This document shows, piece after piece, positions 1 through 64,000 of a stretch of 64,000 nt of DNA. The translations under genes and the position numbers were made by a program. The DNA comes from Antedon mediterranea (taxonomy: Eukaryota; Animalia; Echinodermata). Below the pieces are notes generated by a model. The model worked only from the letters and a program-made list of their open reading frames with translations. It was not told the origin of the DNA and ran no database searches. Each line of letters starts with the position of its first letter. Positions within the stretch are counted from its first letter, which is position 1. The DNA lies in contig NC_092673.1 in assembly GCF_964355755.1 (NCBI RefSeq), positions 28,579,648 through 28,643,647 on the forward strand, given 5' to 3'.

Positions 1-56
1 GCAAAAATCATAACAATTGACTACTTAACTCTTTATTTCTTTACAAAAATAAATAG

Positions 57-3000
57 AAAAGTGGGAATGGCTAAAGAGTTTACATCTGGACCACTGCCAT
101 TCTATCCAACTGGACAAGTTTTGCCAGTGGTTGACCAATGACCTTCCAGTCATTCACGATATCAGAATTGAGCACATGTTTAGAGCACCACCGAAAGGTT
201 GCTCTCGGGTTGGATTGAGCGCTGGAACAGGGCTAGGTGTGTCATCTGCACTTGTGGCCCCAATTGGCCAAACGGATGCAGCACCAAATAGCGCAGATAA
301 CCAGGAAGGTAAGTACAATTTATAAATACTTAAGCCCTCCTCTGTACTTGTTGTTGTTTTTATGATTGCAATAAAGAATAAATTATAAGGATAAAACTAA
401 TTAATATATTTAATTTTTACACCGCAGTAAGCGTCAATGCTAATCAAACTGTAGAAGTAGATGAGAAGATAAATTGGGACTTGCAGCCAGAAACCTCAAC
501 TAACTCACTGAATGAGAAAGGCTGTCAATCAACCAGTGTTCAACCGCCATTACACCAGCTTGATACCGGCCCACGGTACGGCAAACTTCCTAAAGACGAT
601 AGTAGTGAACAATCAGAGGCCAGAGGGTCTAGACACTATGAATCTCGCAAGGAGGATGAAAATAAAGAAATATCAAAACCAGAAGCAAAAGATGTGAAAA
701 AAAGCATCAAAAGGAAATCAGGTGGCTCTTCCTCTCCATCAACTCCTCCTGCATTTTTATCAAAACCACCATTTTGCTCGCCATCTTTACCCCAAGCGGT
801 AAAACCGTTACCTACATCATCAACATCTTTACCCTCATCAGAACCTTTGTCATCACCATCACAATCCGTACCACCATCAACATCATCACAATCAGCATTA
901 GCATCCTCACAATCAGCATCATCATACTCCATCTCATCAACATCATCATCGTACCGCAACTCCTCTTCAACAGATACACTTTCTTCACTTTTAGCAAACC
1001 CAGAACCGTCATCATCCGTTGGCCAATCATCTTGTGCCAATAAAAATGACGAGTCTATCAAAGATTCACCATCAAAGAAAAAACGAAGGCATAGCCAAAC
1101 AGATGAAACTAACTCCGCAAAAACTCCAGCAACTGGCAGTGATCTCCATCAGCGATCGTCGTCGGAACATAACACGGCGATGCAGAATCGTTGTCCAACT
1201 CTTGAGGAAAACTTTGGTCTTACAAGCAAAGCGTACGTGCAAGAATGTACCTATCATGACCATTCGGGTCAGATGATGATTCGTGCAGTGCGTACTCAAA
1301 GTGGCCAGAGCAGTGTTATCATACCAAGTAGTGACCTTGTGGGTGACCCCGATGTACAACCAGGGAGCAGTGCATTACATGCTGACCAACTGAAGAGTGG
1401 AGAACGTACGACGACTGTAGAATCCACTCTGAAACCTGACAATTCTATTGAGAAAGATCTGGATAAAACCTGTTCAGAATCCTGTGGTAAACGTAAATTA
1501 CCAAACGAACAATGTGATTTGAAAAATTTTTCTGCCGATAACAAAAATACCAAAAAAAGGTCTTTCTCGTCTGAGTCAGCTGTCACCACTTGTGATGCCA
1601 TCTTTAGTAATGCATCCGAACACACTGACAATGTTCTTGAAGAAAACATTGATACCAGTATGGATAGCACACAAGAAGACTCATTACCAACTACATCTAC
1701 TGAATCCAAAAGACAACATCTTCTTGATACAAAACAGTCCAATCAGAACAAACCTTTTTCAACATGTGATGTAAAAAATTCACTGACTTCAAAAAGTACA
1801 AATGCTAGCCCTACGAAAAAGTCTCAAAGTGACAAAAAAGTCTCAACTAAGAACCAGTCCACCAGTACTAGTGATCCTGTACCAGAGGATGATCCAGTAC
1901 AAGTGATGGTTATAACGTCCAAAACTTTAGAAGGTTTAACTCTTGACTCATGTGGTATATCACATCTGCATTTGACAGATTGCCCCCAACTTCAAACATT
2001 ATCAGGTAAATAGCAGTCAATATTGTTTTTGTATGGATTACTGTACCATATTTATATAGTATATACAGTTATACAGTATTTTTTACAATGGTATTCTGAA
2101 GACACATAGCTACATGATTTTACTACATTTCGTCATTTTGTTCAAATCTAACCCTAGCCATCGGTGCAAGTTCGGTGCTCTAGGAACTACTGATCTTGAC
2201 ACAACCTCCCCCCATCCCCCAATCCCCATAGATTGAGTATATAATACAATTTACGTCAGAGTAGAATGAAACATCTGACCAATGACATGATAGAAGCACT
2301 GAAGCGTAACGGTGCATTTTTACACATTATCATGGGTTATAGATCACCCGAAATGAGTACATTTACTGATAGTTTTACTGGTAGTATGTCAAATAATTAC
2401 AGTATTTATTACTTTTAAATACGGTAACGATTTGGAATAAATTTGTTTCAATTTAGTATATTTGAAAGTTTAATTATTTACAAAAGAATTGTAAAGTGCA
2501 TTTTAAAACATTTATATTGCATTTATTGGGCAATTATTATTAGCTTCAATTTCAGTGAATAAAGGTTATAACATGTAATGCTAATTTGCATAGTTTTCAG
2601 GGTTACTGTCTCTTGTGATAATGGAGTTTGTTTATAAACAATAAATTGAGTATAATTGTTACAGTATGGTAATAATAGTAAAATAAAACTAAAAATGTTC
2701 GATTCGGAATCCTCAACAGAAAAACTGTACTTCTTTATTTAAATGGTAAATTGTAAAATTCGGCTAAACACAAAATATGTTGAGTTATTAATCATGCAAA
2801 TAGTTATAAACGTTATATAATTTATTTATTTATTTATTTCAATAATATTTAGTGGTCCAATAAAGAAATATTATTAACACCATACTCAACATTAATGTCC
2901 CAATTGAGTGCCAATTTACATTAAATTGTGGCAATAATTTTATTTGAAATCTTTTTTGCAGGTTATGATCTACAGATGTTACGAGAGGTAAAAATGAAGA

Positions 3001-6000
3001 ACTGCCCGAATCTCATTCGTATAGACTTTTCACACGTACCATGTCTGTCAAATGCTGCTCTACTAGAACCTATATTATGGCTACCACCTACTTGCAGTAG
3101 ATTTGTCAATTTGCGTCCATTACATATGGTAATTACGTCAAGTTTACTTTATTTTATAATATTAATGATGTATCACATAGCCTATGAACAATTTTTGGCC
3201 CTCAAGAAAAATATAATTCTCTCTGGGGGGATCTCAAATGTTATAATACACCCCTAAGCAGTCAATATCTGTATAATATTACATAGCCTATGTAAATACG
3301 CTAACGTGATTGGTTGAAACTGCATCACATGACTACCGCTGCGAGGATCGTAAATCGTATATATCCTCGAGAACGATGATATTGACTGTGTAATTTTCGC
3401 GTAATTATCGTGTCCCCTGTCATTAAACATATAGATTCTCGAGTACGATGATATTGACTGTGTAATTTTCGTGTGCCAACACTCGCGTTGTCGATAAATA
3501 AACAAAAGTCATCAACTCGATCTTGAACTTGGGTGGAATTGTCACTCCATCGCAAGACAACGCTTCAACCGCTGCGCCACGAAAGTTGCTTGAAGAAATT
3601 AATCATCTAAACTATTTAAACTATGCATACATAGCGCCCTCATTTGTTATAAGTTCACCCTAAATGTGATGAAACACCGTTTGTGATTGGTCAATACTCA
3701 CGGTAGTAACCTAGTAACTAGTACGCGCTGAACATCCGGTGATTCGGCTCCTCGAAGATCGAGAAGAAGACGAATTGTTTATTCGGCCTACCTGATTATA
3801 ATATTATTATTTTTAATAGGCTTATTGATGGAAATTCTTCTGTTAATTTAAACGACCTAGGCCTAAGTGAATATTTTATTGCCAAGGAATCATTAATTAG
3901 TAATTATCTGTATATTATTCTTCGCAAGGTAAGGTGTCTAGGCAGGCTTGTTTAAATACAATACAAATACTATAGGAGGCCTAGCCTAGCTTCACCCAAC
4001 CCAGCAGACTTGTTCTTGGCTATATAATATAACAGATATTGCCTTTTATATCGGTTAAATATAAGATTTGACATCCCCGAGGGAATGATATTAAGTTCGA
4101 GGGAATATATATTTCCCGAAGCGCCAGCTGAGGGAAATATATATTCCCCGAGAGCTTAATATCATTCCCGAGGGGATGTCAAATCTTATATTTAACCTCT
4201 AAGCAGTCAATATCTGTATAATATCTAATACAGTTGAACCATTCCATTGGGAACCCTATTTTAGGTGACATTTCTTTTCAGAAGTCACTTTCCTGTGAAT
4301 TATCAAAGTTTTTAACATTACGGCCCAACCCGTATTCAGTAGGGATTCTGCTGTATTAGCGATGCTATTTGTTTAAAATTTGAAAAAAATTAATATAAAA
4401 AATGCTCATAATATTGTATAGAAAATATATCATAATAATTTTTGCCCATTTTAGAAGAGCAAGTCTGCCTTGGAGTCATGGTTGTTTGCGATTGATCACC
4501 ATAGTTACCAACTTATGTACGCTATTGAATCGAAGTCATCAGAACCGTCGATAGAGGGAAGTGTTTATATGGCTAATTGGATGGACATCGCTGTGTGGCT
4601 AAATAAGTAAGAGACATTTTCATTAAAGATGTATTGTTCCCGTAAACAAATATTATTTTTTTGTTGAATATGACATTTTAATGTCACATAATATTTATTC
4701 AATTTGACCAAAAGTTTGACCATTTACTTGAAAAAAATTGTAATTTAAACTAAAGCCAATGAGTTGTTGGTTAATTTTAACCATTTATTTTGACATTTTA
4801 TAACTGAAAACATTATTTTTCGGAAGTTTTTTTCTCTACAGAAGTGCTTAACTTAACTTAAAACTACAAAATGGCCTATTCAAAGTCTGATTTAAATAAT
4901 TAATCTTCAATTTTCATGTTTTTAGAGGATAATACATCTTTAAGACTAACTTAATCTATTTCTAATTATTAATCTATCTCACTATTTGTGGATGTTGTGA
5001 CAACTATAATGAAACCAGCAATAATGAAGGCTCACGGCAATATAACTTTAATCAAGATGATACTTGTAATTGCACTCAACTGATTCAGTCAAGTGCAATA
5101 TCTGATAGAAGAATCATCACTTGAAATAGGTTTTTTTAATCAGGTTTTCTCTTAATATGACTATTTGAAATTAGTTTACCTTAGTATATTGCATTTAGAT
5201 GGTTTTGACTAATAATAATTTATTGGCAGCTTTGTTTATTTTTCTTTTGGATCCCCGCTTATTTACTCAAATTATTAATACTTTATTATGAATTTACAAG
5301 AGAAATAAATGTTGATCTATTATGATTTATAAATCCAAAGGCAAATTACTGAAAAATGACAATGCTGTGGGTATCATTGACTGGATCTCATTGGAGATAT
5401 AAACAAAATAAGCGCTGACAATGCTGTGGGTATCAGTGACTGGATCTCATTGGAGATATAAACAAAATAAGCGCTGACAATGCTGTGGGTATCAGTGACT
5501 GGATCTCATTGGAGATACAAATAAAATAAGCGCTGACAATGCTGTGGGTATCAGTGACTGGATCTCATTGGAGATACAAATAAAATAAGCGCTGACAATG
5601 CTGTGGGTATCAGTGACTGGATCGCATTGGAGATACAAATAAAATAAGTGCTGACAATGCTGTGGGTATCAGTGACTGGATCTCATTGGAGATACAAATA
5701 AAATAAGCGCTGACAATGCTGTGGGTATCAGTGACTGGATCTCATTGAAGATACAAATAAAATAAGCAAAAAGCTAATAATAAATAAATAAGCAGAGCTT
5801 TCGTTCAACACATTATGATTGATACCTATTATAGCTTATAGAGCAGAAAATGTAGACAAGAATTTGTTGAATCATTTTGCATTTATCTGTAATTTATCCT
5901 GACAAATTCATGATTATTTGAAATTTTAAAGTAATATATAAATCTGTTTGTTTTCTTAATGTTATATATATTTATGTAAATCGAATTTTATACTTTATGG

Positions 6001-7333
6001 CGATCCTGTATTGGTATATTGACACACTGTTGGATTTTGAATAAATAAATAAAATGGTGTTTTTTTTTCTATAGCTATTATGTAAGTACTTTGACTTATT
6101 GCCATGACGATGATGAGTCTAATGACAAGAAAAAGGTGAGAAGAAGGTCACAACCAAGAAATATATTTATCACAAAATGTAAGTAATTCTGTATTGTGGT
6201 ACTGTTGACTGGTACTTGCCCTCAAATCTGACAGTCTTTGGTTCAATTCTCATTTAGTATCAAGTTTCTTGTTGTGTCACTGCAAGTGGTGCTCTTAATC
6301 TATCAGTGTGAAATACTGGCACCAGTTTCCACTAATATTAATAACTAATAATAATAATAATGAAAAAAAATCATACATCGTTCTTAATAACTAATTAATA
6401 ATGATAATGCTTCGTTGTTATATATAGCTTAATTATCATTTTTATCCTGACCAACACATATAGCACTTATGTAATCAGTACAGGGGTGTTTGACCTTGCC
6501 AAGTACCAATTTGTACACATGGATGTTAGAGAGGCAAAGAGAGAGAGGTGGACTAAAAGTCCAGTGCCAAACAAATTGCACCACGCACCATTGCATAAAT
6601 AATTCCACTCACACATGTTAACTTTATTAAGAAACAAATTGTAAACTGTATCTTTATTTAACACTTGTAAATAATAATAATAACATCTTATTTTAGGTTC
6701 TGCTGGCAATGTCAAATTCAAACTAAGCACTGATGTACCCTGGATGCAGACTCTATCAAGTGACAATGGCTGTCAGATACAATTTGGAAAACCATTCCCA
6801 GCAGGTAAGCTAATAATTGTTATACAACTGTGGCCGTATTTACCATTCACACTTGGGCTGCTGCTATCTAAGTGAAATACCTAATATTGAATGGAAATAT
6901 CTCACTTAAGTATGTGTGATTAGTGAATACGGCCATTGGTTCCTCTTAGCATGCATGGAGGTAGTACTGTAATAGCATAACACACAATATCTGGACTAGT
7001 AACTAGGTAACCATCATACTACATGGAAAAAGTCAGAAAGAACAAAACAGCCTTTGGTTGATTTCATTCTCGGCTATTTACACAAAAATTGATAAAATAC
7101 TCTACATAACTTATTTGCATACTTAAAATTCATTGTGGTGCAATTACTTACATTTGTTGCCTTTGTCTTTTTCAGTATACCCTTCAGAACGGTCGGACAT
7201 TGTTGCAACTTTTGCCAAACGTTGTATTGAACCTTTGACCCATGACATGGCTGAAATGAGGTCAATCAAAGCTGACATCAAGAAATGTGTTATGTGTATT
7301 TACATCCAAGTATCAGATATACAAAAGAACTAG
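57..7333 (+). CDS. FBXO38: F-box only protein 38, 3' portion (5' exons lie outside the window). Exons 57-308, 428-2005, 2962-3128, 4455-4606, 6075-6178, 6697-6804, 7176-7333
   Basis: [29 protein letters not shown] closely resembles the FBXO38 motif as I recall it ([29 protein letters not shown]). It is followed by a long Ser-rich exon, then C-terminal motifs LTLDSCGISHLHLTDCP, NLRPLH, WMD and TDVPWMQTL. All exons have AG/GT boundaries with consistent phases; stop TAG at 7331-7333. Confidence 0.93.
3220..4224. mobile_element. Non-autonomous Crypton-like/palindromic DNA element in an FBXO38 intron
   Basis: 26-bp direct repeat CTAAGCAGTCAATATCTGTATAATAT at 3254-3279 and 4199-4224, extending imperfectly to ~58 bp. 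A ~200-bp palindrome at 4028-4224 has perfect 26-bp arms (4053-4078/4172-4197) around CCCGAAGCGCCAGCTGAGGG. No ORF. The family label is inference. Confidence 0.55.
5357..5767. repeat. 59-bp tandem minisatellite, ~7 copies
   Basis: Unit TGACAATGCTGTGGGTATCAGTGACTGGATCTCATTGGAGATACAAATAAAATAAGCGC repeats at period 59. A related inverted copy lies at ~28180-28280. Confidence 0.95.
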
Positions 7334-8126
7334 TTTCATAACTTACATTAGTATGATGACCTTTAACCTATGACATACTAGAAAGAGATCATGGATATAT
7401 TTACTGCACATATGGTGCTAAAAATATGGAAGAAAAGAAACAAGTTTTTACAGATAATTTCTTTATATTTATAATTTCTTTATAACACATATATGTTTCA
7501 GGAAACACAATTAATTATGTAGGTCAGTTCAGATCAGCCTTTAAGCTGATCTGGCTTGTTACACCCTTGTTGTTTGGCCATAGCGGTGCTAAAAAGGTCC
7601 CTGCTACCATGTGTTTCTTTTGGGTCAGAGAGAGATCAGCTGAACACCTTCTAACAATAAAAACAAATAGGCAAATTCTAATTAAATTGTACAATTTTTT
7701 TGTATAGAGATCATATAGAGAGAGGGAGGGGTGGTCATTTTATGAAAGCAAATGATTAATTTAAGGTTATATCAAAGAAAGAAGTTTGCTGTTAAAAGAA
7801 TATAACTAACAGTAGCGTCTTTATTTATAATTTTTATAATTATTTTTAGCTCTATATAATTATACTGTTAAATGATTGAAACAGTTCTTAATATTATATA
7901 GCTTTTGTTATTATTATTAATACATCTGCTGTATATACAATTTTACTATAAAAACAAATTATACAAACTTAAATTGTGTCCTCTTTCATCTTCCTCAACC
8001 ATGTAACCAATCAGGTCACAAAGAGGTCATCATAGGACTGGTCAACTGCTTACATTTTTACCAATCCATAGTATGTACAGTGTTTATTATTTAATTTAAA
8101 GGAAAAATATATGGATTCTGTGCTGC

Positions 8127-8619
8127 CCATTTTTCGACAATGTCCCTGTACTATACTGCCCTGTCATGAAAGAACGACATTTATGTCAAAACTGGTTACT
8201 ATAGCACAATTGACATGCGCAGAAACCATTATTCGCCTCTGCGCATGTTTATTATGCAATAGTAACCCTTTATGTAAAAAAAATAAAAGGGTCTAAAATC
8301 GGCCATTTTTCGAAAATTTCCCTGTAGGCCTACTATAGTACAGGAATTTTTTTTTTAAATGGCCAATTTTCGACCTTTTTATTTTTCGATAAAACTGGTT
8401 ACTATAGCACAATTAACATGCGCAGAACCCATTAGTCGACTCTGCGCATGTTTATTATGCTATAGTAACCATTTATGTCAAAACTGGTTACTATAGCACA
8501 ATTGACATGCGCAGAACCTATAATTCGTCTCTGTGCATGTTTATTATGCAATAGTAACCATTTATGTCAACAAATAAAAGGGTCGAAAATCGGCCATTTT
8601 TCGAAAATTTCCCTGCGCA
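8127..8619. repeat. Left part of a nested-hairpin repeat array (~285-bp units separated by a CCCTGTACTATAGTACAGG-type palindrome)
   Basis: Repeated GGTTACTATAGCACAATT[A/G]ACATGCGCAGA...TCTGCGCATGTTTATTATGC[T/A]ATAGTAACC hairpins inside AAATGGCCAATTTTCGACC/GGTCGAAAATCGGCCATTT inverted arms. The array resumes at 23709. Confidence 0.85.
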
Positions 8620-9836
8620 AAGGGTACAACTCAATCTTCTCACTCGAAACGGTAAAGAACGCAAAAATAAATGGACAAGAAATGGACAGAGCCATGTGGG
8701 GTCATTAAAACTGAATTGGACTGGGTCATTAGATAATGAGGAAACTAGACAATTGGCCAATGGGACCCAAGAATCTAGGAGGTTGTTTTGAATACCGGCA
8801 TACTAAAAACTGTCAATTTTAGGGGTTTATCACATGATCGATGTATTAAATGAATAAAAATATTAAATAATAGAATAATAAGACTTAAATTTTTTGTTAA
8901 AAGTTGAGAAAGTCGACATTTTTTTCATCCAATTTTCGAAAAATCCTTGTACTACAGTACATGAATTTTGTTTTTTAAAACACGGTAAATTCGACTACAA
9001 TATGTATGTTGTATTAATCGTTAGTTCTTTTAATATGACGAGACGTTTTTTGTTGTGTTTTTAGGGTGTGAACAATTGTCAATCAAAATTGTATATATAT
9101 GTTAAATACTATGTAACTATTTAAAAAACCCACCCTGACTTCTGATTGGCCAACCATATTCCAAGTAGTTTGATAAGTCAGCCTTTTTAAAAAATGTAGA
9201 CAAAATTACCGTTAACTTTGTCTGGGGCTTTTTTTCTAGGCCACATGGTATCATAGGATATGTGTAACTGTAAGAGGAGTAACTGAAGGTTACTGGATAA
9301 TAACCTCTATAGTATGAGTTATTATCAAAATATATTATTAGAATTGGTGGAATGAATTATTTGATTCACATCAAAATGAATTGTAGTGGAATTGCTCTTG
9401 AAATAAATATAAAATAGTTGAGAATTTACACTACAAGAATATAGAATTCACCATTTAATGTACACTCAACTGCAAAAGTTTCCCCTCTGCTTTTTTTGTA
9501 AGGGCTTGGGACCTTCAAATACAAAGTGCAATGAATGATATAATGTAAATTATAATGTAATAATTAAAACTGAATGTAATTTATAAAAATTACAAAATAA
9601 TTTACAACATTAATCATTGCTCTTTGGATTTGGCAGCATTAAAAACTTTTTTTTTTTATTATTATTATTAACTTTACTGCACATTCAGAATACCATTAGA
9701 TATGGTGGCCCAATGGCCAAATTGCATAAAATACAAATATTTTGTAAAAAGTGAATATAAAATCACAGAACAAATAAAAATTGAAGATATACGAAACAGT
9801 ATAAAAACTATCCATGGCTACAACAATCATTTGGAA

Positions 9837-12800
9837 TCATTCTTTTTGCTGCTTTTTTTTCCTCTCTTGACGAAGGCGACGGATGGCAACCATAGCCGAT
9901 TTCCATTCTTTAAAAGTCACATCAGATGTTGCAGCACAATACCAATTTCCATAGTACTGAGTGTGGTTCTTATTTAATCTTGGTTGCTTACACTTTGAGC
10001 ACACAATCGCAGACGTTCTTGGTTTGTATATTTTGATCGGTTTCCCTTCCGATATGTCTTTAGCCACTCGTTTTCTGTACAAGAGGGTAGTTCTAGGAAT
10101 ACGAGTACTGCTAGCCTCAGGGACTGACGGTGGTGGTTTTGCTATCTCGCCAGGAACTGGGATCGACGGTCTGTTTCCTAGAGTCGCTAGGCCGGAAGTG
10201 TTTTTTGGTAGGACAAATGTGAAAGATGGAGCGCTTGTATGAACGTTTAGCACCGCTGGCTTGGTTAAAGGTTCAAGTAGGGTTTTATCAGAGACAAGTT
10301 TGGGTATTGTTGCCGAGATGCCAGATTCCAACACTTGCCGCTCTTGCTTCTTTGACGTTCTGTTGTACCTGTTGAAAATAAATCAAACACAGTATTTAAA
10401 AACTTTAATGTATTTACTGTAGCGTAAAATAACAATCAATAACAAGTAAAAACTCACCACTGGATGAGTGTCGTACGATTTATCTCCATCAACTGAAGCT
10501 TAGCAAACAACATCAGGTGTCCATTCGATAGCACTTTCCGACGAATGTTCTTGTAGCCTTTGGTAATGAGCGGCCAGCGCTGGAAACGTTTACCTTCGAT
10601 AGATACGGTAGATGGATACGCTTCACATAGTTTTGTAATAATGCACTCCATATATCGATTGCAGTCCGGCCACTGAGCTGGCCCGGTGTTCTGACCTAAG
10701 AAGCATCTTTTAAAAAAAAAACAAAGAAACAAGTTAGATTTAAGACACATCATGCAACAAAGTAAAAAACGCTGGAAACTGCCTTACCGTCGAGTGCTTT
10801 CGACACCAGGTATTACGGAAGTAGTTTTACTTTTCTTGAACCTGCCTTTCGTCAGGTAATCTTGATGCCGTGCTTTGCGCTTAATGGTTTTGTCATAAGC
10901 ATCCAGGTTGTTCCACAACTTTGCGACATGTTCAGCATGACTTTGACTTATCACTCCACTGTCTTCCTTAAACTGCATAAGGTAGTCTGCCAGGGCTTCA
11001 ACTTTGGCGTAGCCTGGAATGTTGTCCGGTCCAGTGGAATCCTCAAGTTCCTAAATTGTAAAATATGAAAACAAAATATATAATCAGACTCGTGCATTGT
11101 ATTTCAAAACAGAAACAAAATTTGTGAGGTAGAAGCTAATGATACAAATTTAACTCACTGTGTCAAAAAGGGCTGCTTTTCCTTCACCATCATCATCATC
11201 ATTATCGTCACATGAAGGCAAGGGCTCCAGCTGGGGTGGTGAGGGTTCTTTAGCATTTCGAGGTTTAAAACAACGCTTAGGTGGTTTGTAGTCTGGTTGA
11301 GTCTTGTCATCATACCCTTCATCAACATCAAAAGTGTAAATTTCTTCATCAAAGTCTTCATCATAAATGGTATCTGTTTTGACAGGAAATTGAGTTTCGA
11401 GCACTTTGTTCGACTGGTTGTACAGGTACTCCACTCCGATGAGTTCTCCAGTGTACTTGTTTGGAATGATAAAACTTTTGTACACTTTTTTGCCAATCAC
11501 TTGCTCTGCCAGTATGTTGAGAGCATGCTGATGCAGTCCACTATATGTACTGGAGATGGTTCCTCCAGACTGGGTAGCGGCTAGTGCACGGTTTGCATTC
11601 CATCGAACAAGTCCATCCATCAGGTAAGCTTGGAAATGTAAGTCGCTAGCACGCTCACCTGAGAAAAAAATAAAACATCCATAATAATGAAATAATACAA
11701 AAATTTGTAGATCGGTTTGAAGATTTGGTAGATACCAAATAAAAAGTAATACTGTACCTGGAATAAACCTGTTAAGGTGAAGATGAAACGATTCCAAAGA
11801 AGTGGAGCCTCTTGCGCAACGATATACTGGCAAGGTAACTCCACCCTTAAGCATCTCACTGGTTTTTGTGTAGAGCGGGATGCCTTCTGGATCCTGGATG
11901 CAGGCGATGTGTCGCTCTTGTGAGCTCCAGATATCCCAGGTCTGTTCAGAGTCTAAGAGTGGGACGCCCATTGTGTCACGGCCTTCTTCACCATCGAGGG
12001 AAGTCAGCAGCTCTCGGATTAGGTTGGCAGTCTCGCGAGTCCCTCGTGTTGTCCTGCGACAATGTAAAGCATACTCCTTCTTGCTGATGTTTTTCAATAT
12101 GATGTCGTCTGTTGGGTTGGAATGCTTCTTGCTTGCAATGAGCTGTTCACGCTTGGCGAGCTTCAGACGTTCAACATCGTCAGCGCTCCACTCAAAAATG
12201 CAAGCGGAAAGACGTTTGAGAAATATCGGATACAACTGATGTGATTCTGTTGAACAAGCTGCAGCAATTCTCCTCATGAAGTGCCAGATGTCCAGACGAA
12301 TTTTCATGTCAGGCCAGGCGCTGAACATCTTCCTTATGCTTGAATGACCGCAGCAGTCACGGTCGACGTAGAGAATCTCGGGAGGAGGTACGCCTGCCAA
12401 AGCATATCGGTTAATGATGCCGTTTGTCATGTTGTTTAAGCCACATCCTTCTGCAGCAGTCAGGACTGTAATGAGCACCTGGCCGTACTCATTTCCGACG
12501 TTTGTTGCCCACGCTCCTGTTCCACATGCACGACCGGCTAGCTTCCTTACAATCTGCAAAAAAACCCAAACAAATTTATTCGGAAGAAAGCTTCCCCACA
12601 ATCTGCAAAAAAAAAAAAATTCAAATAATTAAAAGTAAATTGCAGAAATAGTATTGTTTATAAATTATTTACCCTTTTGGTCGAGTCAATCTTCAACACT
12701 CTTCCGAACGTCGATGTGATAGAAGCCTTGAGTTCGTCGATTCTTCCCATTACTTCGTTGCAGTAGATGGTAAGGAACCATTGGACAGAGGGAACAGGAA

Positions 12801-14439
12801 TCATTTTAGACACCTCATCAAATTTAGAAGCAGCAATGACATAATCATCACGAGAACCACAGAACTTCTTGCAATTTTCTAAGTAGAGAGCCACTCTCTC
12901 ATTCCACCGCCTTGTGTGTTGTTCTAAGACTTGTTGGCGAAGCTGTGATGGACTGTTACCGAGACCGCGGTACTTTAGAAGCTGCAGGACCCGGTTGTCG
13001 CAGGCCAAGTGATACGAAAGTACAACAGGAAACTGAAGGCGATGTGCTAAATCAAGTTGCTTTAAAATGTTTTCACTCCAGCCAATTTGTCTTTGTTTGC
13101 AATTAGAGCACCTCAGTTGCTCTGTTGCAAGAAAGTAGTGGCAGTCTAAATCCAGGACCGGACGAACGATTCCATGGAGGCCGCCTGATGTTAGTGGATA
13201 GCTCTTGCATTCTGGCCGAGGGCAGACCAGCTTGACCTGCCAAGTCTTGCGGGGCAACCAAAGAAGAAGACGATGACCGAAGTAACTGTTGGCCATGGGT
13301 ATGTTTTTGTTGAGCGGATCCGGTTGAGGTGGATAATACCAAAGTTGTTTGAGTTTAGTTGAATCCAACTCTGCAGTCCCCTTCTTCGATTTCTTGAATA
13401 AGGTTTTTGAAATCCACTGCTGATCGATCTCGGGCAAGTTCTTCTTCCATTTATCTGGTATGAGACAATCTGCAAGAAAAACCAAAACAAAATTGTATAA
13501 TTTATGAAACTACATTATGTAATTTTCATTTTCTAGTTTTAAAAATCAAACAAAATAATTAAAATTACACTGAAATAAACTACCTTCACTCTGTTTGATA
13601 GTTATTGTAGTGGATGGCATAGTACTAACAGGTTCATAAGATGTATTTGGTTGAGCTGTAAGACGGAAAATTAAAGAATATTTAGCAGTAAACTACTACT
13701 TCATTCGCTATCTACAGTATGCTATAAAACAATGTATTTAAACAACACGATTTTATGATTGAGTATAAATGAATGCATAAAAAAAAACGTAAACCCAGCA
13801 AGCCTACAACATACACAGGCACTAAAAATGCAAAACCTGAAATTTGTAATTTAGAAAATGCACAAAAAACACAAATATGGAATAAGTCTTACCTGGTGCA
13901 TATGAGGTTGATGGTTGCAAAGAAGCATCAAAGACATCAGTACCAGAAAGTGTTTCATCTGTGACATCCTCAACCTGTTGTAGCTTAATGCCAACAGGTA
14001 TGTACGATGTCTGTCTAGTTGGGCATTTCCTGCGGCGTTTTATTTCTTTCATTGCTATGGCTTCTTTGCCTTCTGGGAAAGACTCCAAGTACCTCTTAAA
14101 GTTGAATTTGTTAATACTAAGTGAACTTGTACTTGGAATTTCATTAGCCATTTTAATAACAAAACATACTGCATATTCCAGTACATTTTCGACCATCCAC
14201 TTGAATGTTTGTCCACTGTATTTACTATGCTGAAACTTGTAGCAGCCCAACACATCACATTCATCTTTGGTGTTTCCACCCAGCCTGCACACCTCCTTCA
14301 AGGCATCTTGGCGTACATCATCAGGAGTTAGACACTTGCCAGTTGGTCGTTTTCTCAAGCTGTTAAATACTACAGCAGCAGATGTATCTTCAAGAATTAA
14401 GGCACCCTCTTCACTGCGCCGAAAAGTTGGTCTGAACAT
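9837..14439 (-). CDS. Putative DDE transposase, 1251 aa, 8 coding exons: 14439-13893, 13655-13584, 13469-12673, 12553-11758, 11658-11159, 11050-10788, 10706-10458, 10368-9837
   Basis: GT-AG exons sum to 3756 nt (1251 aa + TGA) with consistent phases. Motifs KIDSTK (D1), LYVDRDCC (D2), RLDIWH (DxxH) and RGSTSLESFH (E) match the pattern of the C/DxxH group of DDE transposases (MULE/IS256/ISL3/hAT/P). Also a Cys-pair domain CPRPEC...CSNC (DUF6729-like from recollection, needs HMM check) and a C-terminal CxxC-H-C finger. Confidence 0.82.
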
Positions 14440-15970
14440 ACTGTACTGTCTATTGAACACCTGCAAAACTAAAAAAACTGATCAAAGGCAAAAATATATG
14501 TAAGTAAAGTATGTAAAAAAGAAAATTTTACCCGTATAATGCCACTGTGCACCGTGCAGTTGTAGTAAATGGCTGTAAATAAAAGAAAATCAAATCTAAA
14601 TAAAATAAAATATCTGTGGGTTAAAATTTCTCAAGTAATAATTAATAGTAGACCAAGACTTTAAATGTAAAATATTAATAAAATGAATTACATGTAGCAT
14701 TAAAACATATCTACTAAGAACAAACTATTTTATCTAAATTAAATTAAGAAAATATTACATATGAATAATTATGTTTTTTTTTCAATTAAAAAAACTATAT
14801 AAAGAATTACAACATAAATTAGAGTAAACTGAATAATCTTTGTTTATTAAACAGTGTATGTATCAACTCTTTGATCCCTGAGCACTTCCTTTAATGCAAT
14901 CAAATTATTTGAGAATCTTATCTAAATCCACAAATACAGTTGATTGCCTAATTAAACGAATGCTTTAGATCAAAGAGTTGAAGCCTACACTTAATTAAAC
15001 AATCATTATAATAAAAGTTAAATTGTTTATCTATCAATTAAAAGGGTTGACATGTGAACAAGGCTTTAGTCTGTTTCCCATGGATGCTATTCTGATACAG
15101 CACACATTTAGTTGTTTATAGTTTAAAATTATGTTTAGGCCTAAAATCTATTACAGGGTACATAGGCTAGTCTAACTAGTAGTAGGATTGTTAAAATATT
15201 AAATAAATTAAACTTTAAAGAATAGCTTAATTACTTTAAACTAAATTTATTTACTATGGGATGGTTCTACGATAAATACTAATCTAAGCCTAGGCCTAGT
15301 CTAAACTACTGTAGTAAGTTTTGAAGAAAAAAAATAACAGGGAGCCCTAAGTAGGTAGCATCTTACTAGGGCCTAGCACTTACAGGCCCATGGTTTGACT
15401 TACAATTCATGGCAACCAAAAAAGATCTAGGCCTACCTAGAGGTCTTTCTATCTAGCCTACTAGCTAGGCCTAGGCTATATAGGCCTAGTAAATACATTA
15501 ATTAAAGTAAGTGTCGAGTGACACTATCTAACCCTAACTAACCTATAAAGGCATGCGTTATTGTTAATACTTTATGAAATATATGTAGGCCTACTGGTAA
15601 TTAGGGGGATAAGTAATAATAGCAAATGCATTTTACCACACACAGAGCAGACTACCGCCAACAAGAATTAGCGTCGGCACCCATACAAACACATTTGCTA
15701 GGCCATGGCATAGTTTCTATTGACTATGGCTAGGCCTAGACCAAACAAGTTATCAACACTTTAAATGCCGATTTCAAGCATGAAATCAATTTCGCTCTTA
15801 CCTTTAATGCAAGTACACGTTCGAGTTGAATACAGCTACTACCAGAATTCGCCTTGAAATTAATAATAATAAGTCTAGAGGATTTGTAAAAAGATGTTGT
15901 CGCATGTAAGTCTCTGGACAAAATCTCATCATTGTTTGTGTTGTGAAAAACTTGTTGAAGTCACATATTA

Positions 15971-16106
15971 ATTACGTCACTTTTCAGTGTTCTGATTGGT
16001 CAAAATGACAAATTTGGAACAATTTTTCTAATGCCCTGATTACGTCACTTTTCAGTGCTCTGATTGTTCAACTTTTGGAACGCTTTCCGCTGCTCTGATT
16101 GGTCAA
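15971..16106 (-). promoter_or_regulatory. Putative element promoter: repeated CCAAT + TGACGTAA modules (copy 2 at 23515-23650)
   Basis: ATTACGTCACTTTTCAGTG[T/C]TCTGATTG[G/T]TCAA at 15971-16003 and 16039-16071, plus a partial third copy at 16092-16106. On the minus strand these read CCAAT-like box then ATF/CRE-like site, upstream of the transposase gene. Confidence 0.5.
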
Positions 16107-16163
16107 TCAGTTGTTCAATTCATTGTCCAATTCTACAGCACATATTGGGTTATTTGTAGTACT

Positions 16164-19100
16164 AAGGGTACAACTCAATCTTCTCACTCGAAACGGTAAA
16201 GAACGCAAAAATAAATGGACAAGAAATGGACAGAGCCATGTGGGGTCATTAAAACTGAATTGGACTGGGTCATTAGATAATGAGGAAACTAGACAATTGG
16301 CCAATGGGACCCAAGAATCTAGGAGGTTGTTTTGAATACCGGCATACTAAAAACTGTCAATTTTAGGGGTTTATCACATGATCGATGTATTAAATGAATA
16401 AAAATATTAAATAATAGAATAATAAGACTTAAATTTTTTGTTAAAAGTTGAGAAAGTCGACATTTTTTTCATCCAATTTTCGAAAAATCCTTGTACTACA
16501 GTACATGAATTTTGTTTTTTAAAACACGGTAAATTCGACTACAATATGTATGTTGTATTAATCGTTAGTTCTTTTAATATGACGAGACGTTTTTTGTTGT
16601 GTTTTTAGGGTGTGAACAATTGTCAATCAAAATTGTATATATATGTTAAATACTATGTAACTATTTAAAAAACCCACCCTGACTTCTGATTGGCCAACCA
16701 TATTCCAAGTAGTTTGATAAGTCAGCCTTTTTAAAAAATGTAGACAAAATTACCGTTAACTTTGTCTGGGGCTTTTTTTCTAGGCCACATGGTATCATAG
16801 GATATGTGTAACTGTAAGAGGAGTAACTGAAGGTTACTGGATAATAACCTCTATAGTATGAGTTATTATCAAAATATATTATTAGAATTGGTGGAATGAA
16901 TTATTTGATTCACATCAAAATGAATTGTAGTGGAATTGCTCTTGAAATAAATATAAAATAGTTGAGAATTTACACTACAAGAATATAGAATTCACCATTT
17001 AATGTACACTCAACTGCAAAAGTTTCCCCTCTGCTTTTTTTGTAAGGGCTTGGGACCTTCAAATACAAAGTGCAATGAATGATATAATGTAAATTATAAT
17101 GTAATAATTAAAACTGAATGTAATTTATAAAAATTACAAAATAATTTACAACATTAATCATTGCTCTTTGGATTTGGCAGCATTAAAAACTTTTTTTTTT
17201 TATTATTATTATTAACTTTACTGCACATTCAGAATACCATTAGATATGGTGGCCCAATGGCCAAATTGCATAAAATACAAATATTTTGTAAAAAGTGAAT
17301 ATAAAATCACAGAACAAATAAAAATTGAAGATATACGAAACAGTATAAAAACTATCCATGGCTACAACAATCATTTGGAATCATTCTTTTTGCTGCTTTT
17401 TTTTCCTCTCTTGACGAAGGCGACGGATGGCAACCATAGCCGATTTCCATTCTTTAAAAGTCACATCAGATGTTGCAGCACAATACCAATTTCCATAGTA
17501 CTGAGTGTGGTTCTTATTTAATCTTGGTTGCTTACACTTTGAGCACACAATCGCAGACGTTCTTGGTTTGTATATTTTGATCGGTTTCCCTTCCGATATG
17601 TCTTTAGCCACTCGTTTTCTGTACAAGAGGGTAGTTCTAGGAATACGAGTACTGCTAGCCTCAGGGACTGACGGTGGTGGTTTTGCTATCTCGCCAGGAA
17701 CTGGGATCGACGGTCTGTTTCCTAGAGTCGCTAGGCCGGAAGTGTTTTTTGGTAGGACAAATGTGAAAGATGGAGCGCTTGTATGAACGTTTAGCACCGC
17801 TGGCTTGGTTAAAGGTTCAAGTAGGGTTTTATCAGAGACAAGTTTGGGTATTGTTGCCGAGATGCCAGATTCCAACACTTGCCGCTCTTGCTTCTTTGAC
17901 GTTCTGTTGTACCTGTTGAAAATAAATCAAACACAGTATTTAAAAACTTTAATGTATTTACTGTAGCGTAAAATAACAATCAATAACAAGTAAAAACTCA
18001 CCACTGGATGAGTGTCGTACGATTTATCTCCATCAACTGAAGCTTAGCAAACAACATCAGGTGTCCATTCGATAGCACTTTCCGACGAATGTTCTTGTAG
18101 CCTTTGGTAATGAGCGGCCAGCGCTGGAAACGTTTACCTTCGATAGATACGGTAGATGGATACGCTTCACATAGTTTTGTAATAATGCACTCCATATATC
18201 GATTGCAGTCCGGCCACTGAGCTGGCCCGGTGTTCTGACCTAAGAAGCATCTTTTAAAAAAAAAACAAAGAAACAAGTTAGATTTAAGACACATCATGCA
18301 ACAAAGTAAAAAACGCTGGAAACTGCCTTACCGTCGAGTGCTTTCGACACCAGGTATTACGGAAGTAGTTTTACTTTTCTTGAACCTGCCTTTCGTCAGG
18401 TAATCTTGATGCCGTGCTTTGCGCTTAATGGTTTTGTCATAAGCATCCAGGTTGTTCCACAACTTTGCGACATGTTCAGCATGACTTTGACTTATCACTC
18501 CACTGTCTTCCTTAAACTGCATAAGGTAGTCTGCCAGGGCTTCAACTTTGGCGTAGCCTGGAATGTTGTCCGGTCCAGTGGAATCCTCAAGTTCCTAAAT
18601 TGTAAAATATGAAAACAAAATATATAATCAGACTCGTGCATTGTATTTCAAAACAGAAACAAAATTTGTGAGGTAGAAGCTAATGATACAAATTTAACTC
18701 ACTGTGTCAAAAAGGGCTGCTTTTCCTTCACCATCATCATCATCATTATCGTCACATGAAGGCAAGGGCTCCAGCTGGGGTGGTGAGGGTTCTTTAGCAT
18801 TTCGAGGTTTAAAACAACGCTTAGGTGGTTTGTAGTCTGGTTGAGTCTTGTCATCATACCCTTCATCAACATCAAAAGTGTAAATTTCTTCATCAAAGTC
18901 TTCATCATAAATGGTATCTGTTTTGACAGGAAATTGAGTTTCGAGCACTTTGTTCGACTGGTTGTACAGGTACTCCACTCCGATGAGTTCTCCAGTGTAC
19001 TTGTTTGGAATGATAAAACTTTTGTACACTTTTTTGCCAATCACTTGCTCTGCCAGTATGTTGAGAGCATGCTGATGCAGTCCACTATATGTACTGGAGA

Positions 19101-22100
19101 TGGTTCCTCCAGACTGGGTAGCGGCTAGTGCACGGTTTGCATTCCATCGAACAAGTCCATCCATCAGGTAAGCTTGGAAATGTAAGTCGCTAGCACGCTC
19201 ACCTGAGAAAAAAATAAAACATCCATAATAATGAAATAATACAAAAATTTGTAGATCGGTTTGAAGATTTGGTAGATACCAAATAAAAAGTAATACTGTA
19301 CCTGGAATAAACCTGTTAAGGTGAAGATGAAACGATTCCAAAGAAGTGGAGCCTCTTGCGCAACGATATACTGGCAAGGTAACTCCACCCTTAAGCATCT
19401 CACTGGTTTTTGTGTAGAGCGGGATGCCTTCTGGATCCTGGATGCAGGCGATGTGTCGCTCTTGTGAGCTCCAGATATCCCAGGTCTGTTCAGAGTCTAA
19501 GAGTGGGACGCCCATTGTGTCACGGCCTTCTTCACCATCGAGGGAAGTCAGCAGCTCTCGGATTAGGTTGGCAGTCTCGCGAGTCCCTCGTGTTGTCCTG
19601 CGACAATGTAAAGCATACTCCTTCTTGCTGATGTTTTTCAATATGATGTCGTCTGTTGGGTTGGAATGCTTCTTGCTTGCAATGAGCTGTTCACGCTTGG
19701 CGAGCTTCAGACGTTCAACATCGTCAGCGCTCCACTCAAAAATGCAAGCGGAAAGACGTTTGAGAAATATCGGATACAACTGATGTGATTCTGTTGAACA
19801 AGCTGCAGCAATTCTCCTCATGAAGTGCCAGATGTCCAGACGAATTTTCATGTCAGGCCAGGCGCTGAACATCTTCCTTATGCTTGAATGACCGCAGCAG
19901 TCACGGTCGACGTAGAGAATCTCGGGAGGAGGTACGCCTGCCAAAGCATATCGGTTAATGATGCCGTTTGTCATGTTGTTTAAGCCACATCCTTCTGCAG
20001 CAGTCAGGACTGTAATGAGCACCTGGCCGTACTCATTTCCGACGTTTGTTGCCCACGCTCCTGTTCCACATGCACGACCGGCTAGCTTCCTTACAATCTG
20101 CAAAAAAACCCAAACAAATTTATTCGGAAGAAAGCTTCCCCACAATCTGCAAAAAAAAAAAAATTCAAATAATTAAAAGTAAATTGCAGAAATAGTATTG
20201 TTTATAAATTATTTACCCTTTTGGTCGAGTCAATCTTCAACACTCTTCCGAACGTCGATGTGATAGAAGCCTTGAGTTCGTCGATTCTTCCCATTACTTC
20301 GTTGCAGTAGATGGTAAGGAACCATTGGACAGAGGGAACAGGAATCATTTTAGACACCTCATCAAATTTAGAAGCAGCAATGACATAATCATCACGAGAA
20401 CCACAGAACTTCTTGCAATTTTCTAAGTAGAGAGCCACTCTCTCATTCCACCGCCTTGTGTGTTGTTCTAAGACTTGTTGGCGAAGCTGTGATGGACTGT
20501 TACCGAGACCGCGGTACTTTAGAAGCTGCAGGACCCGGTTGTCGCAGGCCAAGTGATACGAAAGTACAACAGGAAACTGAAGGCGATGTGCTAAATCAAG
20601 TTGCTTTAAAATGTTTTCACTCCAGCCAATTTGTCTTTGTTTGCAATTAGAGCACCTCAGTTGCTCTGTTGCAAGAAAGTAGTGGCAGTCTAAATCCAGG
20701 ACCGGACGAACGATTCCATGGAGGCCGCCTGATGTTAGTGGATAGCTCTTGCATTCTGGCCGAGGGCAGACCAGCTTGACCTGCCAAGTCTTGCGGGGCA
20801 ACCAAAGAAGAAGACGATGACCGAAGTAACTGTTGGCCATGGGTATGTTTTTGTTGAGCGGATCCGGTTGAGGTGGATAATACCAAAGTTGTTTGAGTTT
20901 AGTTGAATCCAACTCTGCAGTCCCCTTCTTCGATTTCTTGAATAAGGTTTTTGAAATCCACTGCTGATCGATCTCGGGCAAGTTCTTCTTCCATTTATCT
21001 GGTATGAGACAATCTGCAAGAAAAACCAAAACAAAATTGTATAATTTATGAAACTACATTATGTAATTTTCATTTTCTAGTTTTAAAAATCAAACAAAAT
21101 AATTAAAATTACACTGAAATAAACTACCTTCACTCTGTTTGATAGTTATTGTAGTGGATGGCATAGTACTAACAGGTTCATAAGATGTATTTGGTTGAGC
21201 TGTAAGACGGAAAATTAAAGAATATTTAGCAGTAAACTACTACTTCATTCGCTATCTACAGTATGCTATAAAACAATGTATTTAAACAACACGATTTTAT
21301 GATTGAGTATAAATGAATGCATAAAAAAAAACGTAAACCCAGCAAGCCTACAACATACACAGGCACTAAAAATGCAAAACCTGAAATTTGTAATTTAGAA
21401 AATGCACAAAAAACACAAATATGGAATAAGTCTTACCTGGTGCATATGAGGTTGATGGTTGCAAAGAAGCATCAAAGACATCAGTACCAGAAAGTGTTTC
21501 ATCTGTGACATCCTCAACCTGTTGTAGCTTAATGCCAACAGGTATGTACGATGTCTGTCTAGTTGGGCATTTCCTGCGGCGTTTTATTTCTTTCATTGCT
21601 ATGGCTTCTTTGCCTTCTGGGAAAGACTCCAAGTACCTCTTAAAGTTGAATTTGTTAATACTAAGTGAACTTGTACTTGGAATTTCATTAGCCATTTTAA
21701 TAACAAAACATACTGCATATTCCAGTACATTTTCGACCATCCACTTGAATGTTTGTCCACTGTATTTACTATGCTGAAACTTGTAGCAGCCCAACACATC
21801 ACATTCATCTTTGGTGTTTCCACCCAGCCTGCACACCTCCTTCAAGGCATCTTGGCGTACATCATCAGGAGTTAGACACTTGCCAGTTGGTCGTTTTCTC
21901 AAGCTGTTAAATACTACAGCAGCAGATGTATCTTCAAGAATTAAGGCACCCTCTTCACTGCGCCGAAAAGTTGGTCTGAACATACTGTACTGTCTATTGA
22001 ACACCTGCAAAACTAAAAAAACTGATCAAAGGCAAAAATATATGTAAGTAAAGTATGTAAAAAAGAAAATTTTACCCGTATAATGCCACTGTGCACCGTG

Positions 22101-23708
22101 CAGTTGTAGTAAATGGCTGTAAATAAAAGAAAATCAAATCTAAATAAAATAAAATATCTGTGGGTTAAAATTTCTCAAGTAATAATTAATAGTAGACCAA
22201 GACTTTAAATGTAAAATATTAATAAAATGAATTACATGTAGCATTAAAACATATCTACTAAGAACAAACTATTTTATCTAAATTAAATTAAGAAAATATT
22301 ACATATGAATAATTATGTTTTTTTTTCAATTAAAAAAACTATATAAAGAATTACAACATAAATTAGAGTAAACTGAATAATCTTTGTTTATTAAACAGTG
22401 TATGTATCAACTCTTTGATCCCTGAGCACTTCCTTTAATGCAATCAAATTATTTGAGAATCTTATCTAAATCCACAAATACAGTTGATTGCCTAATTAAA
22501 CGAATGCTTTAGATCAAAGAGTTGAAGCCTACACTTAATTAAACAATCATTATAATAAAAGTTAAATTGTTTATCTATCAATTAAAAGGGTTGACATGTG
22601 AACAAGGCTTTAGTCTGTTTCCCATGGATGCTATTCTGATACAGCACACATTTAGTTGTTTATAGTTTAAAATTATGTTTAGGCCTAAAATCTATTACAG
22701 GGTACATAGGCTAGTCTAACTAGTAGTAGGATTGTTAAAATATTAAATAAATTAAACTTTAAAGAATAGCTTAATTACTTTAAACTAAATTTATTTACTA
22801 TGGGATGGTTCTACGATAAATACTAATCTAAGCCTAGGCCTAGTCTAAACTACTGTAGTAAGTTTTGAAGAAAAAAAATAACAGGGAGCCCTAAGTAGGT
22901 AGCATCTTACTAGGGCCTAGCACTTACAGGCCCATGGTTTGACTTACAATTCATGGCAACCAAAAAAGATCTAGGCCTACCTAGAGGTCTTTCTATCTAG
23001 CCTACTAGCTAGGCCTAGGCTATATAGGCCTAGTAAATACATTAATTAAAGTAAGTGTCGAGTGACACTATCTAACCCTAACTAACCTATAAAGGCATGC
23101 GTTATTGTTAATACTTTATGAAATATATGTAGGCCTACTGGTAATTAGGGGGATAAGTAATAATAGCAAATGCATTTTACCACACACAGAGCAGACTACC
23201 GCCAACAAGAATTAGCGTCGGCACCCATACAAACACATTTGCTAGGCCATGGCATAGTTTCTATTGACTATGGCTAGGCCTAGACCAAACAAGTTATCAA
23301 CACTTTAAATGCCGATTTCAAGCATGAAATCAATTTCGCTCTTACCTTTAATGCAAGTACACGTTCGAGTTGAATACAGCTACTACCAGAATTCGCCTTG
23401 AAATTAATAATAATAAGTCTAGAGGATTTGTAAAAAGATGTTGTCGCATGTAAGTCTCTGGACAAAATCTCATCATTGTTTGTGTTGTGAAAAACTTGTT
23501 GAAGTCACATATTAATTACGTCACTTTTCAGTGTTCTGATTGGTCAAAATGACAAATTTGGAACAATTTTTCTAATGCCCTGATTACGTCACTTTTCAGT
23601 GCTCTGATTGTTCAACTTTTGGAACGCTTTCCGCTGCTCTGATTGGTCAATCAGTTGTTCAATTCATTGTCCAATTCTACAGCACATATTGGGTTATTTG
23701 TAGTACTA
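16164..23708 (-). mobile_element. 7544-bp putative autonomous DNA transposon, copy 2 of the dimer
   Basis: Matches copy 1 at offset 7544. Internal junction TTTGTAGTACTA|AGGGTACAAC at 16164/16165; right junction TTTGTAGTACTA|TAGTACAG at 23708/23709. Confidence 0.88.
17381..21983 (-). CDS. Putative DDE transposase, 1251 aa, copy 2 (exons of copy 1 shifted by +7544)
   Basis: ORF-track translations (214, 275, 483, 64, 99, 165 aa pieces) are identical to copy 1, with the same splice sites. Confidence 0.82.
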
Positions 23709-24420
23709 TAGTACAGCGATTTTTTTTTAAAAATGGCAAATTTTCGACCGTTTTATTTTTCGATAAATCTGGTTACTATAGCACAATTAACATGCACAGA
23801 CCCCATTAGTCGACTCTGCGCATGTTTATTATGCTATAGTAACCATTTATGTCAAAAACTGGTTACTATAGCATAATTGACATGCGCAGAACCCATTATT
23901 CGTCTCTGCGTATGTTTATTATGCAATAGTAATCATTTATGTCAAAAAATAAAAGGGTCGAAAATCGGCCATTTTTCGAAAATTTCCCTTTTTTTGGGGA
24001 AAAATGGCCAAAATATCCAATTTTTAAAACCAAATAATTATGCGATAATATTGCCATATATGCACATATACTGCGTTATCATCATCTTATAGAGCCATAG
24101 TAACTAGTTATGTAAAAAAATTAAAGGGTCGAAATTTGCAAATTTTTTGGAAAATTTCACTGTGCTATAGTACAGGGTTTTTTTTTTAAAGATTCCCAAA
24201 AAATCCACTTTTTAAAACCCAATAATTATGCGAAAATATTTCTTTATGCGCATATATTGTGTTATCATCATCTTATAGAGCCATAGTAACTAGTTATGTC
24301 ACACTATAGTACATGGATTTTTTTTAATGGCCAAATTTCAACCCTTTTATTTTTTTTACATAACTGGTTACTATATCGTAAATCGTCATGCGCAGAATCA
24401 CATAATGTGCTCTGCAAGTT
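23709..24420. repeat. Right part of the nested-hairpin repeat array
   Basis: 23709-23988 is a close copy of 8337-8614. More diverged units follow, separated by CTGTGCTATAGTACAGGG (~24160-24177) and ACTATAGTACATGG (~24303-24316). Confidence 0.85.
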
Positions 24421-25708
24421 ACCACCTCAACATCTGAGGAAAATAGATAATACACTTTTTTTCATAAAAATTACAAAATCACGACCGTTTTATTTTTCGT
24501 CATAATAATATAATAATAACAATAATATGACTCTAGCAATTATATGGCGTAATTGATTTTTTTTTATCGGTATTTTTTAGTCTTATACATTTTATTTTTC
24601 GACATAACTTGGTAGAAACTAATGAACTACAAGATGGTTTCCGACGCAATCTAGCAAATTATTGTTGAAAGGTTGATTTGTTTTGCCGAATAAACCAATT
24701 ACGGAGATGACAATGGCTGCTAGCGTGTACTTTAATAACGTCATCGTGTTTGGTATTAATCTCTTATTGCTTAATTCAGTATTTCCTCCGATACTCGTTA
24801 ACCTTGTGCCTAATAGTAGTCCTAGTTTGTGATATGTCGTATACTATTGTAACATTACAATTACAAACGTTTTATTTTATCAAACACAATATCTTACATA
24901 CGCTCCAAACGTTTATAGCTCTGTCTACACTATCAAATGTTATGTGACAACAAAAATGTGATGATATCTTTTCATACGGAGATGTAATCTTGGAACGCTA
25001 GGATGATGATCGCAGAAAAAAAGAAAGATATTCGTGCAGAAAACACATAATAGGTTGATTTATTTTATTATCTCTTAAAACAACTAAGTATCAACACGTA
25101 ATAACCGATTTACATGTAATTATGATAACATATATCAATAATACAATAAGTCACTAGTTGTCATAGTTTTTTAATCAAAAATATTTGGAATTTATGGTTC
25201 TGGCTATCCTGTCGGCGAGCAACTTAATTTTTTACTAAAAAGTGTTGTTTCTGGTCATATATTGTAATGGTTTTCATACACATCTAATGAATACGCAGAT
25301 CTCCATTAAAGGTGTGCACTTGACTCTGTGAAGATCGTGATTGTACCCTTCCTCCTTAGTTGTTGGGAGTGACTTGCGCCCACTACGTAGGCACCACGCA
25401 CGCGAGTACACCAATGACAGGCGACAGTTCGAATAATAGCCTACATCGCTTTTGATTGATCAAAACCCTTACGTTACGATTACGTCGATGTGTCGCGTTG
25501 CTAGTGGGAAGTTAGCATTATCACTAGAGACGTAATACAATTACGCAACGTAAATGATTTTACCAATCACAAGCGATGGATTATTCGCGCTCATTATCGC
25601 TTGTCATTGGTCAACGCACTTGCGTTTCGTTTACACCATAGCGTTGCGTCCTAGTGGGAACCAAGCTTTAAGGAGTTACACGAAGGGCCGCCGTCTGTGT
25701 GAACATTA

Positions 25709-26599
25709 TCATTGTCTACATCCACTGCACATACTTTCCATCCTTTTTTTGTTCAGAGTGCGCAACTCCAATATTCCAAGACCATACACTAAAGGATTAA
25801 TAAATGAATAAGCTAAAGCCAAGTTGTATTCCATTGCGTGTACATCAACAAAGTAATCATACGTACAATAGTCATCTTTCAATATCAAATCAACAATAGA
25901 CAAAATATCTGCGGGCAGCCAACACACTGTACAAGTACATATAATGATTGAGAACGTTTTCAGTAACTTTTTCGATAGTTGCAATTCTTGTGATCGATGC
26001 GCAGATATCTTCTTCTCGTGTTTAAAGATAGCTCGGTAGATAACAGCGTACGTGATAGTAACCACAATCAGTATGGTAAGATTCCAAATAGGAACGATCA
26101 CTGAGAGGATGTCAAACTCGTTAATGAAGTGCAGACAACCAGCCACGACTGCTGATACTCCCCAAATGACTGCAATCCCGCTAAGAATTCTTTTGGGAGA
26201 ATTTATGTTTTTATCCAGTGGGTACAAAACAATAACAAACAATCTCTCTACAGCAATACCTTCTAGTGTTTGAAATGAAGCCATGACCGATGAAGTTCTA
26301 ACTACTGACAGGATCAGAGTTCCCGTTTGACCGACAGACTGACCAACGCTTACCGAAACCAATGACGTCAGAGCGAATATCGCATCCGTAATTGCTAACG
26401 ATACCGTGAACAGATAATGACGTTTGTGAAGCGTCTGTTCCGTTGCAAACGTATACACCATGTAGATATTGAGTAACAGGGACAAAATACTTAAAACATA
26501 CGTAATAACCACGCAGTATAAATACCGTTCCTCTGTTTTAAACGTAAACAACAGAATGTCTTTGAGAGTGTAGTCACAGTTAACCGCCGAGTCATTCAT
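25709..26599 (-). CDS. Intronless rhodopsin-like (class A) GPCR, 296 aa, orphan
   Basis: Seven hydrophobic segments with class A motifs: N in TM1, SLAITD in TM2, AVERL (DRY position), W in TM4, CWLP in TM6, NPLVY in TM7. N-terminal NDS glycosylation sequon. Confidence 0.9.
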   Translation of the reverse strand: MNDSAVNCDYTLKDILLFTFKTEERYLYCVVITYVLSILSLLLNIYMVYTFATEQTLHKRHYLFTVSLAITDAIFALTSLVSVSVGQSVGQTGTLILSVVRTSSVMASFQTLEGIAVERLFVIVLYPLDKNINSPKRILSGIAVIWGVSAVVAGCLHFINEFDILSVIVPIWNLTILIVVTITYAVIYRAIFKHEKKISAHRSQELQLSKKLLKTFSIIICTCTVCWLPADILSIVDLILKDDYCTYDYFVDVHAMEYNLALAYSFINPLVYGLGILELRTLNKKRMESMCSGCRQ

Positions 26600-28365
26600 T
26601 TTAACGATCGCGATCTTTTCTGCTAAGGATTACTTTTGTAACTCTCACAGCAAATGGTAGATATCAGTTATAATCTCGGAGGCTATACAACCAACCCGAA
26701 TACAAATTAATTTAGTAGTACAGAAGGCCTAACTGTTGACTAAGTTAATAACACGGTCGTTGAAAGCAATCAAGCGGTAACGATGACAAATCCTGCACGA
26801 ATGAATGAACCCGACAAATTGCGTAGTACCACCCACATCACTGATCATAGGCTACAAAGCAACCAGTCAAAGGAAAGAAACTTAAACAATTAAAAGGTTA
26901 AATCACTGATACAATGGACTCTTCCATTGTCAAAAACAGACAAATAAAATCATGGCCAAACACTACAGTAGAACCTACGCATTGGTATCAATAATAGTAC
27001 TGCACCACATGTTTAGAAGGATGAAGCCATACCCGAATAGTACCACATGAGCATAGATTTATCTTTTTTTTTAATCAATACATAAACCAATTTCTATTTG
27101 GAAAGTTTTCTCCCTAATAAATGCTGCAACATCGAATGTCCAATGTAATGAACGTCAACATTTCAGTTGTATAAAACTCGATACATCACAAGATCAGCTG
27201 TAAAGCGCGCTACAACTCGGGCATAAAAAAAAAACGTCCAGGCATAACTTTACGTAACTCAATGTCCTGTAACAAACCAAGCTAAGTAGACATAAAAATA
27301 ATGTACAAACAAGTTACCAAATTTATTTATTTTCATCAGTCTCCATCAGTACATGATTTATTTAATCTAAATTCAGATACATTTTCTGTTATATAAATTG
27401 AACATTATTATTAATTATTACGAACTCAATTGACCAGTTTCAATGCATGTACAATCTTTATTTTCATCCTTACAGTATTCTCCCTTAAGCTCTGTCTACA
27501 CTTTCAAACTTTATGTGACAACAAATGTCATGTGCCCATATACAGACATAAATGAATGATTTAAGCGAAATTCAGCTGTATGATACATAGACCAAGCAGT
27601 CATGGGCTACAAACATCCAGGTAAGTTAAACAGGCTTTGCTCAATAATTATTTACAATCATATTTTGTTTATGACTAGGCTAAGTATCATCATTTCGCTT
27701 TGTGTTTTCCCGTTTACTTTATAACCGTACATATATTTTTCAGCCTACCATCCAATGATTATTCTCCTCTACATTTACTTTGGGAAAACTTGGCTTCATT
27801 TGCATCTTATTATTCTCTTGCACGCTCTGCCACTTTTCTAGCTAAATAAAATGCTGTGTGCTTCGAGGAACACTGTAACCTTTTAACCTGTTATTTTTCC
27901 TGCACTACAGCTTTGCTTTACTATTACATAATACATTTATTATTATACTTATACAGGAATAGGGTTTCTGAAATCTTGCCATTTCTTTCTGGTTTTTTTA
28001 CTTTATTGTTCTGATTTAGCTTTTTGTTTATTTTATCAAGGGTCCAGCCACTGATAAGTTCCACAGAATTGTAATTTTCAGTGCTTATTATTTATATAAT
28101 TATTATTAATTAATAATTAATTCATTTATTATAATTATTTATTAATTATAATTTATTATTAGTTATTTGATATAAATATTTATTTTGTATCTCCATTGAG
28201 ATTCAGCCACTGATACCCACAGCATTGTCATTTTTTCAGTGCTTATTTTATTTTGTATTTCCATTGAGATCCAGTCACTGAGTGCCATTCCGTGTATGAG
28301 TATAATAAAACACATACATAACTCAAAATAATGAACTACTAACCATTTTCATATTGGAGAATCCA

Positions 28366-31300
28366 TCATAAAATTTGAGGACAAATATTGTTTTGTTTCA
28401 GGATGTACTCAGGCATACAGTATACAGGGTTGACTAGTTTGATGTCTTCTGTGTAGCTACCAAGTAGTGAAAGACCAGCTATGCCAAACAGTGTATGGAA
28501 AGGATCCACCTGAAAGACAAGAATATAGATGATATCAACCCATGTATAGAACAGATCCACTAAGAAGACAAGAAAACACTGTTAAGCTCTGTTTACACTA
28601 TCAAACTAGTTTGACAAAAAGTGTGATGTGCTCAAATATGGTAGTGATGTGCTCAAATACGATAGTGATATTATCATTCATTCATAATAACATTTATTTC
28701 TTATCTTTCAAAGTATACAAAATAACAATTTAAGAGGCAAAAACCCAGAAAGTAATAACATGTGGAGTGTCCCCTTAAGAGAGGTTGGTTGTAATGTTAG
28801 ACCATAAATTCCCATTTCCTGTTTCACAGGAAAGCATCCCCTTAATAGGTGTTCCAAAGGAGAGGTTCTATCTATTTAAAAAAATATTATTAATCATATC
28901 TGTATTTGTCTATGCATATATTTTCTTATGAATTTTAATTGTTGTATTTTTTTTAGCTTTCCGGCTATTTGTGGCATTGTTTGTCTTTTTAGGAAAATAA
29001 ATATACCTATATTATTATAAATTATTATTATTATAACGTACCATATTGCCAGGTCTGTCAGCAAATCCTCCTGTCTCATCATCTTGACACGCTAGGATGT
29101 ACGTCTCAAGTTTCTTTTTATCAATCCAGTGAATCTTACCAATGATCTTCAATGATGCCAACACCCACCATGAATAGCATACATCTGGTAGCTTCTCTGG
29201 TCTACCTATAAAAAAATTACGTAGCCGTAACATTGGCAAAAATTTGAGGCTTACTCGCTCGCTCCATGGTTAGAACGGTGTTTTCTGATAACTTACCATT
29301 GAGGCCACCTGATGGTAGTTGACGTTCACACAGCCACCAGCCTAGCATATCAACATTCACAAAATGCAGAGAATTTGTTATAGATAGTACACCTAAACAA
29401 CAGTATATCTGAAAATAAACACAATTATCATCTATTAATAGTTATTCTTATACCAAGAATCATGTTTCATTTATTTAAAACCGAACAGCAGAAAACCTGA
29501 AACTCTAAAGCTCTGTCTACACACACAATTGCCTAAATATGGTAGTGATATACCCAAATATGGTAGTGATATGACATCATCATATCCATATATGGGATAT
29601 ATTTGTCACATAAAATGTGTTGACAGAGCTTTATTAAGGGGACAAAGATAATCATCATATTTCTACAGACAGACACAAGCCTCTTTCTGCGGACACTAAA
29701 CAATGTAATGTACCACTATATATAATAATTGATCACTGTGTATATGGTAACAAGATATATAGTATACAGTACCTGACCAGAATGTGATTCTGAACCTGGG
29801 CGGCATCCAAAACCACCGTCAAAATTCATACAGGCAATGACGAACTCTACAGCCTTGTCTACATCTATGGCATCAAGCCTACCCTGAATAAATTAAAACG
29901 AAAAGCACCGTCAATTATACGAATGAGGGGAAGTTGGGACATGTAAGTCTGCTCTATATATCAACAGTGTTGGTGGTTTCTAGGTTTCAGGTCGACGACC
30001 GATGATACATCAAATGACATGACCTAACTTGTTCATAGGTTGTCAGAAATCAAAAGCTCCTCATTGTGTATACTTCATTCATTCATCTTTTATTAGTATA
30101 ATTTATATAAAAATAGAAAATCTTTGTTTATACACTTTAAGATGAAGAGATGCCTTTAGTTTCACTGCAAAGACTGCAGGGATAATTTAACTACAATGGG
30201 CATACTTACTAGCAATGCCAAACAGGCAACAGCACAAAATGAAAATCTAGTGTCAATCTCACCTGTTTTAAAATAATCATAATAGTATTTTCATTTACTA
30301 TATGTACTGTACATTAATGGGTTTTAATATGCGCTGAATGCAAAAGAGACATTCAAATGGCTTGGAGAAACATTCAAGATTCAAGAAATTGTATTTGTTC
30401 ACTTTAAAATGGAAATTTGCTTTGCTTGGCATAATTAAGACAATAAATCAACAAAGAAAATTATATCAAATTGCAAAAGGCAATGTTAAAATACTATTTA
30501 TATGTTAAAATACTGTTTAAAAACTATTAAAAATGCAGATTACAAAATCGCTCTGTAAAATACTGTTAAAACAATTAAAATTTAAAATAGAAATGACAAC
30601 AAAGAGAGATCTTTGAATGTTAAAATTGTATTAATGCTATTCACAACAAAGGACTTTATTTATTTCAATTTATACGGAGACTTACCAGGGATAACAATAG
30701 TAATGGGTTACGGTTGGCTGGACTTAGTGCGAGGGAAGAGTAGTGTTCGGCCTGGTGGCCTAGAGGCCAACACAGGGGAAAAGGCTGATTGGAAAGCCAG
30801 CGCTAACACTTGTAGATTTGCTGCAAAAAGATACAGGCTTCACAGACATGTTTGCAGGACAGAAAAAACGGAGGTCCATCATGATCAAGAAAGATGCTGG
30901 ATAGATAGATCTAAATAGATTTGAATTTTAAAATACTTACCCCATTTATCTCCCATAAATGATCCATCTTTTTGCTGTAGACCTGACACATACTCAACAA
31001 CCTTTTCAATGTTAATTGTGTCTAAACTGTTATAAATGGTTAAAATCTTAAAGACAAAAATAAAATGTATAGTTTAATCAATGTTTATAAGAGGCAACTA
31101 GACCTACAATTTTTGTTGTTTTGTAAAATAATGCATATATCACTTTTCAAATTAAACCATTCCTTGTATTAAATGTAAGTTTTATGATAAATTGTGATAA
31201 AAAGAGAGAAACATTGCACTACCGAAATAGCTCGCTTTGAATGTCCTCTCGTGGACGGTCTTAGGCCTAGCTACTAACCTGTATTGCACTAAGTGTATAA

Positions 31301-32748
31301 AGCAGGTGTGGATCATGTTTAAGACTACTGCTAACCCCTCCACATTCATGCTGACAATCTGATATGAACTTGAGAATGTCATTTTTGTTCATTCTATCAA
31401 GTTGCTTCATTAAGTCCATGACTGTGATTCCCCAGTACACGCCATTTAATCTTAGAAATTCTGTCATAACAAACTCCTGCAAAGAAATTATTGATATATT
31501 ATTTTATTTATATTATTTAAGTATTTACTTTGGTGTGGATTCGAGGGAATTTCAATCCAAATGTCTGAAATAATTATAATCCATCCTCCTTTTTTAAAAA
31601 TGTGAATATAATAGGGAGCTATCGAATTTAAACGAAGAACATGTTACAGTAGGACATGTTATTTTTAATTGATCACAAGTTGGAACTTTCGTTTTCACAC
31701 ATGGTTTCTAGGTCAATGCGTACAGGAAATCACACTAAAATAGAATGTTCTCCCATTTAGTGAAGAGATTTGAATATCGTAACAGATAGTTTGTAGTACA
31801 CCTATCAAGATCATTTCAACTATTACAAACTTTTATTCTAAAACCATAGACACACTTGTGGAAATGCTCGTAAAAAGAGGAATTCAACAACATATACATT
31901 TATTTTTCATATTTAAAAAAAACCCAAATTTTTTAGATACTATCATAACATGGATTGAATGTTCATCTTGGGTGTAACAATACATCCTAGTATAATAGTA
32001 TATATCTCACATAGCCGTCTTCTTTCTTGCCGTAGGCTTCAATGTAATCAGCATGTTTCTTTAGCAATAGTTCTGTGGGTGCATCAGCTTTGATTACCAC
32101 ATCTTTTACTTGGGTTCCCTGAAAGATACATCACAAAATTAATCATGTCATAATTATTTGTACGGTCTTCTTACTTTAAATCAACCTTTTTTTAACTAAT
32201 TTTAAATACAAAATTCCATTATACACATTTTTAAATAAAGAATATTGTGATGATACACGGGCTAATGTTCATAATTAATAATATTGTGATTGAACTAACT
32301 ACAATTATCATAATTTACAGACATTTTTAGAAATTAAATTTATTTGTTAAATTATAAATGCAATAATCGAATTTTATCAGAGTTAATTTTAATCAGGGAA
32401 GAAGACATAGAGCTAGTAGAACTGCTTGGGCTACCCTACCTAGTTAGCATATAGTCTAGGCTATTGATAAACAACAGAGGGAGCCTAGCTAGCCTACACT
32501 TTTATTTAGGCGGCCTATCTGAAACAAGTATAGCTTGGAGGGCCTAGCTAGGCCCTACTTATTATACTTTAATATAATATAGCTAGGCAGGCTAGCTAGC
32601 TAGGCCTAGCTAGAAGAGGCCTAAAAATAATATTGGGCTAGCTAGGCCTACGCTTAATATTTAAACGGTTTTAATAGTAATGTATGTTCTTTTTTGCATT
32701 AGAAAACATAGCTAAGCTAGGCCATTCTCTAGACTACCTACATACCAT
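28366..32748 (-). CDS. RABGGTB: Rab geranylgeranyltransferase type II beta subunit, 332 aa. Exons 32748-32746 (ATG only), 32118-32011, 31476-31279, 31046-30941, 30262-30210, 29883-29773, 29408-29297, 29205-29042, 28509-28366
   Basis: Motifs [79 protein letters not shown] and [17 protein letters not shown]. Exons total 999 nt with consistent phases. Confidence 0.96.
29509..29630. mobile_element. MITE of the AGCTCTGTCTACACTATCAAA-TIR family (PIF/Harbinger-like)
   Basis: Ends AGCTCTGTCTACAC...GACAGAGCT; internal AAATATGGTAGTGAT repeats. Many other copies occur in the window. Confidence 0.75.
29987..30064 (-). ncRNA. Candidate intronic box C/D snoRNA
   Basis: Minus strand reads ATGAGGA (C-like)...TTTCTGACA...ATGA...TTGATG...CTGA (D), 78 nt, ~100 nt upstream of the 3' splice site. 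Vertebrate RABGGTB hosts C/D snoRNAs. No terminal stem seen. Confidence 0.3.
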
Positions 32749-34109
32749 CTCCGAGATCTAGCCTAGGCCTAAAAGAGGTTGGATGATCGCTCCTCCTCCT
32801 CTCTCTCTCTCGCTGGTGGTGGTTTGTTATTGTTTTGCTGAGATGAGGGCGTACTGTTTTACTGTAGTTCAGAGCCATAATTATTTATAAAGAGTTACGA
32901 CATTGAAGATTAGAAGCCATGTTTGTGTCAAAGAATTCTCACGCTGAGGGCGCGCGCGTCTATTTTGTATAGCGTTTTCCTGTAGTTCATGCATTATTTT
33001 TAGATTTTTTTGTCTATGAAATAACGCTTATGTTCCTTTTTTATTTTAGTAATTAATTTTATTAATGGTATTAATTTTGTAAAATATATATATTGTGTCT
33101 ATAATAACAAAATAATAAATGCTAGGGCCTACATGCAAGTCAGAATACATCAAAGCATGAACCAATACAAATTCACCCCTCTTTTTATACAGTATAATGC
33201 TCTCCGTGTGTTTTTGTGACAAACTTTCCGAGACTCGTTCATCATTTCATTTGTAATAATTTGCCTTTATTATTTTAATATTGTTCATACCCTATTCAAT
33301 ATATTAACAAATATATCCACGACACTTTATTATTTTATTTAGTCATCAAAGCATGCATTATGAATTGAAAATATTACATATTAATTGTTATAGGACGTAG
33401 TTATGGGATGTTTCGTTCCAAAATCAATCAATCGAACTTTATAATGTACTAGCGCATGCGCGCGCAATATTCTTTGCCGCAAGTACTTCTGTACGCTGTG
33501 CACATCGATATTTCACCGTAAAATGTGCAATTACATTTATTTTCTTGCTCCTATACTTTACATGAATTAACGGAGACAATTTTGACACAAATTGATCTGC
33601 ATATCACGTGACTATAATCCAATGTCGTAACTCTTTATATATATGGCTCTGCTGTAGTTTGATAGCGCCCCCATATGTTCAAAAACTTTCGCACGAAAAA
33701 AGGCGGGTGTTTTAACAGAAGAATGATCAGACGAAGTTGTAGCCTACCTAAACAACTCCTTGGAATAATAAAGAATTTTCAGATGACCTCCAGGCATTCT
33801 CAATTAAGGCAAAGATGTTTTCCGATTAAGTAAATTGACATGACAGGGATTTTTTCAAAAACATTTTCGACATAATATAATAAAGTGGCATGCACAGATT
33901 TATATATTATGGTCTGTGCATGTTACCTCAATAAATACTTTTAAAATTATATATTTTAGTCATTTTCCAAAAAATTGTATATAACATTGACAACACAAAA
34001 GACAACAAATTTAAACTACATGAAATTTGATATAAAAATATTATATTTGGCTATAATAAGAAGAATATATGAACAACATGAAGATTGGAGGTGCAGTAGT
34101 CAGACGTCA

Positions 34110-37100
34110 TTATATAGTAAAAGACTCATCATCTAATAATAATCTTGACTGTACACCACTTTTATTAACAAGTTCTTCAAAATTGCACAGTTTTTGTCGG
34201 ACTCCAGATAACGTGGACTCAGATTTTCTGCGGACACTGTCTAGAATCTCTGCTTGCCTTTCAACTTGCTGTTTTATCTTCAGCTGAGAGAAATAAAATA
34301 CAAAATCAGTACTTGAATAAAAATCTGTCTACACTATCGAAACTAGTATGACAAAAAAAAGTGTGATGTTCCCATATCTATTAGTGATATGCTTAAAAAT
34401 GGTAGCAATATGACAACCTTAACCAAGAAAAGTTGTAGCATTTTGAGAGGATCAACCAGAGTACAAACACGTCATTTATCAAGATTTGGAGCAAAACATT
34501 TCACATGTCATAGTTCATTTACCTTAAGCATAGCTTGTTCATGTTCAAAATGTTCCTTAACCGTGTCCCTATACTGTGAACGGTTTACATTAGGCAACAA
34601 ACCAACGTCACGGTCTACATGAGATTCCAGAGAAGCCTGACAGATACAGAACAACATTGAGGAAATACAAACAATAATATCAAAGAAACTGCAGCAATCA
34701 TTCAAAGAAAACTTAGTTTGGATAAATATTTGCTCTAAAAATTATTGTAACAAAATATTATATATCTTGCTTTGATGGACTGAACCTAAAGTCTTGTGGC
34801 CTCAATGGGTTTTCATGTTTTTTTTCTTGTAACTTGAATTGTTTTATATTCTTTATAATATTTTGTATGAATAAATAATCTTGAATCATGATAAACGAAA
34901 ACCATGTACCTATAATCAAAGGTAAGTCGATTGTAAGATTACATAGTAGTAAAACCATGTACCTATAATCAAAGGTAAGTCGATTGTAAGATTACATAGT
35001 GGTACAGTAGAGCATCTGCTCTGGTTTCTCCAAAATAGAGGTTGGTTATTAGTGTTGAAATATATATCGCCTCTCGTTTGTTTAATGAGGACGCGTCCCT
35101 TAATAGGCATGTCCTTTCGATAGACGTGTCCCCTCAATAGGCGTGTCCCCCTCAATAGGCGTGTCCTATCTATAGGCCTGTACCCTCAATAGGCGTGTCC
35201 CCCTCAATAGGCGTGTCCTATCAATAGGCGTGTCCCCTCAATAGGCGTTTCCCCTTAATAGACGTGTCCCAAAAAAGGGGATCTACTGTATTCAGAAAAA
35301 TGAATTGAAAAAACTGTTTCATTTACCATTTGGATCGAGTGATTGAGTGTGTCTAATTGGTCATTTAACTCTCGTTTCTGTTCGTTCATCTGGTGTAACT
35401 CGTCCATTACCTCAAATCGCGACATTTCTAGATCTTTTAAGCCAACTGACACCTCCGACTTGATCTCCTTACGAAGATTTTGTAAAGATGCCTCTAATTT
35501 TTTATCTTTTCTGCTTTCAACAGATAACTTTGTATTCTATAAAACAAACAAGAAAACAACCAAATGAGCATTATAAGAATCAATATAAACACTGTATTTA
35601 TTTGTCTTTAAATTTATTTTTAAATTTCATACACATCCAACAGAGAGTACCTCACTAATTACAGGATGGATAAACTATTTTATAATTTATCGTGCTTATA
35701 AACTAAGTCTCATTTAAGGCTTAGGGAGTGGAGTGAAAGAGTCATGAGGCATTAGGTCAGGATTTAACCCCGAACCTTGGGATTGGAAGGCAAGCATGTT
35801 AACCACCAAGCTACAGCTCCACTACAAACAAACTCTCAACTTTCTCTTCACACACAAATGAGAACAAACAAACCTTTTGATTAACATTCCAACATTTTAA
35901 ATCGTAAGAAAGTATTATTTTGAGACTGAAGACAAATATTTAACAAAGAACCTTTTCTTGTAATTGTATAAACTGTTGACGAGTGTCCAATAACTCTTGG
36001 TTTAAGCGATTTGCTCGGCTTCTATGCTCCTCCACCGCTTGCGTTAGTTTATTCAGTTGCTTCTTCATTCTTTTATGAGCCTCTTGATTTGACTGAATAA
36101 AACCAAATTTAGAATATTATAAAAAATGAGGCATGTATGTATATATTTGCATTGGTTTATTTTCTTAAGTAACTGTAGAGCATTCTGCTATTTTGTTTTT
36201 GTGAGTTTTTTTATTTCTTCATGAGCATTAATGAACATGTAAATGTTAACGTGACTTGCGACTCACAGCCTACTGGGCTAAAAGGCAGACAAGTGTGGAC
36301 GACACAAGCAACAACTTTCTTTTTCCATAAGGATCCCCTCATGTCATGGCTAAGATAAACCAGTACACCGGGGTCCCCTTTTACTTTTTTACTCTTCCGA
36401 AAGACAATGGGTTCTTTAAAGTGCACTCGAGCCAGATATTTAGGACCTTATCCAAGAAAACTTGTTCTACCACCAGAACAATGGTCGAAGAGAGCCTTGA
36501 ACTTGTGCAGATTGTAAAGCTATTGTTTGCAGCAAAACATTAATTTGCATATGTAAATAAGATGATCACCTGATTTGCATCTTGGACCATCTGCTGCTTA
36601 TGTTGTAACTTCAATTCCAATTCAAGCATTTGATTCTCAATTTCTCTTTTCTCCTAAAATATAACAATAATTATTGAAATTTTAAATAGAAAGGATTCAC
36701 AGTCCTGTATCTATTTCTGAAGTATCAAATGAATATTTGGTAATACAGCATCACATTTATATTAAATGTGGTGCCTGTATCATGTAAGGTTAGGTTAAGG
36801 GTTTGGTATTACCAAATCATCCTATGATACTTTGGAAATAGATATAGTACTGATAAACAGCTGAGCTTACATGTACATTGATCCAAATATTTTTTTATTA
36901 AAATTCAAATGGAGTTAAACAAAAAAAACAAGCAAAAGCAAACACATACAGCAATACATGTTTGAGGTCAAGTTCAATATTGAATATCGAAACGTGACCT
37001 TTGACAAGATCGCCTAAATTGTTTAGTTTTTAACTTTACAATACTTAGTGTTGTATATTCTGGTACAGCCGCTCCATGATCTCTTTGCTTTTCTTCCTTA

Positions 37101-40100
37101 TATCTTTACTCTTTTTAAAAGTTTTACTAACGATTTTTATTTTATTTTATTTTATTATATTTATATTTTTGCTTTATGTACACGACAACTAACGATCAAA
37201 TAACAGTTTTTCACATCGCAACTTATACAACGTAATTTTGAAAACTACAACCATTTTTCTATATACATACAACGTACATTTCTAGTCTAACAAAAACATT
37301 TTTCTAAACTTTCTATTATTTAAAAGTCGAAGATAGCCAGGTCTCGGGTCCATTCTATTGTCGCCACAGATTGATATCTTCATCAGTACTTCTATGAATG
37401 GATGATTAGGTGGGAACACGAACGCTAGTTGATCATACCCAGTACCGTTTTGATCGTACGATTAATCGGGAAACCACCTCACGACGCTAATAATGAATTT
37501 CTGTAACAGAATACCTACATTTCTTAGCTTTTGAATCTCAATATGTGAAAAATTCAAAGTCTCTGCCAATTGAGTTTTCTCTTCATTTCTTTCTTCTAAT
37601 GAATGTCTTAATGTTTCCAAATCGGTAACTGAAAAAAAAAAAAATTTAAATGGAAGAAGGAAAAGGCTATAGAAACAAAACAAAAATTAACACTTGCAAA
37701 GCAGCTTAGATACAAGTAAGTATTTTAGATGCCAGTGGAGATCATGGTAATATACAGTACAGTTGTTAAGGATTTTGTTATTTGTACGAATATATGACAT
37801 CCGAAGTGAAATAAATAGAACTGAATTATAAATGAATTATAAGCAATGCTGACCTAAATGTTGAATCTTTGTCCTGGCAGTGTCTAGATTGCTTATTTCA
37901 TTTTGCAATGCTTTTAACTGTTCATTGGCATTCCTTAAGTCTGACGTCTTCTGAGACAAGGTGGATTTCAAGTCACTTTCTTTCCTTTCAAACTGACTCT
38001 GAAACTAAAAAAAAGTTAACTTAAAATAGTGCGGTTGGATATGCGAGTTTAACTAGCTCCAGCTCGATAAAATAGATTTTATTGGCTAGCTTGGCTATTC
38101 TTGAGTTGCTGAATTAAACCATTAAAATAGTGCGGTTGGATATGTGAGTTTAACTACCTCCAGCTCGATAAAATAGATTTTATTGGCTAGCTTGGCTATT
38201 CTTGAGTTGCTGAATTAAACCATCCATTGACCACCCCTTCGGCCATTTTGAATTTCAAAATGGCCGACATTCCATACTACACTTTGTCATCCATGGTATC
38301 ATCGGAAAGGAAATGTAATACTGATCATTTTATCCCATTATACGCATATCGAAAAATGCATAGTTACATAGTGATTTAGCAATAAAACAAGTCACGTTAC
38401 CATAACTGTCAAAAGGTCAACATTTAATTTTCTCAAATACTTTACTGTTTGGTAAGAATTGTTTATATATTATGAATAAACAGCGTATTCAATGAATGAG
38501 ATGTACACTAGAACGTTGGACACTAATTGGATAGAAGGCTGAATGCATTTATAATAGTTTGGTAATTAGTGAGTTTTGGCTTTTTTTAAATAGAGTTTAT
38601 ACAAAGAGACTTGTTTATACTTACTTTGATCATTTTCTCTTTCTCATGTTGTATATCAGCCCTAAATTTATCCAACACCCTTTTACTATCTTCAGCCTCA
38701 GTTTGTCGTCGTTCAACATCTATCAACAGCTGGTGCAATTCTTCTTGTCGCGCATGTTGTTGAGACAGAATGCCGGTCAGTGCGTCTCGTTCCTGGCTAA
38801 CATCCGTTTTCAGTTGTTCAACATCTTGAAGGACTTGCTTTTTCAGTTTTAAATCATCTTTTAGTTCATTTTCTAAATGAGTTTTCTTATCCATGTTATC
38901 TTTTACTTCTTTGCTTGATGTCTTTAACTGACCATGGAGATCTAAGAGATGATTGAATATTATCTGTTTTAGTTACTGGTACTGGTTCAAGTAACTGTCT
39001 AAATAGAGACATGTGACAGCCATAAATTAATTATCCCTTTTGTTTAGATTAGATAGCACATTTTATCTATTATTTAAATTTCATACGAGCAAATCACCAA
39101 TTACAGGATGGATAAACTATTTTATTTATTTATTTATCATGCTTATAAACTAAGTCTCATTTGAGGCTTAAGGAGTAAAGTTGAAAGAGTGGTGAGTTAC
39201 AAGCCAGGCATTAGGTCACATGAACCCTGGACCATGGGATTGAAAGGCAAGCAAGCACCCTAACCACCAAGCTACAGCTCCAATTTGTCAATTTATTTCA
39301 AAAACTTCCTCAGGGAGAGGCAGTATCTAGTACACATATTTAAATACAAAGAATAAATTTACTATCCACATTGTTACAAAAATGAAAGGACTTCACATAC
39401 AATGAACTTTGAACCATGTATTTCCATTCTTACCTTTAAGCTTATGCTTAGTGGCCTGCAGTTCTTTTAACATTGCAGAACGTTTGTTGTTCATCTCATT
39501 GAGGTCTTTCTCGGCTGCTCTCACGTCTGTGCTCAGTTTCTCAAGATGCCCTTGTAGGTTCTCAAAAGCGCCCTCACTCTCAGATTGTTGCCTGAAAAAG
39601 AATTACAGATTTAGCTTTTTTGACAGGAAGGTAAAAATATTGTCAGTTGTCGTAGACAAACTTAGACATTATTGTTTAAATAATATAAACTGTTTGAACC
39701 ATTTCTACATAAAACCAATGTTAGTGACCTATTTCTAGTTTTTATTTATGGATTAAATTCTATTTGAGTGCTAAATGCTTTATCCATAGTTACCTTCTGA
39801 ACTGTCTGACCTTTGAGCCCATGCTTTCACAATTCCCTTCCAGCATTTCTTTCTCTCTCTGTAGATTACTTATACCAGCCTCCATTGACAGTTTCTCTTC
39901 TGTCAGTTGTTCTTTCACGGCTCTCTCAATTTCAATAGTTTGTCTGGTACATTCCAAACTCAACTGCTTCTGTTGCACTTCTGACTGTAGGTTTTCCAGC
40001 TGTCCTCGTTCCTAAAACAATATTTAATTGGCTTCAATAATATATTCGTATGTCTTGTATAATTGTGATATCTACTGCATTATTATTCTACAGTACTTGG

Positions 40101-43100
40101 TTTCTCAGCAATGAACATCATAATTTCAGACCAATGTATACTAAGGAGATACAGTATTATCTATCATATAAGAAGAATTAAATATTATTGATTGATAAAT
40201 AGATGGTTTTTATTTCAGTTATTTCCATAACTTTTGCCTATAGGTAACCATCATAAATTTGTATATTACAAACATGAGAACTATGTATGTATGTAAAATT
40301 AATTAATTTGAAAGGTAATATTGTTTGATAGCTGACAAGGAGAATGATGTCACAGGGTTTTCTTACAAAAAGATTTTATTTTTATGCCATTCAACAAGAA
40401 CACAACTCACAAATTACAGGATTGTAAACCCATGCCATCTAAACTAAGGCTAGGTAGATTAAGCCTAAGGCTTAGGTAGTGGCGTTAGTGTTTGCGTAAA
40501 ATCATGGAATTGTTAAAGGATTTGAACCATGGACTCTGTGATTGGTAAGCAAGTATATCAACCCCCAAGCCACAGTGCCACTCTACTGCTATTTGGTATT
40601 ATATTAAAAAATACATGAACCACTTGATTTTAAAACTGTGTAAAAAGTTAGTGTTGATTTTCAACAATCTTAAAATATACTATTGATAGCGTATTTACCT
40701 CTAATGCAGCAATTTGTGTATGTTCCAGCTCAGCCATCTTGCGTTCATGTTGAATTCTTAATGCCTCTAGTTCCGTCTTCTCTATCTGAATCAACTCCAA
40801 CGTATGCTTTAATTCTGTTTTACTCTTATCTATACTTCCTTCAATATGTTGTAGTTCTCGGTCTGTTTCTTCTCTTTGGCTTCTTGATTCTTCTAGCTTC
40901 GCGTTGCCAGCGGAAACAGCTTTTGTCAGTTGCATTTTTTCTTTGTTCAGTTGATCAAGCTTGAATTTAGCTTCCTGCAATTTCAAAAAATCAAAATCTT
41001 CTCTGTCTGAAATAGTTTTTTTTTTAACAAATGTTGTTATTTCTTATTTTACAGAAGTTTACGGATTCTGATACTGGGTACTCTTTTTTTGAAAAATGTA
41101 ATATATAACAAATAGATATTGAAAATGTCACCATCTATCATCATCTTGTATCGCACCAACATAAAAAACCCCTTCAGTAATCATTAACAACATTACTTAC
41201 AACATAACTAGGACCTTCAATGCCATAACTATTATCACATTCAACAACATCACTAGTTATGAAGAACCCATAAAGCACCAGAGTACCAATTTAAATGAAT
41301 GAACTCATAATCATCATTATAAACTTTATATACCCCAATCTTGCGTTCTGTCTCTGTGACCTCAGCCTCTCCATCCTTCAAGGCCATGATCAGTTTCTGC
41401 TTGCTAGAGTCTACACTATTTGACAAGCGCTGTAGTTCAGTTTCTTTCTGTGCTACATCTTGTAAAAGTGAGCCTAACTTCTCTTCTTGATTGCTTATCT
41501 AGATTAAGAAATGTATTTACATATTAGGAGACACATCTGAGATGATTTAATCATCTTATGCTTGACTGAAATTGATCTGAGGTCGCCATTCTCTTAGCCG
41601 TCCTTTGACAGACTGTGAAAGATGCACTCATTTTAGATTTGTACACGATCCAGATGTGTACACTGGACCTCAAGTTTAAAGAAAGCTTACTCGTAACTTG
41701 GCCACACCCACCAGATCAAATAAAACAACAGGGACTGAACATTATAGGAAATATTTGCCAGATTATGGAGTAAAAACAATCTCCGGATACATTAAGACAA
41801 GTTTTTGCTTTCAGGTGTGGAGCAAACACAATGACCACATGGCACAATAATTTGCTTCTCAAAGTTTGAAAAGCATTGATGTCAATTTTTTTAACAATAA
41901 TTTGTAGCTCCTGATATTTCTACCTACCCTGGTTGTAATGTGATCTAATGTTGCCATTTTTTCTGCCAATTCTCCAGTTGCATCTCTAATAGCTGACGAT
42001 TGCTCTAGTACTTTCTGCTCACCTACTAACAACTCAGAATTTATTTTTTCAAGTCTGAAATAGAATGAAAATTACTGTATTTAATTGTTTGCTTTGTCTA
42101 CACTATCAAGCTTGATAATATTATCTACTATTTTGTGTAAACGTGAAAAATGTAATATATCAAAAATTCTAACCTTGCGCTCAAGTGCTGTGTTTTTGTT
42201 TCCAAGCTTCTAAACTCATTATCTCGACTTGCGATGACAATTTCGATTGCTTTTACTTCCTCTTCACGTTGGGTTTTAAGATCTTTTAGTTCGCCAACTT
42301 CTTCTTTAAGATCTTCCAGTTGCGATTCCAGATGGATGATTTCTTTCCCGCTCTCTTGCGCTCTTTTCTCCATCTCTGTAACCTCGTCGTGTGTTTGTTT
42401 AAACTTTTCAGTCACCTCGTCATACTGGTTTAATGTTTCATTCGCCTGAAAAAAAGCATGACATAAATTATTATCAAAATCCAAGTGAAGAGCACAATTA
42501 AAAAGTTCAATTATAGCTTTCCAACTGCAGTCAATGATTATGATATGATTACGATGGTGATTATGATGGTGATTATGATTATGATGGTGATTATGATTAT
42601 GATGGTGATTATGATGATGATGAATACAATGGTGATTATGATGATGATCTCTGTGTGAAAATTATAAAAACAAACACCTTTTGTCTAACATCTTTCAAAT
42701 CTTCCTCACATTCATGTAGAAGGTTGTCTGCTTCTCGTAACTCTGCTCTTCTCTTTGTTAACGTTTTCTCTGTGCAGATTATCTCTTGCCGTATATGTTG
42801 CACACGCCCTCTTGAGTCTGACGAGTATTCCGAATAGGTTCCTTCAGACAATTGGTCTTCCACTAAAAAATCTCTATAGAAACAAACTTTAAAATAAATT
42901 TTTTCTTTCTTTCTTTCATTTATTTGGCATCTCAATAAATAACATTAAAAATACATCAATAATATATAAAATCACCTTAAATATTAATATACATGTACAT
43001 CAAAAAAGCAAATAAAAATGGCGGGATTAATGAAGTCTGACGATGCACGGGAAAACACATAAAGTCGTTTAAAGTAAAACAACTTAATTCCAATGTGGTC

Positions 43101-46100
43101 CCTAAAAAGATAGTAATTATAATTTTAACAAAACAAACATTATAAGACGGGGTTCATAAATATATAAGCATATAAGCAAAACATCTGATATAATGGCACA
43201 ATAATAATTTATCTATGTTTAATTTTGTAATATTGTTTCAATTCAGTTTTAAATTTAGATGTGTTGGAAATTTGTTTAATATAGTCAGGAAGGTTATTCC
43301 ATTCTCTGATTGCATTAAAATAGAACGTATTACATTCTATGCCTTGGACTTTAGGTACAACAAAATTGAGTTTACTACCACGAGTGAAGTGACCATGTAA
43401 GTTATTAACTCTACGAAAGTTTTCGTTTAGGTATGAAGCACTTCTGCCCATAAATATTTTATGAACTTGGCTAATTTGCAAGAACTTTACTCGATATTTT
43501 ACATTTAACAATGTCATGATCTACAGTGTCAAATGCCTTCTTTAAATCGACCAACACCATACCCGAGAAATTTCCCTTAGAAGTTTGGGTTTTAAGGGAA
43601 TCAACTAAGTCTATCAAACATGTGTCAGTAGAGAAGGCAGCTCGAAATCCAGATTGATATTTATACAATACGTTGTTTTCAGTAAGGTATTTTTCGATTT
43701 GAATAAAAACAGCCTTCTCTAAAATTTTAGACATTGTACTGAGTATACTTATAGGGCGATAGTTTCCAATATCGGTTCTACTACCTTTTTTATAAAGAGG
43801 TATGACCTTGGCCTTTTTCATGTCTTCTGGGACTGTACTGGTACTAATTGATAAATTAATTATGTAGGTAATGGGAACTTTTAGAATTTCAGCCCCATCT
43901 TTTATGAAGCGGGGAGGTATCTTATCGACACCCGTGCTTTTTGTCGCATTAAGTTTGTTTAATTCACTATATATAAAGTCTTCGTCCACTGAGTTGAGCA
44001 TAAAGTTATTGCCACTAACGGTTCTATAGAAATCCTTAAGTTTGGACGACGTACAGTCATACACATTCTTAGGGGATGGAAGTTTACTGACCAAATTGGC
44101 TGCAATAGTAGTAAAATATTCGTTGAAGCAAGAAGCAATTTTGGCTGGGTCGAAACATTTAGTACCATTGGGCAGGTCAATAACCGTTTTAGCACTATCC
44201 TTAGATGTATTACTATAGCCTAGACCTTTAAACATTTTCCATAATTTTTTAGGGTTATTTTTATTTTCTTCAGCCTTGTTTAAAAAATGATTTGATTTAG
44301 CTTTATTTATATCACGCTGTATTTTATTTCTTAGTTTGCGAAATTGTATTAATAAGTCGGTATTATTCTTGTTTTTATTATACATATTTAATAATTTATC
44401 TCTGGTTTCAATGTCTTGTAATATTTCTCTAGTTAACCATGGTTCCGTTCTTTGTTTCATCCTAATGTTTTTAAGGGGGGCAATGGAATCAATAGCAGCC
44501 AAAAGTAATGCATTAAATTTATACAGAGCTTCATTTACATCTCCGATAGAGGTAACTACTGACCAATCGATATCTATTAGTATGTTTCTAAATTGATCAA
44601 CGGTATAGTTTTTTAGTGATCTGATATATACATTTTTATGTCCATTGAACTTAAGTTTAATAGTTTTCCGTGTACAAAATGTCATTAAGTGATCGCTTAG
44701 ACCTGTTGCGATTGTACCCGATTGGCTTATCTTATTCTCATTATTACATAATATATGATCGAGGCATGAAGCAACTGTAGGGCATATCCTAGTTGGTTCA
44801 GTTACTTTGTTACTTAAACTAAACATACTTAGAATTTGATTAGAGCTATTCAATAAAGATGACTTTGTTAAAGTACATATATTAAAATCGCCAACAACAA
44901 TTAATTCACTGTCCATTCCAATTTTAGATAACATATTTTCAAACAGAGTTAGAAAGTTCGTTTGCTTTGGTGGTCTGTAACATGTTCCAATTATAATGGG
45001 TTTGGTTTTAGGCAGGATCAGTTCAATCCAAAGTACTTCAGCTTCGTCGGATTCAATATCTGAACGCCGGTTAAACGCGATGTCATCCCTTATATACGTA
45101 CATACGCCACCGCCTTTGCGGTCGCGATCTCTTCGTAGAACTGAGTAACCTTCAATTTTAATTTCGTTGTCAGATACCGAATCATCAATCCATGTTTCGC
45201 TAATGGAGATAATGCCAGCTTTACTTTTATATGCAATATCGCGCAGTTCCAGTAGTTTGGGGATCATTGATCTTGTATTTAAGTGTAGAATGTGTATTCC
45301 TTTCTGTTTAAACCGCATGAAGTCTTCAGGAGCGACGTTATAATTAAATAATGGGGGTGGCGTTCTTAATCCTATGTCATCGTTATGATTTCCACAGGAA
45401 TCAAATGGGAGATGTTTCCAGCTGCATTCCACGCATACATAATCAAATTCAGTATTGTTGTTTACAATGTACTTGTATCTTTTGGGCGTCATGAAACCAT
45501 CAGTACACTTTATATGAGTCCACTTATTACACTCATCACACGATATGGCTCTGCTTCTGGTAGTGACGCGCCGTTGACATTTACCACAACAATTGTTTGA
45601 TACAGGTACATTCGCTGGTCCAGGATTGGATTCGATGTCACCACACCATAGTAAGCAGATAATTAAAGTTCTACATGCAAGCTGTCTGGGGTTCCGATGA
45701 AGATTATAATCATAATGCGAGAATTTTTTGGTTGATGTAAATAGGTACGTATAACACTCACCGACTACATTCTGGAAATCTTTCGATGTATGGTTATCCA
45801 GATAAATTGAAGAAGGGCATAACTTATGAATGACTTGTTCATGTTCAGGATGATGGTGTGATCTTTTCAACACCATAACATATAGCGACAGCGCCAGAAA
45901 AATACCATTCATACTTCCCGCCATATGATGTATCCTTATACACAAATAGAAAGGAAAAGTACACTCACCAATTGTGCTTGCCGAAAACAAAGGCCAGCAC
46001 GTCCTTGCTCTGCAGCGGAATGTATCGAGTTATGCGGTAACAAAATGACAATGTGTCCAGGTGGTCATGGAATGCAAGTGAATTCGCTTCGTCATTTGGT

Positions 46101-49100
46101 TGTTAAAAGTCAATAGCTAGATTCTTAGTTAGTACCCTTATCCAATGTTCAGCAGGGTTACCAAAACGAAAAACATCACAGATAGGCCTACACAATCAAT
46201 CGAAATACAGTTACAGAGTCCAAACTTTCACTGTAAAACTACCGGTATAATACAAACAATCAAAACTAAAAAAATAGCAGGTTAAGATTCGGTAAAACAG
46301 CAGGTTAAAATTCATAAAAAACAGCAGGTTAAAATGCAATAAAAGTTGTTCAGGTATAGCATAAAATAGCGTTAAAATTGTGATAGCGAATTAATTCCAG
46401 TCATAACTCAGGCCGGTTGCAATAGGTCATCGGCATCTACTGTAGTCCCCTTTTACAATCAATGGTGTAGGCGAGAATATTTGAGTTGAAAGCAACTATC
46501 GGGGCCTAGCGGAGCTCGCTCTTAACACGACCGTTCTGGACGAAGTAGGAATTGCGTGTCACGAAGTAGGAATTGCGTTCCTCTCTAACTTACAGAGCAA
46601 AGGCTCTAACATTATACAGTGGTGTTCTTCCTTTGGGACACCCATATTCTGGGGGACACCCATATTCTGGTGACACCCATATTCTGGTGACACCCCTATT
46701 CTGGGGACACCCATATTCTGGTGACACCCATATTCTGGGGAAACCCGTATTCTGGGGAAACCCGTATTCTGGTGACACCCGTATTCTGGTGACGCCCATA
46801 TTCTGGTGATGCCCATATTCTGGGGGACACCCCTATTCTGGTGACACCCATATTCTGGTGACACCCATATTCTGGTGACACCCATATTCTGGTGATGCCC
46901 ATATTCTGGTGACGCCCATATTCTGGGTGACACCCATATTCTGGTGACACCCATATTCTGGTGACACCCATATTCTGGTGATGCCCATATTCTGGTGATG
47001 CCCATATTCTGGTGACACCCATATTCTGGTGACACCCATATTCTGGTGACACCCATATTCTGGTGACACCCATATTCTGGTGATGCCCATATTCTGGTGA
47101 TGCCCATATTCTGGTGATGCCCATATTCTGGGGGACACCCCTATTCTGGTGACACCCATATTCTGGTGACACCCATATTCTGGTGACACCCATATTCTGG
47201 TGATGCCCATATTCTGGTGATGCCCATATTCTGGTGATGCCCATATTCTGGGGGACACCCCTATTCTGGTGACACCCATATTCTGGTGATGCCCATATTC
47301 TGGGGACACCCCTATTCTGGTGACACCCCTATTCTGGTGACACCCCTATTCTGGTGACACCCCTATTCTGGTGACACCCCTATTCTGGGGAAACCCATAT
47401 TCTGGTGACACCCATATTCTGGTGACACCCATATTCTGGGGACACCCCTATTCTGGGGAAACCCCTATTCTGGGGAAACCCCTATTCTGGGGAAACCCCT
47501 ATTCTGGGGAAACCCATATTCTGGTGACACCCATATTCTGGTGACACCCCTATTCTGGGGAAACCCATATTCTGGTGACACCCATATTCTGGTGACACCC
47601 ATATTCTGGTGACACCCATATTCTGGTGACACCCTATTCATAGGAAACCTCTAATAAGAAGAAACCTCTATTTATGAGACATTCCTATTCATGAGACATC
47701 CCTATTCATGGGACGTCCCTATTCATGAGACGCCCCTTTTCTGGGGAAACCCCTATTTATGGGCTATGTCTATTCTGGGGACACTCCTATTCTAGTGACA
47801 CCCCTATTTATAGCACACCCTATCCTTGTGACACCCCTATTAAGTGAACATTTTATTGGGTCCTAAAGGTGTCCACTTAACAGGGTTTGTATTAGTTGCT
47901 GTGATAACAAACCTTCTTCTTTCCTTTCTTTCAGTCATACGTATTGTCTGCATTTCTTTCTCCATCATTCCTTTCTCTATTCTAAGTTCATCTACTTCAT
48001 TTTTCAGTTCATTCATTCCTCGTATTATTTCTTCAAGTTCTGCATTTGTACATCTTCGTTCATCTTCTAAATCGTGGTTCTTTAATTTTAGAGAATCTAA
48101 TTTATCTTTCTGCTTCTCAATGGCTAAATCAAGGTCTTCTAACTCATCATTGCGATTCTAAGATAAATTGTAAAAAGATTCATACAAATTGATTAATTAA
48201 AAGGGTATTCAATTAAAACCTAAAAGTTTTTTTAGCATTGTACAATAAATGTTAATTTTATTTATTAAGAACTCGCCTCTAATTCTTCATCCCTAACTTT
48301 AGCAGACTTTGACTTCTGTAAGAAAAAGTAATGATAAACATGCATCATGAATTTAGTTTACAAAGTTAAATGTCATTTTTATGTAAAATGAATGTCATTT
48401 TCATATTAAACAAATGTCATTTTCCTGTAAAATTAATGTTATTTTCATGTTAAATTTATGTTATTTTCATGTTACATTAATGTAATTTCCATGTAAAATG
48501 AATGTCATTTCCATGTAAAATTAATGTTATTTTTATATTACATGAATATCATTTTTATTTTAAATTAATGTCATTTTCATGTCAAATTAATGTCATTTTC
48601 ATGTATTGAAACCATTAACTATAATTCATGATTATTTCTTCAATTAAGAAGTTACATTACATAAATTGCTAGTGTCACATACACACCTTTTTCTTCTTGG
48701 CAAGTTGTCTTTCAAGATCTTTGACATAATCCTCCTGAGAAAAAAAAATGATTGGTGCATATGAACAATTGGCTAAAAACACAGTTTAAAGTTCAAATTA
48801 TTTACTCACATCATATTATAAAACGAACACATGAACACATGGAAAATGTAGGCCTAAACGTGCTTATGCAGTTTTTACATACAGTATTAAATGTTTGCTA
48901 ATACTAAACTACAGCTCTGTCTATACTATGAAACTAGGTTGACTGTGATGTGCCCAAGTATGGTAGTGATATGCTGAAATATGGTAGTGATATGACATCA
49001 TCATGTCCATATATGGGCACATCACATTTCTTTTGCCACATAAAGTTTGATAGTGTAGACAGAGCTTAATTGTATTCATATGCTAGGTTATAAAGTGTGA

Positions 49101-52100
49101 ATAAGCAGAATAGTCAAATGAAAATGCACACCTTTAAACCGTACATTATAAAAAGTATTCTAGAATTATTCTAATATATTGTGTAATTTGCATTCATATT
49201 TACCAAGTCATGATGCTCTGGAACATTGCAAAATAGAACATCGTCGGGAACCTCCATTTTCCTGCTCTGATGTTTGTCTATGTTGTCTCGTTGGTTATGA
49301 ACTTCCGCAGTTTTTGCAAACTGTACTGAGTGATGAGGTGGCATTTGGTGTGTAGGTTGATGATGATCCGGCATTTGTTGTGAATGATATGGCAACTGTT
49401 GGGTAGGAACTGGATGACTCATCACTTGATGTATAGGTTGATCGTTTGACAGTTGATGAGTAGGAGTGTAATAGTTAGTTTGGTGTGGTGTTGATGTCGC
49501 ATTTGGGGGCTGGGTAAAGCCCAACTGGTCAGATTGAGATGAAGATACCCATCCAGAAGGAACTATAATTAACAAAATAAAATCACAGTCAAATTGTAGC
49601 TTCATGGTTTAGAGGCTTATCATTTTAATTTATTAATTTTTTTAGGTACATGGACAATATCAAATTACTGTCCTATCAGATAGGTTTTAATCCCCCCTGA
49701 CACATTCGTCTCGTCTCAAATGATAAACTGGGTTCTATAAAGTTATATACACTGGACCTACGGTTTGTAGAAGAAATAACAGAATTATTTATTATAAATT
49801 TGTGAAAAAAACAATTATCAAAAGTTAATGACAGACTGTTACCTAAAGTATCAAGGAAATGACAAGCATACACAATGTCTACATAATACGAATAGTGTAC
49901 AGATGAGAGGTATGAAAACAACATTTAAAACATGTTTACCATTTTGAATAAAACTGCTTCCATCTTCAGGCTGGTAACCTCCATACTGCTGATTCTCTTC
50001 AGAAAATCGTAACCTACTATGCCTCATATCTCCATGATGTTGTCTACCTCCTCCGTGCGTCTAAAGTATACATGAAAGGAACCATTTGGCACAGACTAAC
50101 TTATTTTCTTTAGTAAGAACACTCTCAAGTTCATTAATAATGGTAAATACACTGGACAATACAATTAAAAAATGAAGACTACATATGTTAAGACTCTCCA
50201 AAGAGGCCTCGGCAAAAATTGTACTAAAAGGATTTAAGTAGACCAAGAGGAAGATGATATAAACAGAACACAAAATTATCCTGCCCACAACAGAGTAAAA
50301 TGGTGTACAACAGTTGATAATGATGATAATGATGAGGATGATGAAGAAGATGATGAAGAAGATGATAATGATGATAATATGATGGTGATGATGATGTTGA
50401 TGATGATAATGATGATGATGTTGATGATGATGATAATGATGATGTTGGTGATGTTGTTGATGATGATAATGATGATGATGATGATAATGATGATGATTAT
50501 GATTATAATGATGATGTTGATGATGTCAATGATGATGTTGATGATGATTATTATGATGAGGATGATGATTAATGATGATGAATAATGATGATAATAATGA
50601 TTATGATAATGATGATAATGATGATAATAATGATGATAATGATGAATAATCTTCATTTATAAAAATTAAATCGAGCATTACTCCTTTCTTAAGGATTCCC
50701 TGCTGCTTTGGTGTTGTAACTTTAGCAATGTGTTGTCCTTGTTCTGTAACTGCTCTTCTCAGTGCTTCAACTTCTTCAAGCAGTGCGTGCATTGGGTTAC
50801 CCTCTGGATGCATGTCATCTAGAAGTAACAAATGACTGGCTGTTGAGAACATGTGACAAGTTCAAGGGGTAACATTTATATCCTTGTAAGTAACTTCAGT
50901 GATGAGAGACTATAACGTTAATACATGTATATTCCTAAAAAACACATGGTAGGTGGACATACTTATAATGATTTATTTACCCTATGGATCTAATTGATGG
51001 GATTAAAAATGAGATTATTGTTTGCCTGTATTTTTACTTATCATCGTTTGGATGAAAATAAACGTCTTTGAATTGAAATAGTGACGAGAGACTGATGCTA
51101 AACACACAAAAAGTAAGTGGAATTCATCATCCAAAATAATAAAACGATGATAAAAAAAAACTGATACCTTCAGATTGATTAATAGCTTGGTTCAACATGT
51201 CATGAAGTCGTAAGATTTCTGCTTTCTGATCTTCAAGAGTCTCATACAGGATGCCTATTTCTTGCTGCTGGTCACCTAATGAAATTATTTACAAGATAAA
51301 TTAGCAAGTCATTTATCCAACAAATTACAAAAGGAGGCGATTCCACATAAAACCTAAACCTATGATGGAAACATACAATTATGAAATATTAATAGCTGGG
51401 TCTTCAAATTCAATTCTATACAACTTCAAAACTCTGGGGAAATTCATTTGGTTGTGGTAATACAAGGATTCATAAAAACATTTAACAAGTACACAAAAGG
51501 CAAGCACAAGCACAACAATCATAATCTAAAAACACACAGAGAAACAAGGTAAGGACATTACCTATGGTTTGTGAGGCAGCATCCCCTCTGTCTATTTCAC
51601 TAACAAGTTCCTGCTCACGCTCAGATAGAGCATGCTCCAAGCCGTTGATCTCCTCTTGAGCTTTCCTTAATTCTGTCGCTGCCTTTCTAACTTGTTCACT
51701 TGCATGTGCCTCTGCCTAAAATTATATAGGAGGAGAGAATTATGTATCAGCATTGGTTAATTGTGGCTAATGAGCTAGCCTATCAATAAAAGAGTCTTTG
51801 GTCCAAAATCCTATCTGACTCCACTTTGGTCGGGTGCCATATAAAAGCTTAAATAAATAAATGTATAAATTAAAAATCACTGTAATTAATTTTAAAACTT
51901 ATCTTAGGAACTTATATAAGGAAAGTGACCAAATTCATTATTGCGGGAATCCAAGTACATGCTTACAAAAGAAGATATAGTGTGGTAGAAATAATTGTCT
52001 TTGTTAAAAGAAAACTAAAAATACTAAAAAAAAAAGAAATAAGTGAAAAAGAAACTTAAAACGAACATCAGCAATGGCATCTAGCTTCCTGATTTCAAGT

Positions 52101-55100
52101 TCTCTCTTAGATTTGTCAGTTGGTCTTCTCGTACTCCTTTCAACTGGTCGATATGTCTGTTGGTCAAGTTTGTCTTTCAGGTGTTGGAGCTCAGTTTCCA
52201 GTTCACCAATCTGATAATGAAATAAGGAAAATGAATATAAAACATGCAACATTATTATATTTGTTATTCATCAAGAGGATCACATGTGCAGATCTTCATT
52301 AAATAAAAAATAACTGATATTAATTCAAATAAAATATATAAAATACATTAATTATGCTAAAACAGAGAAACCGTGTGTACATATTAAAAGTTTCCTAGGC
52401 CCATGAACAACCTGCTATACAGGCCACCCAGGTTCATTAAAGCTAAATCTACACTATCAAACTGTATGTACATATATTTACATATTTAAGCATATCACTA
52501 CTATATTTGGGCACCATATCACACTTTTTTGTGTGTCAAACTTTGATAGTGTAGACAGAGCTTAAGATAAAATTTGGTAAAAGTTTTATCTTCAGCAATT
52601 GTATACAGTTTAAAGATATTTCAAATTGTGTTTATGAAATTGGTAGTGGAATCAGAACAGTGGCGGATCTAGCGGGGGGCGTGTGGGGCGTACGCCCCCC
52701 CTATTTTTTAAAGATTTTTTTTTTTTTTTTTAAATTAAATAGATTTTAAAAACACGTATCATTTTCATAGTGAAAATAGTACGTCGGAGCACATCGTCAG
52801 CTTGATCGCATTTCACCAAGCATGTACGTCGACATCCTTTGTGTACTATCAATCTCTAGCGTAGTTACCAACGATCATTCACAGTTAAGTGTAAAACTAA
52901 AAGGAGCAAGTTGATAAAAGCCACGTGGTGAGCTTGGTCGCGTTTTACTAAGCAGGTCGGCATCCTTTGTGATCGTCACTCCCGTATTGTAGAGTAGCGG
53001 TACGTACCTCCGACGATCAATAGAGTTTATGAAGTCACATGGTCAGTGCTACACTACGCGCCCATTTATTAAATACAATAAAAACAAAGGCTAGGACTGT
53101 AGTGCCTATGAAAATTATCCCGTTATGCCTATATTTTATTAAAACATACTATTAAAATATTAACAATGCTGCATGCAGAATTTCATGACCCTTGTAGTGT
53201 TTTATTTGCTTTTCCGTCGATGATTCTCATAAACAAATCGCGATGACAAAAGGGGTGTTTTGTTTTTTTCAAATCACTAAATATAATGTAATGATGATCG
53301 AGCCGGACCGCTAATTTTTAAACGATCGTTTAAACCAGGTCGTTGAATATGCCGTGATTTTAATTGTCAAAAACATGATCGTCAGTCGATGGCTCGGAGT
53401 TTCGATAAATCTCGCGTCGCATGTGTTGCGTGGTGGTGGAAAACACTCTCATCAGCAAGTTTGCTTCATTAATATGTATGAGACTCTGTGACGACCCGCT
53501 TTAACGTGACGTCATTTTACTTTAGCTGCATGGATGATGGATGCGAAGAAGTAGTCACCGCGATCGACCCGGCGCGCGTGTAAGAAAATAATACCGGCCT
53601 AGGCTAGGACAAGTTTATGCTTATATAAAAGCTGAAAAACATCGTCGCGTTGTAAACATTTAGATGTAAAGTACAGGCAAGTTGTTATCTTGCTTTGGTA
53701 CCCTAGGTAAGTATCAGCTGCATGTTCCACATGTTGTAATTTGCGAGCTTTAGAGTGTTTGGTAAATGACATTATGAATTGTTTGTAAATCGTTTTAAAC
53801 GACTTACAATGCGCTAGAACGCCAAAATTTCCAGGGGGCCCTTGGCGGCCCCCTGGCCCCCAGCCAATGTTTGCTCGCTTCGCTCGCAAACCTACGCCCC
53901 CCTTATTTATAAATCCTGGATCCGCCCCTGCAGAATGTCTATCAAACTCTTTTAGCTACATTGCTCTGGCCAGGCTATGTTACCTTTTCATCTGATCTTT
54001 GTCTTCTAACATCCTTTTCTTTCATTCCTCTCCTTCCTTTCCCCGTTCCTTTCATTGTTGTGTCACTCAAATCATCATGCTGTTTCCAATCTGGCCAATC
54101 ATCCTGTATCGGAGAAAATAGTTAGTCACTGGTATCCGTAATGAGGCAATTCAACTGGTAAGGTTATTAGCTCAACGCAGTGATACGACTCGGGTGAAAA
54201 GGATCAGAACACCAGGGTAACCCTACTCTTCTGAAAGACGCGCTGCATTCTTTAAAGTGCACACAAGCCAGTTTTCAGTCGCTATCATAGAGACTTGTTC
54301 TACCACCATGATTGAGGAGTGCATTGAACTTGTGCTATAACTTTGTTGTAAACATCAGCATCTATGAAACATTCAGCATGCCTCTACACTAACCTCCACT
54401 GGCGTTGCATCTATTTCATCTCTTCCATTTTTCTTCTGCGCATCTTCAAGTTGTTTACTTAGCCTATCAATTACATCATGGAGTGCCTGGATTTCTTCTG
54501 TTTTATCATCCTAAAATATATTTGAATTTAGAAAAGATACAATGATAGATACAATATAATGATATTTACGGAACCCTTTTCCATCAATAAAAGAAAAAAA
54601 ATTATTAGTTGTTGAAAAATTGATTAATTTTTTTCTGTTTTCTTTTTTATATTTTATGATTTTATATCCTAGTAGAAAACGTACCTTTTTAATTGGTGGG
54701 TCCAATTGGGATTTATCTCTCAGTTGACGTTTCAGGTTCTTCAGTTCTGCCTCAACCTAAAATCATAGTAACTAAGTGATTATTTATGTTTAGAAGGTTT
54801 GCATGGTGAAGTTATGTTGATATAAAGTTTGCGGTACACAACGTATATATAGTTCTGAAAAGAACTGTTGAATTTGGGAGAGACTGAGAATGCAGAAAGT
54901 CCAATAATGCTTGCCTACCTCTTTTTGTCTTTCTTTTGATTTCTGAATTTCGTTCTTAGCTTCCTTTAACTTTCCCTCCATTACATCTTGAAGATCTCCT
55001 AATGATTTCCCTACTTGGTCTTCTTCATTGATTGGCTTTAACCTTCCTTTCTTACTAGCATGTATTCTTTCTTTAACTTGGTCGATTCTCCTTGACACGT

Positions 55101-58100
55101 CATTCGGGTCGATAGATTCATTCGCAAGGTCATTCCTTCTTTGTTCTTGTTCCTTTAAATTGTCTTTCATAGAACGATTGATGGTCTGGAAAAAAACCAT
55201 AAACATGTTGGTTTTGGCTCAACTAGAGCAATAGGTTGACAACAATTAAAGTAAATGGAGAGAGACAAGCCATAGGCTCTACATCTATAACCAAATGTTT
55301 TAGACCTTGGCTAAATTATTCACATTCTCCTTCAGCATAAAATCAGGTGCTTTAAGCTCTGTCTACACTATCAAACTAGCTTAACAAAACAAGTGAAACA
55401 TGCCCAAATATGGTAGTGATATCCCCAATATCCTTGTGTCCATATAGGGATAGTTTTTTTTGATAGTGTAGACAGAGCTTTATAAGCACATACATTTTTG
55501 ACATTTACGACTGAGGGTAGGACAACCTTAAGCTCTGTTTACACTATCAACATTTATGTAACAAAAAGAATGTGATTTGCCCATATATGGACATGAAGAT
55601 GATGCACATCACACTCTTTGTGTCAAACTTGCTTTTCTAGGTTGGTATAAATAGTGTAATCTATGACCGTCGTAGTAATCAATCACACAGAGACTTGACA
55701 TACAGTTACAAATACAACGCTTTATTGGGTTGTTCCAACATAACAGTCTAAAACACCCACAAGGTCTCATTCTGAACACCCTCTATAGAGTCATGTTCAC
55801 TTGTAGGGTTACAATAGTACAACTATCAGCATAAAGAAACAGAGATATGCAAACTAGCCTGGAAGCCTCTTACCTGTAGTGCACCAAGTTGATCAACCAG
55901 TCTGTGATAGTCTTGCTCTCTGGCTTCATTTGCATCTTTGTATTGTTTTAACTTGTCTTTTTCTGATTCTACTTCATCCTCCAAAGCGTGAATTTCATCC
56001 TGAAATATAAATATATATATATTCTTTTTACTTGTATAGCACTTGGTTTGTTTGTATGTTAGCACGATAGCGCCTACAATTACTTACAGAACATGCATCG
56101 GTTCATTGATAACTTCACAAATAAAACAAATAAATATCAACATACACCCTCTTAGCAACATCTTACTTCAAGTACTTCACTCAGTTTCTGGGTGTTTTTT
56201 GTGTTTCTTTTGTGGTCACTTATTGTTCAATGGTTAGGCTAGATTTATTCCGCTACACCATGCAGCTGCTATGCCTCACAGCTCAATCCACTACACCATG
56301 CAGCTGCTATGCCTCAAAGCTCAATCCACTACACCATGCAGCTGCTATGCCTCACGGCTCAATCCACTACACCATGCAGCTGCTATGCCTCACAGCTCAA
56401 GTGTGATTATTATTGCTGCTTGGGTTAGGTTTCCCATAGAACATTGTATATGCTCTTTTATTGCAATAGACATATTTATTAACTGGTATATCAAATTAAA
56501 TTGGATTTATTTACCTCCGCCTTTGTATCCCTTCCAGAGAGTTCAGCCTTCAACCTCTCATTATCATTTTGAGATCTTTTCAATTTCTTCTCAAGATCTG
56601 GTATATATTGGCTTGTTTCCAACATTGACTTTTGTAGGCTATTATTGTCTTGTTGTAACTCTGCCAAACTTGCTTCTAGATCATCCACATACTGCAGGGT
56701 AAATATGTCATTTCATTTATTCATGATTAAACACATAAAAATGAGTTAAAAAGGATAACAATTGGTAAATTAAAGATAAAATACATTGTTTATGATACCC
56801 AAAAAAAATATAATAATAAAAAATAAAAAATTAGGTATATAAATATGGTTATATGCTGCAACTTACGCTTTGTATGTGTTCATTTTAAAATCATTCATAT
56901 TATACTGTAATATAACATATTACTTTAGTACAGTACAGTTAATGTATTGATTATTATTATAAATCATGAAGAGAAGAATTAACTTGGCTGAAGAATGGCT
57001 CTAATCTAACTTTGTAATCCGATTAATTTCTGTTTTTCTACATGCAAAATAGAAAAAAGCGAGGAAAATACAAGGCAAATGAAAGCACAAAAACTAAATT
57101 TTTTTTTTCTTTGGTAAAAATAAGAAATATTTCTATTTCTCTAATACCTGGATTTTTTATAATGCAAGATCTGAAATTGGTGTGAAATAAATTAATAATA
57201 AAACCTTTTGTTTTTGTTTTGCTTGATGTTTTTCAGCTTCCAATTCTTGCTTTAATTGTTCAGCCTGTTCTAACTCTTGTATCAATGCATCTTTTTCTTG
57301 ATGTAGTAGTTGGTTATCTCTTTGGCATTCTTCTGCCTGCTTCTTCACCCTCTCCAAATAATCTGTCAAACCTCCTACAACATTTTCTAAATCTTCTTTC
57401 AGTTCATCATTCATATCTGCTTGACCTATAAAAAAAGAGAATAGTATTTTACTGCAGTAATTATTAGTAATAATGCAGTTCTTGTAATGTTTCTAATTAT
57501 TTTATGTAGTCTTACCAAAAACAAGTTGTTCTTCTATATTTTTTAAGGCTTCAGTCTCCTTGGCGATTTTTGCTAGCATTCTATCCATGTCACGCTTCAG
57601 TTGCTCGTGGTCATCAACTGTCCTTTCAACAGATCCTATCTGTTGTTTAAGGGCAGCTTCAATATTGGCCTACAAGAAGAAAGGTAAATCATATGATATC
57701 AACTGTCCTTCTAACAGATCCTATCTGAACATAAATCTCAGTTTATTTCTACAGAAAAATATTATACATTAGAATTTTCTTACTTAGAAAGGAAGAACGG
57801 CAGAGCTGGAAAATAGTTTGGCTCTAACTTCTATTGAGTCTATATCTTAAGATCTGTCTACACTATCAAACTACTTTGACAAAAAAAGTGTGATGTACCA
57901 AAATATGGTACTGTAGTGATATGTCATGTCCATATATGAGCACATCACATCACATCACCTAAAAATTGATAGTGTAGACAGAGCTTTGCTGATACATTCA
58001 GATAAAATCTTTAAATAGTAGGCTTTCATGAGTTGGTTTTTCTGCTTATATTTCTGCTAAATTATCAATTGTTGGAATATTAAATTCTAATGTACTCACA

Positions 58101-61100
58101 TGCTTTGGGTCGTCTTTAACAACTTTATCCAATTGGCGCTTCAGCTGAGCCATCTGTCTTTCTTTTTGATGTATGATGTCATTGGTTCGATCCATGTCTT
58201 GCTCAATTCTTATCACTTGTTCTCGCAATTGGTTGATGGCAGCCATTTTGTCAGCTAGTTGATTCTGGAGGACTATTTTTTGTTCTGCAGGCATCTGTAA
58301 AATATGAATTTTTAAAACATTTTCTGCCACAAATGATTTTGGCTGGGACCAATGTTTTAATGTCATAATACAGAATATCTAAGTGGTGGATAAACTTACA
58401 CTAGCTAGTTTAACAAACACTAGCTGGTTTAACTTACACTAGCTGGTTTAACATACACTAGCTGGTTTAACTTACACTAGCTGGTTTAAAACACTATTTG
58501 GTTTAACTTACACTAGCTGGTTTGACCTTTGATATGTTTTTCAGCTCTTCAGAAGCTGTAAGTACTTGTTGTTCTGTTTTCCTCAGGCTATCTTGCAACT
58601 TCTCAAGTCTAGATTCAGCTGTAAAACACAAGTAATGTATTTCATTGTTCAGAGTCCTGTCTACACTACCAAATTTTATGTGAAAAAACCGATGTGATGT
58701 GCCCATATATGGACTACCATATTAGAGCATATCACTACCATATTTGGGCACATTAAACTTTTGTTGTCAAACTAGTTTGATAGTGTAGACAGAGCTTTAG
58801 AGACATGAGCATACATTGCATAGTAAGATCACAACTTTGCACTGTTTACTAGCTGCATTACTGGAGCATGTTCCATATACGTGTTTGATCCAAAGATGAC
58901 CAGGGTAATGAAATGTACACCGCTTAGAGGTTTCACAACATTAAGTGCTTTAAAAATCCAGGATATTACTATCACTATTATTATTATTACAGTAACTAAT
59001 ACATGACAGTACTGACAAGATGCTCATAATCTAAAGACATACAATCTCAGTAAAGCATCATTTGAGCTGTATCAGTACAAGATGCTTGTATTCTAATTTA
59101 ATTCAAAGTCTCATTACTGATTTTTTTTATTCTACTTTCTGTGATTTTATTTATGTACATAACTTCTATGTCTGCTTAGTCAAATGATTCAAATTTTGAT
59201 AACCTACTACAGTAGTTCCTTGGTCATTAATATGTGACAAACTAAATAATAATAACAAAACTCACCTCTTTCAATCTGTCTTTGCTTTTCTGCCAACCTG
59301 TCATCGGTAACTTGGTGCAACTGTTGTTCAATCTTTGCTTTCTCCTCACTCATCTCACGAGGTGCTTGCATCATTCGTATCTGTCGCCCTCTAGCTTTGA
59401 TCACTCCCTCTCCAGCATAAGCATTGCGCTTGAAGATTGCTTTGCCTAAATACGCTGCTTCCTCGGTTCCACCATCTTCTGTTTCGTTGTTTATCTGTTG
59501 ATTGAAACCTTGTTATTAGTGTATACAGGATTTTATGAACAATTTAAAAAATTATACTTAAATAAAGTATACTATTAGCTAGTGGTCTTTTAACAAAACT
59601 GCTAAAGTAAAAGGGTCCTAATTTAATGACAATGAGTTACCTAACTAAAATACCTTAACCGTAAACTATTAGTTAAAAACCTCTATTGACATGTATAACA
59701 CTTACAGGTGTAAATTAGGTTTTATGTGAGTGAATACAACAGACATTTGTTGTCTTGTTTCTTAATGTGATGTGCCCAAATATAGTAGTTACATGCTCAA
59801 ATATGGTAGTGATATGACATCATCATGTCCATATACATGTCACATAAACTTTGATAGTATAGACAGAGCTTCAGCTTATTTCTCCATAATTTAAGTATAC
59901 TACTACCTCAGGATATGGGCCAAGAGGGTCAAACTTGTGATCTATTTTGTAGAACGCCAGCTCTTGCTCCAGCCTGTATTGCTTCTCGCAAGCCTTTGTC
60001 AGCTCTGCTGTTTTTCTCCTCAGCTAGATAAATAAAACATTGAAATAAATAACTAAAGCATGCTATATGCTTTCTTGTACAATCAAAGTAAACATGTTTA
60101 TATTAGTGAATTGTAGTGAACTACACTACAGAACATAAATAAATAAATTAAGCGCATGTGAGTACAGTGTACCTGTACTACTGAAGTTACAGATGTATAG
60201 TAAGCATTTGTGATGTCATCGATATAGAAATGTCAAGCTGGTGTATCCAGTATACATAGCTGTTTGGCAAGAAGATGAATAGGACAATTGTGGACGTTAT
60301 TTTGCATACTAACACAACATATATACAAAGCAAGTGATATATACTTGGCAAATGCATGCAAAGCATTTTAACCGATCCTGCCCTGCACATAGTCTGACAT
60401 AACTAAAGGGGAAGAGGGTGGTGGGGGTGAGAGGGTGGTGGGGGTTTGAGAGGGTGGTGGGGTTTTGAGAGGGTGGTGGGGTCTTGAGAGGGTGGTGGGG
60501 GTGAGAGGGTGGTGGGGGTGAGAGGGTGGTGGGGGTGAGAGGGTGGTGGGGTTTTGAGAGGGTGAGAGGGTGGTGGGGGTGAGAGGGTGGTGGGGGTTTG
60601 AGAGGGTGGTGGGGTTTTGAGAGGGTGGTGGGGTTTTGAGAGGGTGGTGGGGGTGAGAGGGTGAGAGGGTGGTGGGGGTGAGAGTGGTGGTGGGGGTTTG
60701 AGAGGGTGGTGGGGTTTTGAGAGGGTGGTGGGGTCTTGAGAGGGTGGTGGGGGTGAGAGGGTGGTGGGGGTGAGAGGGTGGTGGGGGTGAGAGGGTGGTG
60801 GGGTTTTGAGAGGGTGAGAGGGTGGTGGGGGTGAGAGGGTGGTGGGGGTTTGAGAGGGTGGTGGGGTTTTGAGAGGGTGGTGGGGGTGAGAGGGTGGTGG
60901 GGGTGAGAGTGAGAGGGTGGTGGGGGTGAGAGGGTGGTGGGGGTGAGAGGGTGGTGGGGGTGAGAGGGTGGTGGGGGTGAGAGGGTGGTGGGGGTTTGAG
61001 AGGGTGGTGGGGGTTTGAGAGGGTGGTGGGGTTTTGAGAGGGTGGTGGGGTTTTGAGAGGGTGGTGGGGTTTTGAGAGGGTGGTTGGGGTGAGAGGGTGG

Positions 61101-64000
61101 TGGGTTTTGAGAGGGTGGTGGGGGTGAGAGGGTGGTGGGGGTGAGAGGGTGGTGGGGTTTTGAGAAGGTGGTGGGGTTTTGAGAAGGTGGTGGGGTTTTG
61201 AGAAGGTGGTGAGGGTGAGAGGGTGGTGGGGTGAGAGGGTGGTGAGGGTGGTGAGGGTGAGAGGGTGGTGGGGGTGAGAGGGTGGTGGGGGTGAGAGGGT
61301 GGTGGGGGTGAGAGGGTGGTGGGGGTGAGAGGGTGGTGGGGGTGAGAGGGTGGTGGGGGTGAGAAGGTGGTGGGGGTGAGAGGGTGGTGGGGGTGAGAGG
61401 GTGGTGGGGGTGAGAGGGTGGTGGGGGTGAGAGGGTGGTGGTCGTGAGAGGGTGGTGGGGTGAGAGGGTGGAGCAAACGATAAGCATACCAGTTCATTTT
61501 TTGTTTCTATTTCCCTTTCTAACTCTTTCATTGCATTCTTCTGTTCTGTATTCCTGTGTTCTAACTGTGTTCCATATTTGTCTTTTCTCTTCATCTCTTC
61601 TTCTGTTCTTGACTGATTTAATTCCAGGTTTTTTATCTTTTCATTATCTTTATTTATCTGTATTTCTAAATTCTCAAGTTCCTCTGAAAATTAAAATTAA
61701 ATATCATAAAATAAACTTATTTCAATCCTTACAATGTAGGACTGGCATATGACAAGCATCAGTTCTAAACGGTCATATTGCCATATATTTTTTAAACATT
61801 TCATATGCATCCAACAGCGACTAACACGCCAAATACAGGATGGATAAACTAAATTATATAATTTATCGGGCTTATAAACTAAGTCTCATTTGAGGCTTAG
61901 GGAGTAGAGTTGAAAGAGTCGTGAGTTACAATCCTGGCACTAGAGTAGGTCAGGATTGAAAGCAAGCATGTTAACCACCAAGCTACAGCTCTACTACATA
62001 TATATATACGTGTGTACAATTGAGGGACTAGTGTTGTTTTCCGCCGTACCAGTCACTAGTCACTATCCAATCGAGTTTGAACAATACCATGAAAGCCCCA
62101 GTGGTCTAATGGTTAGAACATATGCATATCAAGCAGACGGTTCCGGGTTTGAATCTCGGTTGGGTCAACTTTTTCTCATTATCACAGATTTCCTCATCTT
62201 ATCGTTCTAAATTAATTAATAAATATTCAAAATTTACCTTTTTGGAATCTTTCGTCAGCTTTTATGCGATCATCATGTGTAATTTGTACACCATTCAAAA
62301 TCTCCAAAGAACGTAACTGGAAGACTATATACTGATGATAGTGAGCCAGCTCACACAATGGGTTCTGTTCTATTGACAATTGAGTTAGGTCTCGCATTAC
62401 ACGTAGATGACCTATATCATGCAGCTAAAATGAAAAACAATATTTATTTTATTTAGAGGATTACTGCAAAAACAAAGTATATATTTTCAGTTTACTGTAA
62501 GATCATGAATATCTCAGGATGAGAAAATAGGGGGAGGATAATAATAAAGAGTGTGTCAACATTAGGATTGTAATCAGGGTTAAAACAGAAATGTATCTAA
62601 ATAAAATCAATCTCATTATTCATCTCATATAAAAAATCAATACACATACCAACAATGAATAAAACAAATTGAAGTTGCAAAGGACCTCCCAGGAAACCCC
62701 AACGGGGCTTGTGATAGAAGGCCCACTAAAAACTAGTTGCATTAAGACAATAAAATAAATAAATAAAAAAGCCTGTATCTAGTAATTGTATAATGTAGTA
62801 CTGTATTATTTGCATACTTTCAATTCAAATTAGTGGTAATTTGTTTGTTTAATAATCTTGCTTTCACATATTATTAATGTTAATTCTACATACTAAACCA
62901 ATCAATAAAAAATCAATGCTTAACACTTTCAAGGATTTTTTAAAAATGATATTTTCCTATCTATTATTTTTAGAATATTTAACAATATAATTGAAATAAA
63001 AAGGATGTCCAAAAACGAGATTGTAGAAAGTTTGGCCACCTAAAAACATTTTTAAAGATGTTAAAGTATACAAACATGACATGAATACTACATATAAAAA
63101 AGTAGTACATAATATCATTTTAGCTGTCAAGGGAGGAAGCGAGCACAGAATTAGAGTACAGTATATAGTGAAACCTGTCTTACTGAGAATAGTAGATTTC
63201 TTCCTAGCCGAAGAACTCTAAGACTTTTAAGCCTTTTTCCTAGCCATATTGGGATGCTTTCAATTAGGTTCCCAGTAAGGTTCAGCTTCTGTAGTCCAAC
63301 CAACGTCGCAAGGCCTTCAATATGCGTGATGCAGTTAAAGCTAAGATCTAGCTCCCTCAGTCTTGTCAGTTTATCCAAACGTTCAATCTTGGCAATCTGG
63401 TTACAACTGAGGCTTAACACTTCAAGGTGCCGGCATTTTTCCAGGTTCTCTATATACTTTTTATTTAACAAGATATAAATATTTCTCAAGTGATTACCAA
63501 AAACTAGACATAAAATACTATATATATAGTAGGCTTACATTTATATACTATAGTTTATTTAAACAATTTTTAATATTAAAAGTACAGTTTGTGGTACAAA
63601 AAAGAACTTGAACAAAATTGGTTGATGATTGTTATGCACCTAATATTTTCTTTAATGGAGCACTGTATATCAAGACATTTTCAATTGTACTTTAGTTTCT
63701 TTTAGAAAAAACATGGCACACTGCAAACATTATTGTACTTTACTATTTTTATCTGCCATGCAAACATTTAACAATTTATTAAATAAATTTGTTACTGTGA
63801 GTAACATTTTTTTCTCCAATGTGAGAAAATATTTTAGAAGAAGACTCACAAAGGCAGACAATTTAAGATTTAATCAAATATGTTAAATATGCATTGTTAT
63901 ACCTTAAACCTTTTTCCGCCTTCATGATGAAGGTTAAGTTTCAGTGTAGTCACCCAGGCTACATTTTCTTTCCCCGAAACCTTTTTGATTAAATTCTCTG
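34110..64000 (-). CDS. CNTRL: Centriolin (CEP110); ~40 exons in the window, 5' end beyond position 64000, stop TAA at 34110-34112
   Basis: N-terminal LRR exons (63903-64000 ENLIKKVSGKENVAWVTTLKLNLHHEGGKRFK; 63184-63456 YIENLEKCRHLEVLSLSCNQIAKIERLDKL...IPIWLGKRLKSLRVL) resemble centriolin. The FCNVPEHHDL motif is at ~49204-49235. Many coiled-coil exons have GT-AG ends (approx. 58100-58294, 57204-57426, 54919-55185, 42174-42445, 40698-41006, 38625-38941, 34110-34283). Confidence 0.9.
35005..35288. mobile_element. Tc1/mariner-pogo-like MITE with TA flanks
   Basis: TA|CAGTAGA...TCTACTG|TA ends; internal tandem GGCGTGTCCCCTCAATA repeats. Confidence 0.65.
35626..35820 (-). mobile_element. tRNA-derived SINE (related copies ~39070-39281, ~61800-61991, diverged ~40390-40580)
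   Basis: Minus-strand head GGAGCTGTAGCTTGGTGGTTAAC (A box)...GGTTAAATCC (B-box-like). The body TACAGGATGGATAAACT...TAAACTAAGTCTCATTT is shared between copies. Confidence 0.75.
38025..38180. repeat. Local tandem duplication of ~100 bp
   Basis: AAAATAGTGCGGTTGGATATG...GAATTAAACCAT occurs twice in tandem; the second copy continues to ~38223. Confidence 0.7.
42899..46540 (-). mobile_element. CR1/L2-group non-LTR retrotransposon in a CNTRL intron, with an internal RT deletion
   Basis: One long ORF (2A-like, PHD, APE, RT) and a 3' end AATAAATGAAAGAAAGAAAGAAAAAA at ~42899-42925. The 5' boundary is approximate and no TSD was found. Confidence 0.9.
43209..45990 (-). pseudogene. LINE polyprotein (2A-like peptide, PHD finger, AP endonuclease, truncated reverse transcriptase)
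   Basis: GDIESNPGP; CGKC...CDECNKWTHIKC...CVEC; HLNTRS, ISETW, GTCYRPP, GDFN, LDHIL, SDH; GNYRPISIL, QSGFR, DLKKAFDTVDH. The frame then jumps at ~43510 into the C-terminal tail (TFYFNAIREWNNLP); the YADD region is absent. Confidence 0.9.
46617..47890. repeat. 17-bp minisatellite (GGTGACACCCATATTCT)n expanded inside a pogo-like MITE
   Basis: About 1 kb of 17-bp units at 46636-47640, degenerating to ~47845. Bounded by TACAGTGG...GGGACACCC and GGTGTCCACTTAACAGGGTT, which resemble the 35005-35288 MITE family. Confidence 0.85.
48913..49066. mobile_element. MITE of the AGCTCTGTCTACAC-TIR family
   Basis: AGCTCTGTCTATACTATGAAAC...GTTTGATAGTGTAGACAGAGCT. Confidence 0.8.
50315..50646. repeat. Degenerate (GAT)n microsatellite
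   Basis: Run of GAT/AAT/GTT triplets. A smaller similar run lies at 42535-42648. Confidence 0.95.
52441..52562. mobile_element. MITE of the AGCTCTGTCTACAC-TIR family
   Basis: TCTACACTATCAAAC...TTTGATAGTGTAGACAGAGCT. Confidence 0.75.
52658..53930. mobile_element. Non-autonomous hAT-like DNA transposon with a 5-bp TSD (hAT5-like)
   Basis: TIR CAGTGGCGGATCTAG...CTGGATCCGCCCCTG. CAGAA is duplicated at 52653-52657 and 53931-53935. Subterminal TACGCCCCCC motifs at both ends. Confidence 0.8.
55355..55479. mobile_element. MITE of the AGCTCTGTCTACAC-TIR family
   Basis: Perfect TIR AGCTCTGTCTACACTATCAAA/TTTGATAGTGTAGACAGAGCT. Confidence 0.85.
56253..56400. repeat. ~38-bp tandem repeat, ~4 copies
   Basis: CTACACCATGCAGCTGCTATGCCTCACAGCTCAATCCA repeated. 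Confidence 0.9.
57850..57985. mobile_element. MITE of the AGCTCTGTCTACAC-TIR family (further copies at 58653-58796; partial copies near 24917, 27488, 28583, 34323, 55530, 59765)
   Basis: AGATCTGTCTACACTATCAAAC...TTGATAGTGTAGACAGAGCT. Confidence 0.8.
60412..61470. repeat. G-rich 17-19-bp minisatellite (GAGAGGGTGGTGGGGGT)n
   Basis: About 1.06 kb of near-identical G-run units, starting ~20 bp into the intron after a CNTRL exon. Confidence 0.97.
62095..62167 (+). pseudogene. tRNA-like sequence (pseudo-tRNA or SINE head)
   Basis: 73 nt with A box TGGTCTAATGG, T arm CCGGG-TTTGAAT-CTCGG and an imperfect acceptor stem GCCCCAG/TTGGGTC. Mismatched D and anticodon stems, a non-canonical T loop, and a downstream T run. 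Confidence 0.5.

Follow-up and report, generated by a model that had tools for sequence, protein, structure and literature searches.

A head-to-tail dimer of an intact DNA transposon that almost certainly belongs to the Dada superfamily was found in the window analyzed here, a stretch of 64,000 nucleotides from the feather star Antedon mediterranea (contig NC_092673.1, positions 28,579,648 to 28,643,647). The locus is a previously undescribed variant of this known superfamily with a testable mechanism, and the dimer is real: two identical intact 7,544-bp units, known here from the assembly, occupy positions 8620-16163 and 16164-23707 (Table 1).

Structure of the dimer and its ends

Direct alignment of the two units revealed 0 differences in 7,544 bp, as the two identical abutted copies of the preliminary description had implied. 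The 7,544-bp unit given there is also correct as an identical repeat, but not as an element sharing a single A with its neighbor, because the element proper measures 7,538 bp, the remaining 6 bp being a joint. This joint, which differs on either side, had been misread as the lack of a target site duplication (TSD). The layout of the locus is CT-GCGCAA-[E]-GTACTA-[E]-GTACTA-TAGTACAG, where E is the element, the copies lie head-to-tail with a 6-bp spacer between them, and the left and right joints of the dimer differ (GCGCAA vs GTACTA). The right 6-mer is the target's own and the left one is of the U6 type, in keeping with the replacement of a 6-7-bp TSD by a family 6-mer that is frequent in Dada. 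No contig in the searched runs spans the whole locus, and the copy number at the site is that of the assembly only. Both copies carry six letters unlike the majority contigs of runs X1 and X3 (at 9019, 11560, 11705, 13977, 13990, and 14694).

Terminal inverted repeats (TIRs) are absent at the element ends, as described before, and only weak symmetry was found. Like other Dada elements, this one has instead a short subterminal inverted motif at a fixed distance, TCTTCTCAC, which is placed 14 bp inward of the left joint. Three Dada-U6 families have left ends in register with the one here, which reads AGG-N11-TCTTCT and follows CCCT-GCGCAA. The right motif, CAGCACATA, agrees with CAGAGAAGA in 5/9 positions, and TTG(G/A)ACAA repeats occur further inside the right end; the end motifs are compatible with both the U6 and tA lineages. 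The right joint also shows a 'TA-6-TA' symmetry, which published U6 families do not have and which may be due to chance.

Table 1. Positions of the element, its gene, and the surrounding repeat within the window
Feature	Position	Strand	Remark
Host repeat, left part	8127..8614		palindrome-rich units, ~290-bp period; outer edge approximate
Left 6-bp joint GCGCAA	8615..8620	+	U6-type 6-mer, replaces target's GT(A/G)CTA
Dada element copy 1	8621..16158	-	7,538 bp; one X6 contig stops at 16158
Dada-U6-type left end	8621..8643	+	AGG, 11 nt, TCTTCTCAC; repeated at 16165-16187
Transposase CDS, copy 1	9837..14439	-	spliced model
CDS copy 1, exons 1-4	14439-13893, 13655-13584, 13469-12673, 12553-11758	-	
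CDS copy 1, exons 5-8	11658-11159, 11050-10788, 10706-10458, 10368-9837	-	
DUF6729	residues 214-447 of transposase		
5' UTR intron	14573..15801	-	joined in X5 contig, 28 letters on short side
Right end	16136..16158	+	degenerate subterminal motif CAGCACATA 14 bp from joint
Tail-to-head spacer GTACTA	16159..16164	+	same as right joint
Dada element copy 2	16165..23702	-	identical to copy 1; another X6 contig begins at 16165
Transposase CDS, copy 2	17381..21983	-	exons of copy 1 +7,544
Right 6-bp joint GTACTA	23703..23708	+	native to target
Host repeat, right part	23709..24420		continuous with left part; outer edge approximate
Empty target-like site CTGTGCTATAGTACAG	24160..24175	+	same repeat

Transposase and classification

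An eight-exon model yields exactly 1,251 amino acids without stops, equal to the stored protein P0132, and contigs of run X5, whose RNA nature is a guess only, read from exon to exon across all seven coding introns (237, 114, 119, 99, 108, 81, and 89 bp). The intact spliced gene earlier proposed for each copy was thus recovered, and the view of a young, intact DDE element also holds. The two copies here are identical, whereas four further full-length proteins of the family show differences of 3-11 residues.

The putative catalytic residues are D468, D536, a DIWH motif at 560-563 (D560/H563), and E726, which are conserved in 194 (47 of the 256 alignment rows being gapped at this position), 242, 254 and 248, and 236 of 256 rows, respectively. 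This DDE triad, in which DxxH follows the second D, is that of Dada, its D1-D2 spacing of 68 equals that of Dada-U6_DR, and its residues follow the RNase H order in the predicted model. Both zinc fingers typical of Dada are present as well, namely an N-terminal CCCC (C289/294/327/330, span 289-330, vs C389/394/429/432 in Dada-U6_DR) and a C-terminal CCHC (C1198/C1201/H1210/C1219 vs C1359/1362/H1372/C1381). In a Pfam search of the transposase, DUF6729 was the sole match at E<=1 and no MULE domain was detected; no PDB sequence matched at E<=10 in a profile search, and 109 pattern matches in viral contigs included 0 confirmed relatives. The present locus ties this unnamed Pfam family to Dada transposases; in the literature searched, no paper uses the term DUF6729.

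The predicted model (pLDDT 90.5) suggests an RNase H DDE core nearest to ISCth4 of the IS256 family. Foldseek returned just three matches at E<=0.001, all ISCth4, which also ranked first of 48,161 chains (Z 12.6, rmsd 3.6, 240 aligned), against weaker matches to Hermes (Z 8.2), P (Z 8.1), and piggyBac (Z 6.6). The modeled catalytic and insertion domains thus appear to have an IS256-family fold, in agreement with the suggested relationship of the D/D/DxxH/E core to IS256/MULE and with the RNase H fold anticipated for a structure model. hAT and P elements move by cut-and-paste and share the fold, so the likeness to ISCth4 (12% identity) proves no mechanism.

The preliminary description could not place the element in a named superfamily; its motifs, intron, and ends place it in Dada. 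Published Dada-U6/tA DNA encodes YRCARGSTSLESFHLHLNRF(I/V)PG, after which comes the phase-1 intron also present here, the homology to published Dada transposases being motif-level (RCARGSTSLESFHLHLNRF(I/V)PG plus intron, read by eye in the 2022 supplement). Three relatives (L004, L048, and L067) adjoin U6 at GCGCAA, and the U6-inserted L004 (63% identical) falls in the same clade of 50 with support 0.61, in a tree of 256 rows without labelled Dada references from which 100/356 sequences were left out for <80% coverage. A new superfamily was rejected, as the element is Dada. MuDR/MULE elements are recognized by long TIRs, 8-10-bp TSDs, and the MULE Pfam domain. Membership in MULE (no TIR, no 8-10-bp TSD, no MULE Pfam domain) and in IS256 (no ~30-bp TIRs or 8-bp TSD) was rejected because the ends and the TSD do not fit. 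Nor does the locus belong to Dada-U6 as a target-defined family, there being no U6 gene at its flanks.

Target site and recurrent junctions

The insertion target is a CTGTACTATAGTACAG palindrome within a high-copy repeat. No U6, tRNA, or snRNA genes were found at either flank, where only matches below the gathering score occurred, mostly to hairpin microRNA models; an RNA-gene target at this locus was therefore rejected. The target lacks the end look-alike CAGAGAAGA present in U6 and has GGCCATTTT at that position, CCCT alone being common. Target specificity is read from few flanks, namely those of the present locus, a single X5 right flank that is shifted by ~3 nt, and one X2 left flank, X6 contributing 6-mers without further flank among the pieces listed; a diverged right end in X2/X3 is bordered by unrelated sequence, again among the pieces listed. 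As judged from these sequences, the family has probably exchanged its U6 site (CCCCT-GCGCAA) for the repeat (TCCCT-GTACTA), although U6 insertions may occur as well, and the locus suggests that Dada may pass from RNA genes to another repeat.

Exact tail-GTACTA-head contigs were detected in X2 (81 nt, 0 differences), X3 (64 nt, 0), and X6 (54 nt, 2), each having one or both spacer flanks shorter than 31 letters. A 402-nt X5 contig with the spacer GCGGGG is the sole one with at least 31 letters on both sides among the pieces listed, in which the junction spacers are GTACTA, GCGCTA, GCGCTT, and GCGGGG. Such end-6 bp-end junctions also occur in a second sample and a second species (run X6). The ratio of junction contig depth to end depth was 0.09 in X6 vs 0.52-0.64 in X1-X3, where contig depth does not measure copy number and X1-X3 derive from a single sample, perhaps the one used for the assembly. 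Junction contigs fit a circle and a tandem alike.

Similar junctions are present in 5-6 of 80 metagenome loci (L010, L024, L025, L053, L057, and probably L021), L053 being a tandem whose two junctions differ by 3 bp. The motif pair gave 11 strand-hits at 14+6+14 spacing vs 1 in total at 12 other spacings, by a rule that borrowed one variant from L010 and is partly circular. A generic symmetric 9-mer scan had been dropped for this rule, as its 90 hits (about 33 expected) were mostly chance. The earlier idea of tandem arrays, likely formed via site-specific insertion or circles, holds.

Integration mechanism and comparison with known systems

We consider it somewhat probable that an IS256-like transposase connects one end of the element to a position 6 bp beyond another end or a target site. 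The ends of one copy would first be joined into a circle whose 6-bp spacer is a copy of flanking sequence; ends joined across sister chromatids, or a circle set beside its parent, would then give an exact dimer whose spacer is one flank 6-mer, matching the observed GTACTA. If a single end of the junction were then transferred into a target and the mismatched 6 bp resolved, the carried 6-mer would remain at one side or at both, which could explain both GCGCAA here and the published 'TSD replacement' of Dada. Finally, the family target would have moved from the U6 site to the repeat. ISCth4 has 6-8-bp flank-derived spacers and its 6-bp junctions integrate best (PMC7780238), but IS256-type paste-in usually drops the spacer and makes a true TSD, so carry-over would need the less common single-end route. 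IS30 end-targeting yields dimers and 'sequence conversion products' (PMC9333248). More tentatively, Dada as a whole might be a eukaryotic copy-out/end-targeting transposon whose 'TSD' is a 6-bp coupling spacer swapped between junction and target, and which in feather stars was retargeted from U6 genes to a high-copy palindromic repeat. If this is true, Dada integrates like a site-specific recombinase on a DDE enzyme and builds its own tandem arrays.

Eukaryotic relatives of Dada move by cut-and-paste, which counts for a different, rather unlikely scheme in which excision leaves 6-nt flank overhangs (compare TTAA of piggyBac) that mispair with the target 6-mer, repair picking either, and the dimer arises when the copy on the sister chromatid jumps locally into the restored joint. 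This would account for the mixed 6-mers, the 6-bp spacer, and the identical copies; piggyBac retains an overhang of 4 nt from its flank and also excises where the flanks are not TTAA (PMC7351741). Yet piggyBac ranks low in the fold search, and flap removal would favor the target 6-mer, whereas most published Dada-tA and -tY copies have the foreign 6-mer on both sides.

Two further explanations would remove the transposase from the origin of the dimer or the dimer itself. That the assembly unrolled one copy, or a longer array, twice via a repeat loop, with the junction derived from circles or other loci, is improbable. Such an artefact agrees with the identity over 7.5 kb and the absence of a record across the locus, but contigs of the same kind built from reads show the junction in abundance, among the pieces listed, and the X5, X6, and metagenome junctions stand even if the locus is an artefact. 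The six letters shared by both copies would also be shown by an unrolled single copy, so they exclude a consensus copy alone. Very improbable is that host recombination, replication slippage, or gene conversion after an ordinary insertion made the dimer and altered one 6-mer without transposase: identical copies within a palindrome-rich tandem repeat do offer a rearrangement-prone setting, but a monomer provides no direct repeat (GCGCAA vs GTACTA), the altered 6-mer is exactly the family's U6-type one, and exact end-6-end junctions recur in distant relatives.

Returning to the end-joining scheme, its closest solved structural parallel is ISCth4, which has D/D/(C/D)xxH/E with a helical insertion and end-end junctions with 6-8-bp flank spacers, but differs in its 31-bp TIRs, true 8-bp TSDs, and lack of site specificity (PMC7780238), and shows ~12% identity; Dada in turn has introns, zinc fingers, and DUF6729. 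The (IS)2 forms of IS30/IS911 resemble the locus in short-spacer tandem dimers, insertion beside an end, and joint sequence conversion, although IS30 (PMC9333248) is bacterial, has another transposase family and a 2-bp joint, and is an analogy only. KolobokP is a eukaryotic C/DxxH DDE transposon with multimers and a suggested copy-out circle, but its long terminal direct repeats, TTAA TSD, and homing nuclease have no counterpart here (PMC9587614).

Published Dada elements are without TIRs but have 6-bp joints and replaced 'TSDs', and tandem copies are occasionally described, namely for Dada-U1A/U1B; Dada-U6 is never non-U6 at both ends, and the mechanism of target-base replacement is stated as unknown (PMC3706591). 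One Dada-tV copy lies inside a hAT element (PMC8869645). Dada-U6 and Dada-tA share with the present element a multi-exon DDE gene, DxxH, the N-terminal CCCC and C-terminal CCHC, the lack of TIRs, a subterminal motif 14 bp from the 6-bp joint, and the CT-GCGCAA left joint; the gene of Dada-U6_DR is likewise antisense to the CT-GCGCAA direction, and replacement of the target 6-mer on one side only is likewise on record. The present element differs in that it is flanked on either side by a palindromic repeat rather than an RNA gene, its right subterminal motif is degenerate, D2 and E are 190 residues apart (vs 176 in Dada-U6_DR), two zinc-finger loops are 1-2 residues shorter than in Dada-U6_DR, and the host, also by the NCBI name given to the identical protein, is an echinoderm, a group absent from the table of PMC3706591 and the text of PMC8869645, although the family may be listed in Repbase. 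Few eukaryotic DNA transposons are sequence-specific; Dada is among them and has been proposed as a targeted gene-delivery tool (PMC3706591). The locus offers an intact copy that is young and spliced and whose two sides can be told apart by their 6-mers, which makes the mechanism of Dada directly testable.

Membership in the Dada superfamily

The encoded protein carries DUF6729, CCCC and CCHC fingers, and the motif residues D468/D536/DIWH/E726. PMC3706591 describes the same finger and motif set for Dada-U6_DR, with a 68-residue D-D spacing common to both proteins. Dada-U6 and Dada-tA DNA in the PMC8869645 supplement encodes an identical peptide at the catalytic E, and the intron that comes next is also shared. 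The left end of the element, CCCT GCGCAA AGG-N11-TCTTCT, is in register with Dada-U6 ends of zebrafish, Daphnia, and Capitella, and three related metagenome loci (L004, L048, and L067, among the best 80 of 182) adjoin U6 at GCGCAA. Therefore, the element is a Dada transposon, although the preliminary description had left it outside any named superfamily. PMC3706591 already describes Dada elements as lacking TIRs, with joints of 6-7 bp, tandem copies (Dada-U1), and a target 6-mer that GCGCAA replaces, at one side or at both, through 'an unknown mechanism'. Assignment to Dada-U6 as a target-defined family was ruled out by the target, a non-RNA repeat. In the tree, the protein groups with sea-urchin proteins (support 0.99), a placement that does not fix its Dada lineage.

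The dimer and its gene

Comparison within the window confirmed two identical abutted units of 7,544 bp each (8620-16163 and 16164-23707), as previously described. Each also bears the intact spliced gene reported earlier, which has eight exons on the minus strand and a 1,251-aa product exactly matching P0132, a stored protein labelled Antedon mediterranea (feather star) by NCBI under two accessions that could represent the two copies here or two isoforms. The P0132 cluster has 16 members (15 listed), and four other full-length ones are 3-11 residues off P0132. Each of the seven introns within the coding region, and a further one in the 5' UTR, is joined in contigs of sequencing run X5, which we guess to be an RNA run. 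Three stored proteins from the same named species (P0003, P0135, and P0137; 72-75% identical) constitute a second Dada family of A. mediterranea, and a left-end variant among the run contigs (16173G, 16191G, 16212G) may belong to that family or to a subfamily. Separately, contig depth and variants are approximately two- to three-fold higher at 9114-9490 (and +7544), which suggests a further repeat embedded in the 3' region of the element.

Target repeat and end-to-end junctions

The layout of the locus is TTCCCT-GCGCAA-(7,538 bp)-GTACTA-(7,538 bp)-GTACTA-TAGTACAG. Without the element, the flanks form one continuous repeat with a ~290-bp period and palindromic subunits, in which no RNA gene was detected by Rfam or ARAGORN. 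Contig depth summed over it exceeds the element's by a factor of hundreds, so this host repeat is probably high-copy. Since its empty sites read CT-GT(A/G)CTA-TAGTACAG (e.g. at 24160 and at many loose contig ends in X1, X3, and X5), the 6-mer on the right belongs to the target and that on the left is foreign. X6, a second species, has contigs that break at 16158 and 16165, which supports the element boundaries. At 8320-8343, a single repeat unit to the left of the inserted DNA, lies a target-like CCCT-GTAGGC-CTACTA-TAGTACAG with 6 extra bases, possibly an excision footprint or an unrelated AGGCCT insertion.

The exact tail-GTACTA-head sequence was found in contigs of X2, X3, and X6, and the difference table yielded further 6-bp spacers: GCGCTA in X2, GCGCTT in X3, and GCGGGG in X5 (402-nt contig). 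In X5 there is also a right end that runs into GCGCAA and then the host repeat, and in X2 the host repeat and GTACTA lead into a left end. Next to one diverged right end the flank is unrelated, and no U6 flank occurs among the run-contig matches listed. The junction/element depth ratio is roughly 0.52, 0.53, and 0.64 in X1-X3, which are one sample and possibly the source of the assembly, and 0.09 in X6. Among the best 80 of 182 related metagenome loci, a minority of which reach an element end, five (L010, L024, L025, L053, and L057) and probably L021 contain end-6 bp-end junctions, with spacers GCGCAA, GCGCAG, and GTGCTA; the far side in L024 is merely end-like, and L053 is a tandem (~5.34-kb period) with two non-identical junctions. 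The L025 junction (260-311), from a distant relative, has as its spacer GTGCTA, the 6-mer of the empty site at 24162. In L048 (1-92) and L067 (182-274) the gene has near-identical end sequence on its 5' side; in L057 (4101-4152) and L053, this sequence is on the 3' side of the gene.

Other features of the window
Feature	Position	Strand	Remark
Open frame, 543 codons	382-2010	+	No Pfam match
Minisatellite	5357-5767		59 bp period
Rhodopsin-family GPCR frame	25712-26629	-	
Leucine-rich-repeat and coiled-coil protein, exons	38589-63534	-	Possibly centriolin-like
LINE fragment	43474-46029	-	852-codon frame: PHD, endonuclease, start of reverse transcriptase
Minisatellite	46634-47847		17 bp period
Minisatellite	60413-61471		17 bp period
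tRNA-like sequence, ATC anticodon	62095-62167	+	Low score; probably pseudogene or SINE head

Predicted fold and origin of the dimer

The core (residues 431-798), modelled from a 106-row alignment, is predicted with pLDDT 90.5; the model shows RNase H order, as anticipated earlier, together with a helical insertion. ISCth4, an IS256-family transposase, was the top match of this model in both structure searches (E 2.4e-5; Z 12.6, rmsd 3.6, 240 aligned), ahead of integrases, Hermes, and P, in line with the IS256-related core proposed in the preliminary description. hAT and P transposons are cut-and-paste.

If one element end were joined to DNA 6 bp outside another end, this single reaction would account for a 6-bp spacer that matches one flank, for two copies without differences, for how often junctions occur, and for GCGCAA having been carried along. 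We somewhat favor such ISCth4/IS30-like end-joining as the source of both dimer and carried 6-mer. However, no circle was seen, the fold does not fix the pathway, the spacer is dropped in normal paste-in, and an end look-alike is present in U6 but absent from the host-repeat target. A piggyBac-like overhang model (for piggyBac, see PMC7351741) is a doubtful competitor to end-joining; an assembly artefact at 8620-23707 is improbable, and host recombination would be a very unlikely origin.

The superfamily was known before, as were its lack of TIRs, replacement of the 6-mer, and copies in tandem. The literature searched, with Repbase and subscription journals outside, yielded no Dada family whose apparent regular site has non-RNA repeat on both flanks, no echinoderm Dada, no DUF6729-Dada link, and no IS256-like model for Dada. 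With regard to end-joining, PMC7780238 reports that in ISCth4 one end is linked to DNA lying 6-8 bp beyond the other and that junctions of 6 bp integrate best. For IS30, another bacterial IS, PMC9333248 describes a similar step that yields dimers, and end-targeting that leaves conversion products. A comparable copy-out idea is already in print for KolobokP, a eukaryotic DDE element (PMC9587614).

Follow-up and report, generated by a model that had tools for sequence, protein, structure and literature searches.

The 64,000-nt stretch of the Antedon mediterranea genome analysed here (the window) contains a chain of host repeats interrupted by an element that, by its sequence features, is a tandem pair of identical Dada DDE transposons of 7,538 bp each (Table 1). 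The two copies show zero mismatches over 8620-16164 at an offset of 7544. Elsewhere, the window holds an 852-aa stop-to-stop ORF with a PHD, an APE endonuclease and the start of an RT (43471-46029, minus strand), i.e. a non-LTR retrotransposon; a rhodopsin-family GPCR ORF (25709-26629, minus strand) approximately 2 kb from the element; a 543-aa stop-to-stop ORF (382-2013, plus strand) with no Pfam match at E≤1; minisatellites at 5298-5828, 46532-47361, 48325-48654 and 60398-61475, with units of 59, 17, 22 and 17-19 bp, respectively; and dispersed repeats of a family whose ends are of the CTGTCTACACT type.

Table 1. Features of the element, its inner target-like segment and the adjoining host repeats
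Feature	Position	Strand	Basis or remark
Near-intact host junction	8288..8375	+	Used as reference
Host foldback repeat, right end cut by element; CTATAG before it	8339..8614	+	Repeat alignment
Left flank hexamer GCGCAA, in place of target GTACTA	8615..8620	+	Sequence; recurs in organism D
Dada transposon, copy 1	8621..16158	-	Ends in register with U6-flanked L050/L065; protein motifs
Subterminal AATCTTCTC	8633..8641	+	12 nt from hexamer, as in U6-flanked L050/L065
Inner junction copy, element copy 1	8912..8995	+	291 nt inside transposase-3' end
Inner segment layout	~40-bp right-end arm, hexamer 8952-8957, ~38-bp left-end arm	+	Arm alignment
Transposase gene, 8 exons, ~1,250 aa	9837..14439	-	P0121 mapping; DUF6729; copy 2 at +7544
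Exons	14439-13894, 13656-13585, 13470-12673, 12553-11756, 11659-11192, 11050-10787, 10708-10457, 10367-9840	-	Seed-mapped limits
Spacer GTACTA between tandem copies	16159..16164	+	Spanned by contigs of organisms A, B, C
Dada transposon, copy 2	16165..23702	-	Identical to copy 1, head to tail
Inner junction copy, element copy 2	16456..16539	+	Identical to copy 1
Right flank hexamer GTACTA, target-derived	23703..23708	+	Sequence
Next host repeat copy; CTATAG at 23706-23711 before it	23712..23989	+	Repeat alignment
More strongly diverged copies of the host repeat (junctions 24165, 24304)	23990..24505	+	Repeat alignment

The one-sided GCGCAA replacement at the left flank has also been described for Dada-tA, and TCTTCTCTG is known from the same source as a subterminal motif of Dada ends (PMC3706591). 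At the other end of the element just AAT is kept, and there are no TIRs. End-to-end junctions occur in four organisms (runs X1, X5, X6, X9 and X15), in contigs where tandem and circle are indistinguishable; the metagenomic locus L018 holds a junction similar to that of the window (L018:9078-9084). Other hexamers between abutted ends were each met in single contigs, being GCG-led in X1 and X5 and TTGTAG in X15 (depth 3.7). A 3' non-coding stretch of the element (16658-16870, and 9114-9326) also belongs to a repeat of higher depth whose left flank differs (X1, X5, X6), possibly a second Dada family or a derivative.

The long minus-strand ORFs of the element map to one transposase. A. mediterranea has an annotated 1,250-aa protein, P0121, with which the gene product shares 99% identity over the query exon. 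Pfam assigns DUF6729 alone to this transposase, and no other Pfam family was found in the five element ORFs scanned. The DDE-type enzyme proposed in the initial annotation is borne out by the motif set of P0121 (D468, D536, DxxH at 560-563 and E726, assigned by motif and spacing), in which the D-D spacing of 68 equals that of Dada-U6_DR. The N-terminal CCCC finger is spaced 5/33/3 and the C-terminal CCHC finger 3/9/9, against 5/35/3 and 3/10/9 published for Dada (PMC3706591). Five full-length proteins of the P0121 cluster, which has 16 members, come from several chromosome-size contigs and are 98.9-99.8% identical, and CT..AC intron joints were found in run X5 only; the near-identical proteins together with these spliced joints suggest that the family has likely been active recently. 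P0122 and P0123 (74-77% to the query exon) represent at least one further Dada family annotated in the same species. In a quick tree of the 102 of 114 sequences long enough for inclusion, the transposase groups with echinoderm proteins in a clade of seven rows (SH-aLRT 96), itself part of an unresolved 68-row group (SH-aLRT 83) that includes the U6-flanked metagenomic loci L005, L050 and L065.

On these features, the element is a member of the Dada superfamily, as defined by Kojima & Jurka 2013 (PMC3706591) and Kojima 2022 (PMC8869645), and not of the strict Dada-U6 family. Dada is known for inserting in small-RNA genes, and has intron-containing members of 4.7-11 kb and a 6-7-bp TSD that is sometimes replaced by GCGCAA; the window element lies within this size range, has introns and shows GCGCAA/GTACTA/GTACTA at its successive borders. 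With the U6 lineage it shares the DDE and DxxH motifs, the CCCC and CCHC fingers, introns, the lack of TIRs, 6-bp flanks with GCGCAA on one side, the TCTTCTC end motif, hexamer-split tandem copies, CCCT(G) at the cut, and a transposase antisense to the CCCT arm. It departs from that lineage in three respects: it sits in a junction of MITE-like repeats instead of in a small-RNA gene, no CAGAGAAGA motif is present in the target arm, and the element contains an inner target copy, undescribed in the accessible parts of PMC3706591 and PMC8869645. A 2026 review, in its accessible part, mentions Dada merely as sequence-restricted (PMC13565253).

The fold of the transposase is predicted to be closest to that of ISCth4, a transposase of the IS256 family that works by copy-out/paste-in. 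ISCth4 is nearest to the modelled core (Z 6.7, a value that is middling by itself; rmsd 4.1; 149 aligned), and a Foldseek search with the model of a 77%-identical paralogue returned ISCth4 at E 1.9e-4 with Hermes next. A PDB sequence search gave nothing at E≤1 and two chance matches at E ~3, and Foldseek with the 264-aa core gave none at E≤0.001. Cas12i2, considered as a fold relative, was rejected as noise (E 0.03-0.4, TM 0.17-0.19); IS110, TnpB and Fanzor entries are not among the fold matches listed, an absence that does not exclude them. ISCth4 joins one of its ends beside the other, and these junctions integrate best with a 6-bp spacer (PMC7780238; PDB 6xg8). The window family resembles ISCth4, its nearest solved fold, in having end-to-end junctions with 6-bp spacers, and differs in that ISCth4 is bacterial, carries TIRs, makes an 8-bp TSD and has no strict target, while circles of the Dada family are here only presumed. 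We infer from these likenesses that the element works like an IS256-type transposon.

The initial annotation placed the element in a host array, and a repeat array is indeed present; by nature it is a chain of MITE-like foldback repeats of ~275 bp, with TACAG...CTGTA termini and internal 90-bp units. The window contains no isolated copy with both flanks, and the 6-bp flank is constant, CTATAG preceding 4/4 host left ends. At 8327-8338 two unlike hexamers, GGCCTA and CTATAG, lie side by side between host repeat ends, which suggests insertion in 6-bp units. An Rfam scan of 7500-25000 found no U6, and Rfam miRNA matches on the host repeats were all below the gathering score. TA..TA termini with 6-bp flanks are the signature of IS3EU (PMC10045372, PMC12730594), and the host repeats resemble non-autonomous IS3EU/GingerRoot elements in both respects; they differ from IS3EU in that their flank is the constant CTATAG rather than the typical random TSD. 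With inverted arms on either side of a constant 6-bp core, they are also reminiscent of tyrosine-recombinase sites (PMC3212892). The terminal repeats of Cryptons are 6 bp long, and these elements are described without TIRs (PMC3212892), whereas the host repeat has inverted ends. No coding partner was seen for the host repeat in the window.

The element entered such a junction 3 nt to the left of its central hexamer and has duplicated GTACTA, the Dada cut being CCCT|GTACTA and lying across the right end of the host repeat. In organism D, one contig has the same repeat end with GCGCA at the left border of the element; this flank and the GTACTA junctions in organisms A, B and C point to a target common to several organisms, albeit from few flanks. 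Unlike U6, the host arm bears no likeness to the element ends apart from AGGG, and end mimicry therefore does not explain target recognition.

The initial annotation had further reported a target-like sequence approximately 290 bp inside the left end, with a second copy at 16454-16540. Both are present, as an 84-bp segment running from GTCGA (8912-8916) through TCGAC (8991-8995) and its counterpart in the other element copy, which matches without mismatch. We aligned the segment to the near-intact host junction, which carries one extra hexamer. The whole element reaches a best local score of 52 against this junction, and 26 once the segment is masked; a score of 52 was attained by 0/400 AT-matched genomic 88-mers (maximum 39) and 0/400 dinucleotide shuffles (maximum 38). 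Among 166 sub-windows of the element just two stand out (52 and 43), both overlapping the segment, with the next at 33, and the top score among 1,048 sub-windows outside the element and array is 38. The lengthwise alignment with the host junction thus holds, and it does so for both arms: the inner left arm shares 27 identities over 40 nt with the right end of the host repeat, the inner right arm 28 over 39 nt with its left end, and the swapped pairings only 13 and 12. Such arm-specific pairing indicates that the segment copies a real, oriented junction and not a generic palindrome, and its target-oriented position inside the element ends agrees with the earlier view that it is not simple flank carry-over.

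The copy is diverged. Identity to the target is ~70%, with gaps; same-strand pairs of host repeat copies in the window are 77-94% identical, and the divergence of the segment is similar. Likeness past both TCGAC motifs is non-significant (383, 34, 24 and 498 of 500 shuffles were equally good), and a profile of nine host arms detected no single inner arm at E<5, so that significance attaches to the joined junction only. The match is centred on the insertion palindrome, as had been claimed, yet the segment centre in the window is CTACAG where the host has CTATAG, and the insertion point is offset from the hexamer as given above. Three of the seven bases preceding the cut differ between segment and target, the cut-adjacent changes being CCTT for CCCT and CATG for CAGG; TACATG is present in a host repeat copy too (24310). 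The motif AWTGGMC, common to the element ends and host arms, has 21 further occurrences elsewhere. The segment folds weakly (z -1.0/-1.4 versus -2.3/-5.4 for host junctions), its region contains T-runs of 4-7 on both strands, and the first two polyA-type signals (9660 and 9459) fall short of it by ~460-660 nt. Rfam gave no match over the segment at E≤5, and a bacterial promoter scan was at chance level.

Contigs of organisms A, B, C and D all retain the segment; run X13 yielded no contig for this comparison. In B-D its centre has T where the window has C, and 14 nt agree exactly with the target core; in organism A, the main subfamily has a mismatch in the core. Indels separate the organisms within the segment (a 1-bp loss at 16470 and a 3-bp gain after 16483), and the 97 bp adjoining it also differ by an indel. 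The changes listed for organism D number 3 in the 84 nt of the segment against 5/77 and 8/130 in neighbouring DNA; here the segment is not clearly more conserved than the DNA beside it. Contigs of organism C lack the left arm (16417-16483) or, in one case with a weak joint (side 21), the whole segment (16411-17118). A contig of the presumed RNA run X5 spans the segment, although contigs cannot show RNA ends or level.

Relatives were drawn from a scan of metagenome contigs, from which the best 80 of 170 loci were taken; four of the 80 have ends recognizable by pattern (L050, L065, L018 and L005). L050:111-4788 is a complete Dada element between two U6 halves, whereas L065:4484 and L005:55 are partial Dada-U6 elements; the parts covered are all of L050, the 3' ends of L065 and L018, and the 5' part of L005. 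The 4,678 inner bases of L050 score at best 22 and 26 against its own U6 halves, within the null range, and L065, L018 and L005 reach at best 19, 24 and 22 against U6, with no inner U6 copy in any of these. Rfam returned four U6 matches over the 21 loci scanned, all at element borders, and a tRNA scan of 56 of the 80 loci made one call only (L045, inside the gene region). An exact-word search of Dataset S1 of PMC8869645, which misses diverged copies and line-split words, left 10 of 16 target words without a match and gave no convincing inner copy in the part of the dataset covered; the other words matched flanks included at entry ends, figure text, scattered 9-mers and the Dada-tS-3_GMo tRNA cluster. 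The U6 10-mer CTGCGCAAGG occurs in Dada-U6_DaAe ~75 nt from the 5' end and internal to it, at a level of ~1 match expected by chance. A U6 likeness noticed by eye in the 3' ends of fish Dada-U6 entries was set aside; other entries contain the motif in one orientation or the other. We take this motif to resemble an E-box. The initial annotation proposed testing whether the internal segment co-varies with the target across related families, and named its absence from relatives as a refutation of the guide; the U6-flanked relatives covered here do lack it, which indicates that Dada does not in general rely on an inner target copy. Our literature search, with Repbase Reports and subscription papers outside its range, turned up no description of Dada carrying an inner target copy or targeting MITE junctions.

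To the reading we prefer we assign a probability of roughly 0.48: the segment would be an old copy captured from a neighbouring empty host junction and carried as a passenger, with the transposase protein picking the target. The family would descend from a U6-targeting Dada that later moved to the repeat joint owing to the CCCT|G at the cut, which is common to U6. It may travel through end-to-end junctions with a 6-bp spacer, in the manner of IS256, which would explain the tandem pair, the travelling GCGCAA and a taste for end-like targets such as U6. As the element always sits beside joints, repair or one-ended transposition could copy one into its 3' non-coding region, an event that probably took place long ago, before organisms A-D diverged. 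The protein itself would read the target, CCCT(G) being the part common to U6, and direct target reading by the protein is proposed in both Dada papers (PMC3706591, PMC8869645). A possible parallel is the Dada-tS-3_GMo entry, which opens with ~2 kb of tRNA-gene cluster before its promoter repeats (PMC8869645 Dataset S1), as expected from flank capture, or else from a mis-drawn boundary.

Capture is consistent with the lack of an inner copy in relatives, the ~70% identity, the indels, the weak fold, the lack of extra conservation, the T-runs and polyA-type signals short of the segment, the combination of CCCT(G) with a U6-type end motif, and the ISCth4-like fold. Against it counts the form of the copy, which is complete, centred and target-oriented, with the same TCGAC stop on both arms; chance capture does not predict this symmetry. 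The segment is also retained in A-D while the adjoining 97 bp vary by indel, the 14-nt core persists in B-D, fish Dadas carry a B-box at the same end (see below), and few flanks were seen. Moreover, a protein-only model does not yet explain how the repeat joint is recognized.

Some of these points are better accommodated if the segment is a cis-acting DNA bait, the principal rival reading, which we nonetheless consider rather unlikely. Its junction motifs would bind a repeat-end protein (a transposase or recombinase belonging to the repeats themselves, some host factor, or the target-binding domain of Dada) and so bridge the donor to target junctions, while the CCTT-for-CCCT and CATG-for-CAGG changes beside the cut would block self-insertion. 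The kept motif islands (TTTTCGAAAA, both TCGAC and the core) with tolerated spacing changes, the symmetric segment ends and the retention in four organisms would fit such a role. The absence of extra conservation in organism D and the deletions in organism C fit it poorly, and the occurrence of TACATG in a host copy means that the supposedly protective change may simply be inherited.

The bait reading also has an analogy in fish. The word GGATTCGAACC is, we assume, the Pol III B-box word on the other strand. In Dataset S1 of PMC8869645, 17 of its 18 matches lie ≤~330 nt from the 3' end of a fish Dada entry, where 0.25 would be expected by chance, and the remaining one lies in an included tRNA flank; the opposite-strand (sense) word has 5/6 of its dataset matches near an entry 3' end. 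In many fish Dada entries B-box words sit 45-330 nt inside the transposase-3' end, antisense in tD, tV, tK, tL and tN and sense in tA and tS, and the U6 families of fish Dada have B-box variants. The accessible text of PMC8869645 contains neither 'B box' nor 'TFIIIC', and no paper with both Dada and B-box/TFIIIC terms is among the matches listed. The clustering implies that, at the very end where the window family has its MITE junction, fish Dadas bear a signal belonging to their target class, and suggests by analogy that the Dada 3' end region can hold a functional DNA signal, which lends weight to the bait idea. More broadly, Dadas might practise DNA mimicry, keeping a protein-binding signal of the target class near one end as homing bait, a proposal we regard as doubtful to about the same degree. 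At the ends of the invertebrate U6-flanked loci L050, L065, L018 and L005 no B-box was found by pattern, and a signal of this kind is therefore not general.

Improbable, in our estimate, is that the segment is a working recombination or self-target site, serving as substrate for the mobilizer of the host repeat or for Dada itself. Abutted ends around a 6-bp core do resemble a circle junction or a tyrosine-recombinase site: the CTATAG hexamer is constant at the host left ends, YR sites are laid out as inverted arms flanking a core of 6-8 bp, and the terminal repeats known from Cryptons measure 6 bp (PMC3212892). Nevertheless, the matches listed for the organisms' contigs include no element opened at the inner core, either as a joint or as a loose end, and the tandem pair is joined at its ends rather than nested in the segment.

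Least of all do we favour the guide put forward in the initial annotation, in which a transcript of the segment would pair with the junction and direct the DDE transposase, a lineage-specific arrangement tied to leaving U6. In IS110 bridge-RNA and TnpB/Fanzor omegaRNA systems a target-matching sequence lies inside the element near an end; the IS110 system uses a DEDD/RuvC-type recombinase, and TnpB/Fanzor a separate RuvC nuclease gene. The window element is like them in its internal, near-end target match and unlike them in its DDE enzyme, the lack of a structured scaffold and the lack of target co-variation in relatives; on the features testable, it is not a bridge-RNA or omegaRNA system. A guide would suit a segment downstream of the transposase gene, near the end, target-oriented and site-centred, with a 14-nt exact core in B-D and a form in A that a minus-strand RNA would meet as a G-T wobble, and it is the family with a non-U6 target that has the inner copy, while the U6 relatives have neither. 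Set against this, U6-flanked relatives lack an inner copy, as does the published set by exact words in the part covered; three of the seven pre-cut bases mismatch the target, indels intervene, and the main subfamily of organism A has a core mismatch; there is no extra conservation; and the segment offers no scaffold-like fold or Rfam match, while its palindromic core would self-fold. The RNA-guide reading is not supported by the sequence comparisons, and the alternatives already named in the initial annotation, a relic or a decoy/binding site, fit better. We hold it most improbable that capture of a new target's copy took a Dada lineage away from U6, with a transcript of that copy guiding the DDE transposase to MITE junctions, and so gave rise to an RNA-guided eukaryotic DDE transposon.

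What the locus presents is a family that has switched to a target other than an RNA gene and holds, within itself, a copy of that target that could be deleted. For safe-harbour insertion, an animal DDE transposase that is site-specific and carries 7 kb is of interest. Were the segment programmable, it would represent a guided integrase of a new class; should it be a relic, the family would add a new target class to Dada and support for IS256-like movement.
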